From Minisyncoccota bacterium (GTDB lineage Bacteria; Patescibacteriota; Minisyncoccia; Phycocordibacterales; UBA9973): a DNA stretch of 64,000 nt. Positions within the stretch are counted from its first letter, which is position 1. The number at the start of each line of letters is the position of its first letter. This document shows, piece after piece, positions 1-64,000 of the stretch. Location of the stretch: positions 84,957 to 148,956 of the forward strand of contig JAGOSH010000001.1 of the NCBI GenBank assembly GCA_018062425.1. Direction: 5' to 3'. Under the pieces are notes generated by a model. It ran no database searches. It was not told where the DNA came from and was given only the letters and a program-made list of their open reading frames with translations. The position numbers and the translations under genes were made by a program.

Positions 1-426
1 CATCTGAAGACCATAATTCACGCATCCCATTTAAAGCATGGGAAAGTGCACTTTTTTTACGTGGCCAAAAACTTGATTCTGGGTTTATGGAAAGCTGCGA
101 GGTTGGAGTTACGAGGTTTGTGGCATACATTAATAAACAAAGAGGTACCAGACATGTCCACTTCTTCTGATACTCTAAAAATAGACAACACATTGAAAAC
201 AGTTTTTGCAGGATCACCCGAAAGTCGTCCAAGGTTTATAAAATGGTTGGACGAACAAGAAGAGAAAGGTGAGTTGGTTTACGGCATCCACGTATCCCAA
301 TCTTCTGTTATGACTTGTTATATCAAAGAATCCGAGCATATGCACATCCGTTTCTTGGATGGTTTTGGTGGTGGTTATACAATGGCTTCTATCCCTCTAA
401 AACAGAAGTTAAAAGACAGGAAATAA
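1..426 (+). CDS. hypothetical protein; the frame is open from base 1, so this is probably the 3' part of a gene starting left of the window
   Basis: Frame 1 has no stop from base 1 to the TAA at 424-426; the track start at 46 is GTG; no motif recognised. Confidence 0.35.
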   Translation, partial: HLKTIIHASHLKHGKVHFFYVAKNLILGLWKAARLELRGLWHTLINKEVPDMSTSSDTLKIDNTLKTVFAGSPESRPRFIKWLDEQEEKGELVYGIHVSQSSVMTCYIKESEHMHIRFLDGFGGGYTMASIPLKQKLKDRK

Positions 427-460
427 AACTTCTTTCATTCTGTTTATAAACAGCGCGTAT

Positions 461-489
461 TTGACAAAACCTTGAAACCGTGCTAGTTT
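461..489 (+). promoter_or_regulatory. sigma70-like promoter TTGACA-17-(TGc)TAGTTT with an inverted repeat in the spacer
   Basis: TTGACA 461-466, TAGTTT 484-489, TG at 481-482; imperfect IR CCTTGAAAC/GTTTCAAAGG spans the spacer and -10. Confidence 0.5.
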
Positions 490-525
490 CAAAGGTATAT
501 CGTTCATTCTTAAAACTTAAAATGC

Positions 526-927
526 ATGAAAAAGTTTTTCTGGGCGATTTCGATTTTTTTAATCATTTTCGCCCCCACTGCACCCTTACAGGCACAAGTG
601 TCTGACTCTTTAATCATCTCTATTTTCGAGATGGCTACAGAAAAACAACCCCTCATAAGCCAAATGGAGGGCGACACCATCGTTGTGGACTCCCTTCCGT
701 TTTTTTGGAAGGTGTCAGTACAAAAGGCTTGTTTTGTTTACAGCAAAGGGGGAAACCGCTTAGCGGTAAACAAAACCGCATGGTACAGCGTCAGTGTACC
801 AAACACAGTTTGCATCCTGTGGAATGCAAGACGGTCCGAAGGGACCATTTATACCCGAGGGTATAACTATGAAATTGAAAAAATTGATAACAAATTCAAA
901 GTTGTTGCAGTTTTTAAAAAAAATTAA
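526..927 (+). CDS. secreted hypothetical protein (signal peptide ending ...APLQAQ)
   Basis: N-terminal hydrophobic signal MKKFFWAISIFLIIFAPTAPLQAQ; own promoter and terminator. Confidence 0.5.
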   Translation: MKKFFWAISIFLIIFAPTAPLQAQVSDSLIISIFEMATEKQPLISQMEGDTIVVDSLPFFWKVSVQKACFVYSKGGNRLAVNKTAWYSVSVPNTVCILWNARRSEGTIYTRGYNYEIEKIDNKFKVVAVFKKN

Positions 928-966
928 GGTCGGCTAGATACAAATCTCGCCGACCTAATTTTTTTT
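927..966 (+). terminator. rho-independent terminator
   Basis: Stem AGGTCGGC/GCCGACCT (8 bp) followed by a T-run at 959-966. Confidence 0.7.
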
Positions 967-1009
967 ATAGTCATTGCGCTGATTTGTTATTACTTATATA
1001 ATTCATCTT

Positions 1010-2536
1010 ATGAAATCTCTCAATTTTGATAAATTATCTGTTGGAAACAAAACCGAAGATGTTGTTAAACATATTCCAAGCGAAGCGAAGGGTCCAGGTG
1101 ATACAGAATCCAATGTTGGTTCCGGAAACGAAGATGTGCTTGAAAAAATGGGCGAAGCCGAACTTGAAAAAGAAATCGGCACTGCTATTGTAAAAATAAG
1201 AGCAAGAGACTTTAAATTTTCTCGTAAGCGACAGGAAAGTTTTGAAAGATTGTTGGCATTAGAAAACAAAAACAAAAAATATTTAGCGCTGGCTTTGTTT
1301 TTCCTAAAAATGGCTCTTGATGGAGCAATTGGTTTAGGGGAAAAAGCACAGGCAGCTACCCCTGCAAACGATAAGAATATGGCCAACCTTAATTGGAACG
1401 TTGATGGTTCTGATGGTCATAGTGGTGGTGATTCCGGTTTTTCTAAAACAGAGGGTGGTGGGAAAGGTCTACACGACCCAATAACCTTTGATATTTCAAA
1501 ATATTTCAAAACTGGTACTTTTGAATATAGAAATGAAAGTGACCGTGAAGCAGCCATAACCTATCTCGAGTATGTAATAGATGGAATGGACGTTATCAAC
1601 TCAGATGTTTCCGAGGTGGTCATAGAAGGTTCGGCTTCTGGGGGTAGGAGTACAGGTGATTCGCCCATTGATAACGCAACACTTGCGCGAGGCAGAGCAG
1701 AAGAAGGCAAAAGAGTATTCATTGAAGCCCTGATGCGTTCAGATAGGTATTCTGAGGCAGAGAAAAGGAGAATCATTGCCAGTATTAAAGTTGTCTCTAT
1801 GGTTAAAGAGCTTACTGCTGACGAGAAAGCTAGATTAACACCACTACAAAAAGAGGAGATGTATGATAAACAACAAGGTGCAACGATAACCATAAAAGCC
1901 AAATTAGAAAGTACTTTCGAAAGGGAAGACGATTTTGCTGGTGTCAGTGTTGTTTTTGGTGATGCTTCCAAGTCGATGACGGACGATTTCGGAGCTGTTG
2001 AAGCTTTTGTAAATAATGTGAATGGAATTCGTCCTCCAGAAGAGAGAATAAATACTATTAAAATTGAAGGTGGCGATACTGAGCAACACCTTCAAACCAT
2101 AATTCATTATCTGAAGAGCGAGGAGGGTAAAAATACCACAGGTAATATGTTTATGATAACTGACGAGGGTCTAAATCAACCCAAAGGCGAAAAAGGCCCC
2201 GAGTATGTAAAAAGATACAAAGCCGAAATTGATGAAGTATTGAAATTGGCAGGAGATAGAAAAATAATAGTAAAATTCCTCAACCCTAAACCACGTATGC
2301 CTGGAGAAAAAAATTACAAGAGGTATCTGATTTTCAATCTACAAGATAAACCACTTGCACTTCAAAGGACAGCTCGCCCAGATGACGCAAGTTCGGAGAC
2401 TGCTTTGTACGCAGAAGAGAGATTAAACATGGATTGTTTCAATAAAATAGAACGCTATAAAGATCAGGGTGACAAAAAGGTAGAAAAAGAAAAAGTTAGC
2501 GGCGATAGAGATTTCCATGGTTTTAAAGGCAACTAA
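1010..2536 (+). CDS. hypothetical protein with OmpA_C-like and vWA/MIDAS-like motifs
   Basis: VVIEGSASGG...NATLARGRAEEG resembles the OmpA C-terminal motif; VVFGDASKSM (DxSxS), GGDTE and MITDEG resemble a MIDAS site; no signal peptide seen. Confidence 0.45.
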   Translation: MKSLNFDKLSVGNKTEDVVKHIPSEAKGPGDTESNVGSGNEDVLEKMGEAELEKEIGTAIVKIRARDFKFSRKRQESFERLLALENKNKKYLALALFFLKMALDGAIGLGEKAQAATPANDKNMANLNWNVDGSDGHSGGDSGFSKTEGGGKGLHDPITFDISKYFKTGTFEYRNESDREAAITYLEYVIDGMDVINSDVSEVVIEGSASGGRSTGDSPIDNATLARGRAEEGKRVFIEALMRSDRYSEAEKRRIIASIKVVSMVKELTADEKARLTPLQKEEMYDKQQGATITIKAKLESTFEREDDFAGVSVVFGDASKSMTDDFGAVEAFVNNVNGIRPPEERINTIKIEGGDTEQHLQTIIHYLKSEEGKNTTGNMFMITDEGLNQPKGEKGPEYVKRYKAEIDEVLKLAGDRKIIVKFLNPKPRMPGEKNYKRYLIFNLQDKPLALQRTARPDDASSETALYAEERLNMDCFNKIERYKDQGDKKVEKEKVSGDRDFHGFKGN

Positions 2537-2601
2537 AAAAGAAAGTTTTCTGTTATAATATACGCGTGATTTAAGAGAATCATAGTGAGTTTATCGAATC
2601 T

Positions 2602-4914
2602 ATGTCAGAAAATTTTAAATTAGCTCTGCGAACATTAAAGAACCAAGTAGCTTCGCTTTTTTTCTTGCTCTTGGTTGTGTCCTCAATAGTTTCTTTTGTA
2701 CTCGGGGCAGCAGTAGATGGAACTATAATTCTGGTAATAATTTCTATTAATGTCTTCCTTGGATTTTTCCAAGAGTTCCGCGCTTCCAAAGCCGCAGAGA
2801 AGTTACTTCATCTAGTTGAAAACAAAGTATACGTCCTGCGTCAAGGAGCTTTGGTGCAGGTAAAAGTCAGCGAACTAACGATAGAAGACATAGTGCACTT
2901 GGTGCCAGGGTCCATAGCTCCTTGCGACCTAGAAGTCATTGAAGCAAACGACGCTACTCTAGATGAGTCTGTTCGCACCGGTGAGACATTGCCCAAAGAA
3001 GTCCTGATGGGGCAGAGCATCTTTGCTGGTTCGGTACTTTCTGAAGGCAAAGTAGTAGCTCGGATAATAGCACTTCCGCAAAACTCATCCTTAACTAAAT
3101 ATGAACAGAAACTACAATCAGTAAAAAAATGGTCCAGCTTCAGTGTTTTTACTGAAAAAGTTATCAAATACGTTTTCGCAGGAGCCTTGGCTGCACTCAT
3201 CATTGTGATGTGTGTGGTTGTTTTTGTTATGGGTAAATACGATTTGCTGGAATACTTCGTCTTTTCAATCGCGATGCTGGTTGGTGTAGTTCCAGAGATG
3301 TTGCCACTGATTGTGAGCATAATCCTTACCCGTGAGTCATTGGTCCTTTCAAATAAAAAAGTAATAGTGAAACGCCTCTCGGCGCTCGAAGGTTTAGGAG
3401 CAGTAGAATTTCTACTAACAGACAAGACGGGAACAATCACCGAGAATAATTTGCGCGTAGCGGCGGTACGAGACCTATATGATTTCTGGGAAATTTCAAA
3501 CTCGATAACCGAGGGGGAATACGAACGTTCAGCTCTGTCGCTTGCCTATGACAATGCGCTCAACTCATCTGTTGGTAAAATAAACTCTGCAACTCAGAAA
3601 ATTGCTCATTTCGAGGCCTTCAGTCGTCATCTGGGTTACGAAGCTTTTGTTTTCGAAGATGGCGCTAAAGCCATCCGAGGTATGCTAGATAAAGTCGTAG
3701 CAGAGTGTCGCGATTTTAAAGAAAAAGGTTTAGTGCTAGATACTGCTCTCGCTTATGAAGAGAAAGGTATGCGGGTAATAGGGTTAGCGTACGGCCGAGC
3801 GGGGGAGTGGATCTTTGCGGGGTTTGTGGCTTTCCACGATCCGGTCAAGAAAACTGCCGCCGAGTCTATCAAGCTTGCTCATGAGCGTGGCATTGCGGTG
3901 AAGATACTCACCGGAGATTCTCGCGCCGTAGCAGAGTCTGTAGCTGAAGAGTTGAAACTTGTTTATGCGGGTAACTTGATAATTTCCCTCGAAGAGAGAA
4001 AGGTGGCGAGTTTGACCGATGAAGAATTACGTAAAGCGGTAGTGTTTGCAAAATGTACCCCCGAGGATAAGTTGGCACTGATTGATAGGTTTATAGCCTT
4101 AGGCCCGGTAGCATTTTTGGGTGATGGTATCAATGATGCTTTGGCACTACGCCGAGCGGATGTGGGCATAGTGGTAGACCATGCCGCAGACATTGCCAAA
4201 GAGTCCGCCGACATCCTGCTATTAGAGAAAGATTTAACCCCAATATTGGAAAGCGTCTCAACTGGACGCAAAGCGCTTCGAAATATATTGGTTTACATTA
4301 TGTATACGTTAGCTGGGAATGCCGGTACTTTCTTTTCATTACTTATCGCTTCATTTTTTTATCCGGTTTTGCCAATGTTGCCAATACAAATACTTTTAAA
4401 TAATTTACTGACAGATTTACCGCTCATACTCATCATCACCGACCATCCGGACGAATATGCACTTAGTCATGCACCACACTTTGAACCAAGGAAAGTAATA
4501 AGAAGAGTTATCATTTTCGGTATAATTTCTAGTATTTTCGATCTGATGTATTTCACCCTGTTTAGCAATGCCAGTGTAGCTGAATTTCAAACAGGATGGT
4601 TCCTGCTTTCAGTGTTCGCCGAGCTTGCGCTCATACTGTCAATTCGTTCGTCTCGTTTTATATTCAAAGCACCAGCCATGTCGGTAGCACTGGCGTTCGG
4701 TATTGTGGTGTCAGCATTATTGCCGTTTGTATTTATTTACAATTCTTATCTAGCCAATATGTTCCACTTCTCAGCATTGCCGGACTACATGCTCATGATC
4801 ATTGTATACTTGGTGCTTACATATATCGCCGCAAACGAAGCCGCAAAATTTGTAATGCATAAAAGGAAACTCTATAACAAACCTAAATCCGTAGAGGACG
4901 TTTTCAGGTTTTAG
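2602..4914 (+). CDS. P-type cation-transporting ATPase (short form)
   Basis: DKTGTITEN phosphorylation site, TGET, TGDS, GDGINDALAL hinge, multiple TM segments. Confidence 0.85.
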   Translation: MSENFKLALRTLKNQVASLFFLLLVVSSIVSFVLGAAVDGTIILVIISINVFLGFFQEFRASKAAEKLLHLVENKVYVLRQGALVQVKVSELTIEDIVHLVPGSIAPCDLEVIEANDATLDESVRTGETLPKEVLMGQSIFAGSVLSEGKVVARIIALPQNSSLTKYEQKLQSVKKWSSFSVFTEKVIKYVFAGALAALIIVMCVVVFVMGKYDLLEYFVFSIAMLVGVVPEMLPLIVSIILTRESLVLSNKKVIVKRLSALEGLGAVEFLLTDKTGTITENNLRVAAVRDLYDFWEISNSITEGEYERSALSLAYDNALNSSVGKINSATQKIAHFEAFSRHLGYEAFVFEDGAKAIRGMLDKVVAECRDFKEKGLVLDTALAYEEKGMRVIGLAYGRAGEWIFAGFVAFHDPVKKTAAESIKLAHERGIAVKILTGDSRAVAESVAEELKLVYAGNLIISLEERKVASLTDEELRKAVVFAKCTPEDKLALIDRFIALGPVAFLGDGINDALALRRADVGIVVDHAADIAKESADILLLEKDLTPILESVSTGRKALRNILVYIMYTLAGNAGTFFSLLIASFFYPVLPMLPIQILLNNLLTDLPLILIITDHPDEYALSHAPHFEPRKVIRRVIIFGIISSIFDLMYFTLFSNASVAEFQTGWFLLSVFAELALILSIRSSRFIFKAPAMSVALAFGIVVSALLPFVFIYNSYLANMFHFSALPDYMLMIIVYLVLTYIAANEAAKFVMHKRKLYNKPKSVEDVFRF

Positions 4915-4988
4915 CTTTTAACTAAACTAGTTTGTATTCTCCGTCCCCACTCGCAATAGAGTGTTAAACGATATGTTATTATACAAAG

Positions 4989-7589
4989 ATGCAAACCCAA
5001 AAGATTGAACAATTGTGGTCCATGTCGACCGAAGAATCCCTAACAAGCCTGGGCTCTGTAGAAAAAGGGCTGGCTGAAGCCGAGGTTGAAAAGAGACTCA
5101 AGCTCTACGGCAAGAATACTTTTAAAAAGAACGAGAAAAAAGGCCCCGTGTCTTTGTTCTTCAAGCAATTCCTAAGTCCATTGATATTCTTGCTTTTAGG
5201 AGCTGCTATCATCACTGGGTATCTTAATGAATGGACCAACACCATAGTTATACTATTTGCGGTGTTTTTGAATGTGGCTATCGGTTTCTACCAGGAATAT
5301 CATGCAGAGAACACTCTGGCTAAACTTACAACATATATCAAAGACCGTACCCGAGTCATCCGGGAAGGCAGAGAAGAAGAAATAGATTCGAGTGAGATTG
5401 TACCGGGCGACATTATTAAACTTGCTTATGGATCTCGTGTTCCAGCGGATGCGCGCATTATTACTGTGAACAACCTGCGCATTGACGAAGCAGTACTTAC
5501 TGGGGAATCTATTCCAATAGAAAAAAAGATTGATGTGGTTCCGATGGGTGCCGAAGTTGCTGAACGTAAAAACATCGCCCATGCCGGGACACTGGTCGTC
5601 GAAGGGTACGCGACTGCTATGGTTTACGCGACAGGTAACTACACAGAAATAGGTAAAATTGCAGGGATTGTTTCGAAAATTGAACGAGCAAAAACCCCAT
5701 TACAAAAAGGTGTCGACAAACTCGCTTGGCTCATATTTATATTAGTGCTCGTGATTGTGCTCGGTATTTGGATGCTGGGTATTTCCCGTGGTGAGCCAGC
5801 ACTTCCAATGTTAGTCCTCTCTGCGGCGGTTGCGGTAGGTGCGGTACCAGAAGCACTGCCCATAGTTTTAACTATGATACTCGCTATTGGCGCTACACGC
5901 ATAGCTCTCAAGCGTGGAGTTGTACGTAAACTCTCTGCAGCAGAGACACTCGGTTCAGCAACACTCATCATGACGGACAAAACCGGGACACTTACTATGG
6001 CGGATATGAAACTCGTTGGAATACATACCTTGGAATCGATGCTTTTGGGTACCGAAAGTGACACAGACTTTTCAGGAGAAGACAAAAAAATACTTGAGCA
6101 AGCACTTCATAACATCGACATCACCTTGGACAATCCAAAAGACACAACCGACAAATGGACATTCCGTGGTAGGCCTTTTGAAATAAACATAGCTAAAGCA
6201 GCACTACGTGAAAGTATCTCACTTGATGAAACATTAGCTCCAGGTTCACAAATATTATTGCCATTTAATTCGACCAACAAATTCTCTGTTGCTCAAGCAG
6301 GGGAGTATTACAGTGTTATGGGTGCACCAGATATCTTGCTCAAACGTTCAAAGGTGTCCAAAGAAGATTATTTGAAACTCGAAACCTGGATAGACCAAAC
6401 TTCTCGTGCTGGTAAAAGGCTAATTGGTATTGCTCGCATGAAAAAACACGGTGCGCATCCATTGGTGGACGACGTAGAAAACTTAGAGTTCCTCGGAGTG
6501 TTGCTGTTTTATGATCCGATTCGTCCAGAGGTACCACAAGCTATCAAAAACATTGAAGCCCATGGTATGAAGATGGTTTTGATTACTGGTGACTTGGTTG
6601 GTACCGCGCTTTCTGTAGCCAAGAGTCTGGATTGGGCGGTGAAAGAAGATCAAGTACTCCTCGGATCTGATTTACGCAAAATGTCTGACGAAGAGTTGTT
6701 GGTGGTAATACCGAACATCAAGATTTTTGCCCGCGTGACCCCAGAAGACAAACTCCGTGTCGGAACGCTGTATCAGAAATTAGGTGAAGTGGTAGCGATG
6801 ACCGGGGATGGGGTGAACGACTCACCAGCGCTCAAAGCGGCAGACATTGGTATTTCGCTGGGCTCAGGTTCGGACGTAGCTAAATCAGCAGCGGACCTGG
6901 TGCTACTGGATGACAATTTCGAAACTATTTCTCTGGCTATAGATGAGGGGCGTAAAATACTCGGCAACATACGTAAATCATTCGTATATTTGATGTCCAA
7001 CTCGCTCGACGAAGTTTTCGTAGTTGGAGGAAGTTTGATTGCTGGGCTAGCATTACCACTTACCGCACTCCAGATTATTTGGGTTAACCTTTTTACCGGG
7101 TCACTTCCTGCGCTCGCGTTTGCTTTTGATGATGATATCGACAGAGAAAAATACAAAGGGCGTGACTTGAGACTGATTTTTACCACTGAGGTAAAAGTTC
7201 TGACTCTGGGTATCGGAATATTGAGTTCACTCTTGTTGTTCCTTCTGTACTACTTCTTGGTGCGTCTAGGTTTACCGATTGAGGTTACTCGTTCGATATT
7301 CTTTGTTTGTTTTTCTTCATATATATTGGCAATTTCATATTCTTTCCGTTCACTACATTCACCAATCTACAAATACAATATATTTGCGAACAAGAAGTTA
7401 AACTGGAGTCTATTGATTGCTGTTGCTATCCTCATTGCAACCATGACGATACCACGAATGCGGGATATTTTTGACTTAGCACCGATGCCAGTTACCTGGT
7501 TGCCGTTTGTTATCTTGTGGTTAGTTCTCAATTTGTTGCTCGTAGAGGGAGCAAAATACGCAGTGCGTAAAACCAAGCATCTTTTTTAA
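4989..7589 (+). CDS. P-type ATPase, Ca2+/cation type IIA-like
   Basis: TGES, DKTGTLT, TGD, MTGDGVNDSPALK, PEALP in TM4; 866 aa. Confidence 0.85.
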   Translation: MQTQKIEQLWSMSTEESLTSLGSVEKGLAEAEVEKRLKLYGKNTFKKNEKKGPVSLFFKQFLSPLIFLLLGAAIITGYLNEWTNTIVILFAVFLNVAIGFYQEYHAENTLAKLTTYIKDRTRVIREGREEEIDSSEIVPGDIIKLAYGSRVPADARIITVNNLRIDEAVLTGESIPIEKKIDVVPMGAEVAERKNIAHAGTLVVEGYATAMVYATGNYTEIGKIAGIVSKIERAKTPLQKGVDKLAWLIFILVLVIVLGIWMLGISRGEPALPMLVLSAAVAVGAVPEALPIVLTMILAIGATRIALKRGVVRKLSAAETLGSATLIMTDKTGTLTMADMKLVGIHTLESMLLGTESDTDFSGEDKKILEQALHNIDITLDNPKDTTDKWTFRGRPFEINIAKAALRESISLDETLAPGSQILLPFNSTNKFSVAQAGEYYSVMGAPDILLKRSKVSKEDYLKLETWIDQTSRAGKRLIGIARMKKHGAHPLVDDVENLEFLGVLLFYDPIRPEVPQAIKNIEAHGMKMVLITGDLVGTALSVAKSLDWAVKEDQVLLGSDLRKMSDEELLVVIPNIKIFARVTPEDKLRVGTLYQKLGEVVAMTGDGVNDSPALKAADIGISLGSGSDVAKSAADLVLLDDNFETISLAIDEGRKILGNIRKSFVYLMSNSLDEVFVVGGSLIAGLALPLTALQIIWVNLFTGSLPALAFAFDDDIDREKYKGRDLRLIFTTEVKVLTLGIGILSSLLLFLLYYFLVRLGLPIEVTRSIFFVCFSSYILAISYSFRSLHSPIYKYNIFANKKLNWSLLIAVAILIATMTIPRMRDIFDLAPMPVTWLPFVILWLVLNLLLVEGAKYAVRKTKHLF

Positions 7590-7647
7590 ACCTTGAAATT
7601 TAAGAAAAATCTGTCATTATAGGGTTTACGAAGTAATACTTCGTTAT

Positions 7648-7720
7648 GGTGCCTATGGTGTAGTGGTAACACAGAAGCTTGTGGAGCTTTTATCTCCGGT
7701 TCGAATCCGGATAGGCACCC
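7648..7720 (+). tRNA. tRNA-His (GTG anticodon at 7681-7683) with encoded G-1
   Basis: Acceptor GTGCCTA/TAGGCAC, extra 5' G at 7648 opposite C, T-arm GGTTCGAATCC, anticodon loop TTGTGGA; CCA not encoded. Confidence 0.9.
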
Positions 7721-7782
7721 CCGCTAAGCGGGGGTGAGGTGTGCTTAGCACACCACCCCAATAAATTTGCTATAATTTCCGC

Positions 7783-8739
7783 ATGAAAAAGATCAAAGCG
7801 GGTTTGCTGATTTCTTTATTTTATTTGCTATCTTATGTGCCGGCTTTGGCGCATGTGAAATGGTTCGTAGAAGAAGAGGAGATCGAAGAAATACCCTGGT
7901 ATAAATTCCTGGATACTCCGGTTATTGTTTGGTCGCTGATTGTAATTGCGGTGGTTGTTTTGGGTTGGTATTTAAATAGAAAAGTTAAAACCCCAAACCG
8001 ACTCATCAAGTTCAACGAAACATACGCGGTGCAGATTCACAGAGGAGCTCAGATGTTGCTCGGTATATTTTTGTTAGTTACCGTAGATTTCTTCTGGAGT
8101 ACCATTGTCACACCGCATGTGTCGATGAACTCACCAGTTCGTTTAGTAATTACTTTGATTCAATACATCATCGGGATGATGTTCCTATTTGGTCTCTCTA
8201 AAAGGATTGCTTCAGGTGCGCTGATGCTTTTGGTACTCATGCTCGGGTATTGGAGCGGGGTAGTAGTGTTTGCAGAGAACTTGCTGCTTTTTTCTCTGGC
8301 GCTTTATTTCTTTATTAAAAGTTTCAAGCCAGACGTTTTGCCAGCGTGGGTTGATGCACACTCGCTCGACATATTACGCATAGGATCTGGTGTTTGCCTG
8401 ATTGTCCTCGCTTTTACCGAGAAACTACTTTTCCCAGAACTTTCACTAGCATTCTTGGCGAGTCACCCTTGGAATTTCATGCAACCGATTTTTCCAGGTT
8501 TTACAGACAGTCTGTTTGTATTGTCTGTAGGTATGAGTGAACTCATATTTGGCCTTTTGTTTACTTTTGGATATTTGACCCGTATTACAACTATTGCGCT
8601 TAGTGTATTTCTGCTTACATCAGCGACTGCGATGTTCGTGTCAGTTGGAGACTGGGAACCTGGGCATGTAGTCATCTACGCTGTAGCAGTATTGTTCTTA
8701 TTCTTTGGTTCTGACACCAAGCCTACAAAGAAAGATTAG
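7783..8739 (+). CDS. polytopic membrane protein, unknown function
   Basis: Signal-like N-terminus and at least 7 hydrophobic segments; TGcTATAAT box 6 nt upstream of the ATG. Confidence 0.6.
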   Translation: MKKIKAGLLISLFYLLSYVPALAHVKWFVEEEEIEEIPWYKFLDTPVIVWSLIVIAVVVLGWYLNRKVKTPNRLIKFNETYAVQIHRGAQMLLGIFLLVTVDFFWSTIVTPHVSMNSPVRLVITLIQYIIGMMFLFGLSKRIASGALMLLVLMLGYWSGVVVFAENLLLFSLALYFFIKSFKPDVLPAWVDAHSLDILRIGSGVCLIVLAFTEKLLFPELSLAFLASHPWNFMQPIFPGFTDSLFVLSVGMSELIFGLLFTFGYLTRITTIALSVFLLTSATAMFVSVGDWEPGHVVIYAVAVLFLFFGSDTKPTKKD

Positions 8740-9769
8740 GTAAGCGTTCCAAGTCTATTGGCTGGGTAAAGTCACCTTTCTCTAGATGGTGGTGCGCGGC
8801 GACACCTATCATGGCGGCGTTGTCGCCATAGAGTTTCTTGTCGGTAGGGTAATGCAGGCGGTAATTCTCGGAAAAGTTTTTTCGGAATTCTTTACGCAGT
8901 GCTAGGTTGGCAGATACTCCGCCTGCCAAGATGATGTCTTTTATTTCAAATTCTTCACCCAAATCTTCCAAGGCTATTTGGGTTTTCTTGACCAAAGACT
9001 CTATGGCAGATTTTTGAAATGAAGCTGCCACGTCGGTGATTATTTTTTTCTTTTCTGTTTTATTCATGCCTTCGGTCAAAACTTTTTGAGTCAGATACAG
9101 AACAGAAGTCTTGAGTCCGGAATAACTGAAATCACAAGACCTGGTTTTCATCATCGGTATCGGGAAGGGGAAGGCGTCCTGGTTTCCATCTTTTGCCAAT
9201 TTTTCAATAATCGGGCCACCGGGGTAACCGATGCCGAGCATTCGAGCTACTTTGTCGTAGGCTTCACCTACGGCGTCGTCGAGTGTTTGCCCGATGATTT
9301 TATATTCGCCATGGTTTTTCATCAGCACTAGTTCGGTGTGTCCACCAGATACCAGTAATGCTAGTAGGGGGAATTCGTAGGTAATTTTCGGATTGCCGGA
9401 TTTGTTTTGGGCTAGGGTCGAATATATGTGTCCCTCCATGTGGTTGATGGCTATCAAGGGTTTGCCTATTTGCACGCTGATCTCTTTGGCTTTTCGGATG
9501 CCGACTTCAAGCGCGATGGCGAGCCCTGGGCCTTGGGTCACTGCTACAGCATCCAAATCCTCTAGTTTTATTTTTGCTCCACGCAAAGCTTCTTTGACCA
9601 CATGCTCAATATTTTCTTGATGCATGGTGCGCGCGATCGAAGGCACGACTCCACCCCATTTTTTATGGAATTCAATCTGAGAAGATATTTTATTCGACAA
9701 AACACGAGTGCCGTTGGTTATGGCAACAGATGTTTCGTCGCAGGATGTGTCGATAGCAAGTATTTTCAT
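8723..9769 (-). CDS. tsaD: tRNA N6-adenosine threonylcarbamoyltransferase TsaD (Kae1/Gcp family)
   Basis: MKILAIDTSCDETS N-terminus, HMEGH metal motif, full-length family architecture. Confidence 0.9.
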   Translation of the reverse strand: MKILAIDTSCDETSVAITNGTRVLSNKISSQIEFHKKWGGVVPSIARTMHQENIEHVVKEALRGAKIKLEDLDAVAVTQGPGLAIALEVGIRKAKEISVQIGKPLIAINHMEGHIYSTLAQNKSGNPKITYEFPLLALLVSGGHTELVLMKNHGEYKIIGQTLDDAVGEAYDKVARMLGIGYPGGPIIEKLAKDGNQDAFPFPIPMMKTRSCDFSYSGLKTSVLYLTQKVLTEGMNKTEKKKIITDVAASFQKSAIESLVKKTQIALEDLGEEFEIKDIILAGGVSANLALRKEFRKNFSENYRLHYPTDKKLYGDNAAMIGVAAHHHLEKGDFTQPIDLERLPNLSL

Positions 9770-9772
9770 AAT

Positions 9773-10936
9773 TTATTCCTTGGCAAAGTCGCTTATGGTA
9801 ATTTTCCGTTCGTTTTCTTTGTCGGTGTGTTCTATTTTAATCCAAACTATTATGGCAGTCTCGGAAACCTTTTCGAAAAACTCAGTGGCCCTATCCGCCC
9901 ATTCGATCGAGAACACATGACCCTCGGATATTTTGTCTACCAACCCCAGTGCTTCGAACTCTGCTTCGACTTCGGTAATCCGCCAAGTATCCAGATGATA
10001 CAACATCGGCTTTTTTTCTCTAGCATAGGATCCTTCCACGGTTTCAATTTGGTATTCTTTCTCTACGATAAAGGTAGGAGACAAAACAGGTTCTTTGATT
10101 CCGAGTTCTTTGGCCACACCTTTGGTGAATTCGGTTTTACCAGCACCGAGCTCTCCCTCGAGCGCCAAGACTACTGACTTGTAGCCCAAATAATGTTTAT
10201 ACTTTCGGATCAGCTCTCGGCCTAGCTCCTGAGTTTGTTCTCCGCTTTCAGTTGTGGTTTCACGTACTTTGGTTAAACGCACATCCCCTTGGCGCAGTAC
10301 TGTTTCTCCACCTCCGGTGGTGTCGACTACGGTGGAGGGTTCTCTTTTTGGTAGGGTACCGGCGTCGATAATGAGGTCAATCAAGTTTTTCTGTTTGTCG
10401 CTCACGTTATTCAAGATGTCGTCTATCGTGTAAGGTTTCTTTTTGTACGAAGCGTTAGCCGAGGTTGCGGTTATAGGTTTCCCGATTTTTTTAACAATGT
10501 CACGTACCAATTCGTAGTCTGGTATGCGCACACCGAGGGTGCCAGTCTCCGACTCCACGCCGTTTGCGACCGTGTGTTTACCACGAGACACTACCGTTAT
10601 CGGTCCCGGCAGAAAGTTTTCATACAAGTTGCGGGCGATGTCGTTTACCTCGACATACTCCTCGGCCATTTCGATCGAGTCGACAGCGATGGAAAGAGGT
10701 TTGCCTTCACGTCTGGTTTTGTACGAGAGTAATTTATCAATAGCTTTTTGTTCTGTAGCCAGGGCCCCGATGCCATAGACTGTCTCGGTAGGGAAAATAA
10801 CCAAACCACCAGAAAGCAGAGTGCTTGCGGCGGTGGCTATTATTTCTTCGGTAGGAGTTTCGGATATTTTTAAAACTTTATGCATCTTTTGCATTCTATA
10901 CAGCTTTAGTTTTTTTATCAAATACCTTAGATACAT
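9773..10936 (-). CDS. fusion protein: TsaC/YrdC-like threonylcarbamoyl-AMP synthase plus TsaE (YjeE) ATPase; likely start at 10885 or 10894
   Basis: N-terminal half has FPTETVYGIGA (YrdC/Sua5); C-terminal half has GELGAGKTEFTKG, SPTF and HLDTWR (TsaE). Confidence 0.8.
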   Translation of the reverse strand: MYLRYLIKKLKLYRMQKMHKVLKISETPTEEIIATAASTLLSGGLVIFPTETVYGIGALATEQKAIDKLLSYKTRREGKPLSIAVDSIEMAEEYVEVNDIARNLYENFLPGPITVVSRGKHTVANGVESETGTLGVRIPDYELVRDIVKKIGKPITATSANASYKKKPYTIDDILNNVSDKQKNLIDLIIDAGTLPKREPSTVVDTTGGGETVLRQGDVRLTKVRETTTESGEQTQELGRELIRKYKHYLGYKSVVLALEGELGAGKTEFTKGVAKELGIKEPVLSPTFIVEKEYQIETVEGSYAREKKPMLYHLDTWRITEVEAEFEALGLVDKISEGHVFSIEWADRATEFFEKVSETAIIVWIKIEHTDKENERKITISDFAKE

Positions 10937-10972
10937 TGTTAATTTCTGCTCCTCTGCTTATAATGAAGAGCA

Positions 10973-12238
10973 ATGAGAAATAGAGTCAAAGAATATTGGA
11001 AAGCTTTGGGTCCCGGACTCACTACTGGTGCCGCCGATGACGATCCGTCGGGTATTGCTACCTACTCACAAGTCGGCGCTTCGCACGGTTTTTCTTTTGC
11101 TTGGCTCTCACTATTTTCTTTTCCGCTGATGGCGGTGGTAAATGAAATGTGCGCCCGTATCGGCATAGTCACTGGAATAGGTTTGGCTGAAAACATAAAA
11201 AGGCACTATTCAAAAACAGTACTGTACATCTGTACCTTTCTTTTGGTGTTTGCCAATGTTTTCAATATTGGGGCTGATTTGGGCGCGATGGGTAAAGCTA
11301 CGGAATTGTTGTTTCCCAAAGCACCTTTCCCTTTGTTAGTGATACTTTTTGCTGTCCTGTCTCTTTTGCTGCAAGTTTTTATTCCATATAGAAAATATTC
11401 TAAATATTTAAAATATTTAACCTTCGCTTTATTCACCTATGTGTTATCCGCCCTCACTCTAGCGATAGATTGGGGTGACGTTCTGTATCACACAATAATT
11501 CCAACCATGAATTTTGGCCGGGATGAAATAATTTTAGTTTGTGCCGTACTGGGTACAACCATAAGCCCGTATCTTTTTTTCTGGCAAACCTCCGTGGAGG
11601 TAGAGGAGCAGATAATGAAGGGTGAAACTACCGAAGAATCTCGTCGACTGAATGTTAGTAAAAAGGAAATAAACGATATGCGTTTGGATGTGTGGTCCGG
11701 CGCTCTCGTTTCTAACCTGGTCATGTTTTCTATTATTGCCGTTTGTGGCGCAGTGTTATTCAAAAATGGAATTACAAATATTGAATCTGCCGAACAAGCC
11801 GCCTTGGCTCTGCGACCATTTGCTGGTGATTTTTCATATTTTCTTTTTACTCTAGGCATTATTGGTACCGGACTTCTGGCGATACCTGTTTTGGCCGGGT
11901 CAGCATCATACGCCGTGTCTGAGTCGCTCAAATGGAAGGAAGGACTTTATTTGAATTTTAAACAAGCGTATTCTTTTTATGGGGTCATAATAGCAGCAGT
12001 GTTACTAGGCATAGGACTTAATTTTATTGGGCTTCACCCCATCAAAACGCTGATCTATTCAGCTGTGCTAAATGGTATCATCGCTCCGATCATGATATTT
12101 TTCATTCTTCGAATCAGTAGCGATGCTAATATCATGAGTGGTTATAAAAACAACCGAATTACCAACATAGTAGGGTGGTTTACATTCCTCATCATGTCTC
12201 TCGTCAGTATTTTTGTGGTTGTCTCTCTTGTTTTGTAA
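10973..12238 (+). CDS. Nramp-family transporter, divergent metal-site motifs
   Basis: DDDPSGIATYSQ in TM1 region and about 11 TM segments; TTGTTA-17-TATAAT promoter 8 nt before the ATG. Confidence 0.75.
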   Translation: MRNRVKEYWKALGPGLTTGAADDDPSGIATYSQVGASHGFSFAWLSLFSFPLMAVVNEMCARIGIVTGIGLAENIKRHYSKTVLYICTFLLVFANVFNIGADLGAMGKATELLFPKAPFPLLVILFAVLSLLLQVFIPYRKYSKYLKYLTFALFTYVLSALTLAIDWGDVLYHTIIPTMNFGRDEIILVCAVLGTTISPYLFFWQTSVEVEEQIMKGETTEESRRLNVSKKEINDMRLDVWSGALVSNLVMFSIIAVCGAVLFKNGITNIESAEQAALALRPFAGDFSYFLFTLGIIGTGLLAIPVLAGSASYAVSESLKWKEGLYLNFKQAYSFYGVIIAAVLLGIGLNFIGLHPIKTLIYSAVLNGIIAPIMIFFILRISSDANIMSGYKNNRITNIVGWFTFLIMSLVSIFVVVSLVL

Positions 12239-12295
12239 AAAGCTGATTTGAGGTTATACTACTTAGAGTTTTATTAATTAAATATTTCAAAAAAC

Positions 12296-12739
12296 ATGAA
12301 AAACAAAATGTGGTTGTGGGTATTAATAGTAATTTTGGTGGTTGCAGGTCTCGTCTATGTGGCAGGGAAAGGCAAAGCACCAACAGAAGAAATCATGCAA
12401 GTAGAAGGAGTAAAAATGACAGTATTACAAGAAGGCTCTGGTGAGGCGGCTAAAGCAGGCGACAAGGTTTCTATGAACTATACCGGAAGGTTAGTTGACG
12501 GCACAGTGTTTGATTCAAACGTAGATCCAAAGTTCAACCACGTAGAACCATTTACCTTTAACCTTGGCGCAGGTGAAGTTATCAAAGGTTGGGACACTGC
12601 GATCGTGGGCATGAAAGCAGGTGAGAAAAGAACTCTTGAAATTGAACCAGCAGCTGCTTATGGGGATCAACCAGTCGGACCAATCCCACCAAATTCAACT
12701 TTGATTTTCGATGTTGAATTAGTTTCTATTAACAATTAA
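12296..12739 (+). CDS. FKBP-type peptidyl-prolyl cis-trans isomerase with N-terminal membrane anchor
   Basis: YTGRLVDGTVFDSN, GEVIKGWD and LIFDVELV motifs. Confidence 0.9.
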   Translation: MKNKMWLWVLIVILVVAGLVYVAGKGKAPTEEIMQVEGVKMTVLQEGSGEAAKAGDKVSMNYTGRLVDGTVFDSNVDPKFNHVEPFTFNLGAGEVIKGWDTAIVGMKAGEKRTLEIEPAAAYGDQPVGPIPPNSTLIFDVELVSINN

Positions 12740-12750
12740 ATATTAAACAT

Positions 12751-13557
12751 ATGATAGATTTAGAACCAGTAAAAAAGGAAAAGATGTTTAAGGCCGTTTT
12801 GGCCTTGGTGGTGATACTTTGTTTTTACTTTGGTATCAAAGGACTGATGCTTCTGTCAGACGATAAAGATAGCGAGGTTAATCAAAACGTTATTACTGTA
12901 ACCGGTCATGGGGAAGTAAATGCAGCTCCAGACTTGGCGACAGTCTACTTTACAGTAGAAGACAGCAAAAATACTCAGAAAGCAGCTAGCGACGAAGTAA
13001 ATACAAAAATGAAGAAGGTGCTAGAGTTTTTGAAAGGTGCAGGTATAGAGGATAAGGATATCAAGACCGAAGCTTACAATTCTTACCCTAAGTATTCACA
13101 AGGAAAACCTTGCCCACCTTACTACAGTGAAGGAATGCTACCTTGTGTCCAAGCTGAAGCAAAAATCATCGGCTACACAGTGTCTCAGAGCATAACTGTA
13201 AAAATCCGTAAGATCGACGATAACCTATCCAAGGTTCTCGATGGCATAAACAGCTTTGGAGTGAGCAATATGTCCGGACCTACCATGACCATCGACGACG
13301 AAGATGGACTCAAAGCAGAAGCTCGCAAAGAGGCTATCAAAGAAGCAAAAGAAAAGGCCAAAGTGCTAGCTCGGGACCTAGGGGTCAGGCTTGGTGACGT
13401 AACCTCTTTCAATGAAAATTCCGGAGGTTATCCGATGTACTACGCCAAAGGTGCCATGGCCTTTGACTCAGTAGCAGAATCTGCCCCAGCCCCACAGATA
13501 CCAAAGGGTGAGAATACTATCTCCTCTGACGTAACCATAACCTACGAAATTAAGTAA
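12751..13557 (+). CDS. SIMPL/DUF541-family protein with N-terminal TM anchor
   Basis: ITVTGHGEV...APDLA and C-terminal GENTISSDVTITYEI are typical of the SIMPL family. Confidence 0.7.
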   Translation: MIDLEPVKKEKMFKAVLALVVILCFYFGIKGLMLLSDDKDSEVNQNVITVTGHGEVNAAPDLATVYFTVEDSKNTQKAASDEVNTKMKKVLEFLKGAGIEDKDIKTEAYNSYPKYSQGKPCPPYYSEGMLPCVQAEAKIIGYTVSQSITVKIRKIDDNLSKVLDGINSFGVSNMSGPTMTIDDEDGLKAEARKEAIKEAKEKAKVLARDLGVRLGDVTSFNENSGGYPMYYAKGAMAFDSVAESAPAPQIPKGENTISSDVTITYEIK

Positions 13558-13571
13558 ATCCTTTACCTGGG

Positions 13572-13600
13572 TTGACTAATTCTCGAAAAAGGAGTATATT
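13572..13600 (+). promoter_or_regulatory. sigma70-like promoter TTGACT-17-TATATT for secE-nusG-rplK
   Basis: TTGACT 13572-13577, TATATT 13595-13600; hairpin AGCCCT/AGGGCT plus T-run follows at 13606-13625. Confidence 0.55.
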
Positions 13601-13645
13601 TAAAGAGCCCTGCGAAGGGCTTTTTAAATAGAAAAAATCAAAATA

Positions 13646-13831
13646 ATGTCAAAAATAACTGAATTTTTAAAAGAAACAAAGACTGAACTCAAGCATGTAT
13701 CATGGCCTACTCGTAGACTAACCATACTCTACACCATAGTTGTGGTGGTACTTTCTGTACTGGTTGCGTATTTCTTGGGATTGTTCGACTTCCTATTCTC
13801 ACTCGGACTTAAACAAATTATTTTCTTTTAA
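13646..13831 (+). CDS. secE: preprotein translocase subunit SecE
   Basis: 61 aa, single C-terminal TM, directly upstream of nusG. Confidence 0.85.
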   Translation: MSKITEFLKETKTELKHVSWPTRRLTILYTIVVVVLSVLVAYFLGLFDFLFSLGLKQIIFF

Positions 13832-13840
13832 TTTTTAAAA

Positions 13841-14386
13841 ATGTCAAAACAAGAAGAACAAGGAAAGAGGAATTGGTACGCTATTCACACCTATGCGGGG
13901 TATGAAAACGTGGTTTTGCGTAACCTAAAACAGCGTATCGAATCTCTAGGTATGAATGAAAAGATTTTCAACGTTATTGTACCAGTTGAGAAAAAGATCA
14001 AGATCAAAGCCGGCAAGCGTGTAGAAGTAGAAGAAAAAATATATCCAGGTTATGTATTGGTGGACATGATTGTGACCGATGATTCTTGGTATGTTGTCCG
14101 CAACACCCCTCGAGTTACAGGCTTCGTGGGTGCAGGGGTTAACCCAGTGCCACTAGCCAAAGAAGAAGTTGATTATCTGTTCCGCAAAATGGAAGGTGGT
14201 CAAGCTAAACACAACATCGACCTGGCTATCGACGAATCTGTACTCATCACCGACGGCCCATTCAAGGACTTGGAAGGCAAGGTAAACTCTGTAGACACTG
14301 AACGAGGCAAGGTCAAGGTATTGGTTTCAATGTTCGGACGAGAAACACCTGTGGAATTAGACTTCTTGCAGGTTAAGAAAATATAA
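13841..14386 (+). CDS. nusG: transcription termination/antitermination factor NusG
   Basis: WYAIHTYAGYENVV NGN domain and C-terminal KOW; conserved secE-nusG-rplK order. Confidence 0.92.
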   Translation: MSKQEEQGKRNWYAIHTYAGYENVVLRNLKQRIESLGMNEKIFNVIVPVEKKIKIKAGKRVEVEEKIYPGYVLVDMIVTDDSWYVVRNTPRVTGFVGAGVNPVPLAKEEVDYLFRKMEGGQAKHNIDLAIDESVLITDGPFKDLEGKVNSVDTERGKVKVLVSMFGRETPVELDFLQVKKI

Positions 14387-14453
14387 ATATTAAATAATTT
14401 AACTCGCTTCTAAGTTAAATTATGTACCAGATTTAAAAAGTAATAAAAAAGAT

Positions 14454-14876
14454 ATGGCAAAGAAAGTAACAAAAAAAATTAAATTACAGATAGAGGCTGG
14501 TAAAGCAACTCCAGCTGGAAAGCTTGGTCCCGCACTCGGACAGGCAGGTATTAACATCGGCGACTTCGTTACCAAGTTCAACGCTGCTACCCAAAAAATG
14601 GCTGGACATGTTGTTTCAGTAGTTATCTCTGTTTTCGATGACCGCAGTTATGATTTCATAGTTAAAACTCCTCCTGCAACAGGACTCATCCTCAAGGCTG
14701 CTGGTATAGCCAAGGGCTCCGGCAAGAATGCAGTTTCCAAAGTGGGCAAGATCACTCGCGCACAAGCACTTGAAATCGCTAACTTCAAAGGAACTGATAT
14801 AAACGCAAAAGACGACGAAGGCAAGATCGCTATCATCGCTGGCTCTGCTCGAAGTATGGGCATAACCGTAGAATAA
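14454..14876 (+). CDS. rplK: 50S ribosomal protein L11
   Basis: [26 protein letters not shown] sequence. Confidence 0.95.
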
Positions 14877-14893
14877 ATTTTTGTAAATAAAAT

Positions 14894-14921
14894 AAAAAAC
14901 CTCTCAGACGAGAGGTTTTTT
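14894..14921. terminator. bidirectional rho-independent terminator between rplK and dcd
   Basis: A-run, stem AACCTCTC/GAGAGGTT, T-run. Confidence 0.75.
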
Positions 14922-14925
14922 ATTT

Positions 14926-15462
14926 TTAGAATTCGTTCTTCCACATCATGGATTCTTTGGGTAGGTGTTCTTGGTTAGCGTATTTTGGATTTTTCTTTTT
15001 GCCGTAAAGTCTTTCTGCTTTGCCGTCGACAACATAATAAATCATTTGACCCACCGGCATACCAGCATAGACTCTAACCGGTTTTGAAACAGAAAGTTCG
15101 AGTGTCCAATATCCGCAAAACCCCACATCACCCTTGCCGGCTGTGGCGTGGATGTCTATGCCGAGCCTTCCAGTAGAAGATTTGCCTTCAAGGAAGGGAA
15201 CATGTTTATGTGTTTCGGTGTATTCTTCGGTAGATCCTAGGTACAGTTGTCCCGGCTTCAAAACATAACCATTTTTAGGAATTACAAAATGCTTTATTTT
15301 GTTATGCTTTTTGGCATCGAGGGTCTTGTCTACATACTGAGCTAAATGCTTAGACAGGTGTACGTCATAAGAATTACCACCCATGTTTTCTATATTAAAT
15401 GGTTTAAGCACTATACTACCTTTTTTAATTTCGGCTAAGATTTTTTTATCTGAAAGTATCAT
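14926..15462 (-). CDS. dcd: dCTP deaminase
   Basis: MILSDKKILAEI N-terminus, 178 aa, dUTPase-like fold family. Confidence 0.8.
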   Translation of the reverse strand: MILSDKKILAEIKKGSIVLKPFNIENMGGNSYDVHLSKHLAQYVDKTLDAKKHNKIKHFVIPKNGYVLKPGQLYLGSTEEYTETHKHVPFLEGKSSTGRLGIDIHATAGKGDVGFCGYWTLELSVSKPVRVYAGMPVGQMIYYVVDGKAERLYGKKKNPKYANQEHLPKESMMWKNEF

Positions 15463-15483
15463 GGTACAAGTCTGGCATATTAT

Positions 15484-16839
15484 TTATTTCAGCACAATAT
15501 CATGCTCTCCACGTTTGATATCGAAACGGTCTATCTCCGGATCCAAATGCATCACTAGACCCGATTTACCGAAAAGCTCTGACAATGTATCCGCCAGCAT
15601 TTTGGCCTTTTTACGTAGCGTTGGATGCACGAATTGGGTTGCCCGCAGTTCCGCCAGGTATACCAACGCCGGCAAGTTACCGGTTAATCGGTTTGAAATT
15701 TTGTATCCCATGGCGACATAGTATTGCCTTTCTTCTTTTGAAACTTCGAGGGTGTTAACTTTGTCTTCCTGTGTTTTTAAAAATGTTTTTGCTTTGTCTT
15801 GGAGTTCTGCTGGTAGTTCATCCAAGTACCAACTCTCGAAACCAATATCCATGGTAAGTAGTGGCATGCGCTGAGTCACCGCACGATGTCTTTGGAGGTC
15901 GCGGAAGGATCCAAAGTCGAGCAAGAATTCAAATTGCAGATTGCCGGCTTCTGCTAGGTGCCTAGGTAGTTCGGTTTTTGGAGGCCTGCTCGATAGGGTT
16001 TCTTTTTGCAAGAGATTTGTATCAACCGCGTTGTTAACCAATTTAAATTCCGGAGAATCAGCTTTGTGATAATAGTAATCATTCTTCATCCAATACTCGT
16101 TGTACGCTTCGGTGGCTTCGTAGTGTTTGTGTCCGAATGAATTTGGAAATGCTAGAAGTAGCGCTGCCTCTACGGCCTCGGCTGTATTTCGGACTTCGGG
16201 TAGGGGATGATGACGTATCAGAGCAATCTTGTCTGCTGCTTGGCGGAGGTTGGTATGCCAGGCCAGGTTCGTGGTTGATCCAGCTGGCAGGAAGCCACGC
16301 AAGATATCAAAGGCTCGAGCGTTAATGGCTTTGTTGTAAATATTTTCTTTCTCGTCGGCGCCGATGGGGAACTGTTGTTTCAAGTATTCTACTGTTGGTC
16401 CCATTGCTTCTATATAAAAACTTCTATAACTCTCTAGTATTTCTTCACCTTCTTTGGTCCCCAAAGGGTTCTTGAATGGTTGAATTTGGAAATCAATATA
16501 TCTGGTAGAAGATTCTTGGCCGGAATAAAGCGCCCAGTCTTGGATGGCCTTGGCGGTGAGCATGGAAACTCCTTCGATAAAAATAGAAACGGTTCCGCAG
16601 TCACCGATGGATTTGTGCCCGTAGCCGACGTAGAAATTTTTCATGAAATTCTCCGCTCCTTTCTCGGCTAGAATTTTCAAATGACTTTCGAGTCCGCCGA
16701 TGGAACGGGAATGGAGGGCTTGGAGCATGGCTTCGGATTCGGGATTGATGGTGGAACCAGTGTCGAGGATTATGACGATACCCCCGCCTTTGATTTCTAC
16801 TTTAGAGTGCTTTAAATCAACAATATTTTTATCAGACAT
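15484..16839 (-). CDS. long-form flavin-dependent thymidylate synthase (ThyX)-like protein; track ORF extends to 16932
   Basis: GHKSIGDCG...IEGVS, YSGQESSTRY and LQRHR resemble split ThyX motifs; TATAAT lies 6 nt before the ATG at 16839. Confidence 0.55.
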   Translation of the reverse strand: MSDKNIVDLKHSKVEIKGGGIVIILDTGSTINPESEAMLQALHSRSIGGLESHLKILAEKGAENFMKNFYVGYGHKSIGDCGTVSIFIEGVSMLTAKAIQDWALYSGQESSTRYIDFQIQPFKNPLGTKEGEEILESYRSFYIEAMGPTVEYLKQQFPIGADEKENIYNKAINARAFDILRGFLPAGSTTNLAWHTNLRQAADKIALIRHHPLPEVRNTAEAVEAALLLAFPNSFGHKHYEATEAYNEYWMKNDYYYHKADSPEFKLVNNAVDTNLLQKETLSSRPPKTELPRHLAEAGNLQFEFLLDFGSFRDLQRHRAVTQRMPLLTMDIGFESWYLDELPAELQDKAKTFLKTQEDKVNTLEVSKEERQYYVAMGYKISNRLTGNLPALVYLAELRATQFVHPTLRKKAKMLADTLSELFGKSGLVMHLDPEIDRFDIKRGEHDIVLK

Positions 16840-16876
16840 AGGGACATTATATCTTTTATCTACCAACCACCAAAGT

Positions 16877-16905
16877 TTGACAAAATACAGCAAACGTGTT
16901 AGTTT
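16877..16905 (+). promoter_or_regulatory. sigma70-like promoter TTGACA-17-(TGt)TAGTTT
   Basis: TTGACA 16877-16882, TAGTTT 16900-16905; 26 of 35 positions are identical to the promoter at 461. Confidence 0.4.
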
Positions 16906-17039
16906 CCAAGCAAATGTTTTGATCTTTGACAAGGGAGTGTCTAAGTAAAATAATAAATTTTTTGATTAGTACTGGTTATTTTTAATGTAATATTCAGAGA
17001 ATTTGTTATTTTTCTTTTTCACTAAAACGGTTAAACACC

Positions 17040-17516
17040 ATGTTAAAAACATTGCTCTTATCCTTGCTCATCGGCCTTATGCCTATTTTCCTCAATGCAC
17101 AGGCCATTGTCACGGAAGAAGTAGATACTTCCGGTAAAATTACGCGTAGGTTATTGGAAGAACATCTTGTCGTCACAGCAGCAGCACTCCCGGATGGTGC
17201 CGTCAAACTGATTGTCTCGAACCGTTTCAACGACTATGTATGGCTTAAAGAAGGGGCCGAAGTGTTGGATCGGCAAATCAGTTTCCTTGCCGATGAAATT
17301 TTCCGCTATAAGACCGAGTTGAAAGAGGCTAAAAAAATGCTTGCGCAACTCAAAAAACAAAAGGCGGAAAAAAGCGAACAACAAGCCCAGGCATTGGTCG
17401 TGAAGGGGATCGAAAAACAAGTCACCAAGCTCAAGGCCGATCGCAAGTTATTAAAGATCGCAAAACGACCCTATGGCAAAGCCCTCGCCGCGGCCAATCG
17501 GCACAAACCGCAGTAG
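17040..17516 (+). CDS. secreted coiled-coil hypothetical protein (signal ending ...FLNAQA)
   Basis: Signal peptide plus Lys/Glu/Gln-rich heptad-like C-terminal half. Confidence 0.5.
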   Translation: MLKTLLLSLLIGLMPIFLNAQAIVTEEVDTSGKITRRLLEEHLVVTAAALPDGAVKLIVSNRFNDYVWLKEGAEVLDRQISFLADEIFRYKTELKEAKKMLAQLKKQKAEKSEQQAQALVVKGIEKQVTKLKADRKLLKIAKRPYGKALAAANRHKPQ

Positions 17517-17611
17517 TAATCATTGCTCCTTTCTAAATCTTTTAAAATCATTTAAAACACCAGAATACGCCAGTACATAAGTACCCGTGTCCTGGTGTTT
17601 TCTGTTTTTAG

Positions 17612-17640
17612 TTGACAATTTTTGTAATCAATGCTACTCT
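17612..17640 (+). promoter_or_regulatory. sigma70-like promoter TTGACA-17-(TGc)TACTCT for the DEAD-box helicase
   Basis: TTGACA 17612-17617, TACTCT 17635-17640. Confidence 0.5.
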
Positions 17641-17739
17641 TGGAGCATCATTCTCACTCTTAATTAACGAGACTGACGATTGTGGAAATCATCTATGACT
17701 TTTGTGTCTAGGGATCGATATCCATGACACAAAAAATAT

Positions 17740-19098
17740 ATGATTAAAACACGCAGTAACGCGCGACCTGCATTTTCAGGTTCACGCACAGCTCGCCCGG
17801 CGAGCAAACCTTCCAGTTTTGGAAGTAAACCTTCTTCTTTTGGAAGAAGTAAACCAGCCAGTTCTACTGGCGGTACATTTAGAAAAAGTTTTAGCAGTGC
17901 ACCACGTAGTGGGGGATTTCACAGTTCCAGGCCTCCTTTCCAAAGAGGTGGATTTAAAAAGTCTGGTGGTGGTGGAGGCCGCGGCAAGGGTCGTGGTGAC
18001 AGAATAGACTTTTCTCGCTTTATCCAAAAAGCAGTACACGTAGAAGAGAAGCCATACATAGCCAAACACACATTTGCAGACTTTCCGTTTGAAGCTCAAC
18101 TCCATAAAAATATTGCAAAGAAGGGTTATTCTAATCCTCGACCAATCCAAGACCAATCTATCAATGCAGTCCTAGAAGGTAAAGACGTTTTTGGTATGGC
18201 GAACACTGGTACCGGCAAGACCGCGGCGTTCCTTTTGCCTTTGATAAACAAAGTTATGAAAAACAAGACTCAAAAAGTCTTGGTGCTTGCTCCTACTCGT
18301 GAGCTTGCAATCCAGATCGAGGATGAGTTGCGCTCACTGGCTACTGGCTCAGGACTCTACGGAGTCTGTGTTGTTGGAGGTATGCCGATCAACAAGCAAA
18401 TCGATGAAATAAAAAGGGGAGTTCAATTTGTTATCGGTACTCCAGGACGTGTAACTGACTTAATCAAAAGAAAGATTCTAGACTTAACTCCTTATAAATA
18501 CGTCGTGCTTGATGAAGCTGACCGAATGCTCGATATGGGATTCCGTGATGACATGGTTTTCATCTTAGACAAGACCTCAGCTGACAGGCAGACACTTTTC
18601 TTCTCAGCGACACTCTCACCAGAGATAAAAAAACTGACAGCAGACTTTCTGAAGGATCCAGTATTTATTTCTGTGGTTTCAGGCGAGACCGCCAAGAACA
18701 TAGACCAAGATGTAATACGCGTAAAGAACGAACAGAAATTCGATAAACTTTGCGAAGTCTTGAAAGAAGAAGGCACCGACAAGATTTTGATTTTCCGAGA
18801 AATGAAACACGCTGTGGATTCCTTGACCAAGGACCTGCACAAAGTTGGTTTCAAGGTTGGATGCATCCATGGTGACAAACGAAGCCGGGAGCGTATTCGT
18901 ACTTTGGATTTTTTCAAAAAAGACCAGATCAATATTCTCATCGCTACTGATGTAGCGGCACGAGGACTCGATATTCCAGATGTAACCCACGTCATAAACT
19001 ACGATGTGCCCCAGACTTATGACACCTATGTGCACCGTATTGGCCGTACTGGCCGTTCGGGCAAGAAGGGAACCGCGCTTACTTTCGTGCCAGCTTAG
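17740..19098 (+). CDS. DEAD-box ATP-dependent RNA helicase with about 95-aa N-terminal Ser/Arg/Gly/Lys-rich tail
   Basis: Q-motif PRPIQ, AxTGTGKT, PTRELA, DEAD, SAT, HRIGRTGR. Confidence 0.92.
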   Translation: MIKTRSNARPAFSGSRTARPASKPSSFGSKPSSFGRSKPASSTGGTFRKSFSSAPRSGGFHSSRPPFQRGGFKKSGGGGGRGKGRGDRIDFSRFIQKAVHVEEKPYIAKHTFADFPFEAQLHKNIAKKGYSNPRPIQDQSINAVLEGKDVFGMANTGTGKTAAFLLPLINKVMKNKTQKVLVLAPTRELAIQIEDELRSLATGSGLYGVCVVGGMPINKQIDEIKRGVQFVIGTPGRVTDLIKRKILDLTPYKYVVLDEADRMLDMGFRDDMVFILDKTSADRQTLFFSATLSPEIKKLTADFLKDPVFISVVSGETAKNIDQDVIRVKNEQKFDKLCEVLKEEGTDKILIFREMKHAVDSLTKDLHKVGFKVGCIHGDKRSRERIRTLDFFKKDQINILIATDVAARGLDIPDVTHVINYDVPQTYDTYVHRIGRTGRSGKKGTALTFVPA

Positions 19099-19258
19099 TT
19101 TAAAAAAGCGAAATTATCAAAATTTTCGAGGGTATAGGAAAAAATCCCCAGACCATTCAAAAATTTTATAATTTCGCTTTTTCTCAAAAGAATAAAAAAA
19201 CACCCCAAGGAGGTGTTTTTTTATTGACATTGAATTCAGGTAAGAGTACTCTGAGGGT

Positions 19259-19436
19259 AAATTTTCCTTCTTCACTTTCAACGAGTAATAACATGGTTAA
19301 CCTTAAGAATTATCCCGGCGTAAAACCCAAAACCACAACAATTAGGGTTCCAACAGAGACCCGTCCAAAAAGATAACATACTCCCTCCTCCTTCAACAAA
19401 GAAAGCGACCCTCCTGGTAGGGTCGCATTTTTTTTG
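19259..19436 (+). other. candidate independent small transcript (sRNA or 27-aa basic micropeptide mRNA)
   Basis: Promoter TTGACA 19224-19229 -17- TACTCT 19247-19252; strong terminator GCGACCCT/AGGGTCGC plus T8 at 19405-19436. Confidence 0.3.
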
Positions 19437-19546
19437 TTTTGAGTTTTTGATTTGACAAATCATGATTATATATGTATACTGATTTTGAATCGAAGAACGC
19501 ACGGCGCGTTCTTTTTTATTGTTGTACATTTAAAAATTTATTCTCA

Positions 19547-19963
19547 ATGAGGAAAGAAAAGTCCATTTACAACCTCTCTCCAGGTTGGTTGATGCATCGG
19601 TTAACCTTGAAAACAGTTAATAAAAACAAGGATTTGTTTAATGAAATTTGCGTATTGGTTTCAAGACGATTGCAGGAGAAAAAAAGGATTTATAAAAATC
19701 CTTTTCCTCCCGGTGATTATCTGGTATCAATAACCATTCATAAAACGACCTTTGACGGATTAATTTTCAAGGATAAATACAAAGACCCTGCTATTTTGTC
19801 AGGAAACAAAAAACCCCTTGTTGTTTTCAGTATTGAGGTTCTAAAAGGAAACCAGGTCAATTTAGTTGACCTACAATCAAAGTCTTCAAAATTTGCTCCA
19901 ATTACATGCAAAGAAATTTGTGTACTGGTTTTAAACCAAATGGGATTCAAAGTTTCAAACTGA
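19547..19963 (+). CDS. hypothetical protein (start taken at an internal ATG of the track ORF 19472..19963)
   Basis: Own promoter (19452-19480) and terminator (19996-20030); no motif recognised; internal EICVLV repeat. Confidence 0.3.
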   Translation: MRKEKSIYNLSPGWLMHRLTLKTVNKNKDLFNEICVLVSRRLQEKKRIYKNPFPPGDYLVSITIHKTTFDGLIFKDKYKDPAILSGNKKPLVVFSIEVLKGNQVNLVDLQSKSSKFAPITCKEICVLVLNQMGFKVSN

Positions 19964-20045
19964 ATAATAATCACTTCAAACTCGCATAAATAATTTGGCC
20001 GGCGCTCAATCGAGAGCATCGGCCATTTTTAATTTTCGTTATAAA

Positions 20046-20076
20046 TCAAAAAACCACCCGAGAGGGTGGTTTTTTG
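20046..20076. terminator. bidirectional terminator
   Basis: A-run, stem AACCACCC/GGGTGGTT, T-run. Confidence 0.7.
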
Positions 20077-20088
20077 ATTTGAGTTTAT

Positions 20089-20337
20089 TTATTTTGCCTT
20101 TATGAGTCCAGCTTTCAGGAGGGTAGCGTAGGCGCCGTTTTTCTTGAGAGTTTTAAACCCACGAGTGGTAGCTTCTACCATAACAGTTTTGCCGAGTTCA
20201 GCTACGAATACTCGCTTTTTTTGCATATTAGTATGCTTCCTGACCTTGCCGGTAGGGTTGAATTTGGTGGCACGAGTACGGTTAGAATAACCGCCGCCCA
20301 CTATACTTGTCTTTTTGGTTATTGCACAGGTTTTCAT
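20089..20337 (-). CDS. rpmB: 50S ribosomal protein L28
   Basis: CAITKKTSIVGGGYSNRTRATKFNPTGK... is typical of L28. Confidence 0.88.
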   Translation of the reverse strand: MKTCAITKKTSIVGGGYSNRTRATKFNPTGKVRKHTNMQKKRVFVAELGKTVMVEATTRGFKTLKKNGAYATLLKAGLIKAK

Positions 20338-20368
20338 AACGATGAGTGCATGCTATCATAAAGTTTAC

Positions 20369-20986
20369 ATGGATGCAATAGATACAATCTTTTACCTTGC
20401 CATACTGATCATGTCGGTGGTTATCCACGAAGTGTCTCATGGTTTCATGGCGGAATACTTTGGCGACAAGACTGCTCGTTTGGCTGGCCGGCTGACGCTG
20501 AATCCTGTGGCTCATTTGGACTTGTTTGGTTCAATTATTCTGCCGGCGATACTGTATTTCACCACTGGATTTGCTTTTGGTTGGGCTAGACCGGTACCAT
20601 ACAATCCGGCAAATCTACGAAACGAAAAATGGGGAACCATAGCCGTAGCTGCTGCTGGAGTACTGGCCAACCTTTTCATTGCTCTGTTCTTTGGACTTCT
20701 TCTGCGTTTTCTGTGGCCTGTTTTCCCGACCGAGAAACTGATCGGGTTCGTGTCTTCTATCGTCATCGTAAACTTGGCTTTGGCGTTCTTTAACCTTGTG
20801 CCCATTCCACCTCTCGATGGATCCAAGATACTTTTCAACCTTTTGCCAGGGCGCTTTGCTCAAATATTAGCAACCATTGAACAGTATTCTTTCTTTATTT
20901 TAATCTTGTTTATATTCATGTTTTCACAATATCTAGCCCCTGTTATTTTCGGTAGTTTCAAGCTCATAACTGGGCTGGGGCTCTAG
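20369..20986 (+). CDS. site-2 protease family (peptidase M50) membrane metalloprotease
   Basis: HEVSHG zinc motif and NLVPIPPLDG motif; TGcTATCAT lies 9 nt before the ATG at 20369. Confidence 0.8.
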   Translation: MDAIDTIFYLAILIMSVVIHEVSHGFMAEYFGDKTARLAGRLTLNPVAHLDLFGSIILPAILYFTTGFAFGWARPVPYNPANLRNEKWGTIAVAAAGVLANLFIALFFGLLLRFLWPVFPTEKLIGFVSSIVIVNLALAFFNLVPIPPLDGSKILFNLLPGRFAQILATIEQYSFFILILFIFMFSQYLAPVIFGSFKLITGLGL

Positions 20987-20991
20987 GGGTA

Positions 20992-21020
20992 TTGCAATTT
21001 TTCGAAACCTATAGTAGATT
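20992..21020 (+). promoter_or_regulatory. sigma70-like promoter TTGCAA-17-TAGATT for rpsL-rpsG
   Basis: TTGCAA 20992-20997, TAGATT 21015-21020. Confidence 0.5.
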
Positions 21021-21078
21021 ACCTCTGTGCCATACAGAGTCTTCGGACTCTTTTAATTTATAGCGATATAGACAAGGA

Positions 21079-21501
21079 ATGCCAACAATCAACCAATTAG
21101 TTAGAAAAAACAGACGAACACCAAAAGGTAAAGACAAGACCGTTGCTTTAACTCGCGGATTTAATGTGCTCAAGAACAAGCCTGTGTATTATTCTTCACC
21201 TTTCAAAAGAGGTGTATGTACAAAGGTAACCACCACCACTCCAAAGAAACCAAACTCAGCTCTCCGAAAGATTGCCCGCGTCAGACTTACCAACGGCTTG
21301 GAAGTTACTGCCTACATCCCAGGTGAAGGACACAATTTGCAGGAACACTCAGTGGTTATGCTACGAGGTGGTCGTGTAAAGGACTTGATCGGAGTACGTT
21401 ACCACATAGTTCGTGGTGTGCTCGATACCCAAGGTGTTGAAAAGAGACGACAAGGACGATCCCTATACGGTAATAAGAAACCTAAAAAAGATAAAAAATA
21501 A
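21079..21501 (+). CDS. rpsL: 30S ribosomal protein S12
   Basis: [10 protein letters not shown]... sequence. Confidence 0.97.
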
Positions 21502-21520
21502 TTCAAAAATAATATAAGCC

Positions 21521-21991
21521 ATGCGACGCAAAGTTAAAAATCGAAATATAGTAGGCAAGGACTTCGTTTACAACTCAGAAAAGCTCGAGAAGTTTATCAA
21601 CTACGTCATGTGGTCTGGTAAAAAAGAAACTGCTCGAAAAGTTGTGTACCAAGCTTTTGAAGTTATCAAAGAGAAGACCGGAAATCCAAATCCACTCGAA
21701 GTATTCGACTTGGCTATGAAAAACGCTGGACCGCTTACCGAAGTTCGTTCCAAGCGTATCGGTGGTGCAAACTACCAGGTTCCACGTGAAGTTCGTGCTG
21801 AAAGGAGATTGGCGCTAGCTATGAGATGGATTCGTGATGCAGCTCGAGGCAAGAAAGGCGTACCAATGCACATGAAACTCGCTGATGAATTGATAGCTGC
21901 TTCAAAGAACGAAGGTGCTGCTGTAAAGAAGAAAGACGATACTCACAAAATGGCAGACGCCAACAAAGCCTTCGCTCACTTCGCTTGGTAA
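21521..21991 (+). CDS. rpsG: 30S ribosomal protein S7
   Basis: GGANYQVPREVR motif; follows rpsL. Confidence 0.95.
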   Translation: MRRKVKNRNIVGKDFVYNSEKLEKFINYVMWSGKKETARKVVYQAFEVIKEKTGNPNPLEVFDLAMKNAGPLTEVRSKRIGGANYQVPREVRAERRLALAMRWIRDAARGKKGVPMHMKLADELIAASKNEGAAVKKKDDTHKMADANKAFAHFAW

Positions 21992-22011
21992 TCTAAATTT
22001 TAAATACTCAC

Positions 22012-22041
22012 AAAAGCCCCTCTGTGGGGCTTTTGTTTTTT
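22012..22041 (+). terminator. rho-independent terminator after rpsG
   Basis: Stem AAAAGCCCC/GGGGCTTTT plus T-run. Confidence 0.75.
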
Positions 22042-22069
22042 ATCTTTATAAGATACAATTTGAATCATA

Positions 22070-23065
22070 ATGCCGGAATTCGATCCGGGGAAAAGAGATT
22101 TTTTAAAGAAGAGTCTTCTCACTACAGGAGCGTTTCTTTTTAAGACCAATTCAACAGTTGCTAAAACTATTGAAAAAACAACTAGGCCATCTAATATGGA
22201 ACAGTTAGGAGACAAAACAACCCTTACTGATTCTGGAGAAAAATTCACTAACGGTGAACATGTATTTAGAGTTAATTTTAAACCAGAGGGTGCAACAGAA
22301 AGTAAAGACGTCGGAGAATTGTGGCCTGTGGGATTGATGAACTTTGTTACCAGAGAAACAGACCCAGACTTATTTCAGTTGGACATGGAAAATTTGTTAA
22401 AAAAAGCTGGAGGAGTAGCTACCTCTCCAGATGGAATGACAAAGGCAGCAAATGGATATGTTTTAGAAGGTAGGTCGCTTGCTCACGGTGAAGTAGTTGA
22501 AGGTAACGGTCAAGAGGTGCCTAGGTACGGTATCGTAGTTTTGGATAATAGGGGTAAAATAACTAAGTTTACTCACGGAGCCGAGTTAGCAACTTATGAT
22601 GCACAAGGTAACGTAACAGAAAAATCAAAATTCGATAAACTTTTTTCTGAAGTTAAGAGTGCCGGAGGAAGTTTGTTTTTCTTGCCAAGCATAATGAGAA
22701 CCTATGGAGGAGAAGTAAAAAAGTTAGAAAATGAAACTATGTTAGAACAGGTGCTCGTCAGGAGGCTTGAACCAGCTGTTGATGGTAATGGAAGACGTCT
22801 ATCTGGGGCAGAGCCCGTGGAAACTTATAAAGTTGTACGCTTTGATCCAATGATTTCATACAAGAATGCTATACGCACACTCGAGGGTTTGAACAGGCAA
22901 AACTCTGACGGTACTATGTCTGCTACCACCCATATATTTATGCTAGATGGAGGACAAGATTGGGACAGGGCTGCGAAAAAGTTGAGTACAAACAATGGAG
23001 AAGAAGTAGTTGTTTTATCAGAAGGGAAGAAAGACCTTGCTACGGCTGCTCTAGTTTTTTATTAA
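22070..23065 (+). CDS. hypothetical exported protein with Tat-like (KR) signal
   Basis: PEFDPGKRDFLKKSLLTTGAFLF N-terminus; weak resemblance (FMLDGGQDW) to phosphodiester glycosidase/DUF2233 proteins. Confidence 0.5.
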   Translation: MPEFDPGKRDFLKKSLLTTGAFLFKTNSTVAKTIEKTTRPSNMEQLGDKTTLTDSGEKFTNGEHVFRVNFKPEGATESKDVGELWPVGLMNFVTRETDPDLFQLDMENLLKKAGGVATSPDGMTKAANGYVLEGRSLAHGEVVEGNGQEVPRYGIVVLDNRGKITKFTHGAELATYDAQGNVTEKSKFDKLFSEVKSAGGSLFFLPSIMRTYGGEVKKLENETMLEQVLVRRLEPAVDGNGRRLSGAEPVETYKVVRFDPMISYKNAIRTLEGLNRQNSDGTMSATTHIFMLDGGQDWDRAAKKLSTNNGEEVVVLSEGKKDLATAALVFY

Positions 23066-23158
23066 AGGCTCCACGGTCATTTCAAAATTTGTCTACTCTT
23101 TACAAGATGACAGATGTTACAAGACCTCCGCTCACTCTGTGTGGTAGACTAAAAGGGG

Positions 23159-25225
23159 ATGCTATCTAAACTTACATTTCAAATAACAACTGCGCTCGGG
23201 GCTTTTTTACTTTTTCTTGCTGAGCCTTTTCTGGCTAAATTTATTACACCAATTGTCGGGGGGTCATTTTCAGTTTGGTCTGCAACAATTGCTTTTTTTA
23301 CCATAGCTCTTTTTTTAGGTTATGTATATGCGTATTCAATTCTTAGGTTAAGCAAAAGTTGGCAGATAGGGGTCCACGGTACATTGGTCTTGTTGTCACT
23401 CGGGTCACTTTTTTCGGGATATCTTTTGTGGGGTTTACCCCTCCTGCCCACTACTAACTTTTTACCAATTCAAAATTGGACTCCCTTTCTTTCAGTGTTT
23501 GTTTTGCTTTCATATTCTATATTAATTCCATTTATTCTTTTGTCATCGACGACTATATTACTCCAACGCTGGCAATCTTCGATTAAGGAAATAGAAGCTA
23601 ATCCCTACCGTCTTTATTCAATATCAAACATTGCCTCATTTGTTGCCCTGGGCAGTTTTCCTTTTCTGTTTGAGCTTTTTATGCCAATGTCGACCCTGTC
23701 CTTTTTCTGGAGTGCGTTTTTTATATTGTATGTAGTATGTCTTTTGTTAGCCATGCGAACATTTGCGAAGAAAGCAGTGATCATCGAGGCACCTACCCAA
23801 GATAGTAACGAGAACCATCCTACAACCAAACAGATTCTGTACTGGCTCGGATATTCCGCACTAGGCACATGGATTCTTGTTTCGGTTACCACTAGCCTTA
23901 ACCAGGGGATTAGTGGCTTTCCATTGTTATCAATCATCCCGTTAGCATTATATTTACTTACCTTTGTAATTGTGTTTCGGGGAGTTTCATTTCCTCCTGT
24001 TTTGGCACCCATAATAATTTTGTCTATTCTCTTGAGCCTACCCATAGAGATACACCTTTGGACAGTGATAGTCCTATCACTCCTCACTTTTCTTTTTTTT
24101 GCGTGTTTTTTCTTACACGAAGCAATATATAAAACAAGGCCAACCATAAAATATCTACCAACATTTTACCTTGTGGTTGCAGGTGGGGGAGCGTTGGGAA
24201 GTTTTCTGGGGAGTATCGTAGCACCTCTAATATTTCCAGACCTGTACGAAACTTTTATAGGCATGCTTGTAGTCATGTTCCTCATAATTCCGACATTAAA
24301 AGGATTAATGATGCAAACTGGATTTAATAAAAAAAGGTCCGGCGCGATTAAGGCTTTGTTGGTTTTTGTATACTTAATGATTATTGCCTCATTTATATTT
24401 CCAAGATTTGGAAAGAATTCAGAAGTACCAACCAGAACTTTTTACGGAATTTATAAAATATATGAGACCAAAGAAGACGTTGGGTCAATGCGGAAATTAA
24501 TTTCCGGGGACATTATTCACGGATCACAATTCACTGATGCGGCACGAAGTGCGGTACCCACTACGTACTATAGTCAAAAAAGCGGAGTAGGAATCGCCCT
24601 TCTTAACATTCGCCAGAATCCAAAATCTGTGGGTGTCGTTGGTCTGGGTACAGGCACCATGAGCGCCTATTGCGGTAGCAATGACCGATTTCGCTTTTAT
24701 GAAATTGACCCAGCTGTTGCCTTAATCGCCAGAAATAAATTCTCATTTATTAGCGATTGCGAAAACAGATCAGGTGTTGTTGAAATAATTATTGGCGATG
24801 CACGCCAATCCTTAGAGAGAGAAGAGGGTAACAATTTTGACATGCTTATTGTTGATGCGTTTACAGACGATGCTATACCCACACATCTTTTGACCCAAGA
24901 ATCTTTTGTAACCTACAAAAAGCATTTGAAAGATACCGGGGTACTCGCAGTGCATGTTTCAAATAAATTCCTAAGTTTAGATCCCATAGTTCTAGGTACT
25001 GCAAAGTCCATAGGTTATTCTGCTCGAGTTATTAAATATATACAACCATCCCCCGAAGAAAGTAAGCTTGGAGCAACAGGATCGAAGTGGGTAATTCTCG
25101 GAAGTGAGGCCTTCCTAAAGGAAGCATTTCCAAACACTGTGTACCCAACAACACCAATAGGTGATCCTTGGACGGATGATAAAAACAGTATCCTACCGGC
25201 GTTTTTAGAAAAAAAGAAGTTTTAA
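23159..25225 (+). CDS. fused polytopic membrane domain / spermidine synthase-like methyltransferase-fold protein
   Basis: About 12 TM segments, then VGVVGLGTGTMSAY and DMLIVDAFTDDAIPTHL (PABS-like). Confidence 0.65.
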   Translation: MLSKLTFQITTALGAFLLFLAEPFLAKFITPIVGGSFSVWSATIAFFTIALFLGYVYAYSILRLSKSWQIGVHGTLVLLSLGSLFSGYLLWGLPLLPTTNFLPIQNWTPFLSVFVLLSYSILIPFILLSSTTILLQRWQSSIKEIEANPYRLYSISNIASFVALGSFPFLFELFMPMSTLSFFWSAFFILYVVCLLLAMRTFAKKAVIIEAPTQDSNENHPTTKQILYWLGYSALGTWILVSVTTSLNQGISGFPLLSIIPLALYLLTFVIVFRGVSFPPVLAPIIILSILLSLPIEIHLWTVIVLSLLTFLFFACFFLHEAIYKTRPTIKYLPTFYLVVAGGGALGSFLGSIVAPLIFPDLYETFIGMLVVMFLIIPTLKGLMMQTGFNKKRSGAIKALLVFVYLMIIASFIFPRFGKNSEVPTRTFYGIYKIYETKEDVGSMRKLISGDIIHGSQFTDAARSAVPTTYYSQKSGVGIALLNIRQNPKSVGVVGLGTGTMSAYCGSNDRFRFYEIDPAVALIARNKFSFISDCENRSGVVEIIIGDARQSLEREEGNNFDMLIVDAFTDDAIPTHLLTQESFVTYKKHLKDTGVLAVHVSNKFLSLDPIVLGTAKSIGYSARVIKYIQPSPEESKLGATGSKWVILGSEAFLKEAFPNTVYPTTPIGDPWTDDKNSILPAFLEKKKF

Positions 25226-25255
25226 GCAATATTTTGCAAATATCCTTGCTTTTAT

Positions 25256-25284
25256 TTGCAAAAAAGGGGTTTGTGGGGTATAGT
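25256..25284 (+). promoter_or_regulatory. sigma70-like promoter TTGCAA-17-TATAGT for fusA
   Basis: TTGCAA 25256-25261, TATAGT 25279-25284. Confidence 0.55.
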
Positions 25285-25328
25285 GACGGAAGCGCTAGAC
25301 GCGCTTTTTTATTAGTTAAATTACAATT

Positions 25329-27479
25329 ATGGAAAGAGATTACCCACTAGAGAAAGTTAGAAATTTTGGAATTATTGCGCATATCGATGCTGGTAAGACT
25401 ACCACCACCGAGCGTGTTTTATTTTATACAGGTGTGTCCCACAAAATCGGTGAAGTTCACGATGGTGAAACTACAACCGACTGGATGGAACAGGAACGAG
25501 AGCGAGGTATCACTATTACTTCTGCTGCAGTTACTTGTTTCTGGACACCGACCTACGCGGCTCCAACAGACAAGAAGTTGAAACACCGTTTCAACATCAT
25601 CGATACCCCTGGGCACATCGACTTTACAGTGGAAGTGAAAAGATCTCTTCGAGTACTCGACGGAGCAGTGGTTGTGTTCGACGGTGTGGCCGGTGTAGAG
25701 CCACAGTCTGAAACCAACTGGCGTTATGCTGACGAAGCTAACGTTCCTCGTATCTGCTTCATCAATAAGCTCGACCGAACTGGCGCGTCTTTTGAACACT
25801 CCTACAAAACGATTTTGGATCGTTTGACCAAAAAAGCTGTCCGTATGCAAATCCCAATCGGGCTTGAAGAAAAGCACGATGGTGTTATCGATCTCCTTAA
25901 AATGAAGGCGTATTACTTTGAAGGAGAAATGGGTAATACTGTAATAGAAAAAGAAATCCCAGAAGAATACAAAAAAGAAGCAGAAGGTTACCACAATGAA
26001 CTTGTAGAAAAAATTGTTGAAAACGATGAAGCTCTGATGACCGAATACCTGGAAGGTATTGTGCCAGGTTATGACACTTTGAAAAAAGTTCTCCGTAAGG
26101 CTGTAATCGCAAACGCAATATTCCCAGTGTACGCAGGTTCGGCGCTCAAGAACAAAGGTGTTCAGCTTGTACTCGACGCTGTGGTTGACTATCTACCAGC
26201 TCCTACTGATATCCCACCTATCCCTGGTATCGACCCTAATACTGACGAGCCAACAGAGCGCAAAGCTTCTGACTCAGAGCCTTTTTCTGCTCTTGCTTTC
26301 AAAGTCGCTACTGACCCATTCGTAGGACAAATCATTTTCTTCCGTGTTTACTCTGGTTCTCTTTCAGCTGGAAGTTATGTTTACAATCCTCGTACACGAA
26401 ACAAAGAAAGAATCGGACGTATCTTGCGTATGCATGCGAACGACCGGGAAGAAGTAAAGAAAGTTTACGCTGGTGAAATCGCAGCAGCGGTAGGACTCAA
26501 AGATACCATTACTTCCGACACTATTTGTGACGAAGCAGCTCCAGTAGAACTAAACCGTATCGTTTTCCCTGAACCAGTTATCTCTCTACGTATTGAACCA
26601 AAGACAAAAGCTGACCAAGAAAAAATGGGTATGGCATTAAACCGTCTAGCTCAAGAAGACCCAACTTTCAGAGTTACTACTGATCAAGAAACAGGGGAGA
26701 CCATCATCGCTGGTATGGGTGAACTACACTTGGAAATCATTGTTGATCGTATGAAACGCGAGTTTACTGTCGAAGCAAACGTAGGTAAGCCGCAAGTTGC
26801 ATACAGAGAGACTATCAATGGCACTGCTGAAACAGAAGGAAAATACATCAAGCAGTCTGGTGGACGTGGTAACTACGGTCACGTAAAGATCAAGGTAAAG
26901 CCGATGGTAGCATTAACCAAAGAAGAGATAGAAGATCTACCAAAGAACACCAAACGTTCTGAAGCTTTCGAATTCATCAACAGCATCAAAGGAGGTGCTA
27001 TTCCTCAGGAATACATCGCTCCTTGTGAAAAAGGATTTAAAGAAGGTCTCGACCGTGGTATCCTCGCTGGGTTTAAAATGGTAAACGTTTCAGTAGAGCT
27101 ATGGGATGGATCTTTCCACGAAGTGGACTCCAACGAAATGGCTTTCAAAATCGCAGCTTCTATGGCAATCCAAGACGCATGTCGTGCTGCTCGCCCAGTA
27201 ATCCTCGAGCCGATGATGAAGGTTGAAGTTGTAACCCCAGATAAATTCATGGGTGACGTCACCGGTAACCTATCTTCAAAGCGTGGAATCATCGAGGGCC
27301 TAGAAGACCGTGGTATGAACAAGGTTGTGAAGGCTATAGTCCCTCTTTCTGAAATGTTTGGATACATGACCGGACTACGTTCTATGACCGAAGGCCGAGC
27401 ATCATTCACCATGGAGTTCACTCGTTACGATATTGTTCCAAACAACGTAGCAGATACAATCATCGCAGCTCGTAAGTAA
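25329..27479 (+). CDS. fusA: translation elongation factor G
   Basis: [25 protein letters not shown]-domain motifs; 716 aa. Confidence 0.97.
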
Positions 27480-27491
27480 GTATTTAATCAT

Positions 27492-27512
27492 CCCTGCCTG
27501 TCGCAGGCAGGG
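27492..27512. repeat. GC-rich palindromic element CCCTGCCTG-TCG-CAGGCAGGG
   Basis: 9-bp perfect stem, 3-nt loop, 12 nt after the fusA stop, no T-run; core shared with 29148-29169. Confidence 0.6.
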
Positions 27513-27547
27513 CGCTAGAAAGTAATTAGTGGTATAATCTAAATAAT

Positions 27548-29125
27548 ATGTTAAACAGTCTTAAAAATCTTCTAAAAAAGAAGAAGGTGCTTGTGTTGGG
27601 CGGGGTAATAGTTGCCGTAGTGCTTGTTTTTGTATTCAAAAACGGTAATGGAGAAAGTTTTTCAACCATCAGTCCTGCTTTTGGAACTTTGACTCGCAGT
27701 GTCCAAGCAACTGGCCAAGTGGTTTCTTCGACTGACCTGGATTTATCTTTTGCTAAATCAGGCATAGTGAGCTCGGTGAATGTAAAAGTTGGTGACAAGG
27801 TCAGGAGAGGTCAAGTGTTGGCAAGTCTCGATTCCGGAAGCGACAGGGCAGCCGTCACCAAAGCCAAGGCATCGGTTCTGGGAGCTCAAGCAAAACTCAA
27901 AAAAATAATCGAAGGTTCTTCAAACGAAGAGATTGCCTTGGCGCGAGTTAATTTGGAGAATGCAAAACAAGATTTAAAAAACACCGAAAATACTCAAACA
28001 ACCTTGGTCAAAAATGCTTACAGCAAATTAATGAATTCGACCCCGGAAGCAGTACCCCAAGATTCGCTTGGTGCTATCGCTACTGCACCAACCATAAGTG
28101 GTACTTATAAACTAGGAACCGAAGGTAAAATAAGTATCAGCGTGTACAGTTCGGGTAATGGGATCATGTTTTCTGTTGCCGGTTTGGTGACGGGTTCAGG
28201 TTCTGTAAATTCTACCAATCCACAACCACTTGGTGATTCTGGTTTGTATGTTTTATTTAGTACTACTACAAATTTGAGCGGTACTAACTGGGTGGTTAAC
28301 CTTCCAAACAAGAAAGCCACTGACTACCTAGCAAACGAAAGCGCATACTTGGCTGCACAGAATACCCAAAGTGCTGCTATTGCTTCTGCTCAGTCTCTGG
28401 TTAATCAACGCGAAGCAGAGCTCAACATTAAACTAGCTTCTGCACGAGATTCGGACATAGAACTAGCCCAAGCAGACGTCCTGTCCGCCCAGGGTGAGCT
28501 AGAGCGTGCACAAGCGTCTTACAGCGACAACCTGATCATAGCTCCAGAAAATGGCACCATAACAAAAGTTGAAACAAAATACGGTGAGTTGGCTAGCACT
28601 AATGTGTCAGCCATAACCCTCGAAGATATAGAGAATTTATACATTGAAGCTGATATCAACGAATCAAACATTGCTTCGATAAAAGCAGGTCAAAGTGTGG
28701 ACACAACTTTTGATGCCATCGGTAAAGACAGAATATTCAAAGGAACTATTTCACAAGTTGATCCGTCTTCGGTTACAACCGAAGGGGTTGTTAATTACAA
28801 AATAAAAGTTTCCATCGGAGAAGAGAATTTCACTATTCGTCCTGGAATGAACGCCGAGATCAGTATTTTGATTCAAAACATAGAGAACGTTATTTCTGTT
28901 CCTAACGCAGCTATCATACAAAGTGATGAGTTGATCGTAGAGGACAACAGTGTTCCACACGTATACGTCCCAGGGCCACAATACAAAAAATATCTGAATG
29001 TTGTAACCGGTGATAAATACAAAAAAGTTGAAGTTAAAACAGGTGTGGTGGGAGACGGCAACATGGTGGAAATCTTATCTGGAATAACCAAAGAAGATAA
29101 AATCGCAATCGTTGAAGAAAAATAA
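27548..29125 (+). CDS. HlyD/MacA-family membrane-fusion (periplasmic adaptor-like) protein
   Basis: N-terminal TM, biotinyl-lipoyl-like VKVGDKVRRGQVLASLD, coiled-coil region, beta-barrel C-terminus. Confidence 0.75.
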   Translation: MLNSLKNLLKKKKVLVLGGVIVAVVLVFVFKNGNGESFSTISPAFGTLTRSVQATGQVVSSTDLDLSFAKSGIVSSVNVKVGDKVRRGQVLASLDSGSDRAAVTKAKASVLGAQAKLKKIIEGSSNEEIALARVNLENAKQDLKNTENTQTTLVKNAYSKLMNSTPEAVPQDSLGAIATAPTISGTYKLGTEGKISISVYSSGNGIMFSVAGLVTGSGSVNSTNPQPLGDSGLYVLFSTTTNLSGTNWVVNLPNKKATDYLANESAYLAAQNTQSAAIASAQSLVNQREAELNIKLASARDSDIELAQADVLSAQGELERAQASYSDNLIIAPENGTITKVETKYGELASTNVSAITLEDIENLYIEADINESNIASIKAGQSVDTTFDAIGKDRIFKGTISQVDPSSVTTEGVVNYKIKVSIGEENFTIRPGMNAEISILIQNIENVISVPNAAIIQSDELIVEDNSVPHVYVPGPQYKKYLNVVTGDKYKKVEVKTGVVGDGNMVEILSGITKEDKIAIVEEK

Positions 29126-30417
29126 TGAAATCAAGTAAAGAAAATTTACCTGCCTACCGGCAGGCAGGTTTCAATAGAAATATAAAAGTTGGCTGGTTTT
29201 TGGCCAAGCGGGAACTCAAGCGGGCTAATAAATGGACCACAGGTCTTATCGTAGCCGTGATGACTTTGACGTTTTTGAACCTGGTTGTTGTCTCTGGAAT
29301 TCTAATAGGACTTATTCAAGGTTCTGAAGATGCTCAGAAAAAATACGCAATTGGTGATATTGTTATTTCTCCTTTTCTAAATAGAAACGTAATTCTACAA
29401 ACCCCAGAAGTTGAAAGTATAGTAAAAACTATTCCAGGGTACAGAAACCATACTGTGAGGTATTCAGGTTCAGCTCGAGTAGAAGACACCTATAGACAGA
29501 CAACAAAACCAGGAGAGAAAAAAGGTGGCGCCGGGGCGCCAATATTGGGTATTGACCCAGTTCTCGAAGATAAGTTTTCTGGAGTTTCAAAATTTGTTCT
29601 ACGAGGTGAATATTTGAATGCATCTGATGCAGACAGTATATTGATTGGTAAAAACTTTCTTTACGAATTCACTCCAATTGATGCTCCTGGATTTGAAAGT
29701 TTGAAAAACACCAATGTTGGTTCTAGGGTGAAACTTACTTCCGGTAACATAGAAAAAGAATATTTCGTCAAAGGAATTCTAAGTTCCAAGGTAGATACTT
29801 TTGACTTCTCAGTGGTGATGCTCGCTAGTGAAGCTAGAAAATTATCTAGTCAGACTGACTTAAATGCTGGATCCATTGCTATCCAATTGCAACCAGGAAC
29901 TGATCCTAATCTAGCTAAAAAGTTTTTGATAGACAGTGGGGTAGAAGAGTGGGCGCGAGTGCAAACTGCCGAAGAGGCGTTTCCTAAATTCTTGAAAGAT
30001 ATCAAAGCAACTTTTGGTATCCTAGGGTCAGCGATTTCCGGCATAGGTTTGGTGGTTGCTTCAATTACGATCTTTATTGTGATTTTTGTTAACGCTATTA
30101 CTCGCAGACGATATATTGGAATATTGAAGGGTATTGGTATAAACAAACAAGCTATATTGTTCTCGTATATGTATCAAGCAACCATATATGCTTCACTGGG
30201 TATTTTATTAGGCATGATGTTAATATTTGGTTTCATTAAACCTTATTTTGCTGAAAACCCAATAAACTTTCCTTTCTCAGACGGAATACTGGTAGCTACT
30301 TTGTCCGGAACTTTCACCAGAGCTTTTATCTTGCTAGTGACGACTATGATTGCCGGATACATACCAGCGCGAATAGTTATAAAACAAAATACATTATCAG
30401 CAATCTTGGGAAGATAA
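29125..30417 (+). CDS. ABC transporter permease, FtsX/MacB-like
   Basis: N-terminal TM, large extracytoplasmic loop, three C-terminal TM segments (FtsX domain). Confidence 0.8.
   Translation: MKSSKENLPAYRQAGFNRNIKVGWFLAKRELKRANKWTTGLIVAVMTLTFLNLVVVSGILIGLIQGSEDAQKKYAIGDIVISPFLNRNVILQTPEVESIVKTIPGYRNHTVRYSGSARVEDTYRQTTKPGEKKGGAGAPILGIDPVLEDKFSGVSKFVLRGEYLNASDADSILIGKNFLYEFTPIDAPGFESLKNTNVGSRVKLTSGNIEKEYFVKGILSSKVDTFDFSVVMLASEARKLSSQTDLNAGSIAIQLQPGTDPNLAKKFLIDSGVEEWARVQTAEEAFPKFLKDIKATFGILGSAISGIGLVVASITIFIVIFVNAITRRRYIGILKGIGINKQAILFSYMYQATIYASLGILLGMMLIFGFIKPYFAENPINFPFSDGILVATLSGTFTRAFILLVTTMIAGYIPARIVIKQNTLSAILGR
29148..29169. repeat. GC-rich palindromic element ACCTGCC...GGCAGGCAGGT inside the 5' end of the permease ORF
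   Basis: CCTGCC at 29149-29154, GGCAGGCAGG at 29159-29168; encodes LPAYRQAG. Confidence 0.55.
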
Positions 30418-30420
30418 AAC

Positions 30421-31095
30421 ATGATTCAAGTTAAAAATTTAAGCAAAATATTTCAAAGTGGAGATGCGCAAATAATTGCTTTAAACAATCTTACTTTTTC
30501 TGTACCAGAAGGGCAGTTCTTGACCGTCACAGGGAAATCAGGTAGTGGTAAATCAACACTGCTTTACCAACTAGGATTGCTAGATTTGCCAACCTCTGGG
30601 GAGGTGTATATAGATGGTATCGAATACACCAAGCTGGAAGAGAACGCTCGCACAGTATCAAGGCTAAATGACTTGGGGTATATCTTCCAAGATTATGCTA
30701 TTTTACCTTCACTCACTGCGCTTGAGAACACAATGCTGCCTCTCCTGATGCAGGGTTATGATATGAAAGAATCAGAAGAGAAAGCTAAAAAGGCTTTGGA
30801 TAAAGTTGGATTGCTAGATCGTATGAACAACCTACCTTCTGCGTTATCTGGTGGGCAGCAACAGCGTGTGTCTATCGCGCGCGCGATATCCCATGAGCCC
30901 AAAATTATATTTGCCGACGAACCGACAGCTAACCTGGACTCGGAGACTTCGAAACATGTGATTGACGCTTTTGTAAAACTAAACAAAGAAGGCCAGACCA
31001 TCATCATGGTAACTCACGAAGAAGAATATGCTCGTCTAGCTGACCGCACCATCACTATGGCGGACGGAAACATCGTCTCGGATGTTTTGAACTAA
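30421..31095 (+). CDS. ABC transporter ATP-binding protein (MacB/LolD-like)
   Basis: GKSGSGKST Walker A, LSGGQQQRVSIARA signature, IFADEPT Walker B. Confidence 0.92.
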   Translation: MIQVKNLSKIFQSGDAQIIALNNLTFSVPEGQFLTVTGKSGSGKSTLLYQLGLLDLPTSGEVYIDGIEYTKLEENARTVSRLNDLGYIFQDYAILPSLTALENTMLPLLMQGYDMKESEEKAKKALDKVGLLDRMNNLPSALSGGQQQRVSIARAISHEPKIIFADEPTANLDSETSKHVIDAFVKLNKEGQTIIMVTHEEEYARLADRTITMADGNIVSDVLN

Positions 31096-31194
31096 ACTTT
31101 GATTTTCCACACAGACTGGTTGTGTTATGGGTTTTTATAAGAGACAATACAGTAGTGAAAGAGTGCGGGGGATTATTTTATCTAATATTGATTC

Positions 31195-32043
31195 ATGAAA
31201 AAATATATTAAACTTTTTTTACTCATTTTAGTTTTATTACCTTTTTCTGCTACAGCTTATGAACTCCAGCCGTATTACGTACAAAAAATTGATGAGATCG
31301 AAAGTAAAATAACCGTCAAAGATAGATACGGTAAGTTTTACGTACTAACATATGGTCCTGAATGTAGTGGATGGTGGACGTATACGGGGCAGAGAATATA
31401 CATCAACGCTAGAGGGCCATTCCTAGACGGTGTGGAAGACGAAATATTTCTAAATGACTTAGGAATTCGAGCTTGTCCTGTTCGGAAAGTTTCTTATGTC
31501 AAAGGCGGTCCTGGTTATTACGTGATACACCAAAGTAGTATCTGTCCGGACCACGGCTTCATTTCGCCAGTCGATGCCAATATGTGTGAGTGCACCTCTG
31601 GATATAAATTCGATATTGACCGGCACATTTGTGTCCCTTTCAAAACGAACGATCAAATTTGTAAAGAAAGATTCGGTCTTTACAGTGTCTGGGACGGTAC
31701 TTTTGACCAGAAACATGCGCTTAATTGTATCTGTAAAACAGGCTTTATCTGGAATCAGAGTAAGACAGCCTGCGTCAGAGACAAGGTTGCCACTAACAGT
31801 GTTGGAGCGGTAGCCAAAACAGATATACAAACCACAAACGAAACACCAGGTGCTGCTCTGGGAGATAGTGCTGAGAGCGCAGAGAACGTACAAACAGAAA
31901 CAGAAACAATCTTAACCAATAATACTCAGAATAATACTCAAAGAGCACCTTGGTACAAGACATTTTTAGGAATGGTAATTATATTGGTAGTGGTGATGCT
32001 CGTTGTATACAATTTAGTAAAAGCCTACAAAAATCGACAGTAG
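31195..32043 (+). CDS. secreted Cys-rich protein with EGF-like repeats and C-terminal TM anchor
   Basis: Signal peptide; CECTSGYKFD..HICV and CICKTGFIWN..ACV repeats; C-terminal hydrophobic segment. Confidence 0.55.
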   Translation: MKKYIKLFLLILVLLPFSATAYELQPYYVQKIDEIESKITVKDRYGKFYVLTYGPECSGWWTYTGQRIYINARGPFLDGVEDEIFLNDLGIRACPVRKVSYVKGGPGYYVIHQSSICPDHGFISPVDANMCECTSGYKFDIDRHICVPFKTNDQICKERFGLYSVWDGTFDQKHALNCICKTGFIWNQSKTACVRDKVATNSVGAVAKTDIQTTNETPGAALGDSAESAENVQTETETILTNNTQNNTQRAPWYKTFLGMVIILVVVMLVVYNLVKAYKNRQ

Positions 32044-32296
32044 TAAATATATTTGACATTTCCTAACATAAAGGTTAATTTTGATTAAATTCTTTCACTA
32101 AATCTTTCTTTGTTGTATGGGAAAAGCAGACGCAATCTATAAAGCCTGTATGGGCTTTCTTATTCTCGTGTTTTTCAGTTTCGCCTTGTACGTTGGCTTT
32201 CATTATTAGCCTTTCGGTAAAAAAAGGTTTCTTAATAACCTAAAAACTTCACAATGTGTGAAAAATATTGAGCGGGTAGTTTCCGTTATAAAACTG

Positions 32297-32320
32297 CCCA
32301 TCTTTTAGATGGGTTTTTTT
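32297..32320 (+). terminator. rho-independent terminator
   Basis: Stem CCCATCT/AGATGGG plus T7. Confidence 0.7.
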
Positions 32321-32478
32321 ATTTGGAAATTTCACATTGACAAATCATGTAATTTTTATAAGATAAAAATATGTTTACCAAAAGTAACCAATATATGCTG
32401 ATTAAGATTTCTACCCGAACCACCGCTTGGGGCGTTACTTTTGCTTTAGCTTAATCCAGAACAATAATCTAAACCAAA

Positions 32479-32520
32479 AGCAGCTCTCCAAGCCCTAGGC
32501 CTGGAGAGCTGCTTTGTTCT
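32479..32520 (+). terminator. rho-independent terminator (12-bp stem)
   Basis: AGCAGCTCTCCA/TGGAGAGCTGCT followed by TTTGTTCTTT. Confidence 0.65.
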
Positions 32521-32588
32521 TTAAGCTCTTTGACACTTTTTCTAACCTTTCGGCCTAAAAGCCGAATACAAACCCAACCCGCTTTGTT

Positions 32589-32972
32589 ATGAAAAACATA
32601 GCAATATTCTGCTTATTGTTCGCATGTATTAGCGCTTCTGCCCAAAATATTCTTCTGGGCGAAAATGCTTATGTTGAATTTTTGCACCATGACACTATTA
32701 AGATAGAGTTGTATAACTTGTACACTTTCTCTGTACTGAAAAAAGATAAAATCAGAGTAGAAAAAATGCAATATGCTTACAACAAAGCAACGAAGGGCTT
32801 GGTCGTCATAAAATCAAGCATAGTAGTCAACGAATCTGATGTCCCTGAAAACATCTGTGAGTTCACATTCAAGAGTGATGACATATTGGTTAAGGCTTAT
32901 AGAAAGCCTACACATTGTTTTCTCTTGCTGATGAATAAGGCCTACACCCATTTTGGGATTGCGCTTAGGTAA
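32589..32972 (+). CDS. small secreted hypothetical protein (signal ending ...ISASAQN)
   Basis: Signal peptide; shares its upstream element with the next gene. Confidence 0.5.
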   Translation: MKNIAIFCLLFACISASAQNILLGENAYVEFLHHDTIKIELYNLYTFSVLKKDKIRVEKMQYAYNKATKGLVVIKSSIVVNESDVPENICEFTFKSDDILVKAYRKPTHCFLLLMNKAYTHFGIALR

Positions 32973-33031
32973 AAATACATCAAATTTTTCTAACTCTTCG
33001 GTTAATCCGAATACAAAAGCTTCATCACATT

Positions 33032-34498
33032 ATGAAAAAGCTAAATCTAACCCTCGCTTTTTTAGTCGCAGTTGACTGTATTTCCGCTCAAGATTTACCA
33101 TTGCAAAACCAACCTGGAAACAATGTCCAACCGCGTGGCGATTGCATTGAGGTATTGAATACCTCACAATTCTTCGCCGGTGAATTCGGTGGAGGGCAAG
33201 GAACTTCTTCTGTTTGTTTTTCATTCCCGTCCACATGTGGAGCGGAAGGCAGGATGAACTCAAATTCAGTTGTGGACTTCCTACAGTTCTCGGTTGGTAG
33301 TGATACTTCAGGTGTTATTGGGGTTGGTTCGTCAGGCTTCGGTGATCTTGAATATCTTTCGGTTGGTCAGGTAGTTCTTCTGCCATTTGATTTTTCACCA
33401 CCGCGGGCGTTTGAAGGACCGATTCACATTGACGTTGGGTCTGATGGATTCATTGTTGAAAAACTTTCAGATGGCTTAACTGGGGATATGTTTTTTACAG
33501 TTAGTTTACAGAATTTCTCTATAACCTTGTTGTCAAACAGGAGTCATTTCACCAACTACAGCATTGAGTGTAAGCCGCTCAATGTATGCGCTGATTATGT
33601 CGGTGTTCAGTATGCCGTGGCTTGCCCAGGGAAGGACTTATTTCTTGTGTCTAAATGTTATGACTCCGATTACAAGACAATTTGGATTAATCCAGAGGGC
33701 GACACCATTATCTGCGAACTGGATACCCTGCGTGTAAATGACCCAGTTTCTGTCGGAGCATATCAATGGATAACCCCATGCAACAAGGGGTATGTGTTGG
33801 TTTACAACCCAGACTCGGTTAGAATCGAAAATCGGCAAATTTTTTGCTCAAGCAAGCAAAAACTTTTTTTGCCAACTGGCCTGAAGGGTAATTGGTCAAA
33901 TGGGGTAGAAAACTCAAACTACATTCAGGTAACAAGTCCTGGTACTTACTGGGTAAATGTTTCAAACTGCATACAGGATTCAATAGCTGTAGATATAATT
34001 TTTGAGGATCTTGATTTGGACTTACATTTCGTTCCAGACGTGGATACAATACTGTTCTTTCAAGAACTAAAAGTTATTCCTGAAGCAATATCTGGTACAA
34101 CATTTACTTGGCAAAAAGATGGTCAACCTGTCTGGGGTTACTATGGAACAGGACTCTATACCATAACCGGCACCTATGACGAATGTCGAGAGCAGGATAC
34201 GATTCTGGTGATTCCGGAACTTTTTTCTGAATGCGATTGGCCTGTATATAAGCCTACTGTGTTTTCGCCAAACAGTGATGGGGTAAACGACCTGTTTCAA
34301 GTTTTTGGGCCCGACGGTTCGGTATCTAAGATATGGGTGTACGACAGGTGGGGAGGGCTCATGTATTCTGGTGAGGCTTGGGATGGTACCTGGGAAAGCA
34401 AAGAGCTCAAGCCCGGTGTTTATACATTTAAGGCACGGGTTGTTTGGGGTTTTGAAGAATGTTCACGTATCTATGGTGATGTTACCTTAATTCGGTAA
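33032..34498 (+). CDS. secreted protein with T9SS type-B (gliding-motility-associated) C-terminal sorting domain
   Basis: Signal ...DCISAQD; C-terminus VFSPNSDGVNDLF..WVYDRWGGLMYSGEAWDGTW..PGVYTFKARV..GDVTLIR. Confidence 0.8.
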   Translation: MKKLNLTLAFLVAVDCISAQDLPLQNQPGNNVQPRGDCIEVLNTSQFFAGEFGGGQGTSSVCFSFPSTCGAEGRMNSNSVVDFLQFSVGSDTSGVIGVGSSGFGDLEYLSVGQVVLLPFDFSPPRAFEGPIHIDVGSDGFIVEKLSDGLTGDMFFTVSLQNFSITLLSNRSHFTNYSIECKPLNVCADYVGVQYAVACPGKDLFLVSKCYDSDYKTIWINPEGDTIICELDTLRVNDPVSVGAYQWITPCNKGYVLVYNPDSVRIENRQIFCSSKQKLFLPTGLKGNWSNGVENSNYIQVTSPGTYWVNVSNCIQDSIAVDIIFEDLDLDLHFVPDVDTILFFQELKVIPEAISGTTFTWQKDGQPVWGYYGTGLYTITGTYDECREQDTILVIPELFSECDWPVYKPTVFSPNSDGVNDLFQVFGPDGSVSKIWVYDRWGGLMYSGEAWDGTWESKELKPGVYTFKARVVWGFEECSRIYGDVTLIR

Positions 34499-34613
34499 AT
34501 CAAAAATTGAATAAAAATGGAAAATATAACCTAGGCCCGGGATTGCGAAAAGCAAGACTGGGCCTATAAACGTTTTACCCAGGTTTTACCCAGTTTTTCA
34601 GGCGAAAGGGTGT

Positions 34614-34641
34614 TTGACATTAAAAATTTATCTGCTAATAT
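34614..34641 (+). promoter_or_regulatory. strong sigma70-like promoter TTGACA-16-TAATAT for tuf and the S10 operon
   Basis: TTGACA 34614-34619, TAATAT 34636-34641. Confidence 0.6.
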
Positions 34642-34787
34642 GAACCGTAACTGCACTTTCGCAGTTTTTTCGTTCCTAATTAATAAAATTATAAGTAATT
34701 GTATTAGTAGCAGGGCCTTGGTAAATTCTCGTATATTGAGTCCCAGTTATTAATGAACCCCGACGCCAGAGGCGCGGGAAAAATCAT

Positions 34788-35984
34788 ATGGCAGCAGAAG
34801 AATTTAAAAGAGATAAGCCACACGTAAACGTAGGTACCATTGGTCACGTTGACCACGGAAAGACCACTTTAACAGCGGCTATTTTGAATTGTCTTAACTT
34901 GGCAGGTAACACTGTTCGCATGAAGAGTGTTGACCAAATCGACGGTGCTCCAGAAGAAAAAGCTCGTGGTATTACCATCAACATCTCCCACAACGAGTAC
35001 GAAACAGCTGCTCGTCACTACGCTCACATCGATGCTCCTGGTCACGCTGACTACATCAAGAACATGATCACCGGTGCCGCTCAAATGGACGGTGCTATCC
35101 TTGTGGTTGCTGCAACTGACGGTGCTATGCCTCAGACTCGTGAACACGTTCTCTTGGCAAAGCAGGTTGGTGTGCCAAAAATCATTGTTTTCCTTAACAA
35201 ATGCGACATGGTTGACGACAAAGACATGATCGATATGGTTGAAGAAGAAATCCGTGAACTCCTTACAAAACAAGGCTTTGATGGTGCTAACGCTCCGGTT
35301 ATCCGTGGTTCAGCTCTTAAGGGTCTTGAAGCTACTTCAGCCGATGATGAGTGGGCAAAGAAAATCCTTGAACTTACTAACGCTCTTGATACTTACATTC
35401 CTGTACCAGAACGTGATGTTGCAAAGCCATTCTTGATGCCTGTTGAAGACATATTCTCAATCGAAGGCCGTGGTACTGTTGTAACTGGTAAAATCGAAAG
35501 AGGTGTCGTAAAGGTAGGTGAAGAAATCGAAATCGTTGGTGTTAAAGCTACTCAGAAAACTACTGTTACTGGTATCGAAATGTTCAACAAGAACTTGCAA
35601 GAAGGTATGGCTGGAGACAACGCTGGAATCCTTCTCCGAGGCTTGAAGAAAGACGACATTACTCGTGGACAGGTTCTCTGCAAGCCAGGTACTACCACTC
35701 CTCACGACAACTTTACTGCTGAAATCTACGTTCTAAAGAAGGAAGAAGGTGGCCGACACACTCCATTCTTTAAGGGTTACAAGCCTCAGTTCTACGTTCG
35801 AACTACAGACGTGACTGGTGAAGTTACTCTACAAGAAGGAACTGAAATGGTTATGCCTGGAGATACTGTAAAGATAACTGTTAAATTGGTTACTCCAGTT
35901 GCTCTAGAAGAACAACAGAGATTTGCTATCCGTGAAGGTGGTAAGACTGTAGGTGCTGGTGTAGTAACAAAAATATTAGGCTAA
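34788..35984 (+). CDS. tuf: translation elongation factor Tu
   Basis: [25 protein letters not shown] motifs. Confidence 0.98.
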
Positions 35985-36012
35985 ACCAATTCGAACATAT
36001 TAGATTAAATTC

Positions 36013-36384
36013 ATGGCGAAAGAAGCAACAACTAAAAAAAGAAAGACCGAATCGAAAGTAGTAGGTAAAAAGGACGAAAAAGTGGTGCTTCGCATACGAG
36101 TGCGAGCCTACGAAAGTAAAATCCTTGATGCATCCGTGAAGCAAATCATCGACACAGCTATCCGTCATGATGCCCAAGTATTAGGTCCTGTACCGCTACC
36201 AACTGAGATAAAGAAATATACTGTGAATCGAGCTTCTTTCGTATACAAGAATGCTCGTGAGCAGTTTGAAATCCGAGTGCACAAAAGACTTATTGACATA
36301 GTTAATCCAAATCCGAAGACTGTCGAAGCGCTGACCAACTTGTCTCTCCCATCCGGAGTTGATATTGATGTAAAGATGCTCTAA
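36013..36384 (+). CDS. rpsJ: 30S ribosomal protein S10 (with Lys-rich N-terminal extension)
   Basis: RIRVRAYESKILD...LPTEIKKYTV sequence. Confidence 0.95.
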   Translation: MAKEATTKKRKTESKVVGKKDEKVVLRIRVRAYESKILDASVKQIIDTAIRHDAQVLGPVPLPTEIKKYTVNRASFVYKNAREQFEIRVHKRLIDIVNPNPKTVEALTNLSLPSGVDIDVKML

Positions 36385-36403
36385 ACATTCTATAAAGAAA
36401 ATC

Positions 36404-37018
36404 ATGAAATTTATTCTGGGAACAAAAGAAGAAATGACCGAGTATTTTACCGAAGAAGGTAAGGTAGTTCCTGTCACCGTAGTCGCAACCACTCCAAACA
36501 CTGTTACACAGGTTAAGACAAAGGAAAAAGACGGTTACAACGCCTTACAGCTCGGTTTCGGTGCAAAGAACGAAAAGAACATCACAAAACCACAGAAAGG
36601 TCACTTGAAAGGACTACCAAACTTCAAATTCTTACGTGAATTTCGCGTAAATGAAGCTCCAAAAGAAAACGTCGGAGACGTACTAAACGTAGCAGATGTT
36701 TTTGTAGCAGGGGAGAAAGTAGTTGTCTCTGGTGTTTCTAAAGGTAAAGGTTTCCAAGGCGTTGTGAAGCGTCATGGTTTCCATGGTGGTCCACGAACTC
36801 ACGGTCAGAAACACTCAGAACGCGAGGCTGGATCTATCGGTGGAGGTTTGCGTACCCATGTTCCAAAAGGTATGCGTATGGCCGGCCGTATGGGATCTGA
36901 CAGAATAACTCAAAAGAATTTGGAAGTCGTAGCCGTAGACAGTGAGAATAATTTGATCTTAATTAAGGGAGCGCTTCCAGGTCGCCGCGGTACCCTACTT
37001 GAAATAGTTGCAAAATAA
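36404..37018 (+). CDS. rplC: 50S ribosomal protein L3
   Basis: GKGFQGVVKRHGF motif; operon order. Confidence 0.95.
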   Translation: MKFILGTKEEMTEYFTEEGKVVPVTVVATTPNTVTQVKTKEKDGYNALQLGFGAKNEKNITKPQKGHLKGLPNFKFLREFRVNEAPKENVGDVLNVADVFVAGEKVVVSGVSKGKGFQGVVKRHGFHGGPRTHGQKHSEREAGSIGGGLRTHVPKGMRMAGRMGSDRITQKNLEVVAVDSENNLILIKGALPGRRGTLLEIVAK

Positions 37019-37020
37019 AA

Positions 37021-37683
37021 ATGGAAGCAAATATATACAATCAAAAAGGTGAGGTAGCAGGTAAATTAACCCTGCCAGAGCGAGTATTCGCTGCAAAATG
37101 GCGCAGTGACTTGGTTCACCAAGTAGTAGAAGGTATGCGTTCTAACAAGCGTGCTGGTACTGCTGATACCAAAGGCCGAGGAGAAGTCAGTGGTGGTGGT
37201 AAGAAGCCATGGAAACAAAAGGGTACTGGTAGAGCTCGTCACGGATCTTCCCGAAGTCCAATCTGGGTTGGTGGTGGTGTAACACACGGTCCACTTGCTG
37301 AGAAGAACTACAAGAAGAAAATTTCCAAGAAAATGCGAGCTCAAGCACTGTTCTCTGTATTGTCACGCAAGTTCAAAGATGGAGAAGTGCTATTTGTTGA
37401 TACTTTGACATTGAGCAAAATCAAAACCAAAGACGCTATTACTGTTGTAGAAAAGTTGGGTAAGGCATCTGGTTGGAAAGATTTGGCAACTGCTAAAAAG
37501 ACCAAGGCCCTAGTAGCACTGCATGCCAGAAACGAGAGCGCTGAAAAAAGTTACCGAAACATCCCTGCGTTAGAGACTTCTTTCATAAAGAATCTAAATC
37601 CGCTTGAAGTTTTGAATCATAAATACTTAATAATTGAAAATCCAGAAGAGTCGGTTAAATTTCTCGACACTCGCGGAGTATAA
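37021..37683 (+). CDS. rplD: 50S ribosomal protein L4
   Basis: GGGKKPWKQKGTGRARHGS motif. Confidence 0.95.
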   Translation: MEANIYNQKGEVAGKLTLPERVFAAKWRSDLVHQVVEGMRSNKRAGTADTKGRGEVSGGGKKPWKQKGTGRARHGSSRSPIWVGGGVTHGPLAEKNYKKKISKKMRAQALFSVLSRKFKDGEVLFVDTLTLSKIKTKDAITVVEKLGKASGWKDLATAKKTKALVALHARNESAEKSYRNIPALETSFIKNLNPLEVLNHKYLIIENPEESVKFLDTRGV

Positions 37684-37685
37684 AT

Positions 37686-38015
37686 ATGGCAAAAGAAAAG
37701 AAAACAAAAGAAAAGACCAAGGACAAGAAGGACGAAAAGAAGGTATTAACACTTCCGTTGCTTTCTCCTAGAGTTACTGAAAAAGCTTCTATGCTCTCTG
37801 AAGGGAACATATACACTTTCAACGTACACCGAAATGCAAACAAGAGTGAAGTAGCCAAAGCTGTTTTTGCTAGTTTCAAAGTGAAACCAACACGAGTAAA
37901 CATCCTTTCAATCAAAAAGAAAGCGGTAAAAGTTCGTGGCAAAATAGGTGTTCGTGGTGGTGGACGCAAAGCAGTTGTTTATTTAAAGAAAGGGGATAAA
38001 ATCGAATTTGTGTAA
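37686..38015 (+). CDS. rplW: 50S ribosomal protein L23 (Lys-rich N-terminal extension)
   Basis: LLSPRVTEKAS...YTFNV sequence; operon order. Confidence 0.9.
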   Translation: MAKEKKTKEKTKDKKDEKKVLTLPLLSPRVTEKASMLSEGNIYTFNVHRNANKSEVAKAVFASFKVKPTRVNILSIKKKAVKVRGKIGVRGGGRKAVVYLKKGDKIEFV

Positions 38016-38029
38016 TTTAATACAAGAAT

Positions 38030-38869
38030 ATGAAAAAATACCGACCAACAAGTAAATCACGTCGAAATATGACCACTGTTACATACCGTGGTGTCATTAC
38101 CAAGTCAAAACCAGAGAAGTCTCTGACTTCAGGTTTCAAGCGTGGTGTGGGCCGAAACAATGCTGGCCGTATTACTACTCGCCACAAAGGTTCTGGTCAC
38201 AAGCGTCTGTTCCGAGAAGTAGACTTTCTATACGACAAATTCAATATTCCAGCTAAGATCACAAGCGTAGAATACGATCCAAACCGAAGTGCGTTCATCG
38301 GCCTTGCCGTATATCGCGATGGTGAAAAGCGTTATGTTATCGTACCAAAATCAATCCGCCCAGGTGATACTTTCGTTGTTTCAGACAAGGCTGATTTGGC
38401 TCCAGGTAACCGCATGATGTTGAAGAACATACCTGTAGGTACCTTTGTCTACAATATCGAACTAAAACCTAAGGGTGGTGCCAAGATTGCTCGCTCTGCA
38501 GGTATCGCAGCTCAAGTAGTAGCAAATGCTGAAGGGTACACCAACATAAAAATGCCTTCAACTGAGGTACGTAAAGTAAACGAAAACTGTTTCGCTTCAA
38601 TCGGTAATGTCTCCAACGAAGAACACCATCTCGAAAACTTAGGTAAAGCAGGACGTTCAAGATGGAAAGGAATTCGCCCTACTGTTCGTGGCTCCGCTAT
38701 GAACCCAGTAGACCACCCATACGGTGGAGGTGAAGGACGACAAGGACGTGGAACCAAGCGACCAAAGACTATGTGGGGTAAAGTTACTGGAGGACGGAAG
38801 ACACGATCTCCAAAGAAGTACTCAAACGTATTTATCGTATCTCGCAGAAAGGTTGGAAAGAAGAAATAA
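38030..38869 (+). CDS. rplB: 50S ribosomal protein L2
   Basis: GSAMNPVDHPYGGGEG motif. Confidence 0.97.
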   Translation: MKKYRPTSKSRRNMTTVTYRGVITKSKPEKSLTSGFKRGVGRNNAGRITTRHKGSGHKRLFREVDFLYDKFNIPAKITSVEYDPNRSAFIGLAVYRDGEKRYVIVPKSIRPGDTFVVSDKADLAPGNRMMLKNIPVGTFVYNIELKPKGGAKIARSAGIAAQVVANAEGYTNIKMPSTEVRKVNENCFASIGNVSNEEHHLENLGKAGRSRWKGIRPTVRGSAMNPVDHPYGGGEGRQGRGTKRPKTMWGKVTGGRKTRSPKKYSNVFIVSRRKVGKKK

Positions 38870-38887
38870 ACTCAATAATATAATAAT

Positions 38888-38910
38888 AAAATCCCCTAAT
38901 AGGGGATTTT
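38888..38910. terminator. bidirectional terminator between rplB and the TrmB-like gene
   Basis: AAAATCCCCT/AGGGGATTTT 10-bp stem, 3-nt loop. Confidence 0.7.
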
Positions 38911-38911
38911 A

Positions 38912-39658
38912 TTATTTGAGGAGATTCCAAATCATGTCGAATTTCTCTTCTTCTGAGTGGCTGATGTCCTCACTTTCTATAACAATAGACATGAGTTCAT
39001 TCTTGGTTGTTACAATAACCACCTTGCCAGGCGCAATAAATACATTGGAAGTTAATTTGAAACCCTTGGGTACGTATTTTACCTCGCGGAGCTCTGTTGC
39101 GTTATTGGTCTGAATGAGCTGGCTTTCTTCACCCTGATAGCAGATCATCCGGTAATGAATATTCTTTTTCATGCGGGTTGGTACGAAATACTCAACATCG
39201 TATTTAAGACCAATGAATTTATAAGCCTCGTTCAGTGACCCAATGTGGCGGATAGTGGTGTTAGGGCGCTCAAGTAATTCCTCGGCTACTTTTTCAAAAC
39301 CACTAACCCCGTAATACATGCGAACGGTGGGCTTTTTTTTATTTTCATCTCGCATAGAGGCGATTATTTCCGGGACTATTTTTTCGAATTCTTTTGATTG
39401 TTCAGTAATGCGTTTAGATAGAGCAGTGGGGTGGAGTGCTCGCGCCTTTTTAGATCTGTTTGGTCCAAAGCATACTGCAAAACCGCGTTTCTCCAAGCGT
39501 TCAATGATGTGGTGGGTGGTTATTCTGTTTAACTTTGCTTCTTTGGCTATGTCGCTTATCAACGCTTCGCCAATGTTCACCATCGCTAAATACACCTTGG
39601 ATTCATTGGCCGAGAAACCGAAATTCTCTAGTATTGATTTAATTTCTTTTATTTTCAT
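38912..39658 (-). CDS. TrmB-family winged-helix transcriptional regulator (track ORF extends to 39685)
   Basis: N-terminus FGFSANESKVYLAMVNIGEALISDIAKEAKLNRITTHHIIERLEKRGF; TrmB-like C-terminal domain length. Confidence 0.7.
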   Translation of the reverse strand: MKIKEIKSILENFGFSANESKVYLAMVNIGEALISDIAKEAKLNRITTHHIIERLEKRGFAVCFGPNRSKKARALHPTALSKRITEQSKEFEKIVPEIIASMRDENKKKPTVRMYYGVSGFEKVAEELLERPNTTIRHIGSLNEAYKFIGLKYDVEYFVPTRMKKNIHYRMICYQGEESQLIQTNNATELREVKYVPKGFKLTSNVFIAPGKVVIVTTKNELMSIVIESEDISHSEEEKFDMIWNLLK

Positions 39659-39663
39659 ATATC

Positions 39664-39682
39664 TTGTACAAAATTTGTACAA
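39664..39682. promoter_or_regulatory. putative operator: two palindromic TTGTACAA boxes 11 bp apart
   Basis: TTGTACAA at 39664-39671 and 39675-39682, immediately upstream of the TrmB-like start; further TGTAC cores at 39740-39745 and 39772-39777. Confidence 0.45.
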
Positions 39683-39838
39683 CATTAATATGTTTACTAT
39701 ACCACAAAAGTCTTTATTTACAAGGCCCTATTAAAGAACTTGTACTTTTTTACATTAAGTTAACATAATCATGTACAGAAAAATATATAATTATATATTG
39801 ATTTTGAACAACATTCCTTAACAAAAAAACATGTCATC

Positions 39839-40024
39839 ATGGCAAAGAAAAATCAAATAGACTCTAAAACACAGGAGCAGATCGATGCACTGCGCCAGGT
39901 GTTCGAAGCTCTAATTTATGTGCCACTAGATGTCCTCGACGACAAAGTGGAGGACATCAAGGAAGAAAATAAAAAAAAGGAACAAAATAAAAAAAAGTCA
40001 TTTTGGGAGGATTTTGATGATTAA
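39839..40024 (+). CDS. small acidic hypothetical protein (61 aa)
   Basis: Divergent from the TrmB-like gene; followed by a 12-bp-stem terminator. Confidence 0.35.
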   Translation: MAKKNQIDSKTQEQIDALRQVFEALIYVPLDVLDDKVEDIKEENKKKEQNKKKSFWEDFDD

Positions 40025-40038
40025 CCATCATCTCAATC

Positions 40039-40077
40039 AAGACACGCTTGGTATAATATCAAGCGTGTCTTTTTTTT
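40039..40077 (+). terminator. rho-independent terminator
   Basis: AAGACACGCTTG/CAAGCGTGTCTT plus T8. Confidence 0.8.
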
Positions 40078-40103
40078 GTGTAAAGTTAATTCAGGCGGGA
40101 CAT

Positions 40104-40131
40104 TTGACTTTTATTTATATTTTGGTAGTAT
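40104..40131 (+). promoter_or_regulatory. sigma70-like promoter TTGACT-16-TAGTAT re-starting the S10 operon at rpsS
   Basis: TTGACT 40104-40109, TAGTAT 40126-40131. Confidence 0.55.
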
Positions 40132-40173
40132 GAGGCGAAGCTCGATTCAGAGCTTTTTGTTTACTTAAATTAC

Positions 40174-40530
40174 ATGACCAGATCAATAAAAAAAGGACCA
40201 TACGTTGACCCACGAGTACTTAAAAAGGTAATCGGTAAAACCCCGCTTCAAACTCCACCGATTAAGACTTGGATCAGAGCTAGCCAAATCTCTCCAGAAT
40301 TAGTGGGCTTTACTTTTGCTGTATATAACGGCAAGACATTTATCGAAGTTTTAATAACCGAAGACATGATCGGTCACCGTCTGGGCGAATTTTCACCAAC
40401 CAAGAAATTTATCAAACATGGAGGTAAGATGCAGAAAGAGCTTGAACAAAAGAAGAAAGAGTCTGAAATAGCTCAAGCTAAGGCTGCCTCTACTACAACC
40501 GCAGCATCTGCTACTGCTAAGAAAAAATAA
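40174..40530 (+). CDS. rpsS: 30S ribosomal protein S19 (C-terminal extension)
   Basis: MTRSIKKGPYVD...GHRLGEFSPTK sequence. Confidence 0.96.
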   Translation: MTRSIKKGPYVDPRVLKKVIGKTPLQTPPIKTWIRASQISPELVGFTFAVYNGKTFIEVLITEDMIGHRLGEFSPTKKFIKHGGKMQKELEQKKKESEIAQAKAASTTTAASATAKKK

Positions 40531-40533
40531 AAC

Positions 40534-40971
40534 ATGAAAGCTTACCTCAAAAATTACAGACAGTCTCCACGTAAAGTACGATTGGTTGCAAGTTTAGTAA
40601 CAGGGAAAAAAGTTTCCGATGCTATTGTGGCACTTGAATTTTTGCCAAAGCGAGCAAGTCTACCGATAAAGAAATTACTCCTTTCAGCATTGGCTAACGC
40701 TAAAGCGCAGGGTAAGGAGGAAGCATCCCTTTTCATCAAAGAACTTCGAGTGGACAAAGGTATCGTCATGAAACGCATGATGCCTCGTGCTATGGGACGT
40801 GGTGCTAGAATCAACAAGCGCACTAGTCATGTAAACGTATTACTTGCTGAAAAAACCGCTAAATTACCGAAAGCTAAAAAGGGAGCTAAAAAAGAAAAAA
40901 CCGAAGTTAAAAAAGAAATTAAAAGTAGTAGTAAAGCGAAAAAGCCGGCCAAAGCTTCCGCGAGCAAGTAA
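40534..40971 (+). CDS. rplV: 50S ribosomal protein L22 (Lys-rich C-terminal extension)
   Basis: RQSPRKVRLVA...PRAMGRGARINKRTSH sequence. Confidence 0.95.
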   Translation: MKAYLKNYRQSPRKVRLVASLVTGKKVSDAIVALEFLPKRASLPIKKLLLSALANAKAQGKEEASLFIKELRVDKGIVMKRMMPRAMGRGARINKRTSHVNVLLAEKTAKLPKAKKGAKKEKTEVKKEIKSSSKAKKPAKASASK

Positions 40972-40973
40972 TT

Positions 40974-41648
40974 ATGTCTAAAATAGTTCACCCATATGCA
41001 CATAGGTTAGTAATACTCAGAGACTGGAAATCCAGATGGTTTGCTGATACCAAAAAATATGTTACCTATCTAAAAGGGGACGTGTTGCTCCGTGAATGGT
41101 TAGAAAAGAAACTCCGTGGGCTTTATGTGTCTTCAATTGAAATCGAACGAAACCGCAAGATGACTCGTTTTATCTTGAAAACTTCACGACCAGGTTTACT
41201 CATCGGTCGTTCAGGTGAAGGTGCCACAAAACTCAAGGAGGAAATATTGAAAAAGATGGACAAGCTAGGTTTGCCAAAGGGTGAAGACTTCAAGCTAGAA
41301 GTAGTAGAAGTAACAAATCCAGAAGCTGACGCCTCTATTGTAGCCTACATGGTTGCTGAGGGCTTGGAGAAGCGTATGCCATACCGCAGAGTCATGAAAC
41401 AGACAGTTGAGAAGGTTATGGCAACCCAGGGCGTAGAAGGAGTACGTATAGTGCTCTCTGGCCGATTGGGAGGTGCTGAAATTGCCCGAACCGAAGAGTT
41501 GAAACGAGGATCTATTCCACTGCAGACTTTCCGAGCTGACATTGATTTTAAAAGAGAACGAGCTGTCCTTTCCTACGGTACTATCGGTATCAAGGTTTGG
41601 ATTTATCGAGGTAAGATTTTTGCCAAGAAAGAAGGCGTAACACAATAA
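40974..41648 (+). CDS. rpsC: 30S ribosomal protein S3
   Basis: KH domain GLLIGRSGEG and RLGGAEIAR motif. Confidence 0.96.
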   Translation: MSKIVHPYAHRLVILRDWKSRWFADTKKYVTYLKGDVLLREWLEKKLRGLYVSSIEIERNRKMTRFILKTSRPGLLIGRSGEGATKLKEEILKKMDKLGLPKGEDFKLEVVEVTNPEADASIVAYMVAEGLEKRMPYRRVMKQTVEKVMATQGVEGVRIVLSGRLGGAEIARTEELKRGSIPLQTFRADIDFKRERAVLSYGTIGIKVWIYRGKIFAKKEGVTQ

Positions 41649-41652
41649 TCCC

Positions 41653-42078
41653 ATGTTAATTCCTAAAAAAGTAAAATTTAGAAAGTGGCAGAGTGGCCGT
41701 TCAAAAACAAAGCTGACTACTCCTGAGACCAGGGGTACCAAGGTTTCTTTTGGATCTTTTGGACTGAAAGCCATATCCGGAGCACGAGTTAAATCAAATC
41801 AGATTGAATCTGCTCGAAAAGTTATTTCTCGAACATTGACCAAGACTGGTAAATACTGGGTTCGTATTTTTCCAGACCGACCTTATACACAGAAGGCAGC
41901 ACAGGTAGGTATGGGTAAGGGTAAAGGTGATCCACAAGGATATGTTTTTGAAGTACAACCAGGACGAGTTATATTTGAAGTTGACGGTGTAGATGCAGTA
42001 ACCGCTCACGAAGCATTACGAAAAGCCGGTAGCAAACTCCCTGTTAAAACCAAAGTAGTTGCCCGTATAAATAAATAA
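41653..42078 (+). CDS. rplP: 50S ribosomal protein L16
   Basis: [11 protein letters not shown]...MGKGKG sequence. Confidence 0.96.
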
Positions 42079-42083
42079 TAGTT

Positions 42084-42344
42084 ATGCCAAAGAAAAAAGT
42101 AGAACAAAATAATAGTAAGGTAAAGGGTACACTCGAGGGAGTGGTTGTATCAAACAAGATGCAAAAAACCATTGTCGTGGAAGTTTCCCGTTTTGTAAAG
42201 CACCCAAAATATGGTAAATACTACCAAATCAGCAAGAGCTACAAAGCGCACGACGAGGAGAACAAGCATAAAGTTGGCGAGAAAGTTTTAATCGTACCGA
42301 CCCGACCTATTTCCAAAGATAAAAGATTTAAAGTTGTAGAATAA
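42084..42344 (+). CDS. rpsQ: 30S ribosomal protein S17
   Basis: [23 protein letters not shown] sequence. Confidence 0.93.
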
Positions 42345-42348
42345 TATT

Positions 42349-42720
42349 ATGATTCAACACGGAACATTAGTTAAAATAACAGATAACTCAGGCGGAACAT
42401 TGGGCCAAGTTTTCAAAGTGCTCGGTTCTTCCAAGAAGCGTTATGCTGGTTTGGGTGAGAAAGTAATCATCGCTGTTAAAATCGCTACTCCTCGTAAAGC
42501 AGTAAAAAAGAAGGATGTACACCAAGCAGTAGTGGTCCGAACTCGCAGTGCTTACAGACGTAAGGATGGTTCATACATCAGATTTGATGACAACGCTGTA
42601 GTGTTGTTGGAAAAAGGTAAGCTTGATCCAAAAGCAGGACGCGTATTCGGTCCAATTCCACGTGAACTTTCTGAAAAAGGTTATCAAAAGATAGTTTCTT
42701 TGGCACCAGAAGTTATATAA
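42349..42720 (+). CDS. rplN: 50S ribosomal protein L14
   Basis: MIQHGTLVKITDNSG sequence. Confidence 0.96.
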   Translation: MIQHGTLVKITDNSGGTLGQVFKVLGSSKKRYAGLGEKVIIAVKIATPRKAVKKKDVHQAVVVRTRSAYRRKDGSYIRFDDNAVVLLEKGKLDPKAGRVFGPIPRELSEKGYQKIVSLAPEVI

Positions 42721-42758
42721 AAATCCCAGACGCCCAACGTCTGGAGTAAAATAAAAAA

Positions 42759-43064
42759 ATGAAATTCAAAAAAGGAGACAATGTAATAGTGACCACAGGT
42801 AAAGATAAGGGCAAGAAGGGAACCATAATCCGGACTCTTCCTGACAAAAACAAAGTGGTAGTTGAGGGCCTAAATCTTACCAAGAAGCATCAGCGTCCAC
42901 GTAAATCTGGCGAAAAGGGTAGTACCATTACTCTCGCTATGCCGATCAACGTTTCAAACGTTATGGCAGTAGATCCAAAAACCGGAAAGGCTTCTCGTAT
43001 TGGCTACAAAATGGTCGGGGATAAAAAAGTTAGAATCGCAAAGAAAAGCGGTCAGGAAATATAA
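42759..43064 (+). CDS. rplX: 50S ribosomal protein L24
   Basis: KKGDNVIVTTGKDKGKKG KOW motif. Confidence 0.93.
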   Translation: MKFKKGDNVIVTTGKDKGKKGTIIRTLPDKNKVVVEGLNLTKKHQRPRKSGEKGSTITLAMPINVSNVMAVDPKTGKASRIGYKMVGDKKVRIAKKSGQEI

Positions 43065-43073
43065 AACAACAAC

Positions 43074-43634
43074 ATGGCATACCAAACAGTAAAAGAAAAA
43101 GAAGTGATGGCCTACAGCGTAATGAAAGACGCTTTTGGTTACAAAAATAAAATGTCTGCTCCACATCTTGTAAAAGTTGTGTTAAATGTTGGTACTGGTA
43201 CCTACATGAAAAAAGACAAGAATCGAAACACCGAAATAGCAAAACGTCTAGCCAAGATAACTGGCCAGAAACCAGCACTCCGTGGTGCCAAGAAATCTAT
43301 CGCTACCTTCAAAATCAGACAAGGTGACCCAGTAGGTATAGTGGTGACTCTTCGAGGTTCTCAGATGTACGGTTTCTTGGAGAAGCTTTTCAACGTTGCG
43401 CTACCTAGAACCAAGGACTTTCGAGGATTGAACAAGACTGCGGTAGACAATATCGGTAACCTAACCATCGGCATCAAAGAACACACCATTTTCCCAGAAA
43501 CAGCAGATGAGGACATAAAGGACGTTTTCGGCTTGGCTATGACACTAGTGTCTACTGCTAAGAATAAAAAAGAAGCTACAACTTTCTTCGAGGTACTAGG
43601 TGTGCCTTTCAAGAAAGATGAAGCCAGGAAATAG
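43074..43634 (+). CDS. rplE: 50S ribosomal protein L5
   Basis: KVVLNVGTG...TLRG..MY.FLEKL sequence. Confidence 0.95.
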   Translation: MAYQTVKEKEVMAYSVMKDAFGYKNKMSAPHLVKVVLNVGTGTYMKKDKNRNTEIAKRLAKITGQKPALRGAKKSIATFKIRQGDPVGIVVTLRGSQMYGFLEKLFNVALPRTKDFRGLNKTAVDNIGNLTIGIKEHTIFPETADEDIKDVFGLAMTLVSTAKNKKEATTFFEVLGVPFKKDEARK

Positions 43635-43635
43635 T

Positions 43636-43663
43636 TTGACATTATCAGGAATTTTGTTAGTAT
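43636..43663 (+). promoter_or_regulatory. internal sigma70-like promoter TTGACA-16-TAGTAT upstream of rpsN
   Basis: TTGACA 43636-43641, TAGTAT 43658-43663. Confidence 0.45.
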
Positions 43664-43781
43664 AAGGCGCAAGGTAATAGTTTTTGCTTAATCCGTTTTT
43701 CTCCTCCGACGCTCTGGTGTCCAGAGGTTCGGAGAAAAAAAACGAGATATTGCAAAATAGAATACCTAATATTATTTACAT

Positions 43782-43967
43782 ATGGCAAAAACATCAGTCA
43801 TCGCACGATCGCAAAAGAAACCAAAGTTTTCTACCCGAACAAAAAACAGGTGTTTTCGCTGTGGCCGAGGTAAGGGGTTTATGAGAGACTTCAGTTTATG
43901 CAGAATTTGTTTCCGTGAACAGGCCAACGAAGGTAATTTGCCTGGAGTTAGGAAGTCTAGCTGGTAA
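43782..43967 (+). CDS. rpsN: 30S ribosomal protein S14, zinc-binding type Z (61 aa)
   Basis: CFRCGRGKG...CRICFRE CxxC pairs. Confidence 0.93.
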   Translation: MAKTSVIARSQKKPKFSTRTKNRCFRCGRGKGFMRDFSLCRICFREQANEGNLPGVRKSSW

Positions 43968-43978
43968 TCAAAAAAACT

Positions 43979-44368
43979 ATGGATAAAATTTCAAACATGA
44001 TCATATCGATAAAGAACGCCGGAGCTCGTGGACACGAGTCAACGTCGATACCTTTCTCGAAACTAAAAAACGCAATCGCAGACTGTCTCGTCAAAGAAGG
44101 TTACTTGTCTTATGCAGAGAAGAAAGTAAAGAAAGGCAAAAACGAACTTGAGCTCGGGCTTATCTACCACGAAGGTGGCCGACCAAAGATTTCACACGTA
44201 GAACGTATATCCAAGTCTTCTCGCCGAGTTTATTTCGGTATGAAAGACATCAATAAAGTTCGCTCAGGTACTGGTCTCTTGGTCCTCTCAACTCCAAAAG
44301 GAATATTGAGTGGAGGAGCTGCCCGTAAAGAACAAGTCGGAGGAGAAGCATTATTTAAAATTTGGTAA
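43979..44368 (+). CDS. rpsH: 30S ribosomal protein S8
   Basis: ISNMIISIKNA...GGEALFKIW sequence. Confidence 0.95.
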   Translation: MDKISNMIISIKNAGARGHESTSIPFSKLKNAIADCLVKEGYLSYAEKKVKKGKNELELGLIYHEGGRPKISHVERISKSSRRVYFGMKDINKVRSGTGLLVLSTPKGILSGGAARKEQVGGEALFKIW

Positions 44369-44377
44369 ATCATCATC

Positions 44378-44911
44378 ATGTCAAGAATTGGAAAAAAAGA
44401 AATAAAGATACCAAATGGAGTAAAAATTGCGCTCGATGCAGGTGTTTTGACAGTTACTGGTCCAAAGGGTTCTATCAAGAAAATTTTTAGAGACGATATT
44501 GCTATCAACATAGCTGCTGATTTGGTTACACTCGCTACCAAAAGAAACGATAAATTCTCGAAAGCTCTCTGGGGTACTTACGCATCACACATCATGAACA
44601 TGGTGGCTGGAGTAGAAAACCCATATCAAAAGAAACTAATCCTAGAAGGAGTTGGTTTCAAATCAGAAGTAAAAGGCAAGGAATTGCATTTGGCCCTGGG
44701 CTTCTCTCATCCTGTAGTTGTAGCTATACCAGAAGGTCTTACTGTAACCGCTGAGAAGAACAACATCACCGTAGTAGGAGTAGACAAGGAACTTGTAGGT
44801 TCATTCACCGCAGCACTTCGCGCAAAGAAGAAACCAGAACCATACAAGGGTAAGGGCTTCCGTTACCACGATGAAGTAATAAGACGTAAGCAAGGTAAGA
44901 AAACAGCTTAA
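44378..44911 (+). CDS. rplF: 50S ribosomal protein L6
   Basis: MSRIGKKEIKIP...EPYKGKGFRY sequence. Confidence 0.95.
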   Translation: MSRIGKKEIKIPNGVKIALDAGVLTVTGPKGSIKKIFRDDIAINIAADLVTLATKRNDKFSKALWGTYASHIMNMVAGVENPYQKKLILEGVGFKSEVKGKELHLALGFSHPVVVAIPEGLTVTAEKNNITVVGVDKELVGSFTAALRAKKKPEPYKGKGFRYHDEVIRRKQGKKTA

Positions 44912-44924
44912 GGAATAACAAGTT

Positions 44925-45266
44925 ATGAAAAACAAAGTATCAAAAAGATTACGTTTAAAGAGTAAAATCCGAGCAAAGGTTTCCGGAGTAACATTGCGCC
45001 CTCGCTTGTCTGTTTTCCGATCCAACAAATTCATTTATGCACAGGTTATTGATGACACTAAAGGTAAAACTCTAGTTTCAGCAAGTGATGTGAAAGTAGA
45101 AAAAGGTACCAAACTAGAGCGAGCCAAGGCTGTAGGAGAGAACGTAGCTAAGCTAGCAATTGCCGCAAAAATAAACGAAGTTGTTTTCGATCGAAATGGT
45201 TTCAAATATACTGGCCGAATCAAGTTAGTAGCAGATGCTGCTCGTGCTGCCGGATTAAAATTTTAA
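44925..45266 (+). CDS. rplR: 50S ribosomal protein L18
   Basis: [20 protein letters not shown] sequence. Confidence 0.95.
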
Positions 45267-45275
45267 TAATTTAGT

Positions 45276-45833
45276 ATGGATAAAAAAGACGGAAAAAAGA
45301 ATAATCACAAAGCTTCCTTCGCAAGACCGAAGCCTGAGTTTGACCAAAAGATTGTAAGCATCCGACGTGTTACTCGTGTGGTTGCTGGTGGCCGACGATT
45401 TTCTTTTTCAGTAGCGCTCGTAGCCGGAGATAGAAAGGGTGGTGTGGGACTTGGCCTTGGTAAGGCAGGAGATACATCACTAGCTATCAACAAAGCCCTT
45501 CGTGATGCAAAGAAAAACATGATCAAGCTCAACTTGACTAAAACTCAATCCATTCCTCATGAAGTTTATGCTAAATACGGAAGTTCCAAGATTGTCATCA
45601 TGCCGAACAAAGGACGAGGATTGGTGGCAGGAACAGTTATCCGTGATATCCTAAAGCTAGCTGGAGTTCGTGATATAACCGCAAAGGTTTTGGGTGGTAC
45701 TAAGAACAAACTAAACAACTCCAAGGCAGTTATGGAAGCACTCAAGGAAGTAGCCACCAAGTACGAGAAAACAGTGAAGCCTTTGGGTGATGCACCTGCA
45801 AAGACTTTGGCTGAAAGTGAGGCTAGTAATTAA
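45276..45833 (+). CDS. rpsE: 30S ribosomal protein S5
   Basis: IRRVTRVVAGGRRFSF and GLGLGKAGD motifs. Confidence 0.95.
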   Translation: MDKKDGKKNNHKASFARPKPEFDQKIVSIRRVTRVVAGGRRFSFSVALVAGDRKGGVGLGLGKAGDTSLAINKALRDAKKNMIKLNLTKTQSIPHEVYAKYGSSKIVIMPNKGRGLVAGTVIRDILKLAGVRDITAKVLGGTKNKLNNSKAVMEALKEVATKYEKTVKPLGDAPAKTLAESEASN

Positions 45834-45844
45834 TTTTTCACGCT

Positions 45845-46138
45845 ATGCAAATCAACGAATTAAAAAGGAAACACAAGAATAAAAAAGACCGACTTATCGG
45901 TCGTGGGGGAAAGCACGCCAAGACTTCTGGTCGTGGTGGTAAAGGACAAACAGCTCGTGCTGGAAACAAGCGCCGACCGGAACTTCGCGATATAATTAAG
46001 AAACTACCAAAGTTGAGAGGTTACCGTTTTAACTCTAGGATTGGGGACAAGGTAGTAGAAGCCAAGCCCGAAGAGAAGTTCAGTGAAATTAGAAAGAGAA
46101 CTGGTATGAAGGGTGGCAAAATAGTCATCAAAAAGTAA
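45845..46138 (+). CDS. rplO: 50S ribosomal protein L15, unusually short (97 aa)
   Basis: GRGGKHAKTSGRGGKGQTARAG motif; stop overlaps the secY start. Confidence 0.8.
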   Translation: MQINELKRKHKNKKDRLIGRGGKHAKTSGRGGKGQTARAGNKRRPELRDIIKKLPKLRGYRFNSRIGDKVVEAKPEEKFSEIRKRTGMKGGKIVIKK

Positions 46139-47409
46139 TGCAAAATTTCTGGGGAAAAATTAAATTAATCTGGACCGATGTATCGCTCCGCAAGCGAGTT
46201 TTATTTGTACTCAGTTTTCTAATTATTTTTCGTCTTCTAGCCGCTATTCCAATACCAGGTATTGATACCGCTCAGTTGAATCGTTTCCTAACCAACAACC
46301 AATTTTTTGGCATATTAAATCTGTTCTCTGGTGGTGGTCTTTCTACACTTTCGATAATAATGCTCGGTGTTGGTCCATATATTACCAGCTCGATCATCAT
46401 GCAACTTCTGACTGTTATGGTTCCTTCCTTAAAGCGCATGTACCACGAAGAAGGTGAGCTTGGACGCAAGAAATTTACTCAATATTCCAGAATGATAACT
46501 GTGCCCCTAGCAGCTATTCAGGGCTACAGCTTGCTGATGATTTTAACAAACCAAGGTATCTTGGCTAACCTAACATCCTTTGAGCAGGTTACTAACCTCA
46601 TAATGATTATAGCTGGTTCAATATTGATCATGTGGCTCGGTGAACTTATGTCAGAGTTTGGTATTGGTAACGGAGTATCTATCATCATATTTGCTGGTAT
46701 CGTGGCTGCTTTGCCTTCACATGTCGCTCAACTCATATTTACTTTTGATGTTTCTCAAATCCCACTTTACATAGCTTTCGTCCTTGTAGGAATTTTGGTT
46801 ATAGCCGGGGTAGTAGTAGTGACCGAAGCCGAAAGACCAATACAGGTTACCTATGCCAAGCGTGTACGCGGTAACAAGATGTATGGAGGTGGTTCAACTT
46901 ATGTTCCACTTCGAGTGAACATGGCTGGTGTTATGCCAATCATCTTTGCGCTGTCTATTCTTCTTTTCCCAACCATGATCGGAAGTGCTCTTACTAACGC
47001 AAGCAACCCAACCATAGCCAAGATCGGTGCAGCTCTAGCAGGTTTTTCTCAAACTTCAGTCCTCTACGGAATTCTGTATTTTATTTTGGTGTTTGTGTTT
47101 ACTTATTTCTATACAGCTGTCACTTTCGATCCACAAGCCTTGTCAGAGAATTTACAGAAAAACGGAGCTTTCGTTCCAGGAATTCGCCCAGGTGCTTCAA
47201 CTGCTAGTTATATTTCAAAAGTTTTGACTCGAATAACTTTGCTCGGTGCAGTTTTCCTTGGATTTATTGCAGTGTTACCTATAATCATGCAAAGTGTTAC
47301 TGGTATTACTTCTCTAGCTTTAGGTGGTACAGCTCTCCTTATCGTAGTTTCTGTGGTACTTGATTTGATCAAAAAGATTGACGCTCAAGTCTCAATGCGA
47401 GAATACTAA
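46138..47409 (+). CDS. secY: preprotein translocase subunit SecY
   Basis: 10-TM architecture; GILNLFSGGGLS and GIGNGVSIIIFAGI motifs. Confidence 0.96.
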   Translation: MQNFWGKIKLIWTDVSLRKRVLFVLSFLIIFRLLAAIPIPGIDTAQLNRFLTNNQFFGILNLFSGGGLSTLSIIMLGVGPYITSSIIMQLLTVMVPSLKRMYHEEGELGRKKFTQYSRMITVPLAAIQGYSLLMILTNQGILANLTSFEQVTNLIMIIAGSILIMWLGELMSEFGIGNGVSIIIFAGIVAALPSHVAQLIFTFDVSQIPLYIAFVLVGILVIAGVVVVTEAERPIQVTYAKRVRGNKMYGGGSTYVPLRVNMAGVMPIIFALSILLFPTMIGSALTNASNPTIAKIGAALAGFSQTSVLYGILYFILVFVFTYFYTAVTFDPQALSENLQKNGAFVPGIRPGASTASYISKVLTRITLLGAVFLGFIAVLPIIMQSVTGITSLALGGTALLIVVSVVLDLIKKIDAQVSMREY

Positions 47410-47415
47410 AACTAT

Positions 47416-47480
47416 AAAAAACCATTAAATTTTTTGCTTACGTACCAAGGTATCCTCAGCAAAAAATTTAATGGTTTTTT
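47416..47480. terminator. bidirectional terminator, 22-bp perfect inverted repeat
   Basis: AAAAAACCATTAAATTTTTTGC at 47416-47437 pairs with 47459-47480. Confidence 0.8.
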
Positions 47481-47503
47481 TACGTCTAACTAGTCCTTTT
47501 TAT

Positions 47504-48106
47504 TTAGCCATTTTTTCTAAACTTTTCTATCTCTTTTAGAATGTCTTTGTGAACCTTAGCAATTGGCTGGTTGCCATTTATGACGCGCATGATGCCTAGT
47601 TTTTGATAGTACTTTACGGTTTTACCCACTTGGTCTTTGTGCCACTTTATCCTAGTTGCGATCAGCTTCTTTTCATCTAGAACTTTATAGATTTCACTCA
47701 CATTGCTAGCTTTGCGGGCGAATGACCGTTTGTAGACTTCTTTGTCTGCTAATTTGATATAGAAAGCCAGTAGCTTTTCTTTCTTTTCGTTCACTACTAA
47801 TTTTTTTATCAGCTGAGCTTCAGGTTTCAATCTGCCCCCTAGGAACAGGAGGTTTTTGTTTTTTGGTTGTTTTTTGATTTCTCTAACCAGGAATTGCTGA
47901 AGCAATACAGTAGGCAAGGGATGGCCTTTCCCGGTTGTTCGTCTGGCCCAGTCGCCGTTTTTACTTTTTTCTTTGAGTAGTTTTCTGCTATACACCCCAG
48001 TCTCTACTAGTTGTAGGGGGAATTTCTTGGTCAATAGAGCGGTCTGGGTATCTTTGCCAGAAGCTATCATGCCCAGTAGAACGATGTTGAAATCAAGTTT
48101 TTTCAT
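47504..48106 (-). CDS. adenylate-kinase-like nucleoside monophosphate kinase paralog
   Basis: P-loop LLGMIASGKDTQ; AK-family length; divergent from adk. Confidence 0.55.
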   Translation of the reverse strand: MKKLDFNIVLLGMIASGKDTQTALLTKKFPLQLVETGVYSRKLLKEKSKNGDWARRTTGKGHPLPTVLLQQFLVREIKKQPKNKNLLFLGGRLKPEAQLIKKLVVNEKKEKLLAFYIKLADKEVYKRSFARKASNVSEIYKVLDEKKLIATRIKWHKDQVGKTVKYYQKLGIMRVINGNQPIAKVHKDILKEIEKFRKNG

Positions 48107-48190
48107 GCCTAATTAAAGCATATTTTTTAAAAATTTACACCCAAAAGGCAATTTGATTTTAAGGCCTAAATCCTGTATTGTAGAGAGCGT

Positions 48191-48787
48191 ATGGATAAAA
48201 CTAAAACGTTTATATTCTTTGGAATTGCTGGGGCCGGAAAGGGCACCCAGATGGAACTTCTACAGAATTATATAACCAAATTAGATGGCAAAGAGTTCGT
48301 CTATGCTGGAACTGGGGCGGGCTTCAGAAAGCTTGTAGGGAGTGGTCTACATGTTTCCAAACTTATTCAAACTACACTAGACGAAGGCAGACTGATGCCT
48401 GATTTTTTTGCTACCTCAATAGTATCTGATATTTTGATAAACGAGCTTGATGAAAACAAACATTTGATTTTGGATGGTTATCCTCGAACCCTAAGGCAGG
48501 CAAATGAGTTCATAGACATGATGAGTTTCTTTGTCCGGGGAGAAGTTGATGTAATTTATATAGAAATCAGTAAAGAAGAATCGCTCAAACGCAATTTGCT
48601 ACGCGGTCGCAGTGACGATACAGAAGAAGGCCTCAGCAAGCGTTATGATGAATACGTGGCGAACGTCCTGCCTACAATCGAATACATGGAAAAACAAAAA
48701 GGTTATACCTTTCACAAGGTTAACGGTGAGCATCCCATAGAAGAAGTTCATCAAGCTATTATTAGTTCGCTAAACATAAAGTCATAA
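48191..48787 (+). CDS. adk: adenylate kinase
   Basis: FFGIAGAGKGTQ P-loop, LILDGYPRT motif; position after secY. Confidence 0.88.
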   Translation: MDKTKTFIFFGIAGAGKGTQMELLQNYITKLDGKEFVYAGTGAGFRKLVGSGLHVSKLIQTTLDEGRLMPDFFATSIVSDILINELDENKHLILDGYPRTLRQANEFIDMMSFFVRGEVDVIYIEISKEESLKRNLLRGRSDDTEEGLSKRYDEYVANVLPTIEYMEKQKGYTFHKVNGEHPIEEVHQAIISSLNIKS

Positions 48788-48789
48788 AA

Positions 48790-49473
48790 ATGAATTCAGA
48801 AAAAGTTGTGATATCGTTGGGTGGGTCGTTGATTGTTCCAGAAAAAGTCGATACTAACTTTCTAAAAGACTTCAAGGAATTAATTCTAGCTGAAGTAGAC
48901 AATGGTAAAGAATTCATAATCGTGTGTGGTGGAGGGAACACTAATCGTCTGTACAACAAAGCAGCACAGGAAATAGCTAGTCCGTCGACAGAGGATTTAG
49001 ATTGGATTGGTATCGCTACCATAATGCTAAACGCAGAGTTCTTGCGAGTAGTTTTCGGGGATAAGGCCTATGAGAAGGCTATACCTGACTTGCTCAAAAT
49101 ACCCACAACAGACAAACCAATAATCATCGGAGGCGCGCTTGAGCCAGGACACAGCTCAGATTTAGATACAGTACAGGCTGCTAGATCAACTGGTGTTAAA
49201 ACCATCATTAACCTATCCAACACTGACTACGTTTATGACAGCGACCCTAGGACGAATCCGGACGCTAAAAAAATAGAGAAGATATCCTGGGCTGAATACA
49301 GAAAGTTGATTCCAAAAGAATGGACAGCAAAATTGAATTCACCTTTTGATCCAATTGCTTCCGAAATAGCCGAAAGGGAAGGCATAACCGTAGTAACTAT
49401 GAACGGCAAAAATATCGAAAATCTAAAGAAATGTTTACGTGGAGAAGAATTTGTCGGGACCAAGATTTACTAA
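48790..49473 (+). CDS. amino-acid-kinase-fold UMP kinase, archaeal-type PyrH-like
   Basis: VVISLGGSLIV, IIVCGGGNTNR and GHSSDLD motifs. Confidence 0.65.
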   Translation: MNSEKVVISLGGSLIVPEKVDTNFLKDFKELILAEVDNGKEFIIVCGGGNTNRLYNKAAQEIASPSTEDLDWIGIATIMLNAEFLRVVFGDKAYEKAIPDLLKIPTTDKPIIIGGALEPGHSSDLDTVQAARSTGVKTIINLSNTDYVYDSDPRTNPDAKKIEKISWAEYRKLIPKEWTAKLNSPFDPIASEIAEREGITVVTMNGKNIENLKKCLRGEEFVGTKIY

Positions 49474-49486
49474 GACGATAATCAAG

Positions 49487-50260
49487 ATGCGAGGAATCAT
49501 AATTAAAAGTCAAAAAGAAATAGAGAATCTGCGTGTAGCTGGTAAACACTTGGCGCAAGTTTTACAAAAAGTAAAAGCTAAGGTAGTCCCGGGAGTTTCC
49601 ACCAAAGAGCTCGACGCCTATGCAGAAAAACTAATTCGCGAACTGGGAGACGTGCCAGCTTTTTTAAACTACAAACCTGAAGGTGCAGTGAGTCCTTTTC
49701 CGGCTACACTATGCGTATCGGTGAATGACGAAGTAGTACACGGCATACCTAAAGCAAATCGTATCCTAAAAGAAGGGGATATAATCTCGATTGATCTTGG
49801 GCTCAAGCACGAAGGAGTCTTCACTGATCATGCAATGACTGTGCCAGTGGGCAAGGTGAGCGAACCGTTAAAAAAATTGCTCGAAGTTACTGAAAAAGCC
49901 ATGCTGGCAGGTATAGCAGCAGCGCAGGCTGGATACTATACCGGAGACATTGGTGCTGCGGTGGAAGGTTTTGTAAAGCCATATAAATACGGAATAGTAG
50001 AAGTCTTGGCTGGTCACGGAGTGGGTAGGTATATTCACGAAGATCCGTATATCCCAAATTTCGGTAAACCAGGAACCGGTGCCAAACTTGTGCCAGGTAT
50101 GGTCATAGCCATCGAGCCGATGTTAAACCTAGGCACCAAAAATGTTGTCATTGACGATGACGATTGGACTTTCAAAACCGCAGATGGAAAACTCAGCGCT
50201 CATTTTGAACACACAGTACTCATAACCGAAAACGGTCCAGAGATTTTAACCTTACCTTAG
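49487..50260 (+). CDS. map: type I methionine aminopeptidase (track ORF starts at 49439)
   Basis: VHGIP, DLG..H.G.F.D, IEPM and EHTVLIT metal-site motifs. Confidence 0.93.
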   Translation: MRGIIIKSQKEIENLRVAGKHLAQVLQKVKAKVVPGVSTKELDAYAEKLIRELGDVPAFLNYKPEGAVSPFPATLCVSVNDEVVHGIPKANRILKEGDIISIDLGLKHEGVFTDHAMTVPVGKVSEPLKKLLEVTEKAMLAGIAAAQAGYYTGDIGAAVEGFVKPYKYGIVEVLAGHGVGRYIHEDPYIPNFGKPGTGAKLVPGMVIAIEPMLNLGTKNVVIDDDDWTFKTADGKLSAHFEHTVLITENGPEILTLP

Positions 50261-50294
50261 TTCACTTAAACTTTTTTGATGTATAATAGGTAGA

Positions 50295-53072
50295 ATGGAT
50301 TCGTTTTCTTTTAAAGGAATGCCAAAATTTAAAACTCCAGAAGAGGAGTTGGCTTTTTTGCGTGCACACGTAGCTGAAAAGGAGCAGGCTCTCATTGATA
50401 AGGGCCACTTTGAAAGTGCTAAAGAAAACGCAATTACCAGCACTATTTTAGAATACAAAAATGTGCCAGCGCAAGAAGCAGTCCACAAAGACAACCTGAT
50501 CCAAGAAAAAGAACAAGAAGGAATCGTACTAAAGTTAAAACCCGAGACCCATGATACTGTCATGGAAGAACTTTTGGGATTGCTTATAACAAAAGGCATC
50601 AGGAATGCTCTGGCTATTGTGGAATCAATGAATAATCCCCACGTAGACGATGACTTCCATAGGATACTTATTCAATATCTAAAAACTGGCCAATTGGCTG
50701 GTCTGCTCAAAGAAGGTACACCACTTTGGAAGTCACTAAACATGACACTTTTCGAAGTCACCTTACCACCACCGCACGACGAAGCCAGTAAATCAAAAGG
50801 ATTCAAAGAATTTATCGGAGCAATGGAGCAATTCTATGCTGGTATGCATTCGATCTCGGATGAGCCTAGAAATCTAAAAGAGAATTACTTTACACTAGAA
50901 ATTGCGCTATCGAGTTCTTCTGACGAGGTTATCATCTACGCGGCTGTTCCCAACAAACATTTGGCGTTGTTCGAGAAACAAGTTTTGGCTTTTTACCAAG
51001 ACGCTAAGGTTGTGGAGTCGACTAACGACTACAACATCTTCAACGATAACGGAGCGTCTGCTGGAGCGTATGGGGCCTTTGTTGAAAATTCTATTTTACC
51101 GATAAAGACATACGACAGCATCGACCACGATCCGATGAATACTATTTTGAATGTCTTCTCGAAACTAAAGACCAAGGGTGAGGGCGCGGCTATTCAGCTA
51201 GTTGTAGCACCAGCTGGAAATAAATTTATTCACGATTTCACCGAAATACTTCGTGATGTAAAAAAAGGTGATTCTATAAAACACGCTTCAAATAATTTTT
51301 ATAAGTTCCATTATGCTCTGTTCAATGCCGGGAAAGAGTTTTTTATGGACTCTAATAAGAAAGGTGAAGATGCTCCGATGCCAGGCAGGAGAACCGTGGA
51401 TGAAGGCGCGGCCGAGAAGATTTCTAATAAAATGAAAGCCAGCATCATGAAAGCAAATTTACGCGTCATTGCCTCTGCTGACACCAAAGAACGGGCAGAC
51501 GGAATACTAGCAGAAATAGAATCATCTTTTAACCAGTTCAACGAGCCAGCCAGCAATTCTTTTGTTTTTGAAAAGTTAAAGGGTAGTGATTTGAAGAAAC
51601 TTTTCCATGAATATTCTTATCGTGCTTTTAACGCAGATAAAACTTTGCCGATGAACTTAAAGGAGTTGGCCTCGGTTTTCCATTTCCCAGTAGGTATCGG
51701 CAGTCAACCAGCACTCAAGGAAGCCAAGGCTGGTATGGCGCCAGCACCTGTTGAATTGAGTGTTTTGGGTAGTAGTGACGGAATTATTTTGGGAGTGAAT
51801 GAATACCGTGGCAAAGAAACTACCATTCGAATGACCAAAGAAGACAGAATGCGACACATGTATGTTATCGGTCAGACTGGTACTGGTAAAACCACAATCC
51901 TAAAAAACATGATTTACCAAGATATCCAAAATGGTGATGGATGTTGTTTCATTGACCCGCACGGTACTGACATTCAGGATATACTTTCCTATGTTCCGAA
52001 AGAGCGCATAGATGACGTTATCTATTTCGACCCGGCATATACTGCGCGTCCGATGGGGCTTAATATGTTGGAGTACGATCCGAATTATCCAGAACAGAAA
52101 ACCTTTGTGGTGAACGAACTTATGGGTATATTCAACAAACTCTTCGACATGAAGGTGGGTGGTGGTGCTATGTTCGAACAGTACTTCCGAAACAGTGCTT
52201 TCCTGGTGATGGAAGACCCAGAATCCGGTTCTACTATGCTCGAGATTACTCGGGTATTGGCAGACAAAAAGTTCCGTGACATGAAACTGGCCAAGTGTAA
52301 GAACCCTATCATCAAGCAATTCTGGATTTCGGCGGAGGAGACTACAGGGGACCAGTCGTTGGCTAACTTCGTGCCGTATATTTCTTCTAAATTCGATAAC
52401 TTCATTTCCAACGATATTATGCGTCCGGTGGTTCTGCAACAAAATTCTGTGTTCAACTTCAGAAAAATAATGGATGAGAAGAAAATCCTTCTAGTGAATT
52501 TGTCCAAAGGAAGGCTGGGGGACATCAACGCGAATTTGATTGGTCTCGTGCTGGTTGGTAAAATCCAGATGGCGGCACTTTCTCGGGTGGATATGTTCGG
52601 AAAACCGATGAATGATTTCTATCTTTACATCGATGAATTCCAGAACGTCACCACAGACTCTATTGCGTCTATTTTATCTGAAGCTCGTAAATACAGACTT
52701 TCGCTTACTATTGCTCACCAATACATTTCTCAGCTCGAGGAAAGTATCAAGAATGCTGTTTTTGGTAACGTCGGTTCAATGGCTATATATCGTATTTCCA
52801 CCGAGGATGCCAACTTTGTCGAGCCTAAATTCAAACCTACTTTTTCCGCTAATGACATTACCAAGCTCGACAACTTTAATTCATATGTGAGTATGTTGGT
52901 CGGAGGACAGCCAGTGAAGCCTTTCTCCATGACTTCACACTGGAGTTTGGTAGCAAAAGGGAACAAAGAAGTCGTTGATGCCCTCAAAGAGCTATCTTAC
53001 ATGAAGTATGGCCGCCCACGTGAAGAAGTGGAGGAGGAAATAATGGGTAGATTTAACTCTTCGATGCAGTAG
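50295..53072 (+). CDS. VirD4/TraG/TraD-like (type IV coupling protein family) P-loop NTPase with a large novel N-terminal domain
   Basis: GQTGTGKTT Walker A, CCFIDPHG, YLYIDEFQN Walker B, ARKYRLSLTIAHQYISQL; no TM segment seen. Confidence 0.6.
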   Translation: MDSFSFKGMPKFKTPEEELAFLRAHVAEKEQALIDKGHFESAKENAITSTILEYKNVPAQEAVHKDNLIQEKEQEGIVLKLKPETHDTVMEELLGLLITKGIRNALAIVESMNNPHVDDDFHRILIQYLKTGQLAGLLKEGTPLWKSLNMTLFEVTLPPPHDEASKSKGFKEFIGAMEQFYAGMHSISDEPRNLKENYFTLEIALSSSSDEVIIYAAVPNKHLALFEKQVLAFYQDAKVVESTNDYNIFNDNGASAGAYGAFVENSILPIKTYDSIDHDPMNTILNVFSKLKTKGEGAAIQLVVAPAGNKFIHDFTEILRDVKKGDSIKHASNNFYKFHYALFNAGKEFFMDSNKKGEDAPMPGRRTVDEGAAEKISNKMKASIMKANLRVIASADTKERADGILAEIESSFNQFNEPASNSFVFEKLKGSDLKKLFHEYSYRAFNADKTLPMNLKELASVFHFPVGIGSQPALKEAKAGMAPAPVELSVLGSSDGIILGVNEYRGKETTIRMTKEDRMRHMYVIGQTGTGKTTILKNMIYQDIQNGDGCCFIDPHGTDIQDILSYVPKERIDDVIYFDPAYTARPMGLNMLEYDPNYPEQKTFVVNELMGIFNKLFDMKVGGGAMFEQYFRNSAFLVMEDPESGSTMLEITRVLADKKFRDMKLAKCKNPIIKQFWISAEETTGDQSLANFVPYISSKFDNFISNDIMRPVVLQQNSVFNFRKIMDEKKILLVNLSKGRLGDINANLIGLVLVGKIQMAALSRVDMFGKPMNDFYLYIDEFQNVTTDSIASILSEARKYRLSLTIAHQYISQLEESIKNAVFGNVGSMAIYRISTEDANFVEPKFKPTFSANDITKLDNFNSYVSMLVGGQPVKPFSMTSHWSLVAKGNKEVVDALKELSYMKYGRPREEVEEEIMGRFNSSMQ

Positions 53073-53137
53073 GTCTTTATTTGAATAATCACAGCATATC
53101 TGCTAAGATAGCGGTATTATTAACTATTTTTAAAGTT

Positions 53138-53653
53138 ATGCAGTTAGAACGTACACTTATTGTTTTTAAACCAGATGCTGTGTCTCGTGGGGTTGTTGGA
53201 GAAATTTTGGCTCGTTTTGAAAAAGTCGGGCTTAAAATTATTGGATCAAAAATGTTGAAACCAGATTATGATCACTTCTTTCATCACTACGAAAACATTG
53301 GCAAAGTTATATCTCGTCGCGGTCAGAAAGTTTTTGATATAACACTTGAAATGATGACCGCTGGTCCTGTTATTGCTTTTGTGCTTGAAGGTATTGAAGC
53401 AGCAGCTCTTGTACGCAAGATGGTTGGTGCCACTGAACCAAAGTCTGCATTGCCAGGGACTATTCGTGGAGATTATTCACACATTAGTTACGGTTATGCA
53501 GATCAAAACGAGGTAGGTATACCTAATTTGATTCACGCGTCTGGTGATGCAGAAGAGGCGAAACAAGAAATCGCTCACTGGTTCTCAGAAAATGAATTAT
53601 TTGATTACGAAACAGTGCACGAGAAGTTTACTCAAGTAAAAAAGAGAAACTAG
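53138..53653 (+). CDS. ndk: nucleoside diphosphate kinase (track ORF starts at TTG 53081)
   Basis: ERTLIVFKPDAV, GATEP..A.PGTIRGD and NLIHAS motifs. Confidence 0.92.
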   Translation: MQLERTLIVFKPDAVSRGVVGEILARFEKVGLKIIGSKMLKPDYDHFFHHYENIGKVISRRGQKVFDITLEMMTAGPVIAFVLEGIEAAALVRKMVGATEPKSALPGTIRGDYSHISYGYADQNEVGIPNLIHASGDAEEAKQEIAHWFSENELFDYETVHEKFTQVKKRN

Positions 53654-53740
53654 TTTCCTGTTGTCAACTTGTTTTTTAAATATTTTGTGTTTTTTTGAAA
53701 AATTTTCTTGCAAAATTTTTTACAGGATGTAATATGAAAG

Positions 53741-53908
53741 TAGGGTTATTTCAAATTATTACCTAGAACACTAATCTTCGGGAGGTTCGATCGGATGTGA
53801 CCTTGGTCACACACGTCTACCACCCACTTAGCTTAAAACGCTATGGTAATAAGTTAGAGATAGCCCTAAGAAGCAACCACCCATAGATAAATTCAGGGTG
53901 GTTTTTTC
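53741..53908 (+). ncRNA. stand-alone structured RNA, 6S-RNA-like architecture (unclassified)
   Basis: Promoter TTGCAA 53708-53713 -16- TAATAT 53730-53735; about 22-bp closing helix 53741-53766/53841-53868; central bubble; apical helix GTGACC/GGTCAC; terminator AACCACCC/GGGTGGTT plus T-run at 53875-53908. Confidence 0.45.
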
Positions 53909-53944
53909 TTTTGTGCCATTTATTTTAAATGATATAATTTTAAT

Positions 53945-54364
53945 ATGGACAAGAGGAAGCTTTTCAATCGGCAAGCATTACTGGTGGCAATCATTGCTCT
54001 TGTTAATTATGGCGCTATCAAGTTCCATTGGTACTATTCATTGTGGTGGTTTGATATGCCGATGCACTTTTTGGGTGGTATGTGGGTAGCCATGTTGTTA
54101 GCTTGGTATTTATCAGATGACCGGTTTTCAACTGATTCAGTAGGGCGGGTTATATTAGGTGCTTTTATAGTAGGTTTGTCTTGGGAAGTTTTCGAACTTT
54201 TGCTAAATGAGCAATTTGTACAGAACGCCTATGACCTGCCGGATACATTATCAGATATTTTCTTTGACCTCTCGGGAGCATTTACGGCAGTATTTTACGT
54301 AGCTTTACGTATTATGAATATTCCGGAAAGTGGGTTAAAATTCTACAATGCAGAAAAAAGTTAA
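53945..54364 (+). CDS. small polytopic membrane protein
   Basis: 4 hydrophobic segments; TGaTATAAT lies 6 nt before the ATG. Confidence 0.55.
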   Translation: MDKRKLFNRQALLVAIIALVNYGAIKFHWYYSLWWFDMPMHFLGGMWVAMLLAWYLSDDRFSTDSVGRVILGAFIVGLSWEVFELLLNEQFVQNAYDLPDTLSDIFFDLSGAFTAVFYVALRIMNIPESGLKFYNAEKS

Positions 54365-55712
54365 CATACAGTTTTGGGGTGGGGCTGGTTCGGTTACTGG
54401 CTCCAATTTTCTTTTAGAAATCGACGGTAAAAAAATCCTGATAGACTGTGGGCTCAATCAGGGTACCAAGATGGCGGACGATATAAACTGGGAGCCGTTT
54501 CAATACGCAGTTAATACTGTGGATATTCTTTTTGTTACTCACGCCCATGTTGACCACCTGGGTCGGGTGCCTAAACTAATTAGTGAAGGTTTCCAGGGGA
54601 AAATATATTCAACTCTACCAACCAAGTCACTTGCTCAGCCAATGATCGAGGACACGGCTTTTATTTTAGGGCACAACAGAGAATTCGACCTTGCAGAAAT
54701 TTATTCGGAAAGTAATATAAAAACCTCACTGTCTTTGTGGGAGGGTTTTCCTTATTACGAAAAGATTCAGATAACCGACAACTTATCTTTTACTTTCTAT
54801 AATGCTGGTCACATACTTGGCTCAGCTATGATTTTGTTTACCTACAACGGCAAAAATATTTTGTTCACTGGAGACCTGGGTAATAGCCCTTCGCCAATAT
54901 TGCCAGATACAGACAAGGTAGAAGGTGTGGACTATTTGATCATGGAATCCGTCTACGGAGATCGTAACCACGAGTCACGAGATGAGCGCAAGAAACTGTT
55001 AGAGTCGGTTATCGAAGACAACTTCAAACAAAAGGGTACACTACTCATACCCACCTTTTCTCTCGAGCGTTCCCAAGAACTTCTTTTTGAGCTCAATGAC
55101 TTGGTAGAGAATAGACGAATTCCGATCATGCCGATTTTCTTTGATTCACCGCTCGCCATAAAATTGACTGAAATCTTCAAGCAATACAAAGAATACTTTA
55201 ATGAAAGTGCCAAAGCCGCCATGGTTCACGACAAATACATTTTTGACTTTCCTGGGCTCCACACAACGCTCAAGACCGAAGAGTCAAAGGTTATTTTCAA
55301 ATACCCAGATCCGAAAGTCATCATCGCTGGTAGTGGTATGTCCTCTGGGGGGCGTATTGTGCACCACGAGAAAGAACACTTACCAAATCCAAACAACACC
55401 ATACTACTAACTGGTTACCAGTCTGCGGGAACATTGGGCAGGCTCATTCAAGAAGGGGTCAAGACTATTCGTATCGCCGGGGAAGAAGTAAAGGTCAAGG
55501 CCAAAGTAGTAACTATTATGGGTTACTCTGGACACAAAGATTCAGACGCACTGATTAACTTTGTAGAAGAAATGCAGGAGACACTCAAAAAAGTTTTTGT
55601 GGTCATGGGTGAACCGAAGTCTTCTTTGTTCCTAGCGCAAAAACTGAAAGACAACCTGGGTCTCGATGCCGAGACTCCAAACATGGGGGACAGTGTTACC
55701 TTGGAGTGGTAA
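54348..55712 (+). CDS. MBL-fold beta-CASP family (RNA-metabolising) metallo-hydrolase
   Basis: HAHVDHLG motif, beta-CASP-length insert, C-terminal GYSGHKD. Confidence 0.8.
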   Translation: MQKKVNIQFWGGAGSVTGSNFLLEIDGKKILIDCGLNQGTKMADDINWEPFQYAVNTVDILFVTHAHVDHLGRVPKLISEGFQGKIYSTLPTKSLAQPMIEDTAFILGHNREFDLAEIYSESNIKTSLSLWEGFPYYEKIQITDNLSFTFYNAGHILGSAMILFTYNGKNILFTGDLGNSPSPILPDTDKVEGVDYLIMESVYGDRNHESRDERKKLLESVIEDNFKQKGTLLIPTFSLERSQELLFELNDLVENRRIPIMPIFFDSPLAIKLTEIFKQYKEYFNESAKAAMVHDKYIFDFPGLHTTLKTEESKVIFKYPDPKVIIAGSGMSSGGRIVHHEKEHLPNPNNTILLTGYQSAGTLGRLIQEGVKTIRIAGEEVKVKAKVVTIMGYSGHKDSDALINFVEEMQETLKKVFVVMGEPKSSLFLAQKLKDNLGLDAETPNMGDSVTLEW

Positions 55713-55730
55713 AAGTAATATAATAAAGAA

Positions 55731-56336
55731 ATGGATATTTCAAAAACTAACTCATATGATAAACACGGACACCAGCAGTTAAAGATCTGTGTTTCTGGTG
55801 CAGCTGAGACTGGACACTGTGGTATCGACGCGCTCGACAAAGCGAAAGAACTCGGCCGAGAAATTGCATTGTCTGGTGCAGTGCTATTAACCGGGGCAAC
55901 GACTGGATTTCCGCTTTGGGTAGCTATGGGTGCCAAAGAAGCAGGTGGGTTTGTAATAGGTTTCTCACCAGCAGCCAACGAACACGAACATGTGGAGGTT
56001 TACAAACTACCGCTTGATTATACAGATTTAATCATCTACACAGGTTTCGGCTACCCCGGACGCGATCTGCTACTGACTCGTTCGGCTGACGCTGTTATCT
56101 GTGGCTGTGGACGCATTGGCACTATTCACGAATTCACCGTGGCCTTCGAAGACAGGAAACCTATAGGCATCTACAAGGGTCCTTGGGAAATGGGAGACGA
56201 ACTTGAAAACATATTAGAGAAAAGTCACCGCACTGACGACAAGATAGTAGTTAGCGACGACGCCAAGAAAATAGTAGGGGACCTAACAGCCTTCGTCAAA
56301 CAAAACAAGATATCAGAATACAAGGTAACTAAATAA
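55731..56336 (+). CDS. LOG/SLOG-like Rossmann protein (TIGR00725-like)
   Basis: ICVSGAAETGHCG, LLTGATTG and ADAVICGCGRIGTIHEF motifs. Confidence 0.5.
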   Translation: MDISKTNSYDKHGHQQLKICVSGAAETGHCGIDALDKAKELGREIALSGAVLLTGATTGFPLWVAMGAKEAGGFVIGFSPAANEHEHVEVYKLPLDYTDLIIYTGFGYPGRDLLLTRSADAVICGCGRIGTIHEFTVAFEDRKPIGIYKGPWEMGDELENILEKSHRTDDKIVVSDDAKKIVGDLTAFVKQNKISEYKVTK

Positions 56337-56345
56337 AAGATATAT

Positions 56346-57329
56346 ATGGGCAAAGAAGGCTTTTCAAATAGCAGGAGAAATTTTTTAAAAACAGGCTTTA
56401 CTTTACTGGCTGGAGCTGCGGCACTTTCTGCTTTACCTCAATTGGCTGCTTGTGAAAGAATTGATGAAAAGGAACAAATAAAAAAGTTCTTTAAAGAATA
56501 TAATGAAAAATACCCCACTATAGGAGACAAAATAATCGAGCAAAAATCTTGGTTTTTGAAATATATGGATTCTCCAATCTACAAGAAGTTATTAACTGAA
56601 GAGATAAAAAAAGACACGCCCCATTGGGATGAGTGGGGAGAGTTCGGAGAATGGGTAGAATATAACATAAAAGGAAGAAGGTCTTTGGTTGAAAATGTTA
56701 TTTTTGTATCTAAAGACGATCCAGGTGACCATAGGAAGTTATATGCTAAAAGAATTGCAACAGAAGAAATGTACAGACAAGACTTAGTCCCGATTAATAA
56801 CGGGATCAATGAAGATCCCGGCTCGCCTCGATACCCACAAGAAGTGAGTTTGGTTGTTATAAATATTGAAAGCCACGATCAAAGTAACCCAAATCCTTTT
56901 TGGAATAATACAGTTTTTTGTCACGAACTTCACCATGCTGCTGTTAAAAACGATGATTTGATATTAGTATCGACTTCAGATAGATTCCAAAAAAAATTAG
57001 CTAAAATACAGCTTAAAGATGGGCTTGAGTCATCTTATACTGAGTATGTATTGGACCCCGGAGAAAACATGGCCGCGATAATTGAAGCAAGAAAAGCTCT
57101 ACACGATTTGGGGAAGATGGATGGTTTTAAAGATAAATTTACGGAGGGGCACATAGAATATTTAAAAAAATATGCAAAGGATATATTCCTTGAATCTACG
57201 GTTATGACCAGCTTCCTTTTTAGTGATTATATGAAAAATAACCATATATCCAACAAAAACTTATCAGACATGATGAACAACTTCGCTGGTCTGTCTGCCC
57301 CTGAAGACTCGAACTCTAGAATGAGCTAA
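56346..57329 (+). CDS. Tat-signal lipoprotein-like putative HExxH metalloprotein (paralog A)
   Basis: SRRNFLK twin-arginine motif, LAAC lipobox-like, FCHELHH, C-terminal EDSNSRMS. Confidence 0.6.
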   Translation: MGKEGFSNSRRNFLKTGFTLLAGAAALSALPQLAACERIDEKEQIKKFFKEYNEKYPTIGDKIIEQKSWFLKYMDSPIYKKLLTEEIKKDTPHWDEWGEFGEWVEYNIKGRRSLVENVIFVSKDDPGDHRKLYAKRIATEEMYRQDLVPINNGINEDPGSPRYPQEVSLVVINIESHDQSNPNPFWNNTVFCHELHHAAVKNDDLILVSTSDRFQKKLAKIQLKDGLESSYTEYVLDPGENMAAIIEARKALHDLGKMDGFKDKFTEGHIEYLKKYAKDIFLESTVMTSFLFSDYMKNNHISNKNLSDMMNNFAGLSAPEDSNSRMS

Positions 57330-57361
57330 ATAACCTCCTAAAGCATACGTCACTTAATACC

Positions 57362-58375
57362 ATGAAAACACCTGAATTTTCACCAGAACGAAGAAAGTTT
57401 CTAAGGAATTCTTTAGAAGCGACTGCAGCGGTTGTGCTAGCTCCAGCAGAGAAGGTGACCAGGTTATTTGAAAACAAAGAGGAAGATTTAGAACAAAAAC
57501 ACATAAAGGATTGCATTGCTGAATACAATAAAAAGTATCCAGAAATAAAAGATAAAATTAGAGAACAGAAAAAATGGTTTTTAAGGTACATGGATTCTGA
57601 TTTGTATAAAAAGCTTTTGGCTAAAGAGATGGAGAGAGCTTTAGGTGTTTTGGCTGAATCCAGCGACAGTGAGAAGAAAACCCTGAAAGAGTTCGTGAAT
57701 TCTGAGTTGAAAGATAGAAAATTGAAAGTAAAAAATATAAAATTTTTTATAGATCATACAATAGAAGGTAGTATTGATGCTTACACAACAATATTGAATA
57801 TTAATGATATTTCCGATCTTAGTAGAGTAGAATATCTCGGCAACAGAGAGGACCTGCCAAAAGAAGAGAGTTTTATGGGGGTTGTAGTTAACGAAATACC
57901 TTTCAATTCAGATTGTCTGAATAACTTCGAAGGGGTCAGTGTTTTTTGTCACGAATTGCATCATATTTCTCTAACAAAAATAAAATCTGCAGAGACGCAG
58001 CCGGTAAAAAAAACTGATGATATTTTTAAAGACAAACTTTTGCAAAGTAGTTTAGATAGCACTCAGGTTGGATCTGGTAAAGAGGCGTATGTTCTAAGCA
58101 CAGCAGAGAATATGGCTAGAATCATAGCTGTACGTAAAACTTTGTTCCAGCTGGGGAAGATGAAGTCTTTTAAAGATGAATTTACTGAAAAACATATTGA
58201 GTATATAAAGAAATACCTCGATGATTTGTTCCCAAAGACATCCTTTATTCGTTATCTTTTTAGTGGGGAGCTTAAAAAAGAAAATAAAGCTATCGACAAT
58301 CAAACACTGCTTGAATTAATGAACAGTTTTGCTGATGTTTTTGAATCTGAAGATCTAAATAGTAGAATGAGCTAA
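57362..58375 (+). CDS. Tat-signal putative HExxH metalloprotein (paralog B)
   Basis: ERRKFLR, FCHELHH, C-terminal EDLNSRMS; collinear similarity to 56346..57329. Confidence 0.6.
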   Translation: MKTPEFSPERRKFLRNSLEATAAVVLAPAEKVTRLFENKEEDLEQKHIKDCIAEYNKKYPEIKDKIREQKKWFLRYMDSDLYKKLLAKEMERALGVLAESSDSEKKTLKEFVNSELKDRKLKVKNIKFFIDHTIEGSIDAYTTILNINDISDLSRVEYLGNREDLPKEESFMGVVVNEIPFNSDCLNNFEGVSVFCHELHHISLTKIKSAETQPVKKTDDIFKDKLLQSSLDSTQVGSGKEAYVLSTAENMARIIAVRKTLFQLGKMKSFKDEFTEKHIEYIKKYLDDLFPKTSFIRYLFSGELKKENKAIDNQTLLELMNSFADVFESEDLNSRMS

Positions 58376-58376
58376 T

Positions 58377-58406
58377 TAAAAAACCCTCGCATAACGAGGG
58401 TTTTTT
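58377..58406. terminator. bidirectional terminator
   Basis: AAACCCTCG/CGAGGGTTT flanked by A-run and T-run. Confidence 0.75.
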
Positions 58407-58416
58407 AATTTAGAGT

Positions 58417-58761
58417 TTATTTTAATTTCGCTAGGACTCTTTTGAATGTCTCTGGAGAGTTCTCGGCCAAGTCGGCTAGGATCTTGCGATCGAGGGCGAT
58501 GCTTTTCTTCTTCAGGGCATCTATCAGCTTGGAGTAGGTGAGGCCGCTTTCACGAGAAGCTGCATTGATCTTTAGGTTCCAAAGTTTACGGAAATCAGCC
58601 TTCTTGTCTTTGCGATGAGCAAAAGCGTAGGTACCAGCGTGTAGTAGACCTTCTTTAGCCTGACGTTCCTTGGTGCTACGGCCATGACGAAAACCTTTGG
58701 CCTGCTTTAGGATACTTCTCCTTCTTTTTAATGCGTGAACTCCTTTCTTTACTCTTGTCAT
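58417..58761 (-). CDS. rplT: 50S ribosomal protein L20
   Basis: MTRVKKGVHALKRRR... sequence. Confidence 0.95.
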   Translation of the reverse strand: MTRVKKGVHALKRRRSILKQAKGFRHGRSTKERQAKEGLLHAGTYAFAHRKDKKADFRKLWNLKINAASRESGLTYSKLIDALKKKSIALDRKILADLAENSPETFKRVLAKLK

Positions 58762-58804
58762 GTTTTTTAAAAATTACTAATTAATTATCAGTTGATTTCT
58801 CTTT

Positions 58805-58990
58805 CTAGGAGAAAGGCATCAAGTGGCTTTTTGGCTTATTCTTCATTTTGAAGTTAACACCTTTCTTGCCGGCTAACTGTGTGCCACGTGACTGCTTGGC
58901 GTTGAAATGGTTAAAACCAGGCTTACGTCCGATCAACTTTCCATTCTTGGTCAGCTTAAGTCTCTTTGTGTATGATTTGTTTGTTTTCAT
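58805..58990 (-). CDS. rpmI: 50S ribosomal protein L35
   Basis: KTNKSYTKRLKLTKNGK sequence; infC-rpmI-rplT order. Confidence 0.9.
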   Translation of the reverse strand: MKTNKSYTKRLKLTKNGKLIGRKPGFNHFNAKQSRGTQLAGKKGVNFKMKNKPKSHLMPFS

Positions 58991-59026
58991 CCCGATAATA
59001 AAACTTGCCTAAAATTTAATAATAAA

Positions 59027-59533
59027 TTATTTCGCTTTTTCTATTGCAACCGCAAGTCCTTTTGGACCTCTTTTGTAATTCTCGGATATTTTGTAGTTCC
59101 CAGTAATCAAATGAAGTACTCGGTCGAGGCGTTCCCGAAGGAATTTGTCGTCCATGTACTTGGCTCGGCCGGCTAGGAAAAGTTCTATCTTTATCCTGTG
59201 TCCTTCCTCAAGCCATTTCGAAGCAGTTCTCGCTTTCAGTCCCAAATCGTGGTCACCGGTACCTATTTTAATCTGGATAGATTTGGTTTCGGTTGGTTTC
59301 GAACCTTGTTTGGTTTTCTTTAGCTTCTTGCTTTGCTCGTATTGATACTTGCCGAAATTCATAATTTTCGCCACTGGCGGGTTCGCCATAGGAGAAATTT
59401 CAATCAAATCAAGCCCTACTTTCTCAGCTTCCATCAAGGCCTCTTTGAGGCTCAAGACGCCGAAATTTTCATTATCAGCACCTATGACTCGAAGTTCTGC
59501 CGCTCGTATTTGATTGTTGATTCGTTCACGCAA
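59027..59533 (-). CDS. infC: translation initiation factor IF-3 (TTG start)
   Basis: INNQIRAAELRVIG...; the start codon is TTG on the minus strand at 59533-59531. Confidence 0.92.
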   Translation of the reverse strand: MRERINNQIRAAELRVIGADNENFGVLSLKEALMEAEKVGLDLIEISPMANPPVAKIMNFGKYQYEQSKKLKKTKQGSKPTETKSIQIKIGTGDHDLGLKARTASKWLEEGHRIKIELFLAGRAKYMDDKFLRERLDRVLHLITGNYKISENYKRGPKGLAVAIEKAK

Positions 59534-59557
59534 GTTAAATTAGCTAAAGCTAGGTAG

Positions 59558-59586
59558 ATATTAGCCTAACTTTCCATAAAAGTCAA
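59558..59586 (-). promoter_or_regulatory. sigma70-like promoter TTGACT-17-TAATAT for infC-rpmI-rplT
   Basis: Minus-strand TTGACT (plus 59581-59586) and TAATAT (plus 59558-59563). Confidence 0.55.
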
Positions 59587-59603
59587 CCAAAATTAAGCAC
59601 TCG

Positions 59604-60365
59604 TTAGGAACTCATTTCCTTGATGATTTGGTCCATCAGGAGGCCAGCAGGGAGGCGGTCACCCAATAGGGGTACGAAATAGTCACCCTCAACTCGGGTT
59701 TGGTCAGCGGATACCGACACCCCGGCGGCATCGATCATCTCTTTATCGTTTAAATTATCCCCAATAGCTAGGACCTGGTCCTTGGAGAGTCCCAAGTGTT
59801 TGGTGAAGGTATTAAGCCCGATGGCCTTGTTTTGGATACCTTTGACCCCGATGTCATAGGCTTCGCCGTTCCAGATGCTGTATAGGTTGTCATAGGCGCC
59901 GACTATCTCCTCGATCTCGGTGACTCGCTTGTCGCAGTGGATGGTGATGATGAATTCTTTTGGTTCGAAGCCTTTTACTTCTTCGTAACGTTCCTCAATA
60001 CCGCGCAGTTTGAGAAAAGCATCTTTCAGGTATTCGAAACTGTTCACGTGTTGAATAATTTCTCCTTTGTGCCAGGTAGCACTGCCGTTTTCATAAGTCA
60101 GGCTGGTGAAGGGAAGTATGTCGCGGAAAATGTCTTGGAGCATGTACAGTCCACGTCCGGAATTTATGTTGACCAGGAATCCAAGTTCGTGCAATTTCTT
60201 GATTTGCTCTATTTCCTCTGGGCCTATGTGTTTGGTTTCCAGTGTAGTCGTATTGTTCCTTTGTTTTATATTGGTTCCACGGTGTACCAATACACCGTCC
60301 ACATCAAAAACAACCAGTTTAATATTTTTCAAAACATCTTTCGTTAGTTCTTCAATTGGTTTCAT
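59604..60365 (-). CDS. HAD-superfamily hydrolase (IIB/Cof-like phosphatase)
   Basis: VVFDVDGVLV motif I, GDNLNDKEM motif IV. Confidence 0.75.
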   Translation of the reverse strand: MKPIEELTKDVLKNIKLVVFDVDGVLVHRGTNIKQRNNTTTLETKHIGPEEIEQIKKLHELGFLVNINSGRGLYMLQDIFRDILPFTSLTYENGSATWHKGEIIQHVNSFEYLKDAFLKLRGIEERYEEVKGFEPKEFIITIHCDKRVTEIEEIVGAYDNLYSIWNGEAYDIGVKGIQNKAIGLNTFTKHLGLSKDQVLAIGDNLNDKEMIDAAGVSVSADQTRVEGDYFVPLLGDRLPAGLLMDQIIKEMSS

Positions 60366-60436
60366 GGTTGAATTATAACACTTCGATTATAAAAATGAGA
60401 AAGGCCACGGGAGTGTCCAGTGGACTCTCTCGTGGC

Positions 60437-60694
60437 CTAAAAAATATTGAAAATACAAACGGCCAGTGAAATTACGGCGCCAAGGGCGCTGAAACCCGCT
60501 GCAACGAACCAGTCGTCGCGGTTATCTGTGCGAACGGTTTTCTTACCTTTTTTTCTGAGATATGTAAACTCCTCAGTGTAGGTAAACACCACTGTTTTCC
60601 ATTGGATTTTTGTTTTTAAACCCTTTTGGTAGAAAAAAAATGATGCGACAGCAAGAATAACTGTCAGGATTGCGGAAAAAATTATGGTAGCCAT
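60437..60694 (-). CDS. small two-TM membrane protein
   Basis: Hydrophobic N- and C-terminal segments; 85 aa. Confidence 0.4.
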   Translation of the reverse strand: MATIIFSAILTVILAVASFFFYQKGLKTKIQWKTVVFTYTEEFTYLRKKGKKTVRTDNRDDWFVAAGFSALGAVISLAVCIFNIF

Positions 60695-60866
60695 CGTTGT
60701 TGTATGGTTGGTTGTGAATGTGGTTCAAAGAGCCGAAAGGGGAGGAATACAGCTACTTAAACCACATCCAAAATCATTTTGGAAAGAGCCTTAATCCCCG
60801 CACAATATCATGCTTTATGAGAAAAGTCAATAGGTAGGGTGTCTTTAGCAATGCTAGTATTACTAC

Positions 60867-61310
60867 ATGGCGACATATGCTGAAAACAAAAGAGCCCGGT
60901 TTGATTACGAGATCCAGGAGAAATACGAATGCGGTATCGAACTTTTGGGTACCGAGGTCAAAGCCGTCCGTAGTGGCAAAGTCTCCCTCTTGGGGTCTTT
61001 CGTCATCATCCGCGGAGGAGAAGCGTTTCTGATTAACGCTAATTTTCAACCATACCAAGAAGCCAATGCACCAAAGGATTATGACCCACTTCGAAATCGC
61101 AAACTACTTTTGACCAAAAAAGAAATCCGAGAATTGGCCGACACCGAGAAAAACAAAAGTTTGACGATAGTGGCTATTTCGTTGTATAGTAAAAACCGCA
61201 AAATCAAAATGGATATTGCGGTGGCGCGAGGTAAAAAGAAGTTCGACAAACGCGAAACTATCAAGAAGCGTGAAACGGATATAGAGCTTCGCCGTCAGTA
61301 TAAGAGGTAG
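60867..61310 (+). CDS. smpB: SsrA-binding protein SmpB
   Basis: ENKRARFDYEI... sequence; immediately upstream of the tmRNA. Confidence 0.95.
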   Translation: MATYAENKRARFDYEIQEKYECGIELLGTEVKAVRSGKVSLLGSFVIIRGGEAFLINANFQPYQEANAPKDYDPLRNRKLLLTKKEIRELADTEKNKSLTIVAISLYSKNRKIKMDIAVARGKKKFDKRETIKKRETDIELRRQYKR

Positions 61311-61329
61311 AACGTTGATAAAAAAATAT

Positions 61330-61711
61330 GGGACTGCAAGGCATAGACAGTAAGCCGTCGTGCTAGCAATGCATGTCGAGGATGAACGCACGCTCGTTAA
61401 TAAGCGTTCAAAGCCTAATTGCAAAATTAGCATCAGCTAAAGTATCTTCATACTTCAGTATGAAGGACTTTACTCCAGCGTACGCTTTAGCGTAACTGGC
61501 GTCTTCTCCATCGACTTCCGATGCATGGATGAAGGTGTAATATTATCGGGATAAGGAAGTACCTGCTCACACACTTCACGAAAATTTAGAGCTCGACCGA
61601 AAGATATTTTGTTCGTTTAATAATCTTTTGGTTTAAACATTTAAACCAACTAAACATGTAGATTTGCTGGCGCACCCTTTCTGCACGGGGATTCAATTTC
61701 CCCCAGTTCCA
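61330..61711 (+). ncRNA. ssrA: tmRNA (ssrA), one-piece
   Basis: Acceptor GGGACTG/CAGTTCC with a G3-U70 pair, T-arm GGGGATTCAATTTCCCC, internal tag frame ending ...PAYALA-TAA at 61493-61495. Confidence 0.85.
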
Positions 61712-61716
61712 CAACC

Positions 61717-61750
61717 AAAAAAGAATTACCTGAACGGTGATTCTTTTTTT
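61717..61750 (+). terminator. rho-independent terminator after ssrA
   Basis: Stem 61717-61730/61736-61749 plus T7. Confidence 0.7.
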
Positions 61751-61803
61751 GTGTGCATAAAAATAAACTTTAAATTTATGATTTTTTGTGGCATACTCAT
61801 GCC

Positions 61804-62442
61804 ATGAAGATAAAAGAAAGGTATGAAAAGTACCAGATAATGCCAACACTGGCTGAACATATGTTACGGGTGGGAGCTGTTGCTAAGATACTAACTAGCC
61901 AAATTAAGGAATCAGGCTTTCCATCGAAAGAAATCATCTCTGCCTGTCTACTTCATGACATGGGTAATATTGTAAAATTTGATCTGGATAACGTCCCTGC
62001 GGGATTGGACATTCCCAACATAGAACATTGGAAAGAAGTTCAAAAAAAAGTGATAGACCAATATGGACTGGATGAACACGATGCTACTTATCAAATGGCC
62101 AAAGATATGGGTGTTTCTAAGGTAACATTAGACGCAATTTCTAACTGTGGTACCGCTAAAGCTAAAAAAGTTTTAGAAGAAAAAAGTATCCCTGCAATGT
62201 TTGTAACATATTCTGACTATCATGTTGCCCCAACTGAAATAGTTACGCCCGAAGATCGTTTAAACAATATTCTCATCAGGTATAAAAATACCCCCAAGTA
62301 TGAGGGGTATGTCAGAGACGGTAACAATGTTTTAGAGATTGCTCATTACTTAGAAAAGCAATACTCGCTGGATAAACAGCAAGTTAATGAAATATCTGTA
62401 AAAACTGTCGTTTCAGAACTCCTCGAATGGGAATTGGTATAA
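61804..62442 (+). CDS. HD-domain phosphohydrolase (track ORF starts at 61786)
   Basis: H...LLHDMGN motif; TGgCATACT lies 6 nt before the ATG at 61804. Confidence 0.65.
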   Translation: MKIKERYEKYQIMPTLAEHMLRVGAVAKILTSQIKESGFPSKEIISACLLHDMGNIVKFDLDNVPAGLDIPNIEHWKEVQKKVIDQYGLDEHDATYQMAKDMGVSKVTLDAISNCGTAKAKKVLEEKSIPAMFVTYSDYHVAPTEIVTPEDRLNNILIRYKNTPKYEGYVRDGNNVLEIAHYLEKQYSLDKQQVNEISVKTVVSELLEWELV

Positions 62443-62513
62443 GTTAAAAGTATCACAAGCACCTTTTTGCCGGCTATAGTTTGGGTTATTATTTTGTGTT
62501 ACAATTCATTAAT

Positions 62514-63029
62514 ATGGCAATAAATCAAAAACCAGATGTACATAATCTTATAATGTGTACCAATATTTTTATAAGGAAAGATGGCAAGTGGCTTCTCATG
62601 AAACGTTCGCCTCAAAAGAAATTTGCTCCAGATGTTGTGCATCCTTTTGGGGGCAAAATAGATCTCAACGAAAATCCTTTTCTTGGGGCTAAACGAGAAA
62701 TATTAGAGGAAACTGGCCTGCAAGTTAAAAACATTAAATTAGAAGCTGTAATTCTTGAAATTACACCCGTAAAAGATCGAGACGAAAATTGGCTAATTTT
62801 CCACTTTTCTGCTGACTACGACTCAGGAGAACTTATTGAAAGCGAGGAAGGTTTGCCTGTATTTTTGACTGATGAAGAAGTTAAAAAAGAAAAACTATTC
62901 CCATCTGTAAGAGTTATGATTGATAATATTATTAATCCGTCTGATGGCACAGCTTTTGCAACAGTATCTTACAATGAAGATGGAAGTGTTAATACATCAA
63001 CACTTAAACTAGACATTTGTTCACTTTGA
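62514..63029 (+). CDS. NUDIX hydrolase (track ORF starts at TTG 62481)
   Basis: Nudix box GGKIDLNENPFLGAKREILEETGL. Confidence 0.85.
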   Translation: MAINQKPDVHNLIMCTNIFIRKDGKWLLMKRSPQKKFAPDVVHPFGGKIDLNENPFLGAKREILEETGLQVKNIKLEAVILEITPVKDRDENWLIFHFSADYDSGELIESEEGLPVFLTDEEVKKEKLFPSVRVMIDNIINPSDGTAFATVSYNEDGSVNTSTLKLDICSL

Positions 63030-63092
63030 TCAATAACCTTAACACGGTTCACGATTTCAGAATCTGAAGTTTTTGTGTTAATATACCCCGGT

Positions 63093-64000
63093 ATGAATCT
63101 AAATTTTTTGAATAAAGACGAGGAAAAAGGGAAGGGTAAGAAGAAGGGCAAAGAACCGAAGTTTTTCGGCAGTATTGCCTCGACCATTTTCATTTTCATG
63201 ATATTAACTGGCCTTTATTTGGCGCTCTCCGGTAGTGGGGAGAAAAAGGAAGCTCTAGTACCTATCTCCGAAGTTGCTCAAAGTGTTACTCGCGGGGAAG
63301 TGCAAGACATCTTGGTTGAAGGCGAGAAACTTTCCGTAACCTTCACCAACGGATCCATCAAAGAATCCAAAAAAGAACCCGAAGCATCGCTCTCGGAAAC
63401 ACTCGCTAATTACGGAGCGACCAAAGAAGAACTATCGAAAGTTAAAATAGAAATAAAAAATGAATCTGGTTTCGGCTACTGGCTAGGCAGTATTTTGCCT
63501 TTTGCTTTACCGATACTTTTCATAATTTTTTTCTTCTGGTATTTATCCCGCTCGGTGAAGGGTGCAGGCATGCAGGCATTTACCTTCGGGCAATCCAAAG
63601 CTCGCATCACGGACCCGAATGACAAAAATAATAAAGTTACCTTCAAAGACGTAGCCGGTTGCAAGGAAGCTAAAGAAGAATTGAAAGAAATTGTAGACTT
63701 TCTAAAGAGTCCAAAAAAATTCCTAGATATCGGAGCGCGGATTCCAAAAGGTGTCATGCTCACTGGTGGACCGGGTACTGGTAAAACTCTGCTAGCGCGA
63801 GCTGTAGCCGGGGAAGCGTCAGTACCATTTTTCCACTTGTCCGGTTCCGAATTCGTAGAGATGTTCGTTGGTGTTGGTGCGTCCCGCGTACGTGACCTAT
63901 TCAAAATGGCTAAGCGTGCAGCACCAGCTATCATATTCGTCGACGAAATAGACGCCATCGGCCGAACCCGTGGTGGAGGCTTTGGTGGTGGAAACGATGA
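63093..64000 (+). CDS. ftsH: ATP-dependent zinc metalloprotease FtsH, 5' partial (runs off the window)
   Basis: Two TM segments, then [17 protein letters not shown] Walker A and IIFVDEIDA Walker B; open to the end of the window. Confidence 0.93.

Follow-up and report, generated by a model that had tools for sequence, protein, structure and literature searches.

A protein of 488 residues encoded in a CPR genome ends in a bona fide T9SS type-B C-terminal sorting domain (CTD). The gene lies near the middle of the 64-kb stretch of DNA that was analysed, which we term the window. We favour, with rather better than even confidence, the explanation that its product is a Sec-exported, adhesin-like surface or extracellular protein of a CPR bacterium, carrying an anciently acquired module of Bacteroidota type that would work without T9SS. 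The gene and the parts of its product are as follows.

33032..34498, forward strand: CTD protein gene, an exact ORF of 488 residues
33032..33088, forward strand: signal peptide, residues 1-19, MKKLNLTLAFLVAVDCISA preceding QD, read from the sequence
33089..33586, forward strand: family-specific, beta-rich N-domain, residues 20-185 (phmmer relatives, AlphaFold, Pfam)
33587..34243, forward strand: approximately three Ig-like beta-sandwich repeats, residues 186-404 (pLDDT, Foldseek, BLASTP)
34244..34495, forward strand: T9SS type-B CTD, residues 405-488 (TIGR04131, PF13585)

The assignment to type B is clear. TIGR04131 matches the C-terminal 81 residues with 41.2 bits (curated cut-off 35 bits); the match spans positions 4-85 of the 85-position model and runs to the final residue, 488. 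Pfam CHU_C (PF13585) gives 36.3 bits, its gathering score being 27 bits. The type-A model TIGR04183 reaches 13.2 bits, where the cut-off is 23. An initial annotation had placed the last 85 or so residues in this domain, and these scores above both cut-offs bear it out. It had also described the likeness as almost motif for motif. This is fair, since an alignment of Bacteroidota CTDs has six invariant columns (P413, N419, R439, W440, G441 and W450), all of which are present in the CTD protein and invariant also across the alignment of the CPR family. An AlphaFold model of the CTD by itself is an all-beta sandwich with a pLDDT of 94.9. Foldseek comparison of this model with the PDB returns weak, generic beta-sandwich hits with E values of at least 5e-3, which include PorU (6za2) and the T9SS-bound NucA CTD (8glk_D).

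The window is part of a CPR genome. The gene for S5 is followed directly by those for a 97-residue L15 and SecY with no L30 between, and loss of L30 is a CPR hallmark. The 38 related loci, which share 73-92% FtsX identity, all come from MAGs labelled Paceibacterota, Nomurabacteria, Minisyncoccia or Patescibacteria, so that the description of the rest of the window as CPR-like holds. With respect to labels, many TPA assemblies carry the name 'Candidatus Saccharibacteria' instead, possibly a pipeline default.

An assembly chimera, raised in the initial annotation, or binning contamination from a Bacteroidota genome would explain the unexpected taxonomy and nothing else, and we regard both as refuted. 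Five independent assemblies (four from Logan runs, one NCBI metagenome) are 100% identical over window positions 27024-35057 and span both junctions, and there are two NCBI accessions for the identical CTD protein. A syntenic orthologue is found on a CPR contig of 286.6 kb and a more distant family member occupies the same slot on a CPR contig of 29.5 kb. The CTD gene has a GC content of 0.431, a GC3 of 0.391 and a codon-usage distance of 0.083, all typical of the window. Deviant composition was sought with respect to GC, GC3, codon usage and tetranucleotide correlation, and on all of these the gene falls within the range of the window. Finally, the promoter, leader and pre-gene motif of the operon, described below, are common to a gene known only from CPR contigs.

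By inspection, the N-terminus of the CTD protein is built like a Sec/SPase I signal, with charge, a hydrophobic core and a small-x-small site, and the same pattern of n-, h- and c-regions occurs in L050, P0209, P0211, P0212 and in L059 once its start is corrected. The signal peptide noted earlier therefore stands. Its ISAQD ending had been taken as Bacteroidota-like, which we do not retain because the small secreted proteins of the CPR lineage itself use the same style. The N-domain, residues 20-185, has no Pfam match and is modelled by AlphaFold with a confidence below 50. The Ig-like repeats carry the pattern Cys / W.dGs / G.Y.v.v / C, as seen in Bacteroidota CHU_C-type surface proteins, and pLDDT values across residues 186-404 range from 76 to 93. 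P0007 aligns with residues 212-488 at 31% identity (BLASTP), and the cysteines of the repeats are common to 66-81 of 81 non-family hits. Foldseek matches to the repeats are tandem-Ig adhesion molecules and a fragment of GhpA of Aureispira. A phmmer search of PDB sequences with the single CTD protein gave no match, GhpA being reached with the family profile only. The Ig-like folds, together with the resemblance to GhpA and to cell-adhesion molecules, suggest a role as an adhesin.

The gene is one of a pair placed, as first annotated, between an ABC exporter and tuf. The features of this slot are listed here.

27548..31095: MacB-type ABC exporter, the upstream flank of the slot
31195..32043, forward strand: g282, an ORF for a Cys-rich, EGF-like-patterned protein with a signal peptide and a C-terminal TM helix
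32337..32364, forward strand: predicted sigma-70-like promoter of the operon of g127 and the CTD protein gene, TTGACA-16 nt-TAAGAT, 10/12 consensus positions
32371..32523, forward strand: conserved structured 5' leader or small RNA (three lineages, MFE, inverted repeat)
32540..32572, forward strand: pre-gene motif copy 1, TTCTAACCTTTCGGCC..GCCGAATACAAA, a small hairpin that precedes the start of g127 by 16 nt (direct repeats)
32589..32972, forward strand: g127, ORF for a small secreted protein with signal peptide ..CISASA preceding QN, first gene of the operon
32988..33017, forward strand: pre-gene motif copy 2, 14 nt upstream of the CTD protein start (repeat and regex)
34533..34565, forward strand: hairpin AGGCCCGG..CTGGGCCT, likely operon terminator, 3' of the stop codon of the CTD gene
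34788..35984: tuf, the downstream flank of the slot

The CTD gene is predicted to be co-transcribed with g127 from a promoter and structured leader of their own. Terminator-like hairpins belonging to the preceding gene extend as far as 32314, and a TTGACA...TATAAT element is kept upstream of g127 in L050 and upstream of g132-g127 in L046, g132 being a distant paralogue of g127. The leader is kept in three lineages (the window, L050 and L046) with compensatory changes in the hairpin stem, and has an MFE of -52.3 kcal/mol (z = -5.1 versus shuffles). Its 3' end consists of an 18-bp hairpin at 32477-32515 followed by TTGTTCTTT, an arrangement that is terminator- or attenuator-like. Comparison with Rfam, at gathering thresholds or with a relaxed E-value, gave no credible family. 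A regex scan places the pre-gene motif in front of g127 in L046 also.

The small neighbour g127, pointed out earlier, proves to be a real, conserved gene. It has no Pfam or NCBIfam match and only three homologues among 5.8 billion proteins (68-100% identity), each located in this slot on a related CPR contig. We considered g127 as a lipoprotein or PorP-like partner and rejected this, the cysteine not being conserved and no family matching. The other neighbour, g282, has EGF-type Pfam hits that are all sub-threshold, no significant NCBIfam hit and a homologue of 77% identity in L046; it too counts among the surface-protein genes of this variable slot.

The initial annotation saw here a break in the normally contiguous str operon. 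That point is weaker than it seemed; an ABC exporter between fusA and tuf is kept in the clade, and it is the gap between exporter and tuf that is variable. This gap holds different cargo in each relative, and the content of the slot differs in eight other relatives. The CTD gene is present in the window, L006/L008 and L050/L051, with a divergent, paralogue-like copy in L059; neither L046, whose fusA and tuf are the closest (99%), nor 36 further relatives have it. The L006/L008 orthologue occupies the corresponding slot, a sign of vertical persistence beside the island behaviour. A hairpin nearly identical to that at 34533..34565 lies 3' of g127 in L046, which indicates that the CTD gene is a clean, gene-sized indel. 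There is also incongruence, in that FtsX and the ABC exporter are closer to L008 and the flanks closer to L046. The slot is thus a recombining accessory island. The exporter itself was considered as a dedicated partner of the CTD protein and rejected, being kept in all 38 relatives with the CTD gene present or not.

An exhaustive phmmer search of 1.84 billion representatives with the N-domain yielded no more than five real relatives, each sharing the full-length architecture, and two lineages of this family are demonstrably CPR. Two scans of metagenome contigs, one using the family alignment and one the single protein, gave no match. Identity within the family falls to 34-49%. The members P0002 and P0209-P0212 score 38.9-55.4 bits with TIGR04131, all passing the cut-off. 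The member in L059 lies in the ABC-tuf slot of another Paceibacteria, beside a type-A CTD protein. Cys401 and Cys477 occur in each of six family members and in none of the 81 Bacteroidota hits; Cys477, inside the CTD, partners Cys401 just upstream, and the pair is family-specific.

Purifying selection acts on the CTD gene. Whichever pair or domain is compared, pN is 0.14-0.29 and pS 0.57-0.87; for the CTD of the window and of L006 the values are 0.139 and 0.72. Could the CTD nonetheless be a mere end-cap that arrived by HGT along with useful Ig or adhesin domains, or could the whole gene be in the course of being lost? The absence of the gene from a relative as close as L046 and the fast turnover of the slot agree with this. 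So does the L006/L008 copy, in which an in-frame TAA disrupts the signal-peptide region and no obvious start is seen, so that in one lineage or more the gene may be on its way out or put to a different use. The substitution pattern argues the other way, the CTD having a pN far below pS in 6/6 pairwise comparisons. In addition, it is the best-conserved domain of the deep family members (42% versus 35% identity, 17/84 columns invariant), whose overall identity is only 35-44%, and every member remains above the curated TIGR04131 cut-off. Over such divergence, erosion or truncation of a useless tail of 84 residues would be expected. We therefore consider it unlikely that the CTD is a neutral passenger, with the caveat that the motifs kept may reflect fold stability only.

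Where did the module originate? Relatives of the CTD number more than 6,000; of the 120 listed, all those with a name belong to Bacteroidota. The nearest non-family hits adjoin Por_Secre_tail genes. BLAST searches with only the CTD show the CPR domains to be as close to Bacteroidota CTDs as to one another, a result that fits a single origin or several. The Ig-like repeats and type-B CTD most likely constitute a module of Bacteroidota origin, a direction of transfer suggested by these sequence relationships.

The domain is not alone in the clade. Both L059 and L013 encode secreted proteins with a type-A tail (Por_Secre_tail, TIGR04183/PF18962) above curated thresholds and thus, with type B in the family described here, both classes of CTD occur. 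The earlier statement that T9SS CTDs are confined to Bacteroidota/FCB bacteria must accordingly be abandoned, as T9SS-type CTDs recur in the present CPR clade. No other CTD-bearing ORF was found in the 64-kb window; one candidate, 19472..19963, was rejected, with a weak match to a type-A mini-HMM (E = 0.06) and no Pfam support.

Inter-phylum transfer, one explanation offered initially, is supported by these observations. A recent, one-off event is not, given a family with a unique N-domain and such low identity, an ameliorated gene and type-A CTDs in relatives. The gene is fully ameliorated and the transfer therefore old.

The T9SS outer-membrane machine is built from at least 20 components (PMC9143113), and an outer membrane is proposed to be missing from Patescibacteria (PMC12102498). 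Might the protein yet be genuine T9SS cargo, with T9SS or an unrecognised system that recognises CTDs for export or attachment encoded elsewhere in the Paceibacteria genome? The presence and conservation of both type-A and type-B CTD proteins in the clade would fit, and the scans for T9SS genes covered only the 64-kb window and related loci of about 20 kb. Against this, no T9SS component occurs among the scanned window proteins, in line with the first reading of the window, nor in the Pfam lists of L006, L046, L055, L057 and L059. A PorP/SprF-like shuttle gene is likewise absent beside the CTD gene, where g127 and g282 lie, and from the orthologous loci; such genes often, not obligatorily, adjoin those of type-B cargo (PMC12618676). 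In the literature searched no paper ties T9SS or its CTDs to CPR/Patescibacteria. We judge genuine T9SS cargo to be very improbable. With the outer membrane thought to be missing and no T9SS genes seen, the CTD most likely is not a T9SS export signal here.

In CPR bacteria the tail probably has a different task, perhaps one in host contact. The particular proposal that CTDs displayed on CPR cells mimic cargo and dock onto the receptor barrels of a Bacteroidota host, type B onto PorP/SprF-like proteins and type A onto PorV, has some attractions. At the cell surface, type-B CTDs remain attached to the PorP/SprF-like outer-membrane barrels that they bind (PMC9143113; PMC12618676), the donors of the module are Bacteroidota, and cultivated Patescibacteria are episymbionts (PMC12206443). 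The CPR domains keep the exact Bacteroidota consensus residues and their closeness to Bacteroidota CTDs, the CTD is the most conserved domain of the family, and the two CTD classes recur in the clade. Set against these points, conservation of the motifs may be purely structural and the family-specific cysteine pair implies that the domain has been modified. We see only an outside chance that such docking occurs. The broader idea, that a lineage of CPR episymbionts captured both CTD classes, keeps them under selection and displays them as ligands for PorP/SprF and PorV on the surface of a Bacteroidota host, has a similarly small chance. If true, the cargo-handling proteins of the host would be the docking site of the symbiont and CTD type a genomic predictor of host range.

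Under the explanation we prefer, an acquired module working without T9SS, approximately 300 C-terminal residues comprising the Ig-like repeats and type-B CTD would have come from Bacteroidota, been fused to the CPR-family-specific N-domain and then diversified within the CPR lineage. The CTD gene and g127 would be transcribed together from their own promoter through the structured leader, the CTD protein would be exported by Sec, and the CTD would have been preserved by selection as a folded module that either anchors the protein on the CPR envelope or binds a partner cell. That the domain had found a new use without T9SS was among the initial suggestions; the selection data favour it and stop short of proof.

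A T9SS sorting domain is taken to mark a bacterium as Bacteroidota/FCB and a protein as cargo of an outer-membrane machine. In the present CPR lineage, thought to be without an outer membrane, purifying selection has preserved such a tail over deep divergence, and a family-specific cysteine pair has been added. This implies one of three things: a T9SS-independent function of the domain, in anchoring or in binding a partner; a close interaction of these CPR bacteria with Bacteroidota, whose CTD receptors they would exploit; or, least likely, machinery outside the known phyla that recognises CTDs. Each would open a rare molecular route to surface construction and partner choice in uncultivated Paceibacteria. 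We also caution that counts of CTDs are unfit for inferring T9SS in metagenome bins.

Comparisons with known systems inform on these aspects. In common with CHU_C/type-B cargo such as SprB of Flavobacterium johnsoniae and PG1035 of Porphyromonas gingivalis, the CTD protein combines a Sec signal, Ig-like repeats of the same pattern and a C-terminal type-B CTD. It differs in its CPR host, in having no T9SS or PorP/SprF gene in the window or related loci and presumably no outer membrane around it, and in the unique N-domain and the Cys401/Cys477 pair that brackets the CTD. At 488 residues it is also much smaller than SprB-type adhesins. The tails of the L059 and L013 proteins resemble type-A cargo (Por_Secre_tail), unlike the type-B protein of the window. 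Surface and host-interaction genes acquired horizontally by Patescibacteria, such as those for the monoderm-type T4SS and type IV pili, are similarly accessory, patchy and surface-related, with signs of inter-phylum transfer (PMC12102498; PMC12206443). In the present case the donor is a diderm phylum and the module normally needs an outer-membrane machine that is not expected in the recipient.

A further parallel is with GhpA of Aureispira sp. CCB-QB1 (PDB 9flp and related), the 'grappling hook', a T9SS substrate forming a surface structure that captures other cells (PMC12428579). GhpA is heptameric, outer-membrane-anchored and T9SS-secreted with 5,898 residues, whereas the repeats of the CPR protein number only about three and its head domain is different. 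The family profile nevertheless matches 20 stretches of GhpA, the best being residues 5516-5889, which comprise the last Ig-like repeats and the C-terminal tail.

The open reading frame at 33032..34498 (+) is genuine and its product comprises 488 amino acids. The initial annotation had placed its C-terminus among the T9SS type-B sorting domains, an assignment that is upheld. TIGR04131, the NCBIfam model for this domain, matches the last 81 residues, up to the final one, with 41.2 bits over model positions 4-85 of 85 (curated cut-off 35 bits), PF13585 (Pfam CHU_C) scores 36.3 bits on the C-terminal region against a gathering score of 27, and alignment reveals that all columns invariant in the Bacteroidota C-terminal domains (CTDs) are retained. 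The type-A model TIGR04183 gives 13.2 bits, below its cut-off of 23. An HMM constructed from 81 CTDs from outside the family matches this frame with E = 4e-25, and no second one within the window. The N-terminus, MKKLNLTLAFLVAVDCISA/QD, resembles by inspection a Sec/SPase I signal. An AlphaFold model based on an 85-sequence alignment is confidently all-beta for residues 185-488 (pLDDT 76-97), with no confident model for residues 1-184. In BLASTP, residues 212-488 align at 31% identity with P0007, a protein of 726 residues, over its C-terminal repeats and CTD; neighbours of the P0007 gene encode type-A CTDs. The domain matches, the model and the BLASTP alignment together define an architecture of signal peptide, orphan N-domain, approximately three Ig-like repeats and type-B CTD.

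The genome carrying this gene is that of a CPR bacterium. The FtsX permease adjacent to the gene, used as a query on GTDB species representatives, retrieves 38 loci of 73-92% identity from MAGs labelled Paceibacterota, Paceibacteria, Nomurabacteria, Minisyncoccia or Patescibacteria group, the exception being a set of TPA assemblies that bear the label 'Saccharibacteria'; the NCBI lineage of these MAGs is Patescibacteria / Parcubacteria group. The window has S5, an unusually short L15 of 97 residues (45845-46138) and SecY in direct succession, and no L30. An identical protein in NCBI, from a Candidatus Pacebacteria MAG, carries two accessions (MBP6866294.1 and MBP9851193.1) and the name 'gliding motility-associated C-terminal domain-containing protein'.

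An assembly chimera, one of the options first entertained, is excluded. Positions 27024-35057 are 100% identical in four Logan assemblies from separate sequencing runs and in one NCBI metagenome assembly, all five continuous across both junctions, from the ABC-exporter side into tuf. The composition of the gene (GC 0.431, GC3 0.391, codon-usage distance 0.083, tetranucleotide profile) is ordinary for the window, and on a contig of 286.6 kb, GCA_964404925.1, the corresponding slot holds an orthologue of 68% identity (gene order S12-S7-fusA-MFP-FtsX-ABC-[island]-tuf-S10). We note that the first 105 nt of another contig (L005; GCA_020050275.1, JAHZTE010172053.1) have no counterpart in the window or in the other loci compared, identity starting at 32359, within the promoter of the g127/CTD operon; they represent a strain variant 5' of that operon or else an artefact of the contig end.

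The slot between the MacB-type ABC exporter (27548..31095) and tuf (34788..35984) behaves as an accessory island. The arrangement fusA-MFP-FtsX-ABC-gap-tuf is kept in eight other relatives with gaps of 0.2-4 kb and different cargo in each; among the 38 relatives only L008, on the same contig as L006 (both GCA_964404925.1), has the CTD gene. The nearest relative by housekeeping genes is L046, to which the flanking fusA and tuf are 99%, and L3 and L4 97%, identical. L046 has homologues of g282, a gene for a Cys-rich protein, and of g127, which encodes a small secreted protein confined to this clade, without the CTD gene, and its sequence 3' of the g127 stop is almost identical to that 3' of the CTD-gene stop in the window; the difference is a clean gene-sized indel. 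Within the exporter operon MFP is 90% identical to L046 and 60% to L008, FtsX 78% and 92%, and ABC 89% and 95%, respectively. Such clashing identities along the locus imply recombination within the clade and point to breakpoints inside the operon.

Other copies differ at their ends. On a JGI contig (L050) fusA is followed by g127 and the N-terminus of an orthologue with its signal peptide intact; L051 is probably the C-terminal half of that orthologue, and the neighbour after it differs. The GCA_964404925.1 copy (L006, L007 and L008; L006 9770-10000) is interrupted within the signal-peptide region by an in-frame TAA, lacks a canonical start ahead of the annotated TTG, and is accompanied by neither g127 nor the leader described below. 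It may be 5'-truncated or newly pseudogenised.

Further genes nearby deserve mention. The g282 product (31195-32043) has a signal peptide, a C-terminal transmembrane helix and sub-threshold EGF-like matches, and is 77% identical to its L046 homologue, a further surface protein of the variable slot. Two genes between rpsG and fusA (22070-25225), absent from L006, form a second interruption of the str operon; they encode a 331-residue protein with a Tat-like N-terminus (KRDFLKK) and a polytopic membrane protein of 688 residues whose C-terminal domain is soluble. Pfam matches neither of them at E <= 0.001. The 925-residue protein at 50295-53072 has TrwB/TraG-type (T4SS coupling protein) domains, consistent with the monoderm-type T4SS reported for Patescibacteria.

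The CTD gene and g127 share an expression unit with the following features.

Ending at 32314: terminator-like hairpins after g282
32337-32364: sigma-70-like promoter, 10/12 consensus positions
32371-32523: leader or small RNA, ~150 nt, behind the strong promoter; also L046 ~9330-9500 and L050 ~690-860
32540-32572 and 32988-33017: pre-gene hairpin motif TTCTAAC..TTCGG..CCGAATACAAA, about 30-33 nt; also L046 9957-9986
32589..32972 (+): g127
33032..34498 (+): CTD gene
3' of the CTD gene: conserved hairpin, then the tuf promoter

The leader is kept in three lineages with a fold z of -5.1 and has no match in Rfam; its 3' end is formed by an 18-bp hairpin, which shows compensatory changes, and a U-rich tract. 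It could be an attenuator, riboswitch or sRNA controlling the g127/CTD operon. The pre-gene motif, 14-16 nt 5' of both start codons, resembles a translation or processing signal of cassette type common to the island genes. At 34614-34666 a terminator-like hairpin and T-run come immediately after the tuf promoter (TTGACA, 16 nt, TAATAT with TG), an arrangement kept in the window, L046 and L008 that may represent a tuf leader or attenuator.

The CTD gene is under constraint. Compared with its L006 counterpart, the window gene has reached saturation at synonymous sites (pS 0.71-0.82) at pN 0.14-0.29, the CTD being the least changed region (pN 0.139), and coding conservation reaches about 40 codons 5' of the annotated L006 TTG start. 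All six pairwise comparisons of four orthologues give pN of 0.14-0.28 against pS of 0.57-0.87, in CTD and Ig repeats alike.

Exhaustive phmmer searching of 1.84 billion representatives with the N-domain (residues 20-190) identified only five real relatives, P0002 and four proteins of 461-507 residues with 34-49% identity. All share the architecture and pass TIGR04131 (38.9-55.4 bits). One, P0210 (L059/L060), occupies the same ABC-tuf slot in another Paceibacteria genome (fusA 91-93% and tuf 94-95% identical to the reference loci; GC 32.5%); its true start lies upstream of that annotated, which restores the signal peptide. The other three members lie in L055, L056 and L057, putative CPR loci whose surroundings are small-genome-like: a MacB exporter, genes for type IV pili and, on a contig of 423.6 kb, housekeeping genes, with no outer-membrane or T9SS genes within 10 kb; a gene of L057 shares 69% identity with one from Paceibacteria. 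Conservation across the deep members is highest in the CTD, with a mean identity of 42% against 35% in the other two and 17 of 84 columns invariant against 10/150 and 28/219. Cys401 and Cys477 are invariant in the family and missing from 81 Bacteroidota homologues, from which we infer a C401-C477 disulfide that would clamp the CTD. Compared by CTD only, deep members are 40-47% identical to Bacteroidota CTDs, as close as to each other; the family CTD has stayed on the general consensus.

Type-A tails occur in related CPR loci. A 479-residue secreted protein in the ABC-tuf slot of L059 (Logan SRR17828878; 10318-11757) scores 38.3 bits with TIGR04183 (cut-off 23) and 35.3 with PF18962 (27), its gene directly following that of the divergent type-B family member P0210 (8737-10188). 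Another Paceibacteria relative, L013 (MAG contig CAZFSV010000008.1), encodes a 176-residue secreted protein with a type-A CTD (4062-4592; PF18962 40.7 bits against 27) and a 746-residue SBBP beta-propeller-repeat protein ending in a peptidoglycan-binding PG_binding_1 domain (6139-8379). The SBBP-repeat protein is possibly a surface protein of Bacteroidota style whose anchoring has been adapted to a wall that has no outer membrane.

The domain call itself is already known, as PGAP labels the protein, and a literature search found no paper linking T9SS or its CTDs with CPR. What appear to be new are the authenticity of the locus, its setting with island and leader, a CPR-associated family that has a head domain and a Cys pair of its own, the conservation of the tail over the long term, and the fact that relatives carry type-A tails as well.

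At least 20 components make up the T9SS, a machine of the outer membrane (PMC9143113). Patescibacteria are believed to lack such a membrane (PMC12102498), so the CTD is probably no T9SS signal here. It would be retained for another role, for example anchoring or partner binding. In an alternative reading, a CPR cell might dock onto a Bacteroidota host via type-B and type-A tails, since type-B CTDs bind PorP/SprF and type-A CTDs bind PorV. The PorP/SprF barrels are surface-exposed (PMC9143113; PMC12618676). Linkage between genes for PorP/SprF-like proteins and those for type-B cargo is frequent (PMC12618676); Pfam and NCBIfam matches of the neighbours reveal none near the CTD gene. The protein would be exported by Sec and would act extracellularly as an Ig-repeat binding protein. 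In Foldseek the model matches adhesion molecules built of tandem Ig domains, and also a fragment of GhpA, the grappling-hook protein of Aureispira; GhpA is a substrate of the T9SS and serves to capture prey cells (PMC12428579). The family profile, run against PDB sequences, matches 20 GhpA stretches, best of all the last repeats and tail.

Follow-up and report, generated by a model that had tools for sequence, protein, structure and literature searches.

Across a lineage of Patescibacteria, a fixed module recurs at the start of transcription units, in which a full promoter is followed, at or close to the predicted transcription start site, by a short GC-cored hairpin and a T-run. Six such modules lie in the window, that is, the whole 64,000-nucleotide stretch of DNA analysed here, and at all six sites the -35 and -10 boxes, the hairpin and the T-run that an initial annotation had reported were found again at the positions given below. 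The module stands beyond chance, as enrichment and positional controls both show. Its components are of known kinds, namely 5'-terminal stem-loops and intrinsic and leader terminators, and their recurring fixed combination across the Patescibacteria lineage appears to be undescribed in the literature searched. Our preference, held tentatively and at somewhat less than an even chance, is for a dual-use element, which would pair up the 5' end of the local mRNA and would also terminate upstream read-through.

The EF-Tu encoded by the tuf gene of the window has its best match, at 90% identity, in a Patescibacteria MAG, and the subsequent matches come from Paceibacterota, Yonath-, Kaiser- and Campbellbacteria. 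Another protein encoded in the window is identical to a hypothetical protein of 'Candidatus Pacebacteria', and the genome is of the Paceibacteria ('Pacebacteria') type, with relatives known from the Hainich wells H41, H43 and H51. The classical gene order of the str, S10 and spc clusters is kept, yet it is interrupted by inserted genes. Leaderless genes are common in the window, with a TGnTATAAT box lying 6-8 nt 5' of the ATG (examples at 1010, 4989, 7783, 50295, 53945 and 59604), and the contrast that had been drawn between such genes and the small number of leadered units having a full promoter is correct for the examples in the window. The description of the leadered units as translation-apparatus operons, on the other hand, was too broad: the unit at 19452 carries a gene (19547-19963) for a lineage-specific hypothetical protein of 138 aa, which is no recognisable translation gene. 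Conversely, infC and, in this window, rpsN are translation genes that have a full promoter without the module.

All six modules are on the + strand. A consensus scan, run independently, called promoters at 13572, 19452, 25256, 34614 and 40104, and also returned terminator-like hairpins at 19492-514, 21036-51, 25288-308, 34649-66 and 40137-56, which are five of the six module sites. The tuf module (34614..34670) has its -35 box TTGACA at 34614-19 and an extended -10, TGcTAATAT, with the hexamer at 34636-41; the predicted +1 is T34648/A34649, the hairpin AACTGC/GCAGTT at 34649-66 (6 bp, 6-nt loop, -6.4 kcal/mol) is followed by a T-run at 34665-70, and a 117-nt leader runs to the ATG at 34788. 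In the secE module (13572..13630), the boxes TTGACT (13572-77) and TATATT (13595-600) precede a predicted +1 at G13607, the first base of a GC core, GCCCT/AGGGC (13607-20, loop GCGA), after which come a T-run at 13621-25 and the secE ATG at 13646. As a correction to the initial annotation, this hairpin forms the core of a longer palindrome of 14 bp (13597-13630), which overlaps the -10. The module of the 19452 unit (19452..19517) consists of TTGACA (19452-57), TATACT (19475-80), a predicted +1 at G19487, the hairpin GAAGAACGC/GCGTTCTTT at 19492-19514, starting about 5 nt after the predicted +1, and a T-run at 19512-17.

The rpsL module (20992..21054) has TTGCAA at 20992-97 and TAGATT at 21015-20, which is the usable -10, with a 17-nt spacer and 8/12 consensus matches; TATAGT was rejected as the -10 of this promoter on account of a spacer to TTGCAA of only 12 nt. 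Its predicted +1 is G21027, its hairpin AGAGTC/GACTCT with a UUCG loop (21036-51) starts about 9 nt later, its T-run covers 21051-54 and its ATG lies at 21079, preceded by a Shine-Dalgarno sequence (SD) of its own, AAGGA. An alternative rpsL hairpin, CTCTGT/ACAGAG at 21023-39, overlaps this one and lies mostly upstream of +1. The fusA module (25256..25310) combines TTGCAA (25256-61), TATAGT (25279-84) and a predicted +1 at A25291 with a hairpin that is AGCGC/GCGCT (25291-25305) in the local transcript and extends to GGAAGCGC/GCGCTTTT (25288-25308) in read-through RNA; the T-run is at 25305-10, and the ATG at 25329 comes after a 20-nt AU-rich leader without an SD. Finally, the rpsS module (40104..40158) has TTGACT at 40104-09, an extended -10, TGgTAGTAT, with the hexamer at 40126-31, a predicted +1 at A40138, the hairpin (G)AAGCTC/GAGCTT(T) at 40137-56, a T-run at 40154-58 and its ATG at 40174, and the rpsS sequence of the window is identical across four independent metagenome assemblies. 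When the predicted transcripts of the six sites were folded, the hairpin was the minimum-energy structure (-6.4 to -11.5 kcal/mol), with modest z-scores for individual hairpins (-0.8 to -2.5), and in the short leaders the stretch between hairpin and AUG was AU-rich and predicted to be unstructured. Apart from these units, the tRNA-His gene of the window has a hairpin at +1 without a T-run, and the tRNA genes of relatives have no such hairpin, for which reason it was given no weight as evidence.

The position of the hairpin relative to +1 depends on how the start site is predicted, and this was calibrated on leaderless genes. Because TATAAT-like -10 boxes of Patescibacteria genes lie most often 6 nt from the ATG, as is characteristic of leaderless mRNAs, +1 was taken as the 7th base after the -10, which agrees with the spacing reported across bacteria (PMC12641261). 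The only Patescibacteria start sites found in the literature are those of the distant N. lyticus, which were derived from RNA-seq coverage and are used in the same work. On this prediction, the claim that the hairpin sits at +1 holds for secE, fusA, tuf and rpsS, where the first paired base is the predicted +1 itself, and does not hold for the 19452 unit and rpsL, for which unpaired 5' overhangs of 5 and 9 nt are predicted. Among 33 intergenic cases, selected in a way that would have let the stem start range from roughly -6 to +10 of +1, the stem starts within -1 to +3 of the predicted +1 in 21 and contains it in nine, and only three leave 4 or more unpaired 5' nt. With 30 of the 33 stems starting at most 3 nt after the predicted +1 or containing it, the geometry supports the suggestion of a 5'-terminal stem-loop, a structure that begins about 0-3 nt from the 5' end.

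Several counts set this arrangement apart from coincidence. Promoters with at least 9/12 consensus matches that end 0-16 nt upstream are found for only about 2% of window positions, and for 4-5 of the roughly 12 intergenic terminator-like hairpins on the + strand of the window. The survey was then defined by about 50 Patescibacteria tuf loci (49 fetched), with 31 non-Patescibacteria tuf loci as control; the Patescibacteria part comprised 1.74 Mb counting both strands and 327 promoter matches of at least 10/12. After the -10 of these promoters, 19 centres of hairpins with a T-run fall at 10-19 nt, against 0-8 in every other 10-nt bin, and the control loci have no such peak. The enrichment is about 6-fold for hairpins with a T-run and only about 2-fold (30 against about 15) for hairpins regardless of the T-run, and because it drops in this manner when the T-run is not required, the T-run is regarded as part of the element. 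Of the 23 tuf leaders, 14 carry the strict module, compared with an expectation of 0.2 after shuffling and with 0-1 when the position is shifted as a control.

The initial annotation had named the absence of the arrangement from orthologous loci of relatives as an observation that would speak against it; this comparison was made, and the arrangement is kept at the orthologous tuf, secE, rpsS, rpsL and fusA sites. For tuf, the same architecture lies upstream of the gene in 23 Patescibacteria genomes, the promoters having been picked by promoter score alone in 20 of them and via the module in three. The consensus of these leaders reads TTGACn, 16/17 nt, TAnnAT, 7 nt, A, n, CGCA, loop, TGCG, 0-3 nt, T5-7; the CGCA arm begins 8-9 nt after the -10 in most of them, and the predicted +1 is an almost invariant A in a discriminator that is otherwise unconserved. 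The stems vary complementarily (CTGC/GCAG, ATCGC/GCGAT, AATCGC/GCGGTT, ATGCGC/GCGTAT), and that of the closest relative, L002, is identical to the stem in the window. RNAalifold returned no consensus structure on a plain MAFFT alignment of the 23 tuf promoter-leaders, because loop lengths differ, and structure was judged instead by hairpin detection in each sequence with the shuffle and positional controls. In the survey of tuf loci, the module is present in loci of Kaiser-, Yonath-, Adler-, Campbell-, Zambryski- and Taylorbacteria type and is absent from the more distant Patescibacteria examined, namely Nealson-, Portnoy-, Moran- and Uhrbacteria and WWE3.

Other units behave similarly. L002 carries the module at rpsL, fusA and tuf alike; its fusA stem is AGCAC/GTGCT where the window has AGCGC/GCGCT, a compensatory change of A-U to G-C when compared with the window, and its rpsL stem, GAGTCC/GGACTC, starts 6 nt after the -10, while rpsL of L086 has a different, long structured leader. 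The module is present upstream of rpsS in six of the eight relatives that have an intergenic promoter there, with GAGCTC-, GAGCC- or CCCGC-type stems (modules with other stems than that of the window are those of L010, L014, L017, L019 and L027), and some relatives have it upstream of rpsN/rpsH. A metagenome scan with NusG yielded 80 close relatives for secE, and in 33 related loci the secE module consists of TTGAC(T/A), 16/17 nt, TAnnAT and a hairpin with T-run, with varying stem cores (GCCC, GCCCC, CGCC, GGCC, TCCCC). For the 19452 unit, the promoter and leader are conserved nearly base for base in L085-L087, where the protein is only 59-63% identical. At orthologous tuf, fusA, rpsS and secE sites, which have different complementary stems, the structure is kept while its sequence changes. 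Exact-protein look-ups for transcript-derived contigs returned no record for tuf and rpsL, and for rpsS only metagenome assemblies, which are uninformative on transcript ends.

On the dual-use reading, a sigma-70-type promoter (TTGAC[A/T] or TTGCAA, a 16-17 nt spacer and TAnnAT, often with TGn) would start transcription no more than 3 nt from the base at which pairing begins in a GC-cored hairpin of 4-9 bp, with a T-run of 4-7 next to it. The hairpin of the local mRNA would then leave 0-3 unpaired 5' nt, and such a paired 5' end may deny access to an RppH-type pyrophosphohydrolase, to RNase J and to the 5' sensing of RNase E. It is known that RppH of Bacillus subtilis needs at least 2 unpaired 5' nt and prefers at least 3, and that 5'-terminal stem-loops stabilise Escherichia coli mRNAs (PMC3997798, a review, and its references). 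The result would be a protected 5' end for leadered, highly expressed mRNAs in genomes where most other genes are leaderless. For polymerases arriving from an upstream gene, the same hairpin and U-tract would act as an intrinsic terminator, most clearly at secE and fusA, whose stems reach upstream of +1, and the termination of read-through would separate transcription units in a compact genome. The start sites, the stabilising effect and the termination efficiencies in this scheme are what we infer from the sequences and their predicted folds. Several features count against it: a pure 5' stabiliser needs no T-run, yet the T-run persists even in the absence of read-through from upstream, and overhangs of 9 nt at rpsL and 5 nt at the 19452 unit are predicted. 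The universal T-run is only partly explained by dual use, and the many tuf stems of 4 bp are of marginal strength for protection and for termination alike.

Read naively, as the initial annotation put it, each module would be an efficient intrinsic terminator about 25 nt into its own transcript, and this is disfavoured by the weakness of the stems. The promoter-proximal hairpins have a GC-rich stem and a U-tract as intrinsic terminators do, though the stems are short, with a median of 7 bp and -7.0 kcal/mol, compared with 11.5-12 bp and -16 to -18 kcal/mol for gene-end terminators of the same genomes (Mann-Whitney p about 3e-6); the core stems measure 5 bp and 8 bp, respectively (p about 2e-8). 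Weak hairpin-plus-T-run elements in intergenic DNA are 5-fold likelier than strong ones to be promoter-linked, and many tuf stems have only 4-5 bp, the 4-bp ones reaching -2 to -4 kcal/mol. Given such weak and short stems, inefficient termination of the unit's own transcripts is to be expected, and the element should be at most a weak terminator there. A leaky promoter-proximal terminator or pause could still serve as a global attenuator, at which a fraction of polymerases, set kinetically by the NTP or UTP level or by NusA and NusG, would pause or release 20-26 nt after initiation and translation and secretion operons would be co-tuned; this is a serious rival, though we lean against it. It would account for the T-run, which is present in 23/23 tuf leaders and in all secE and rpsS modules, starts at a fixed distance of about 24-25 nt after the -10 in tuf, is indistinguishable in quality from the T-tract of gene-end terminators and is what makes the post-promoter enrichment specific. 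The stems ending in A-U and the TTNTTT-like runs are also features of the weak, NusG- and NusA-dependent terminators of B. subtilis (PMC8060035), and the secE cores of -8 to -10 kcal/mol with U5-6 are plausible partial terminators. Besides the weakness of the stems, however, about one third of the tuf leaders have 2-3 non-U bases between stem and T-run, and attenuation does not require an exact start at +1, yet the tuf hairpin stays at +1 in relatives despite leaders of 120-180 nt. No antiterminator and no ligand- or protein-binding domain precedes the hairpin, and with the hairpin beginning at the predicted +1, an antiterminator has no room to form upstream; at gathering thresholds, Rfam returned only tmRNA and tRNA, with no leader or riboswitch at any of the six sites, and at E<=1 only terminator-driven sub-threshold matches away from them. 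The growth-rate attenuation device suggested in the initial annotation is neither favoured nor eliminated by these results. The 19452 unit with its non-translation protein and infC without the module likewise fit poorly with co-tuning of the translation apparatus. A more specific proposal, which we consider rather unlikely, is a one-way, factor-gated mini-terminator or, in another version, a lineage-wide kinetic attenuator tied to nucleotide supply: because the element lies in about the first 25 nt of the transcript, fresh, sigma-carrying polymerases without NusA and NusG may pass it while mature complexes from upstream terminate, or the output of all translation-apparatus operons may follow the supply of nucleotides, which these organisms scavenge from hosts.

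The upstream neighbours bear on the suggestion that the modules are insulators with the start site inside the stem, which is clear for secE and fails as a general account. In its purest form, which is improbable in our judgement, the hairpin and T-run would simply be the terminator of the upstream gene, with the next promoter packed before it and without any function in the downstream mRNA, early sigma-bearing and Nus-free complexes reading through. At secE of the window, the co-directional upstream gene ends at 13557 without another terminator; among relatives, 26 of 27 loci have a co-directional upstream gene, often ending 0-25 nt before the -35, and 31 of 33 loci have no other terminator. 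The full secE stem reaches -13.5 kcal/mol (-15 to -17 in the nearest clade), against -8.4 when folded from +1. In this clade, read-through RNA alone includes the A-tract that separates the -10 from the GC core; pairing of this A-tract with the T-tract would give such RNA a terminator of normal strength, while RNA from +1 keeps the core of -8 to -10 kcal/mol. From these models it is clearly supported that the secE hairpin would be the upstream gene's only terminator, with the start site within the extended stem. Outer pairs are also lost in the local transcript at fusA, L010 rpsS and L014 rpsN, and four of the six window modules follow a co-directional gene without another terminator; the position suits the end of the upstream unit at secE and, plausibly, in the case of fusA, rpsL and tuf as well. 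It does not suit a terminator relative to the local promoter or behind a divergent neighbour. Even so, in at least 5 of about 30 cases the gene upstream of the module is divergent, and the module also directly follows strong separate terminators at 19405-26 (19452 unit), at 40039-71 (rpsS), in L085 and in L087. A loss of at least 3 kcal/mol in the local transcript occurs in only 5 of the 33 cases, tuf-type stems, at -3 to -7 kcal/mol, would terminate any transcript poorly, and a terminator before the promoter, an order that also occurs in these genomes, would insulate equally. A generally A-rich discriminator that lengthens the read-through stem was considered as well and rejected as a rule, holding for secE and a few others among those five cases. 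Since the module is kept in places where nothing would read through from upstream, it must also act on its own transcript. Turning to the downstream side, the U-run could be a translational enhancer, a landing site for S1 and the 30S subunit on mRNAs without an SD, and this is very unlikely as a full explanation. The leaders after the hairpin are mostly without an SD and, at secE, fusA and rpsS, only 17-25 nt long, and the T-run of L010 ends 3 nt before the rpsS ATG. A precedent is the E. coli rnd (RNase D) leader, in which a stem-loop and U8 between promoter and start are reported by Zhang and Deutscher to be required for translation. The tuf T-run, however, is 117 nt from the start codon (120-180 nt in relatives), that of the 19452 unit is about 30 nt away, and rpsL has its SD; the U-run may have a role in binding S1 or the 30S subunit where leaders are short, and not in tuf. 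Least of all would we credit a DNA-level element or coincidence, such as operator sites, cruciforms or chance hairpins in AT-rich intergenic DNA. The modest folding z-scores and a semi-conserved CGCA..TGCG palindrome shared by the tuf arms are in keeping with it, but chance is ruled out by the enrichment and the positional controls, and a one-sided T-run is unexpected for a symmetric protein-binding site. A shared operator or transcription-factor site is ruled out, as stems differ between operons and co-vary between genomes.

Among known systems, the 5'-terminal stem-loops of E. coli ompA and papA, the B. subtilis aprE leader and T7 phi10 likewise place a short stem at or near the 5' end of highly expressed mRNAs, with structure rather than sequence conserved, and their rationale is the same, that RppH, RNase E and RNase J need unpaired 5' nt (PMC3997798). 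The modules described here differ from them in always having a terminator-grade U-tract, in recurring lineage-wide at many operons and in possibly terminating upstream transcription, the stabilisation itself being putative. Intrinsic terminators, including the weak NusA/NusG class of B. subtilis (PMC8060035), share the GC-cored hairpin, the terminal A-U pairs and an equal U-tract. The element studied here, unlike them, lies downstream of the next promoter, 0-3 nt from its predicted start site, and its stems have about half the length of those of gene-end terminators and are weaker by about 10 kcal/mol. Leader attenuators, such as the E. coli S10 leader with L4 and NusA, B. subtilis pyrG and the r-protein leaders L10 and L20 of Rfam, also place a terminator-like structure between promoter and first codon. 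In contrast to these, the modules lack an effector-binding or antiterminator structure, any transcript sequence upstream of the hairpin and an Rfam match; their hairpin begins at +1, where leader attenuators have theirs tens to hundreds of nt downstream, and the stems differ by operon. The rnd leader is said to be similar in that a terminator-like hairpin and U-run in the 5' UTR still gives a full-length translated mRNA; it is, by comparison, a single gene and not a lineage-wide arrangement, its position relative to +1 is not known to match, and the tuf U-run lies far from its start codon. The literature search on promoter-proximal terminators found nothing equivalent, and no description of a fixed module of promoter, +1 hairpin and U-tract.

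To our knowledge, almost nothing is known about how gene expression is controlled in the Patescibacteria (CPR), which are uncultured. The genes that carry the module are tuf, fusA, rpsL, rpsS, rpsN and secE, and the predictions are precise and testable, with start sites expected at G13607, A25291, A34648/9 and A40138 and, possibly, short RNAs of 20-26 nt. In genome annotation, these sites will be taken for the ends of operons by terminator predictors, while they are probably operon starts. If dual use is true, very small genomes would reuse one sequence both as the 3' end of one unit and as the protected 5' end of the next, and if the attenuator is true, ribosome synthesis would have a simple global regulator. 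Either version of the one-way or nucleotide-coupled proposal, if true, would amount to a global level of transcription control that has not been described before in Patescibacteria.

Two operons of the translation apparatus are broken up in this genome. The S10 operon is interrupted between rplB and rpsS (38912-40071) by a minus-strand gene for a TrmB-family regulator (38912-39685) and a plus-strand ORF of 60 aa (39842-40024), the latter followed by a strong terminator of its own (40039-71), and the same insertion is found in four independent metagenome assemblies. The str operon is fragmented across 22070-34498, with two large ORFs without Pfam match lying between rpsG and fusA (22070-25225), and an HlyD/FtsX/ABC efflux set, a cEGF-like protein and a CHU_C (type IX secretion signal) protein encoded between fusA and tuf. 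In the closest relative (L002), by contrast, rpsL-rpsG-fusA-tuf are contiguous.

A leaderless or near-leaderless state is common among the genes of the window, where a -10 element of the TGnTATAAT type stands 6-8 nt before the ATG and the -35 element is weak or absent, as at 1000-1012, 4975-4991, 7771-7785, 50281-50297 and 53930-53947, and at 60366-60381 on the minus strand. Across the Patescibacteria loci, the distance from -10 to ATG peaks at 6 nt. The tuf leader stays long downstream of its +1 module (a short hairpin at the predicted +1 and a T-run, behind a -35/-10 promoter), covering 117 nt in the window (34671-34787), and in relatives (L002-L020) the distance from -10 to ATG at tuf is 120-185 nt. 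This long leader contains a GC hairpin, CCCGACGCC..GGCGCGGG, immediately 5' of the start codon, and it gave no match in an Rfam search.

In the rpsN (S14) region (43636-43785), the promoter TTGACA-16-TGtTAGTAT lacks the +1 module, and the leader contains a long imperfect hairpin (about 43696-43742) between T5 and A8, which may be an autoregulatory structure, whereas two relatives (L014 and L015) carry the short hairpin and T-run at this position. At rpsL the window and L002 have the short module, while in another relative (L086, region 2925-3066) the leader is about 110 nt long, with a long-range stem, GGAATGAAGT..ACTTCATTTCATTCC, around a GC hairpin, and may act as a regulatory leader of the S12 operon.

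Two further regions concern RNAs. The tRNA-His region (7593-7760) has the promoter TTGAAA-16-TGtCATTAT and a leader hairpin of 6 bp (ACGAAG/CTTCGT, 7628-44) that begins at the predicted +1, has no T-run and was not conserved in the relatives in which it was sought; two GC-rich hairpins, also without T-runs, follow the tRNA (7723-7760). Within a 545-nt intergenic region, a possible small non-coding RNA (32337-32520) has a promoter with 10 of 12 consensus matches (TTGACA at 32337, TAAGAT ending at 32364) and, about 115 nt after it, a strong 14-bp terminator (32480-32512); an Rfam search returned no match for it.

Upstream of the lineage-specific gene for a 138-aa hypothetical protein, the region 19278-19426 contains a possible minus-strand ORF of 33 aa (MLSFWTGLCW...), with a strong GGAGG SD that is unusual for this SD-poor genome and a bidirectional hairpin (19405-26) upstream of it on that strand; relatives have instead a plus-strand ORF of 61-64 aa in this gap. 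The promoter and leader of the 138-aa gene (19452-19546; in three relatives, 1407-1500 of L085, 1408-1502 of L086 and 1408-1500 of L087) are far more conserved than its protein (59-63% identity), and the conserved stretch includes a perfect palindrome, AATCATGATT, in the spacer of the promoter and, in the leader, the motif TTGTTGTACATTTAAA. This pattern suggests that the gene is under additional regulation, via an operator or an RNA element.

Follow-up and report, generated by a model that had tools for sequence, protein, structure and literature searches.

The window, by which we mean the whole 64-kb stretch of DNA that was analyzed, carries the gene order DUF8128/TraD-like ATPase, ndk (positions 53081 to 53653), RNA gene, DUF2238, β-CASP, and SLOG/TIGR00725. 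The proteins encoded around the RNA gene mark the genome as one of the Paceibacteria ("Pacebacteria") within the Patescibacteria/CPR. The RNA gene lies within the 291-nt gap that separates the end of ndk from the downstream ATG at position 53945. By family assignment, the operon downstream of it (53945 to 55712, + strand) encodes a DUF2238 membrane protein (53945 to 54364) and a CPSF73/TTHA0252-like β-CASP ribonuclease (54348 to 55712). This ribonuclease, a β-CASP metallo-β-lactamase, is closest to Thermus TTHA0252 (E = 3.6e-80); archaeal aCPSF1/FttA, eukaryotic CPSF73 and INTS11, and Cas14 are further relatives. We conclude that positions 53742 to ~53908 (+ strand) are almost certainly a stand-alone gene for a structured non-coding RNA. 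It belongs to an RNA family of the class Paceibacteria (Patescibacteria/CPR) that had not been described before. The RNA is rod shaped and ~165 nt in size; in homologous loci, a core of 131 to 167 nt is followed by a terminator hairpin, and the two together are about 165 to 205 nt. Whereas the transcription-unit anatomy, secondary structure, and conservation of this gene are demonstrated, its function is something that we infer.

The promoter of the RNA gene is of the sigma-70 type. Its −35 box is TTGCAA (53708 to 53713) and its −10 box is TAATAT (53730 to 53735), and in the window these are separated by a 16-nt spacer, at the place where the earlier note had located this promoter. The geometry is conserved in 99 homologous loci: a TAnnnT hexamer (most often TATACT or TATAAT) occupies the −10 position in 99/99, and a 16-nt spacer with a TTGC-type −35 box is present in 91/99. 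TTGC-type hexamers are the commonest class of −35 box in this set, and the box is invariant in close relatives. An A/T-tract (53678 to 53707), which is a T-run and then an A-run, precedes the −35 box, and T/A-tracts are kept at this position in homologous loci; the tract resembles an UP element and presumably functions as one. Since the promoter matches the consensus at 8 of 12 positions and was not listed by a simple promoter scanner, the argument that it is real rests on its conservation in 99/99 homologous loci. The end of the −10 box and the A of UAGGG are exactly 7 nt apart in 98 of the 99 aligned loci, which is the same spacing as at the leaderless ATG starts of this genome, and this A (53742) is the predicted transcription start. 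Between ndk and the A/T-tract there is also an invariant GTCAACTTGTTTTTT (53663 to 53677), which fits neither a hairpin nor a promoter reading.

An intrinsic terminator (53875 to 53912) is formed by a hairpin of AACCACCC (53875 to 53882) and GGGUGGUU (53896 to 53903), followed by the T-run UUUUUUCUUUU. As had been proposed from the single sequence, this terminator closes the unit that the promoter opens: the hairpin folds, and a T-run follows a variable hairpin in 98/98 homologous loci. The sequences of the terminator stems differ among species, their complementarity is kept, and the mean hairpin energy in the homologous loci is −9.3 kcal/mol. The simple scanner missed this terminator because its loop is 13 nt long, and since the scanner listed neither terminator nor promoter, comparison with relatives was needed to test them both. 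The core of the RNA is joined to the terminator by a single-stranded A-rich linker (53869 to 53874), and the motif UAAGAA at 53867 to 53872 is at least 90% conserved in the alignment. Based on the conserved promoter spacing and the terminator T-run, the RNA is predicted to run from 53742, which is at the first pair of the closing stem, to near 53908.

The 171-nt stretch that we folded has a minimum free energy (MFE) of −61.6 kcal/mol, compared with −34.4 ± 3.9 kcal/mol for 200 dinucleotide shuffles (z = −6.96), none of which (0/200) was as good. The earlier note had the 5′ end pairing with positions 53841 to 53868 around a bubble of ~13 and 15 nt and an apical helix, and all of these elements are correctly placed in the MFE fold. 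The closing stem totals 23 bp and is separate from the terminator. Its outer part, P1a (12 bp), pairs 53741 to 53752 with 53857 to 53868 in the MFE fold and shows compensatory changes of G-C to C-G, G-C to A-U, and C-G to U-A. Its inner part, P1b (about 10 bp), pairs UUAUUACCUAG (53756 to 53766) with 53841 to 53852, leaving U53844 bulged. P1b is nearly invariant, with 99.7% of cells paired and a rare A-U to G-C compensation in one homologous locus (L095). The 3′ strands of P1b and P1a, CUAuGGUAAUAA ... GAGAUAGCCCUA, together span 53841 to 53868 in the fold and in the alignment.

In the alignments, the 5′ side of the central bubble (53767 to 53779, 13 nt) consists of a conserved AACA(C/A) and then a U-rich spacer, and its length is constant at 12 to 14 nt in the homologous loci. 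The 3′ side (53826 to 53840, 15 nt) carries an invariant CCCAC-N-UAGC. The UAGC at 53829 to 53832 can pair with GCUA at 53840 to 53843 in a mini-hairpin that is mutually exclusive with extension of P1b. This mini-hairpin is possible in 97% of cells, and it is invariant and so shows no covariation; in one locus (L035) there is a shifted CCUG/CAGG hairpin in the 3′ bubble. The apical (terminal) arm (53780 to 53825), which includes GGGAGGT/ACCACCC and GUGACC-UUGG-GGUCAC, is seen in the fold and has the strongest covariation. Its consensus is GGG-A-GNN... with a conserved A-A mismatch, a GAUC/GUCU internal loop, and a C(YKUG)G loop. This arm is the variable part of the RNA and is 25 to 35 nt longer in several clades, in which it still folds as one continuous rod; every length variant of the RNA folds as a single rod. 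Conservation is highest in the closing stem, in P1b (UUAUUACCUAG/CUAuGGUAAUA), and at the bubble nucleotides AACA and CCCAC-N-UAGC. The mean pairwise identity of the core is 75%, and 45 of its 132 columns are ≥97% invariant, both strands of P1b among them.

Loci with DUF2238 homologues (46 to 92% identity) all keep a gap of about 265 to 310 nt upstream of the DUF2238 gene, and the aligned gaps have an invariant promoter and a highly conserved core. From a 30-sequence alignment of these homologous gaps, RNAalifold gave a consensus of 41 pairs, 13 of them with compensatory changes, and a covariance model was built on the same alignment. The model detects about 100 Paceibacteria/Nomurabacteria loci that carry the RNA, with no change of strand among them; of the 80 GTDB species-representative loci with room for it, essentially all have a match on the + strand immediately before DUF2238. 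Scores are 65 to 153 bits on the + strand and at most 53 bits on the − strand, and many G-U pairs of the RNA exist on the + strand only. Among the best 120 matches listed in a β-CASP protein search directed toward other CPR classes, only Paceibacteria appeared, at ≥71% identity.

The pairing statistics were controlled with shuffles and with partner slides. In 98 distinct sequences, 95.2% of cells are paired, compared with 85.4% after shuffling and 30 to 46% when partners are slid by 1 to 3 columns. The test of the fold on homologous loci that had been suggested along with the original observation thus yielded, beside the 41-pair consensus, compensatory changes on both sides in 23 of the 41 pairs. 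A ranking of column pairs by MI-APC, which is blind to structure, placed all of its top 12 (12/12) inside the predicted helices, with the highest in the apical arm. The same scan showed nothing convincing outside the helices that would indicate a pseudoknot or tertiary pairing; the best non-helix pairs score ≤0.36 and lie beside the apical stem. Promoter geometry, terminator, and helices kept with compensatory changes are thus conserved in about 100 Paceibacteria species, which bears out the proposal that a stand-alone structured RNA is encoded here.

These substitutions track base pairing and not codons. The ORFs that overlap the region are short and unconserved, and we found no conserved reading frame of the kind expected for a small protein-coding gene. 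One candidate, the 10-codon ORF MKVGLFQIIT starting at ATG 53734, was rejected: its ATG lies inside the −10 box, and the frame is present in the window only and is missing in relatives.

A search of the whole 64-kb window against Rfam release 15 at gathering score found no family matching the RNA. When the 401-nt region from 53600 to 54000 and 12 homologous loci from both clades were searched at E ≤ 10, the RNA core again had no family match, and the weak matches that were obtained (ctRNA_p42d, RefA9, and similar) cover the terminator only. A known Rfam family is thereby ruled out, and the Rfam search that had been named as a check on the original proposal gave no confident match to 6S RNA or to any other family. 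Several well-known classes were also considered individually. SRP RNA domain IV has a GNRA/GGAA loop and an AGCA-type symmetric loop (in Escherichia coli 4.5S RNA), which the apex of this RNA does not fit; its apex is the most variable part and ends in the C(YKUG)G loop, and there is no Rfam match to SRP (4.5S) RNA. A 5S rRNA, a tRNA-like T-loop at GGUUCGAUC, and a kink-turn in the GAUC/GUCU loop were judged by eye to be unconserved or unfitting and have no Rfam support. Our literature searches on CPR bacteria found neither a report of a 6S RNA nor a survey of structured RNAs. Weinberg et al. (2010) reportedly described lineage-named structured ncRNA motifs from comparative genomics. This RNA resembles such orphan motifs (e.g., raiA and the lineage-named motifs) in being lineage restricted, supported by covariation, and independently terminated, and differs from them in being absent from Rfam 15 and in coming from the CPR. 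The family itself is new, being absent from the databases that were searched, but it belongs to a familiar kind of RNA, the structured bacterial ncRNAs with a gene of their own, and is possibly 6S-like.

The layout of a promoter, a conserved junction-rich fold, a terminator, and a gene is like that of a transcriptional riboswitch, and the same operon lies downstream every time. We therefore weighed whether the RNA is a cis-regulatory leader whose terminator sets read-through into the DUF2238/β-CASP/SLOG operon, or an autoregulatory leader that is cut by the RNase. Operon-internal genes in this genome are translated without Shine-Dalgarno (SD) motifs, so a read-through transcript would be translatable. 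However, the downstream gene has a separate leaderless promoter that is not part of the RNA, an extended −10 element TGaTATAAT (53930 to 53938) that lies 6 nt before the ATG at 53945. The earlier note had taken this promoter as an argument against a riboswitch, and its argument holds up well: in homologous loci of all clades the downstream gene keeps a TATAAT 5 to 9 nt before its ATG. This is the standard leaderless layout here, since many first genes of the window have TATAAT 6 to 9 nt before the ATG and are thus transcribed as leaderless mRNAs, and SD motifs were found at none of the genes of this genome. In several species, insertions of 100 to 130 nt, some of them MITE-like inverted repeats, part the terminator from the downstream promoter, and the first gene downstream of the RNA varies by clade, being either DUF2238 or β-CASP.

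A leader would also be expected to have an alternative fold. The earlier note pointed out that ACCACCC occurs twice (53819 to 53825 and 53876 to 53882), so that GGGAGGUU could pair with either copy. Both copies are present, but the duplication is peculiar to this one sequence and is not conserved, and the alternative fold through the second copy does not survive comparison with relatives, in which the terminator arms vary freely without covariation with the core. The 5′ arm of the terminator pairs with its own core at −5.2 kcal/mol and with the cores of other loci at −5.5 kcal/mol, and the corresponding values for the 3′ arm are −6.6 and −6.5 kcal/mol. Since the arms pair no better within a locus than between loci, no antiterminator co-evolves with the core. 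The 23-bp closing stem also stands apart from the terminator and offers no obvious switch. Of the features that define a riboswitch, we thus found a constant class of downstream gene, but neither a promoter-free 5′ UTR nor a competing antiterminator. Compared with terminating riboswitches and RNase leaders (e.g., the rne 5′ UTR), this RNA is alike in its promoter, its conserved fold with an invariant junction, its terminator, and its constant RNase operon; it differs in having a separate leaderless promoter downstream, in tolerating insertions between the two units, in lacking a co-varying antiterminator, and in having a long, stable closing stem that is not shared with the terminator. Based on the leaderless downstream promoter, the tolerated insertions, the varying first gene, and terminator arms that do not co-evolve with the core, we reject a riboswitch or attenuator, and we consider a cis-regulatory leader of any kind very unlikely. 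With a promoter and a terminator of its own in about 99 loci, the RNA gene is an independent non-coding gene, as 6S RNA genes are, and not a leader. The RNA presumably acts in trans by binding a protein.

One candidate for this protein is encoded next door. The search anchored on DUF2238 homologues had suggested a strict linkage to DUF2238, and this was disproved when metagenome contigs were searched with an RNA-only pattern and no protein anchor, which yielded 80 further loci. Among the pattern-anchored loci, DUF2238 is the next gene in 53 of the 74 with room, and in the remaining 21 the RNA is directly upstream of the β-CASP gene; the DUF2238 gene is missing in some clades. In contrast, of the 51 pattern-anchored loci with enough sequence, 50 have the β-CASP gene on the same strand and no more than 1.1 kb downstream. 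The sole exception, a chimeric contig, retains the N terminus of the enzyme (effectively 51/51). The β-CASP operon is also downstream in all 80 protein-anchored loci with room. The upstream neighbor is variable, with NDK immediately upstream in 23 of 57 loci and HD, CYTH, HAD, or HicAB-like genes intervening elsewhere. Since β-CASP is always downstream and the upstream neighbor varies, the constant partner of the RNA gene is the CPSF73-like RNase operon.

One possible explanation for this linkage is that the RNA is coupled to the adjacent CPSF73/TTHA0252-like ribonuclease as its substrate, as a decoy or titrator that sets its activity, or as its cofactor, with the UAAGAA linker as a possible site at which the enzyme matures the RNA. 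The linkage persists where DUF2238 has been lost and is also found in a second clade, whose apical arm is different; the enzyme is by family assignment a bona fide RNA-specific β-CASP enzyme; and sequence-specific recognition by a protein would fit the invariance of the helices and linker. There is also a precedent in Bacillus subtilis, in which the β-CASP enzyme RNase J1 matures and degrades 6S RNAs (PMC10578484). However, gene order is conserved in these reduced genomes across the whole block of DUF8128, ndk, the RNA, β-CASP, SLOG, and L20/L35/IF3, so the adjacency may be inherited and not functional; moreover, the RNA and the operon are two units with separate promoters and a strong terminator between them, and we found neither complementarity nor a shared regulatory element. 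On balance, a functional coupling of the RNA to this ribonuclease is unlikely. A still more specific version, in which the RNA guides, gates, or titrates the neighboring CPSF73-family nuclease as a dedicated bacterial RNA-protein pair, would fit the 51/51 linkage, the invariant helices, and the invariant single-stranded linker but is improbable. RNA-nuclease analogues do exist, namely U7 snRNA with CPSF73 and the crRNA with the β-CASP Cas14 of type VII CRISPR, and archaeal FttA/aCPSF1 acts in 3′-end formation and transcription termination. By analogy, a dedicated pair of this RNA and a CPSF73-like enzyme could act in RNA 3′-end formation or transcription termination.

A second candidate is RNA polymerase. 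The earlier note had called the RNA 6S-like, and this stands as a description of its architecture (a rod, a bubble, and a terminal stem), but not as homology to the 6S families of Rfam: RF00013 (6S) and RF01685 (6S-Flavo) gave no match at gathering score in the 64-kb window or at E ≤ 10 in 53600 to 54000 and the 12 homologous loci. Because this homology is lacking, membership in the 6S family is not established. Nevertheless, we tentatively regard a 6S-type RNA-polymerase decoy as the single most likely mechanism, one to which we would give somewhat less than an even chance and which we propose by analogy. In common with 6S RNA, this RNA is non-coding and stands alone, and its rod consists of a closing stem and a terminal stem on either side of a large two-sided bubble. 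The rod with its two-sided central bubble and terminal stem-loop is found in the MFE fold, in the consensus, and in the covariation of 98 sequences. We also count as 6S-like its constant bubble size, the single copy per locus, and the strong-looking promoter. Tight linkage to a protein gene has a parallel in E. coli, in which ssrS, the 6S gene, is closely linked to ygfA, the protein gene downstream, and yet does not serve as its leader. With respect to size, 6S RNAs are expected at about 160 to 200 nt, and the RNA described here has a core of 131 to 167 nt, or about 165 to 205 nt with the terminator hairpin. Typical 6S RNAs are ~200 nt, and truncated 6S-1 RNAs of 78 to 82 nt still complete the 6S cycle in vitro (PMC8876501). 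For divergent 6S RNAs that are missed by homology searches, there is a precedent in 6S-Flavo (PMC2864571).

If the RNA is such a decoy, the rod with its central bubble of 13 and 15 nt would mimic an open promoter and lie in the active-site cleft of the RNA polymerase holoenzyme. A short product RNA would be copied from the invariant 5′ strand (UUAUUACCUAGAACA), with 53756 to 53766 (P1b) as the candidate template, and the predicted product, antisense to 53756 to 53773, would be 5′-(A)GUGUUCUAGGUAAUAA.... This product RNA would unzip P1b while the 12 bp of the outer P1a hold the ends of the RNA together. Unzipping of P1b would free GCUA to pair with the UAGC of the 3′ bubble, and the refolding would release the polymerase. 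A product-RNA-driven rearrangement that forms a 3′-bubble hairpin has been described for the 6S RNAs of E. coli and B. subtilis (PMC8876501). It is resembled by a small 3′-bubble hairpin that is predicted for most members of the present family and competes with the bubble-proximal part of the closing stem. The GCUA can pair with either CCUAG or UAGC, each of which is possible in 97 to 99.7% of cells, and both helices are invariant. The MFE of the free state has the P1b extension in 55 of 99 sequences and the 3′-bubble hairpin in 41 of 99. A close-to-trivial simulation, in which 14 nt of the 5′ strand were made unavailable for pairing, raised the number of sequences with the hairpin to 90 of 99. 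Since the helices are invariant, covariation neither supports nor refutes the switch, and the UAGC/GCUA pairing could provide one as a conserved possibility of the modeled fold.

Compared with 6S RNAs, several differences weigh against this mechanism. The core is 131 to 167 nt and not roughly 180 to 200 nt, and the apical arm is short in most members; at about 20 bp-equivalents, it may fall short of a "−35" contact. The terminator hairpin directly follows the closing stem. 6S RNAs are conserved mainly in shape, and the invariance of 45 of 132 columns here, P1b included, is unusual for a 6S RNA and hints that something else recognizes the RNA by its sequence. A partner other than RNA polymerase is also suggested by the strict linkage to the β-CASP operon.

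The RNA could also be a trans-acting RNA of another kind, which might be a scaffold or decoy for a protein other than RNA polymerase or the RNase, in the manner of a Y RNA, or a base-pairing sRNA that acts through the single-stranded CUAGAACA or CCCAC. An invariant basal stem and junction under a variable, expandable apex, a stand-alone gene with its own terminator, and the absence of any matching known family are all consistent with such a role. Y RNAs and YrlA have a conserved basal stem formed by their 5′ and 3′ ends, a variable upper part, a large internal loop, and a size of 100 to 200 nt, and this RNA is like them in these respects. Unlike them, it has no match to Y_RNA in Rfam and no Ro/TROVE gene nearby; no tRNA-like module is recognizable by eye, and the resemblance of GGUUCGAUC to a T-loop is not conserved. 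We identified no candidate partner or target, the neighborhood contains no Hfq-type gene either, the conserved single-stranded stretches are short (5 to 8 nt), and the hypothesis is unspecific. We consider a role of this kind possible but rather unlikely, somewhat behind a 6S-type decoy.

To our knowledge, almost nothing is known of the regulatory RNAs of the Patescibacteria (CPR), although these account for much of the diversity of bacteria. The family described here is well supported and easy to recognize; about 100 sequences, a covariance model, and exact boundaries of the transcription unit are available for it, and it could enter Rfam and be annotated across thousands of metagenome-assembled genomes. 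If it is the 6S RNA of the Paceibacteria, this would mean that even some of the smallest bacterial genomes have retained global regulation of RNA polymerase by a decoy RNA, in a form that is unusually compact and invariant in sequence. If its partner is instead the CPSF73-like RNase, this would point to a new RNA-dependent step in bacterial RNA processing or termination. On either reading, the RNA is a concrete target for study in the few Paceibacteria that are now in co-culture.

Directly 3' of the stop codon of ndk, the nucleoside diphosphate kinase gene (53081-53653), lies a conserved stretch, GTCAACTTGTTTTTT (53663-53677), which is unchanged in nine related loci and in which no hairpin was found. 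Its reading as a promoter was rejected, since it does not fit one on either strand. On the 5' side of ndk, a gene for a DUF8128/TraD-VirD4-like coupling ATPase of 925 aa (50295-53072, + strand) is kept in nearly all related loci. In L014, a related Paceibacteria contig, the open reading frame 5' of ndk (positions 1-9053) exceeds 10,000 residues (called as 10,543 aa). In another homologous locus, L119, two small ORFs that resemble HicB/HicA by eye (positions 710-1172) lie between ndk and the RNA gene, and further genes are inserted there as well. The upstream flank of the RNA gene is thereby shown to be a permissive insertion site.

On the 3' side of the RNA core, the closing stem and the terminator are joined by a single-stranded linker, UAAGAA (53867-53872), whose conservation is at least 90% over about 100 species and which may serve as a site of processing or protein binding. 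Between the terminator and the downstream promoter, the homologous loci L050, L082 and L024 carry insertions of 100-130 nt, and insertions of 100-130 nt are also present in L141, L145, L149 and L154. Among these insertions are MITE-like inverted repeats (ACCCGGTAGTGA...TCACTACCGGGT), which are common to different species.

The CPSF73/TTHA0252-like beta-CASP protein whose gene is a neighbour of the RNA gene (54348-55712, + strand) has more than 7,999 homologues with E < 1e-20, and the best 120 of these have at least 71% identity. Among NCBIfam models it matches Cas14, the nuclease of type VII CRISPR systems, best; this match, at 400 bits, is under the 800-bit cut-off and covers the N-terminal 436 of 612 positions. 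The next-best model is archaeal aCPSF1. Neither a CRISPR array nor Cas7 or Cas5 genes were found near the beta-CASP gene. The L102 contig is chimeric; at 1653-2093 (- strand) the first ~38 beta-CASP residues are joined to GC-rich sequence of another organism.

Other RNA genes in the window include a tRNA (7649-7719) and a tmRNA (61330-61714, + strand, 126.7 bits). The tmRNA gene is directly 3' of a 147-aa ORF (60867-61310), the counterpart of which in homologous loci is SmpB.

Across the window (e.g., at 1010, 7783, 10973, 27548, 50295, 55731 and 59604), no Shine-Dalgarno motif was found 5' of any of ~60 gene starts, and TATAAT is present 6-9 nt 5' of the ATG of many first genes. Given this promoter spacing, mRNAs without a leader seem to be the norm for this Paceibacteria genome.

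Follow-up and report, generated by a model that had tools for sequence, protein, structure and literature searches.

Extended -10 promoters abutting start codons point to leaderless transcription of many genes in a Patescibacteria lineage that appears to lack Shine-Dalgarno pairing

In the stretch of DNA analysed here, 18-22 of about 47 transcription units (about 40 % of operons) carry a -10 promoter box so close to the start codon that transcription very likely begins at the ATG. The initial annotation had counted about 20 genes of this kind in the window (the whole stretch of 64,000 nucleotides). At these genes, RNA polymerase would start on the A of the ATG or 1-3 nt before it, and the resulting mRNAs would lack a 5' UTR and begin with AUG. 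We infer the position of the transcription start site (TSS) from promoter geometry, and all sequence-level tests that were able to refute leaderless transcription came out in its favour. The units built in this way encode mainly transporters, nucleotide-metabolism enzymes, smpB, ftsH and lineage-specific proteins, whereas rpsL, the S10 operon, rplK, fusA, tuf, infC and rplT are leadered instead.

The window has a G+C content of 41 %, and nearly all of its genes lie on the plus strand. Its translation genes include secE-nusG-rplK, rpsL-rpsG, fusA, tuf, the S10-spc ribosomal-protein cluster and infC-rpmI-rplT, and it also holds smpB, tmRNA and tRNA-His; the tmRNA, smpB and the bacterial ribosomal-protein operons identify the host as a bacterium. 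All relatives found through searches with the beta-CASP RNase and the ThyX-like protein are Patescibacteria (CPR) MAGs, labelled Nomurabacteria, Paceibacterota or Minisyncoccia, with protein identities of 68-96 %. They include CAYOLW01, JAIOPO01 and MFWB01, and the samples behind the MAGs were groundwater, lake water and wastewater. The host is an ultra-small, Paceibacteria/Nomurabacteria-like member of the CPR. The comparison set consisted of 53 related loci (~540 kb), and three Kaistella (Bacteroidetes) loci returned by the same homologue searches served as an outgroup control. Searches for the function of the genes at 1010, 31195, 53945, 56346 and 57362 gave no Pfam or NCBIfam match even at E <= 1.

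Direct inspection of the sequence located all 18 of the hexamer/ATG pairs that the initial annotation had listed, each with a gap of 6-9 nt between hexamer and ATG, and TGn occupies positions -15/-14 in 11 of the 18, in keeping with its description of the box as often extended. TAnnnT is fitted by 16 of the hexamers and by TATTGT (48176), which is a weak -10, and is not fitted by CATACT (61792); these last two are the weakest boxes of the list. An extra site, absent from that list, precedes the beta-CASP RNase gene at 54348. The sites with ATGs at 1010, 4989, 23159, 27548, 31195, 61804 and 62514 were judged from the window sequence alone, and some of the weak sites, 31195 and 61804 for example, may be chance matches. 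The sites are the following:

997-1012, plus strand: TATAAT, 7 nt and the ATG of a 508-aa hypothetical protein.
4974-4991, plus strand: TGtTATTAT, 6 nt and the ATG of a P-type ATPase.
7768-7785, plus strand: TGcTATAAT, 6 nt and the ATG of a DoxX-domain protein; the box is kept in a close relative (L027) whose upstream sequence differs.
10959-10975, plus strand: TATAAT, 8 nt and the ATG of an NRAMP transporter, in a 36-bp divergent spacer; L027 has TATAAT at gap 9.
16837-16851, minus strand: TATAAT, 6 nt and the ATG (16839) of a ThyX-like protein; box at gap 6-8 in 15 of 18 family members.
20351-20371, plus strand: TGcTATCAT, 9 nt and the ATG of an M50 protease, near-leaderless; promoter conserved, gap variable.
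23142-23161, plus strand: TGgTAGACT, 8 nt and the ATG of an MFS/spermidine-synthase-like protein; moderate support.
27530-27550, plus strand: TGgTATAAT, 9 nt and the ATG of an HlyD-type adaptor, first gene of an ABC/FtsX operon.
31183-31197, plus strand: TAATAT, 6 nt and the ATG of a 282-aa hypothetical protein; no TGn, weak.
48176-48193, plus strand: TATTGT, 9 nt and the ATG of adenylate kinase; TAnnnT at gap 6-9 in 9 of 11 orthologues, several with TGnTATAAT/TATTAT.
50282-50297, plus strand: TATAAT, 7 nt and the ATG of a 925-aa VirD4/TraD-like ATPase; box at gap 7-8 in 14 of 14 orthologues.
53930-53947, plus strand: TGa, TATAAT (53933-38), 6 nt and the ATG of a membrane protein of 139 aa; (TGn)TAnnnT, 6-9 nt from the ATG, in 15 of 21 orthologues, in-frame TGA at -15.
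54336-54350, plus strand: TAAAAT, 6 nt and the ATG of a beta-CASP RNase, the extra site; box in 12 of 20 orthologues.
55719-55733, plus strand: TATAAT, 6 nt and the ATG of a LOG/TIGR00725-like protein; box in 14 of 19 orthologues.
60363-60380, minus strand: TGtTATAAT, 6 nt and the ATG of a HAD-IIB hydrolase; box in two orthologues, with gaps of 7 and 11 nt.
60852-60869, plus strand: TGcTAGTAT, 6 nt and the ATG of smpB; box in 10 of 13 orthologues, all with TGn at gap 6.
61789-61806, plus strand: TGgCATACT, 6 nt and the ATG of an HD-domain protein; non-consensus first hexamer base, weak to moderate.
62497-62516, plus strand: TGtTACAAT, 8 nt and the ATG of a NUDIX hydrolase.
63076-63095, plus strand: TGtTAATAT, 8 nt and the ATG of ftsH, which runs off the window; TGnTAnnnT in 12 of 12 orthologues, mostly at gap 6.

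The spacing between box and start codon, on whose enrichment the initial annotation had let its reading depend, is enriched both in the window and in the 53 related loci, with the peak at gap 6 followed by gaps 7 and 8. Among the 75 genes of the window, TAnnnT precedes the ATG of the longest ORF at gap 6 in 14 cases, versus 1-5 at any other offset. First-in-operon genes have TAnnnT at gaps 6-9 in 21 of 47 cases, against a mean of 5.9 expected from equal-sized windows further upstream (binomial P 5e-8). When 387 first-gene upstream regions from the window and the 53 loci were scanned without a preset motif, the top combination of hexamer and offset was TATAAT at gap 6 (30 cases), followed by TATAAT at gap 7 (16), and TAnnnT at gap 6 accounted for 100 cases versus 57 for the next pattern. 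The frequency of TGnTAnnnT per position at gaps 6-9, measured over 414 first-gene upstream regions, was 0.045 versus a background of ~0.002 (~25-fold), and a weak second rise of this 9-mer 30-59 nt upstream of the start probably represents leadered promoters. At gaps 20-30, which cover the ~22-26 nt spacing of the archaeal group D TATA/BRE element, there was no enrichment of the box.

Could such a peak arise by chance in A/T-rich intergenic DNA, aided by an artefact of ORF calling? Part of the raw signal does have this origin. A TA[AG]nnT hexamer at gap 6 puts an in-frame stop codon at -12..-10, which inflates the raw gap-6 peak, and the Kaistella control loci display a gap-6 peak for TA[AG]nnT (8/40) and none for TATAAT, because of the in-frame TAA or TAG within TA[AG]nnT. 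A few of the listed boxes, moreover, are of this class or weak (31183, 60855, 61792 and 48176). Since the Kaistella loci gave the same gap-6 peak, the raw profile of TAnnnT by gap was dropped as sole statistic, and the tests were run instead on stop-free hexamers, perfect TATAAT and TGn 9-mers, with shadow ORFs as controls. The enrichment survives removal of the TA[AG]nnT class, as the stop-free hexamers and perfect TATAAT keep a sharp peak (P ~1e-7). Stop-free TA[CT]nnT stands at gaps 6-9 of 13 of the 47 first genes versus 2.4 expected (P 4e-7), and of 1 of 27 internal genes (Fisher P 0.013 for internal versus first genes). Perfect TATAAT occurs 36 times on the two strands of the window, and 9 of these copies have, 6-9 nt downstream, an ATG that opens an ORF of 139 aa or more; no perfect TATAAT was found at gaps 6-9 of the 98 shadow ORFs. 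The restriction of the box to first genes has two exceptions, 54348 and 55731, which are conserved internal promoters. The former (54336) lies within the 3' end of the preceding gene, and its box in orthologues of the beta-CASP RNase is often GGTATAAT or GGTACAAT at gap 6-7, while the promoter site of the LOG-like gene (55719-55733) is situated 18 nt past the stop codon of the gene upstream.

The composition of the sites says that the start-proximal motif is a sigma-70-type extended -10 promoter (TGnTAtaaT), mostly without a -35. Alignment of 104 sites on the hexamer gave T, A and A at the three free positions in 72, 69 and 72 % of sites, together with T at -15 (54 %), G at -14 (53 %), T at -17 (62 %) and a weak T at -35. 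Of 29 start-proximal boxes, 10 carry TGn, versus 7.7 % of all TAnnnT in the window (P 4e-5), an enrichment that also speaks against chance. The view of the initial annotation that most sites lack a -35 was sustained, as a best match of at least 4/6 was present at 6 of 19 sites versus 19 % of control windows. A scan of the window for canonical -35/-10 promoters returned 40 full-consensus matches versus 40.2 in shuffles, and thus no excess, but such a scan is uninformative here because the boxes are promoters that lack a -35. An internal contrast is provided by infC, which shows the form that a leadered promoter takes in this lineage:

59531-59586, minus strand: leadered infC promoter, TTGACT, 17 bp and TAATAT, 24 nt from a TTG start, with no Shine-Dalgarno (SD) sequence; 16 of 16 orthologues keep the -35, the -10 and the TTG codon.

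Comparison with orthologues adds evidence of a different kind. Across the 53 related loci the box stands at the same genes, still 6-8 nt before the ATG, while the remaining spacer diverges, and this conservation extends to as many as 21 related genomes. The families in which the box holds this position are the VirD4-like ATPase, the ThyX-like protein, smpB, ftsH, adk, LOG, the beta-CASP RNase and the hypothetical protein at 53945, and the box has followed those start codons that moved, as is seen in the beta-CASP, LOG and ThyX-like families. The 42 orthologue families are distributed bimodally, such that at least 60 % of members have the box in 13 families and fewer than 30 % in 25. The box is at 0 % in the families of L11, L20, S12, S7, IF3, NusG and EF-G, and likewise in operon-internal and ribosomal-protein gene families in general. 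General A/T richness or an RNA-level ribosome-binding element is hard to reconcile with this bimodal distribution. For the set as a whole, an origin in chance and ORF calling is refuted, and we assign it next to no weight.

A second alternative is that the TAnnAT box is not a promoter and acts at the RNA level, as a non-SD ribosome-binding site or an A/U-rich enhancer on leadered mRNAs similar to that of Bacteroidetes group B. Genes that do not use SD sequences must have some other initiation signal, and the A/T-rich upstream regions of all genes would be compatible with one of this type. A ribosome-binding site would be needed at internal genes too, however, and the weight of this alternative is lowered by the scarcity of the box there (1/27 versus 13/47 for the stop-free form, and 0 % in ribosomal-protein families). 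An RNA-level element would also have no reason to match the sigma-70 DNA consensus with TG exactly one base upstream, the same consensus recurs 24 nt upstream of infC in company with TTGACT at 17 bp, and the Bacteroidetes control loci show no comparable positioning of TATAAT. Taken together, these observations make an RNA-level role of the box highly improbable, and they favour the promoter.

If the box is an extended -10 promoter, where does transcription begin? A study of 49 bacteria placed the centre of the TSS distribution 7 bp downstream of the -10 (PMC12641261). With this modal distance and a 6-nt gap, the TSS would coincide with the A of the ATG, and at gaps of 7-9 nt this same A continues to be the closest purine in the usual range of start sites. 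An mRNA that has no 5' UTR would require ribosomes able to recognise an AUG at its very 5' end, and we infer that initiation is of a 70S type or depends on the 5' AUG.

It is also conceivable that the promoters are real and that short leaders of 3-10 nt, or expression by read-through from upstream, are the usual state, with strictly leaderless transcription as a minority route. Nine of the listed sites have gaps of 7-9 nt, the gaps are ~9-13 nt at the M50 protease and rpmB genes and 28 nt at ndk, the genes at 54348 and 55731 abut upstream genes such that translation from a polycistronic read-through transcript is possible, and the gene at 53945 lies behind an RNA gene whose terminator may be leaky. 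Against this, the modal gap of 6, followed by 7, equals the modal distance from -10 to TSS, a purine (the A of the ATG) is found at position 7-9 in every case, and many of the sites follow terminators or occupy divergent spacers of 36-200 bp that contain no other promoter-like element. We therefore regard a general rule of short leaders or read-through as unlikely, and leaderless transcription from the ATG as the better account of the start-proximal boxes.

The distance from promoter to ATG is nonetheless a continuum and is not always zero, as the M50 protease, rpmB and ndk genes demonstrate. Orthologues of the M50 protease (20369) keep the promoter TGcTATCAT with gaps that are mostly 9-13 nt, and 40 nt in one of them, and a gap of 9-13 nt in most orthologues implies a short leader. 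On the opposite strand, rpmB has TGaTAGCAT, which overlaps the TGcTATCAT of the M50 gene and lies 9-12 nt from the ATG, again with a short leader. The start of ndk is the ATG at 53138, and a conserved TGcTAAGAT stands 28 nt upstream of it in this genome and 7-9 nt upstream in some relatives. This gene is accordingly predicted to have a leader of ~21 nt here and to be leaderless in some relatives only.

These cases bear on the proposal of the initial annotation that the pattern resolves ambiguous start codons. The proposal stands for the ThyX-like gene (16839, ~20 orthologues) and for the M50 protease, and it fails for ndk, whose box is too far from the ATG, at 28 nt, to resolve the start; for the HD (61804) and NUDIX (62514) genes, a start set by the -10 rule is plausible. 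At 14 of 19 sites (the 18 listed pairs and 54348) an in-frame stop codon lies 6-30 nt upstream with no start codon between, such that the ORF cannot begin further upstream, and the next in-frame ATG downstream of the listed starts is usually dozens of codons away. Family profiles of SmpB, Adk and the beta-CASP proteins align from residues 2-7 (SmpB from residue 2), and the N-termini of orthologues align at residue 1. These alignments and the flanking codons indicate that the listed ATGs are the true protein starts.

The site at 53930-53947 is preceded by an RNA gene, the end of which is marked by the following feature:

53868-53912, plus strand: intrinsic terminator of the upstream RNA gene, -17.9 kcal/mol (z -3.9), followed by a U-run.

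The terminator is a strong one and ends ~20 nt before the promoter, and a hairpin with a T-run is also present in orthologues of the locus. The RNA itself, at 53743-53910 and directly upstream of the promoter, is ~165 nt long, strongly conserved and covarying. A search for the Rfam identity of its conserved core gave no family even at E <= 10, and the sole Rfam match below E 1, ctRNA_p42d (E 0.08, later 0.035), falls on the terminator hairpin. One explanation that was considered is that the conserved RNA is a riboswitch, which would make the gene at 53945 leadered. This was considered the less likely reading: variation in the stem of the terminator is independent of the conserved core, the RNA has an invariant TAnnnT promoter of its own, and the downstream box of 53945 is itself conserved. 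Read-through from the conserved RNA into 53945 is possible.

The host lineage appears to do without SD pairing, to judge from the regions upstream of its genes. The initial annotation had stated that most of the start-proximal sites lack an SD sequence and had suggested a comparison of SD frequency between gene classes. SD cores (GGAG, GAGG or AGGA at -20..-4) precede 8 of the 75 genes in the whole window versus 5-7 by chance, and no class of genes has an SD signal, the ribosomal-protein operon included. Upstream regions are A/T-rich in all gene classes, and G is depleted at -14..-2 of starts. Internal genes begin within 0-20 nt of the stop codon before them, with 56-70 % A and < 10 % G at -11..-2. 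The anti-SD motif has been reported to be lost in approximately half of the Parcubacteria, in overlap with the group that lacks uL1 (PMC9297842), and the missing SD signal fits that report; in the window, rplK is present with no rplA after it. No 16S rRNA gene was found in the window or in any of 56 loci.

A broader scheme can be drawn from these results, which we hold to be somewhat more probable than its negation. In Paceibacteria-type CPR bacteria, initiation of translation may be wholly independent of SD sequences: ~40 % of units would be leaderless by way of an extended -10 that has no -35 and abuts the AUG, and the other cistrons would rely on A-rich unstructured spacers or on coupling of termination to reinitiation. 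Such an arrangement would match, on the side of the mRNA, the losses of the anti-SD, uL1, bL9 and uL30 that are reported for their reduced ribosomes. If the SD-free regime is true, this would be the first described bacterial lineage to combine dominant leaderless initiation with a complete loss of SD usage.

The architecture has consequences for annotation and for our understanding of the reduced ribosome. Gene finders that expect SD sequences will mis-set starts in such MAGs, as with the TTG or GTG extensions before the ThyX-like, HD and NUDIX genes, and the -10-to-ATG rule offers a separate means of placing the start. That Parcubacteria have lost the anti-SD has so far been known from rRNA alone, and the mRNA side of the picture is now supplied; it suggests that the reduced ribosome finds starts through 5'-terminal AUGs, A-rich spacers and translational coupling. 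The arrangement is also compact, since promoter, transcription start and translation start fall within ~18 bp, and divergent pairs share spacers of 31-36 bp. In the open-access literature we found no published link of leaderless genes with CPR, Patescibacteria, Parcubacteria or Saccharibacteria, and no paper on SD sequences and Patescibacteria that describes such starts, and automated annotation pipelines may already model leaderless CPR starts silently.

How does this lineage compare with known systems? Mycoplasma species have small A/T-rich genomes with a strong -10, a -35 that is weak or missing, leaders that are often short or missing and some leaderless mRNAs; they belong to an unrelated phylum and largely retain the use of SD sequences. 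Closer in phylogeny are the Parcubacteria that lack the anti-SD and uL1, which are of the same broad lineage, and with which the absence of SD use over the 75 genes of the window and an rplK with no rplA after it would agree. The report on those bacteria covered rRNA and ribosomal proteins, not the architecture of mRNA starts, and leaderless genes are unmentioned in it (PMC9297842). Bacteroidetes group B likewise leaves SD pairing unused, and the regions upstream of internal genes are A-rich and G-poor in both. In group B, though, a single short-distance motif is found before first genes and internal genes without distinction, which is why it is not a promoter, whereas the TATAAT described here is specific to first genes and has the promoter consensus.

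The closest parallels are found in bacteria with well-known leaderless genes. Group C of GeneMarkS-2 is defined by a Pribnow box 6-8 nt from the starts of first genes in 25-50 % of operons, which yield leaderless mRNAs, and is dominated by Actinobacteria and Deinococcus-Thermus, with Mycobacterium tuberculosis, Streptomyces and Corynebacterium as examples; Patescibacteria are not among the phyla named for it (PMC6028130). As in group C, the -10 is localised before the starts of first genes and absent before internal genes, and the share of operons is similar. Unlike group C, where the rest of the genes use SD sites, no class of genes here has an SD signal, and the present lineage also differs in its G+C content of 41 %, its near-perfect TATAAT and its frequent TGn. 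In Deinococcus-Thermus, a TANNNT motif described as a -10 motif adjacent to ORFs was demonstrated experimentally to be the promoter -10 of leaderless genes; it precedes ~30 % of ORFs, works without a -35 and is enhanced by a -35 at 17 bp (PMC12340547). The present motif shares with it the TANNNT form and the specific spacing to the ORF, and differs in that TGn is prominent here and that the GGAG ribosome-binding motif found there is not seen in the window. The Deinococcus promoters are experimentally validated, whereas those of the Patescibacteria lineage are known from sequence and comparison. The architecture itself is thus a known one from Actinobacteria and Deinococcus, and the starts described here extend its known range and introduce no new principle.

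The spacer between ndk and the flagged gene, which encodes a 139-aa membrane protein starting at 53945 on the plus strand, contains a further transcription unit.

53708-53912, plus strand: conserved structured RNA gene of ~165 nt, between ndk and the membrane protein gene

The RNA gene has its own promoter (TTGCAA-17-TGtAATAT), whose TAnnnT is invariant across 21 genomes, and the RNA itself was found by nhmmer in 21/21 related loci with its position unchanged. Its 5' end lies near GTAGGG (53743), and its 3' end is a strong terminator. The consensus fold comprises 42 pairs; 96 % of the cells can pair in it, and sliding the partners lowers this to 34-45 %. Compensatory changes occur at 14 of the pairs, and the observed values were reached by 0/500 shuffles. 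The conserved core matched no family in Rfam 15, even at E <= 10, and the sole sub-1 match for the region, ctRNA_p42d, is located on the terminator hairpin. What might be the function of such an RNA? The shape of the modeled fold, which consists of a closing stem, a large asymmetric internal loop and a long irregular hairpin, is one that could be 6S-like. A less likely possibility is that the RNA is a riboswitch for the membrane protein encoded downstream.

Boxes close to start codons also occur where two genes diverge.

20337-20371, both strands: divergent starts of rpmB (L28, minus strand) and an M50 protease gene (plus strand), with 31 bp between the start codons
47504-48787, both strands: two divergent adenylate-kinase-family genes, one on the minus strand (47504-48106), the other on the plus strand (48191-48787)

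The rpmB and M50 starts have in common the palindromic ATGCTATCAT, which gives TGcTATCAT in the M50 direction and TGaTAGCAT in the rpmB direction and is kept in the related Patescibacteria loci L028, L029, L032, L043 and L054. ATGCTATCAT is predicted to be a compact bidirectional extended -10 promoter. The adenylate-kinase-family genes are separated by a spacer of 84 bp, and each has a -10-like box near its ATG.

In the Kaistella control loci (L023-L025), several genes carry TAAATTTG, the -7 promoter motif of Bacteroidetes, 4 nt before the ATG. The other TAnnnT matches lying 6 nt from an ATG in these loci are mostly hexamers that contain TAA or TAG, and a spurious peak at this gap arises from in-frame stops.

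Ribosomal-protein and translation-factor loci of the window display several other features, beginning with an interrupted S10 operon.

38870-40173: 1.3-kb insertion in the S10 operon, separating rplB from rpsS
38912-39685, minus strand: TrmB-family regulator gene within the insertion
39930-40133, plus strand: 67-aa ORF within the insertion, its 3' end carrying a hairpin and a T-run

The regulator gene has TGgTATAGT 10 nt before its ATG. Upstream of the EF-G gene (fusA), a terminator-like element that fusA transcription would have to cross, a GC hairpin with a T-run, is positioned only 15-25 nt before the ATG (25290-25331), likewise in four orthologues, and no conserved box was found in this region in the window or in these orthologues. 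At 14454-14926, the genes directly 3' of rplK (L11) are convergent ones, for dCTP deaminase and a ThyX-like protein, rather than rplA. This arrangement of the rplK locus is consistent with the described group of Parcubacteria that lack uL1 (PMC9297842); an rplA may lie elsewhere in the genome.

Elsewhere in the window (32540-33031), CCGAATACAAA occurs upstream of both gene 32589 (127 aa) and gene 33032, the 488-aa product of which has a CHU_C-like C-terminus. A small hairpin lies 5' of this shared motif, which may be a repeated leader or processing element.

The gene for initiation factor IF3 has a start codon other than ATG.

59027-59586, minus strand: infC (IF3), with a TTG start

The TTG start codon is found here and in 16/16 orthologues. 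The promoter is canonical (TTGACT-17-TAnTAT), the leader is ~17-24 nt long, and no Shine-Dalgarno sequence was found in the start region. The hallmark by which IF3 autoregulation is recognised is a conserved start codon other than AUG. Its presence in infC is notable in an organism that seemingly relies on leaderless initiation, given that IF3 disfavours leaderless initiation in E. coli.
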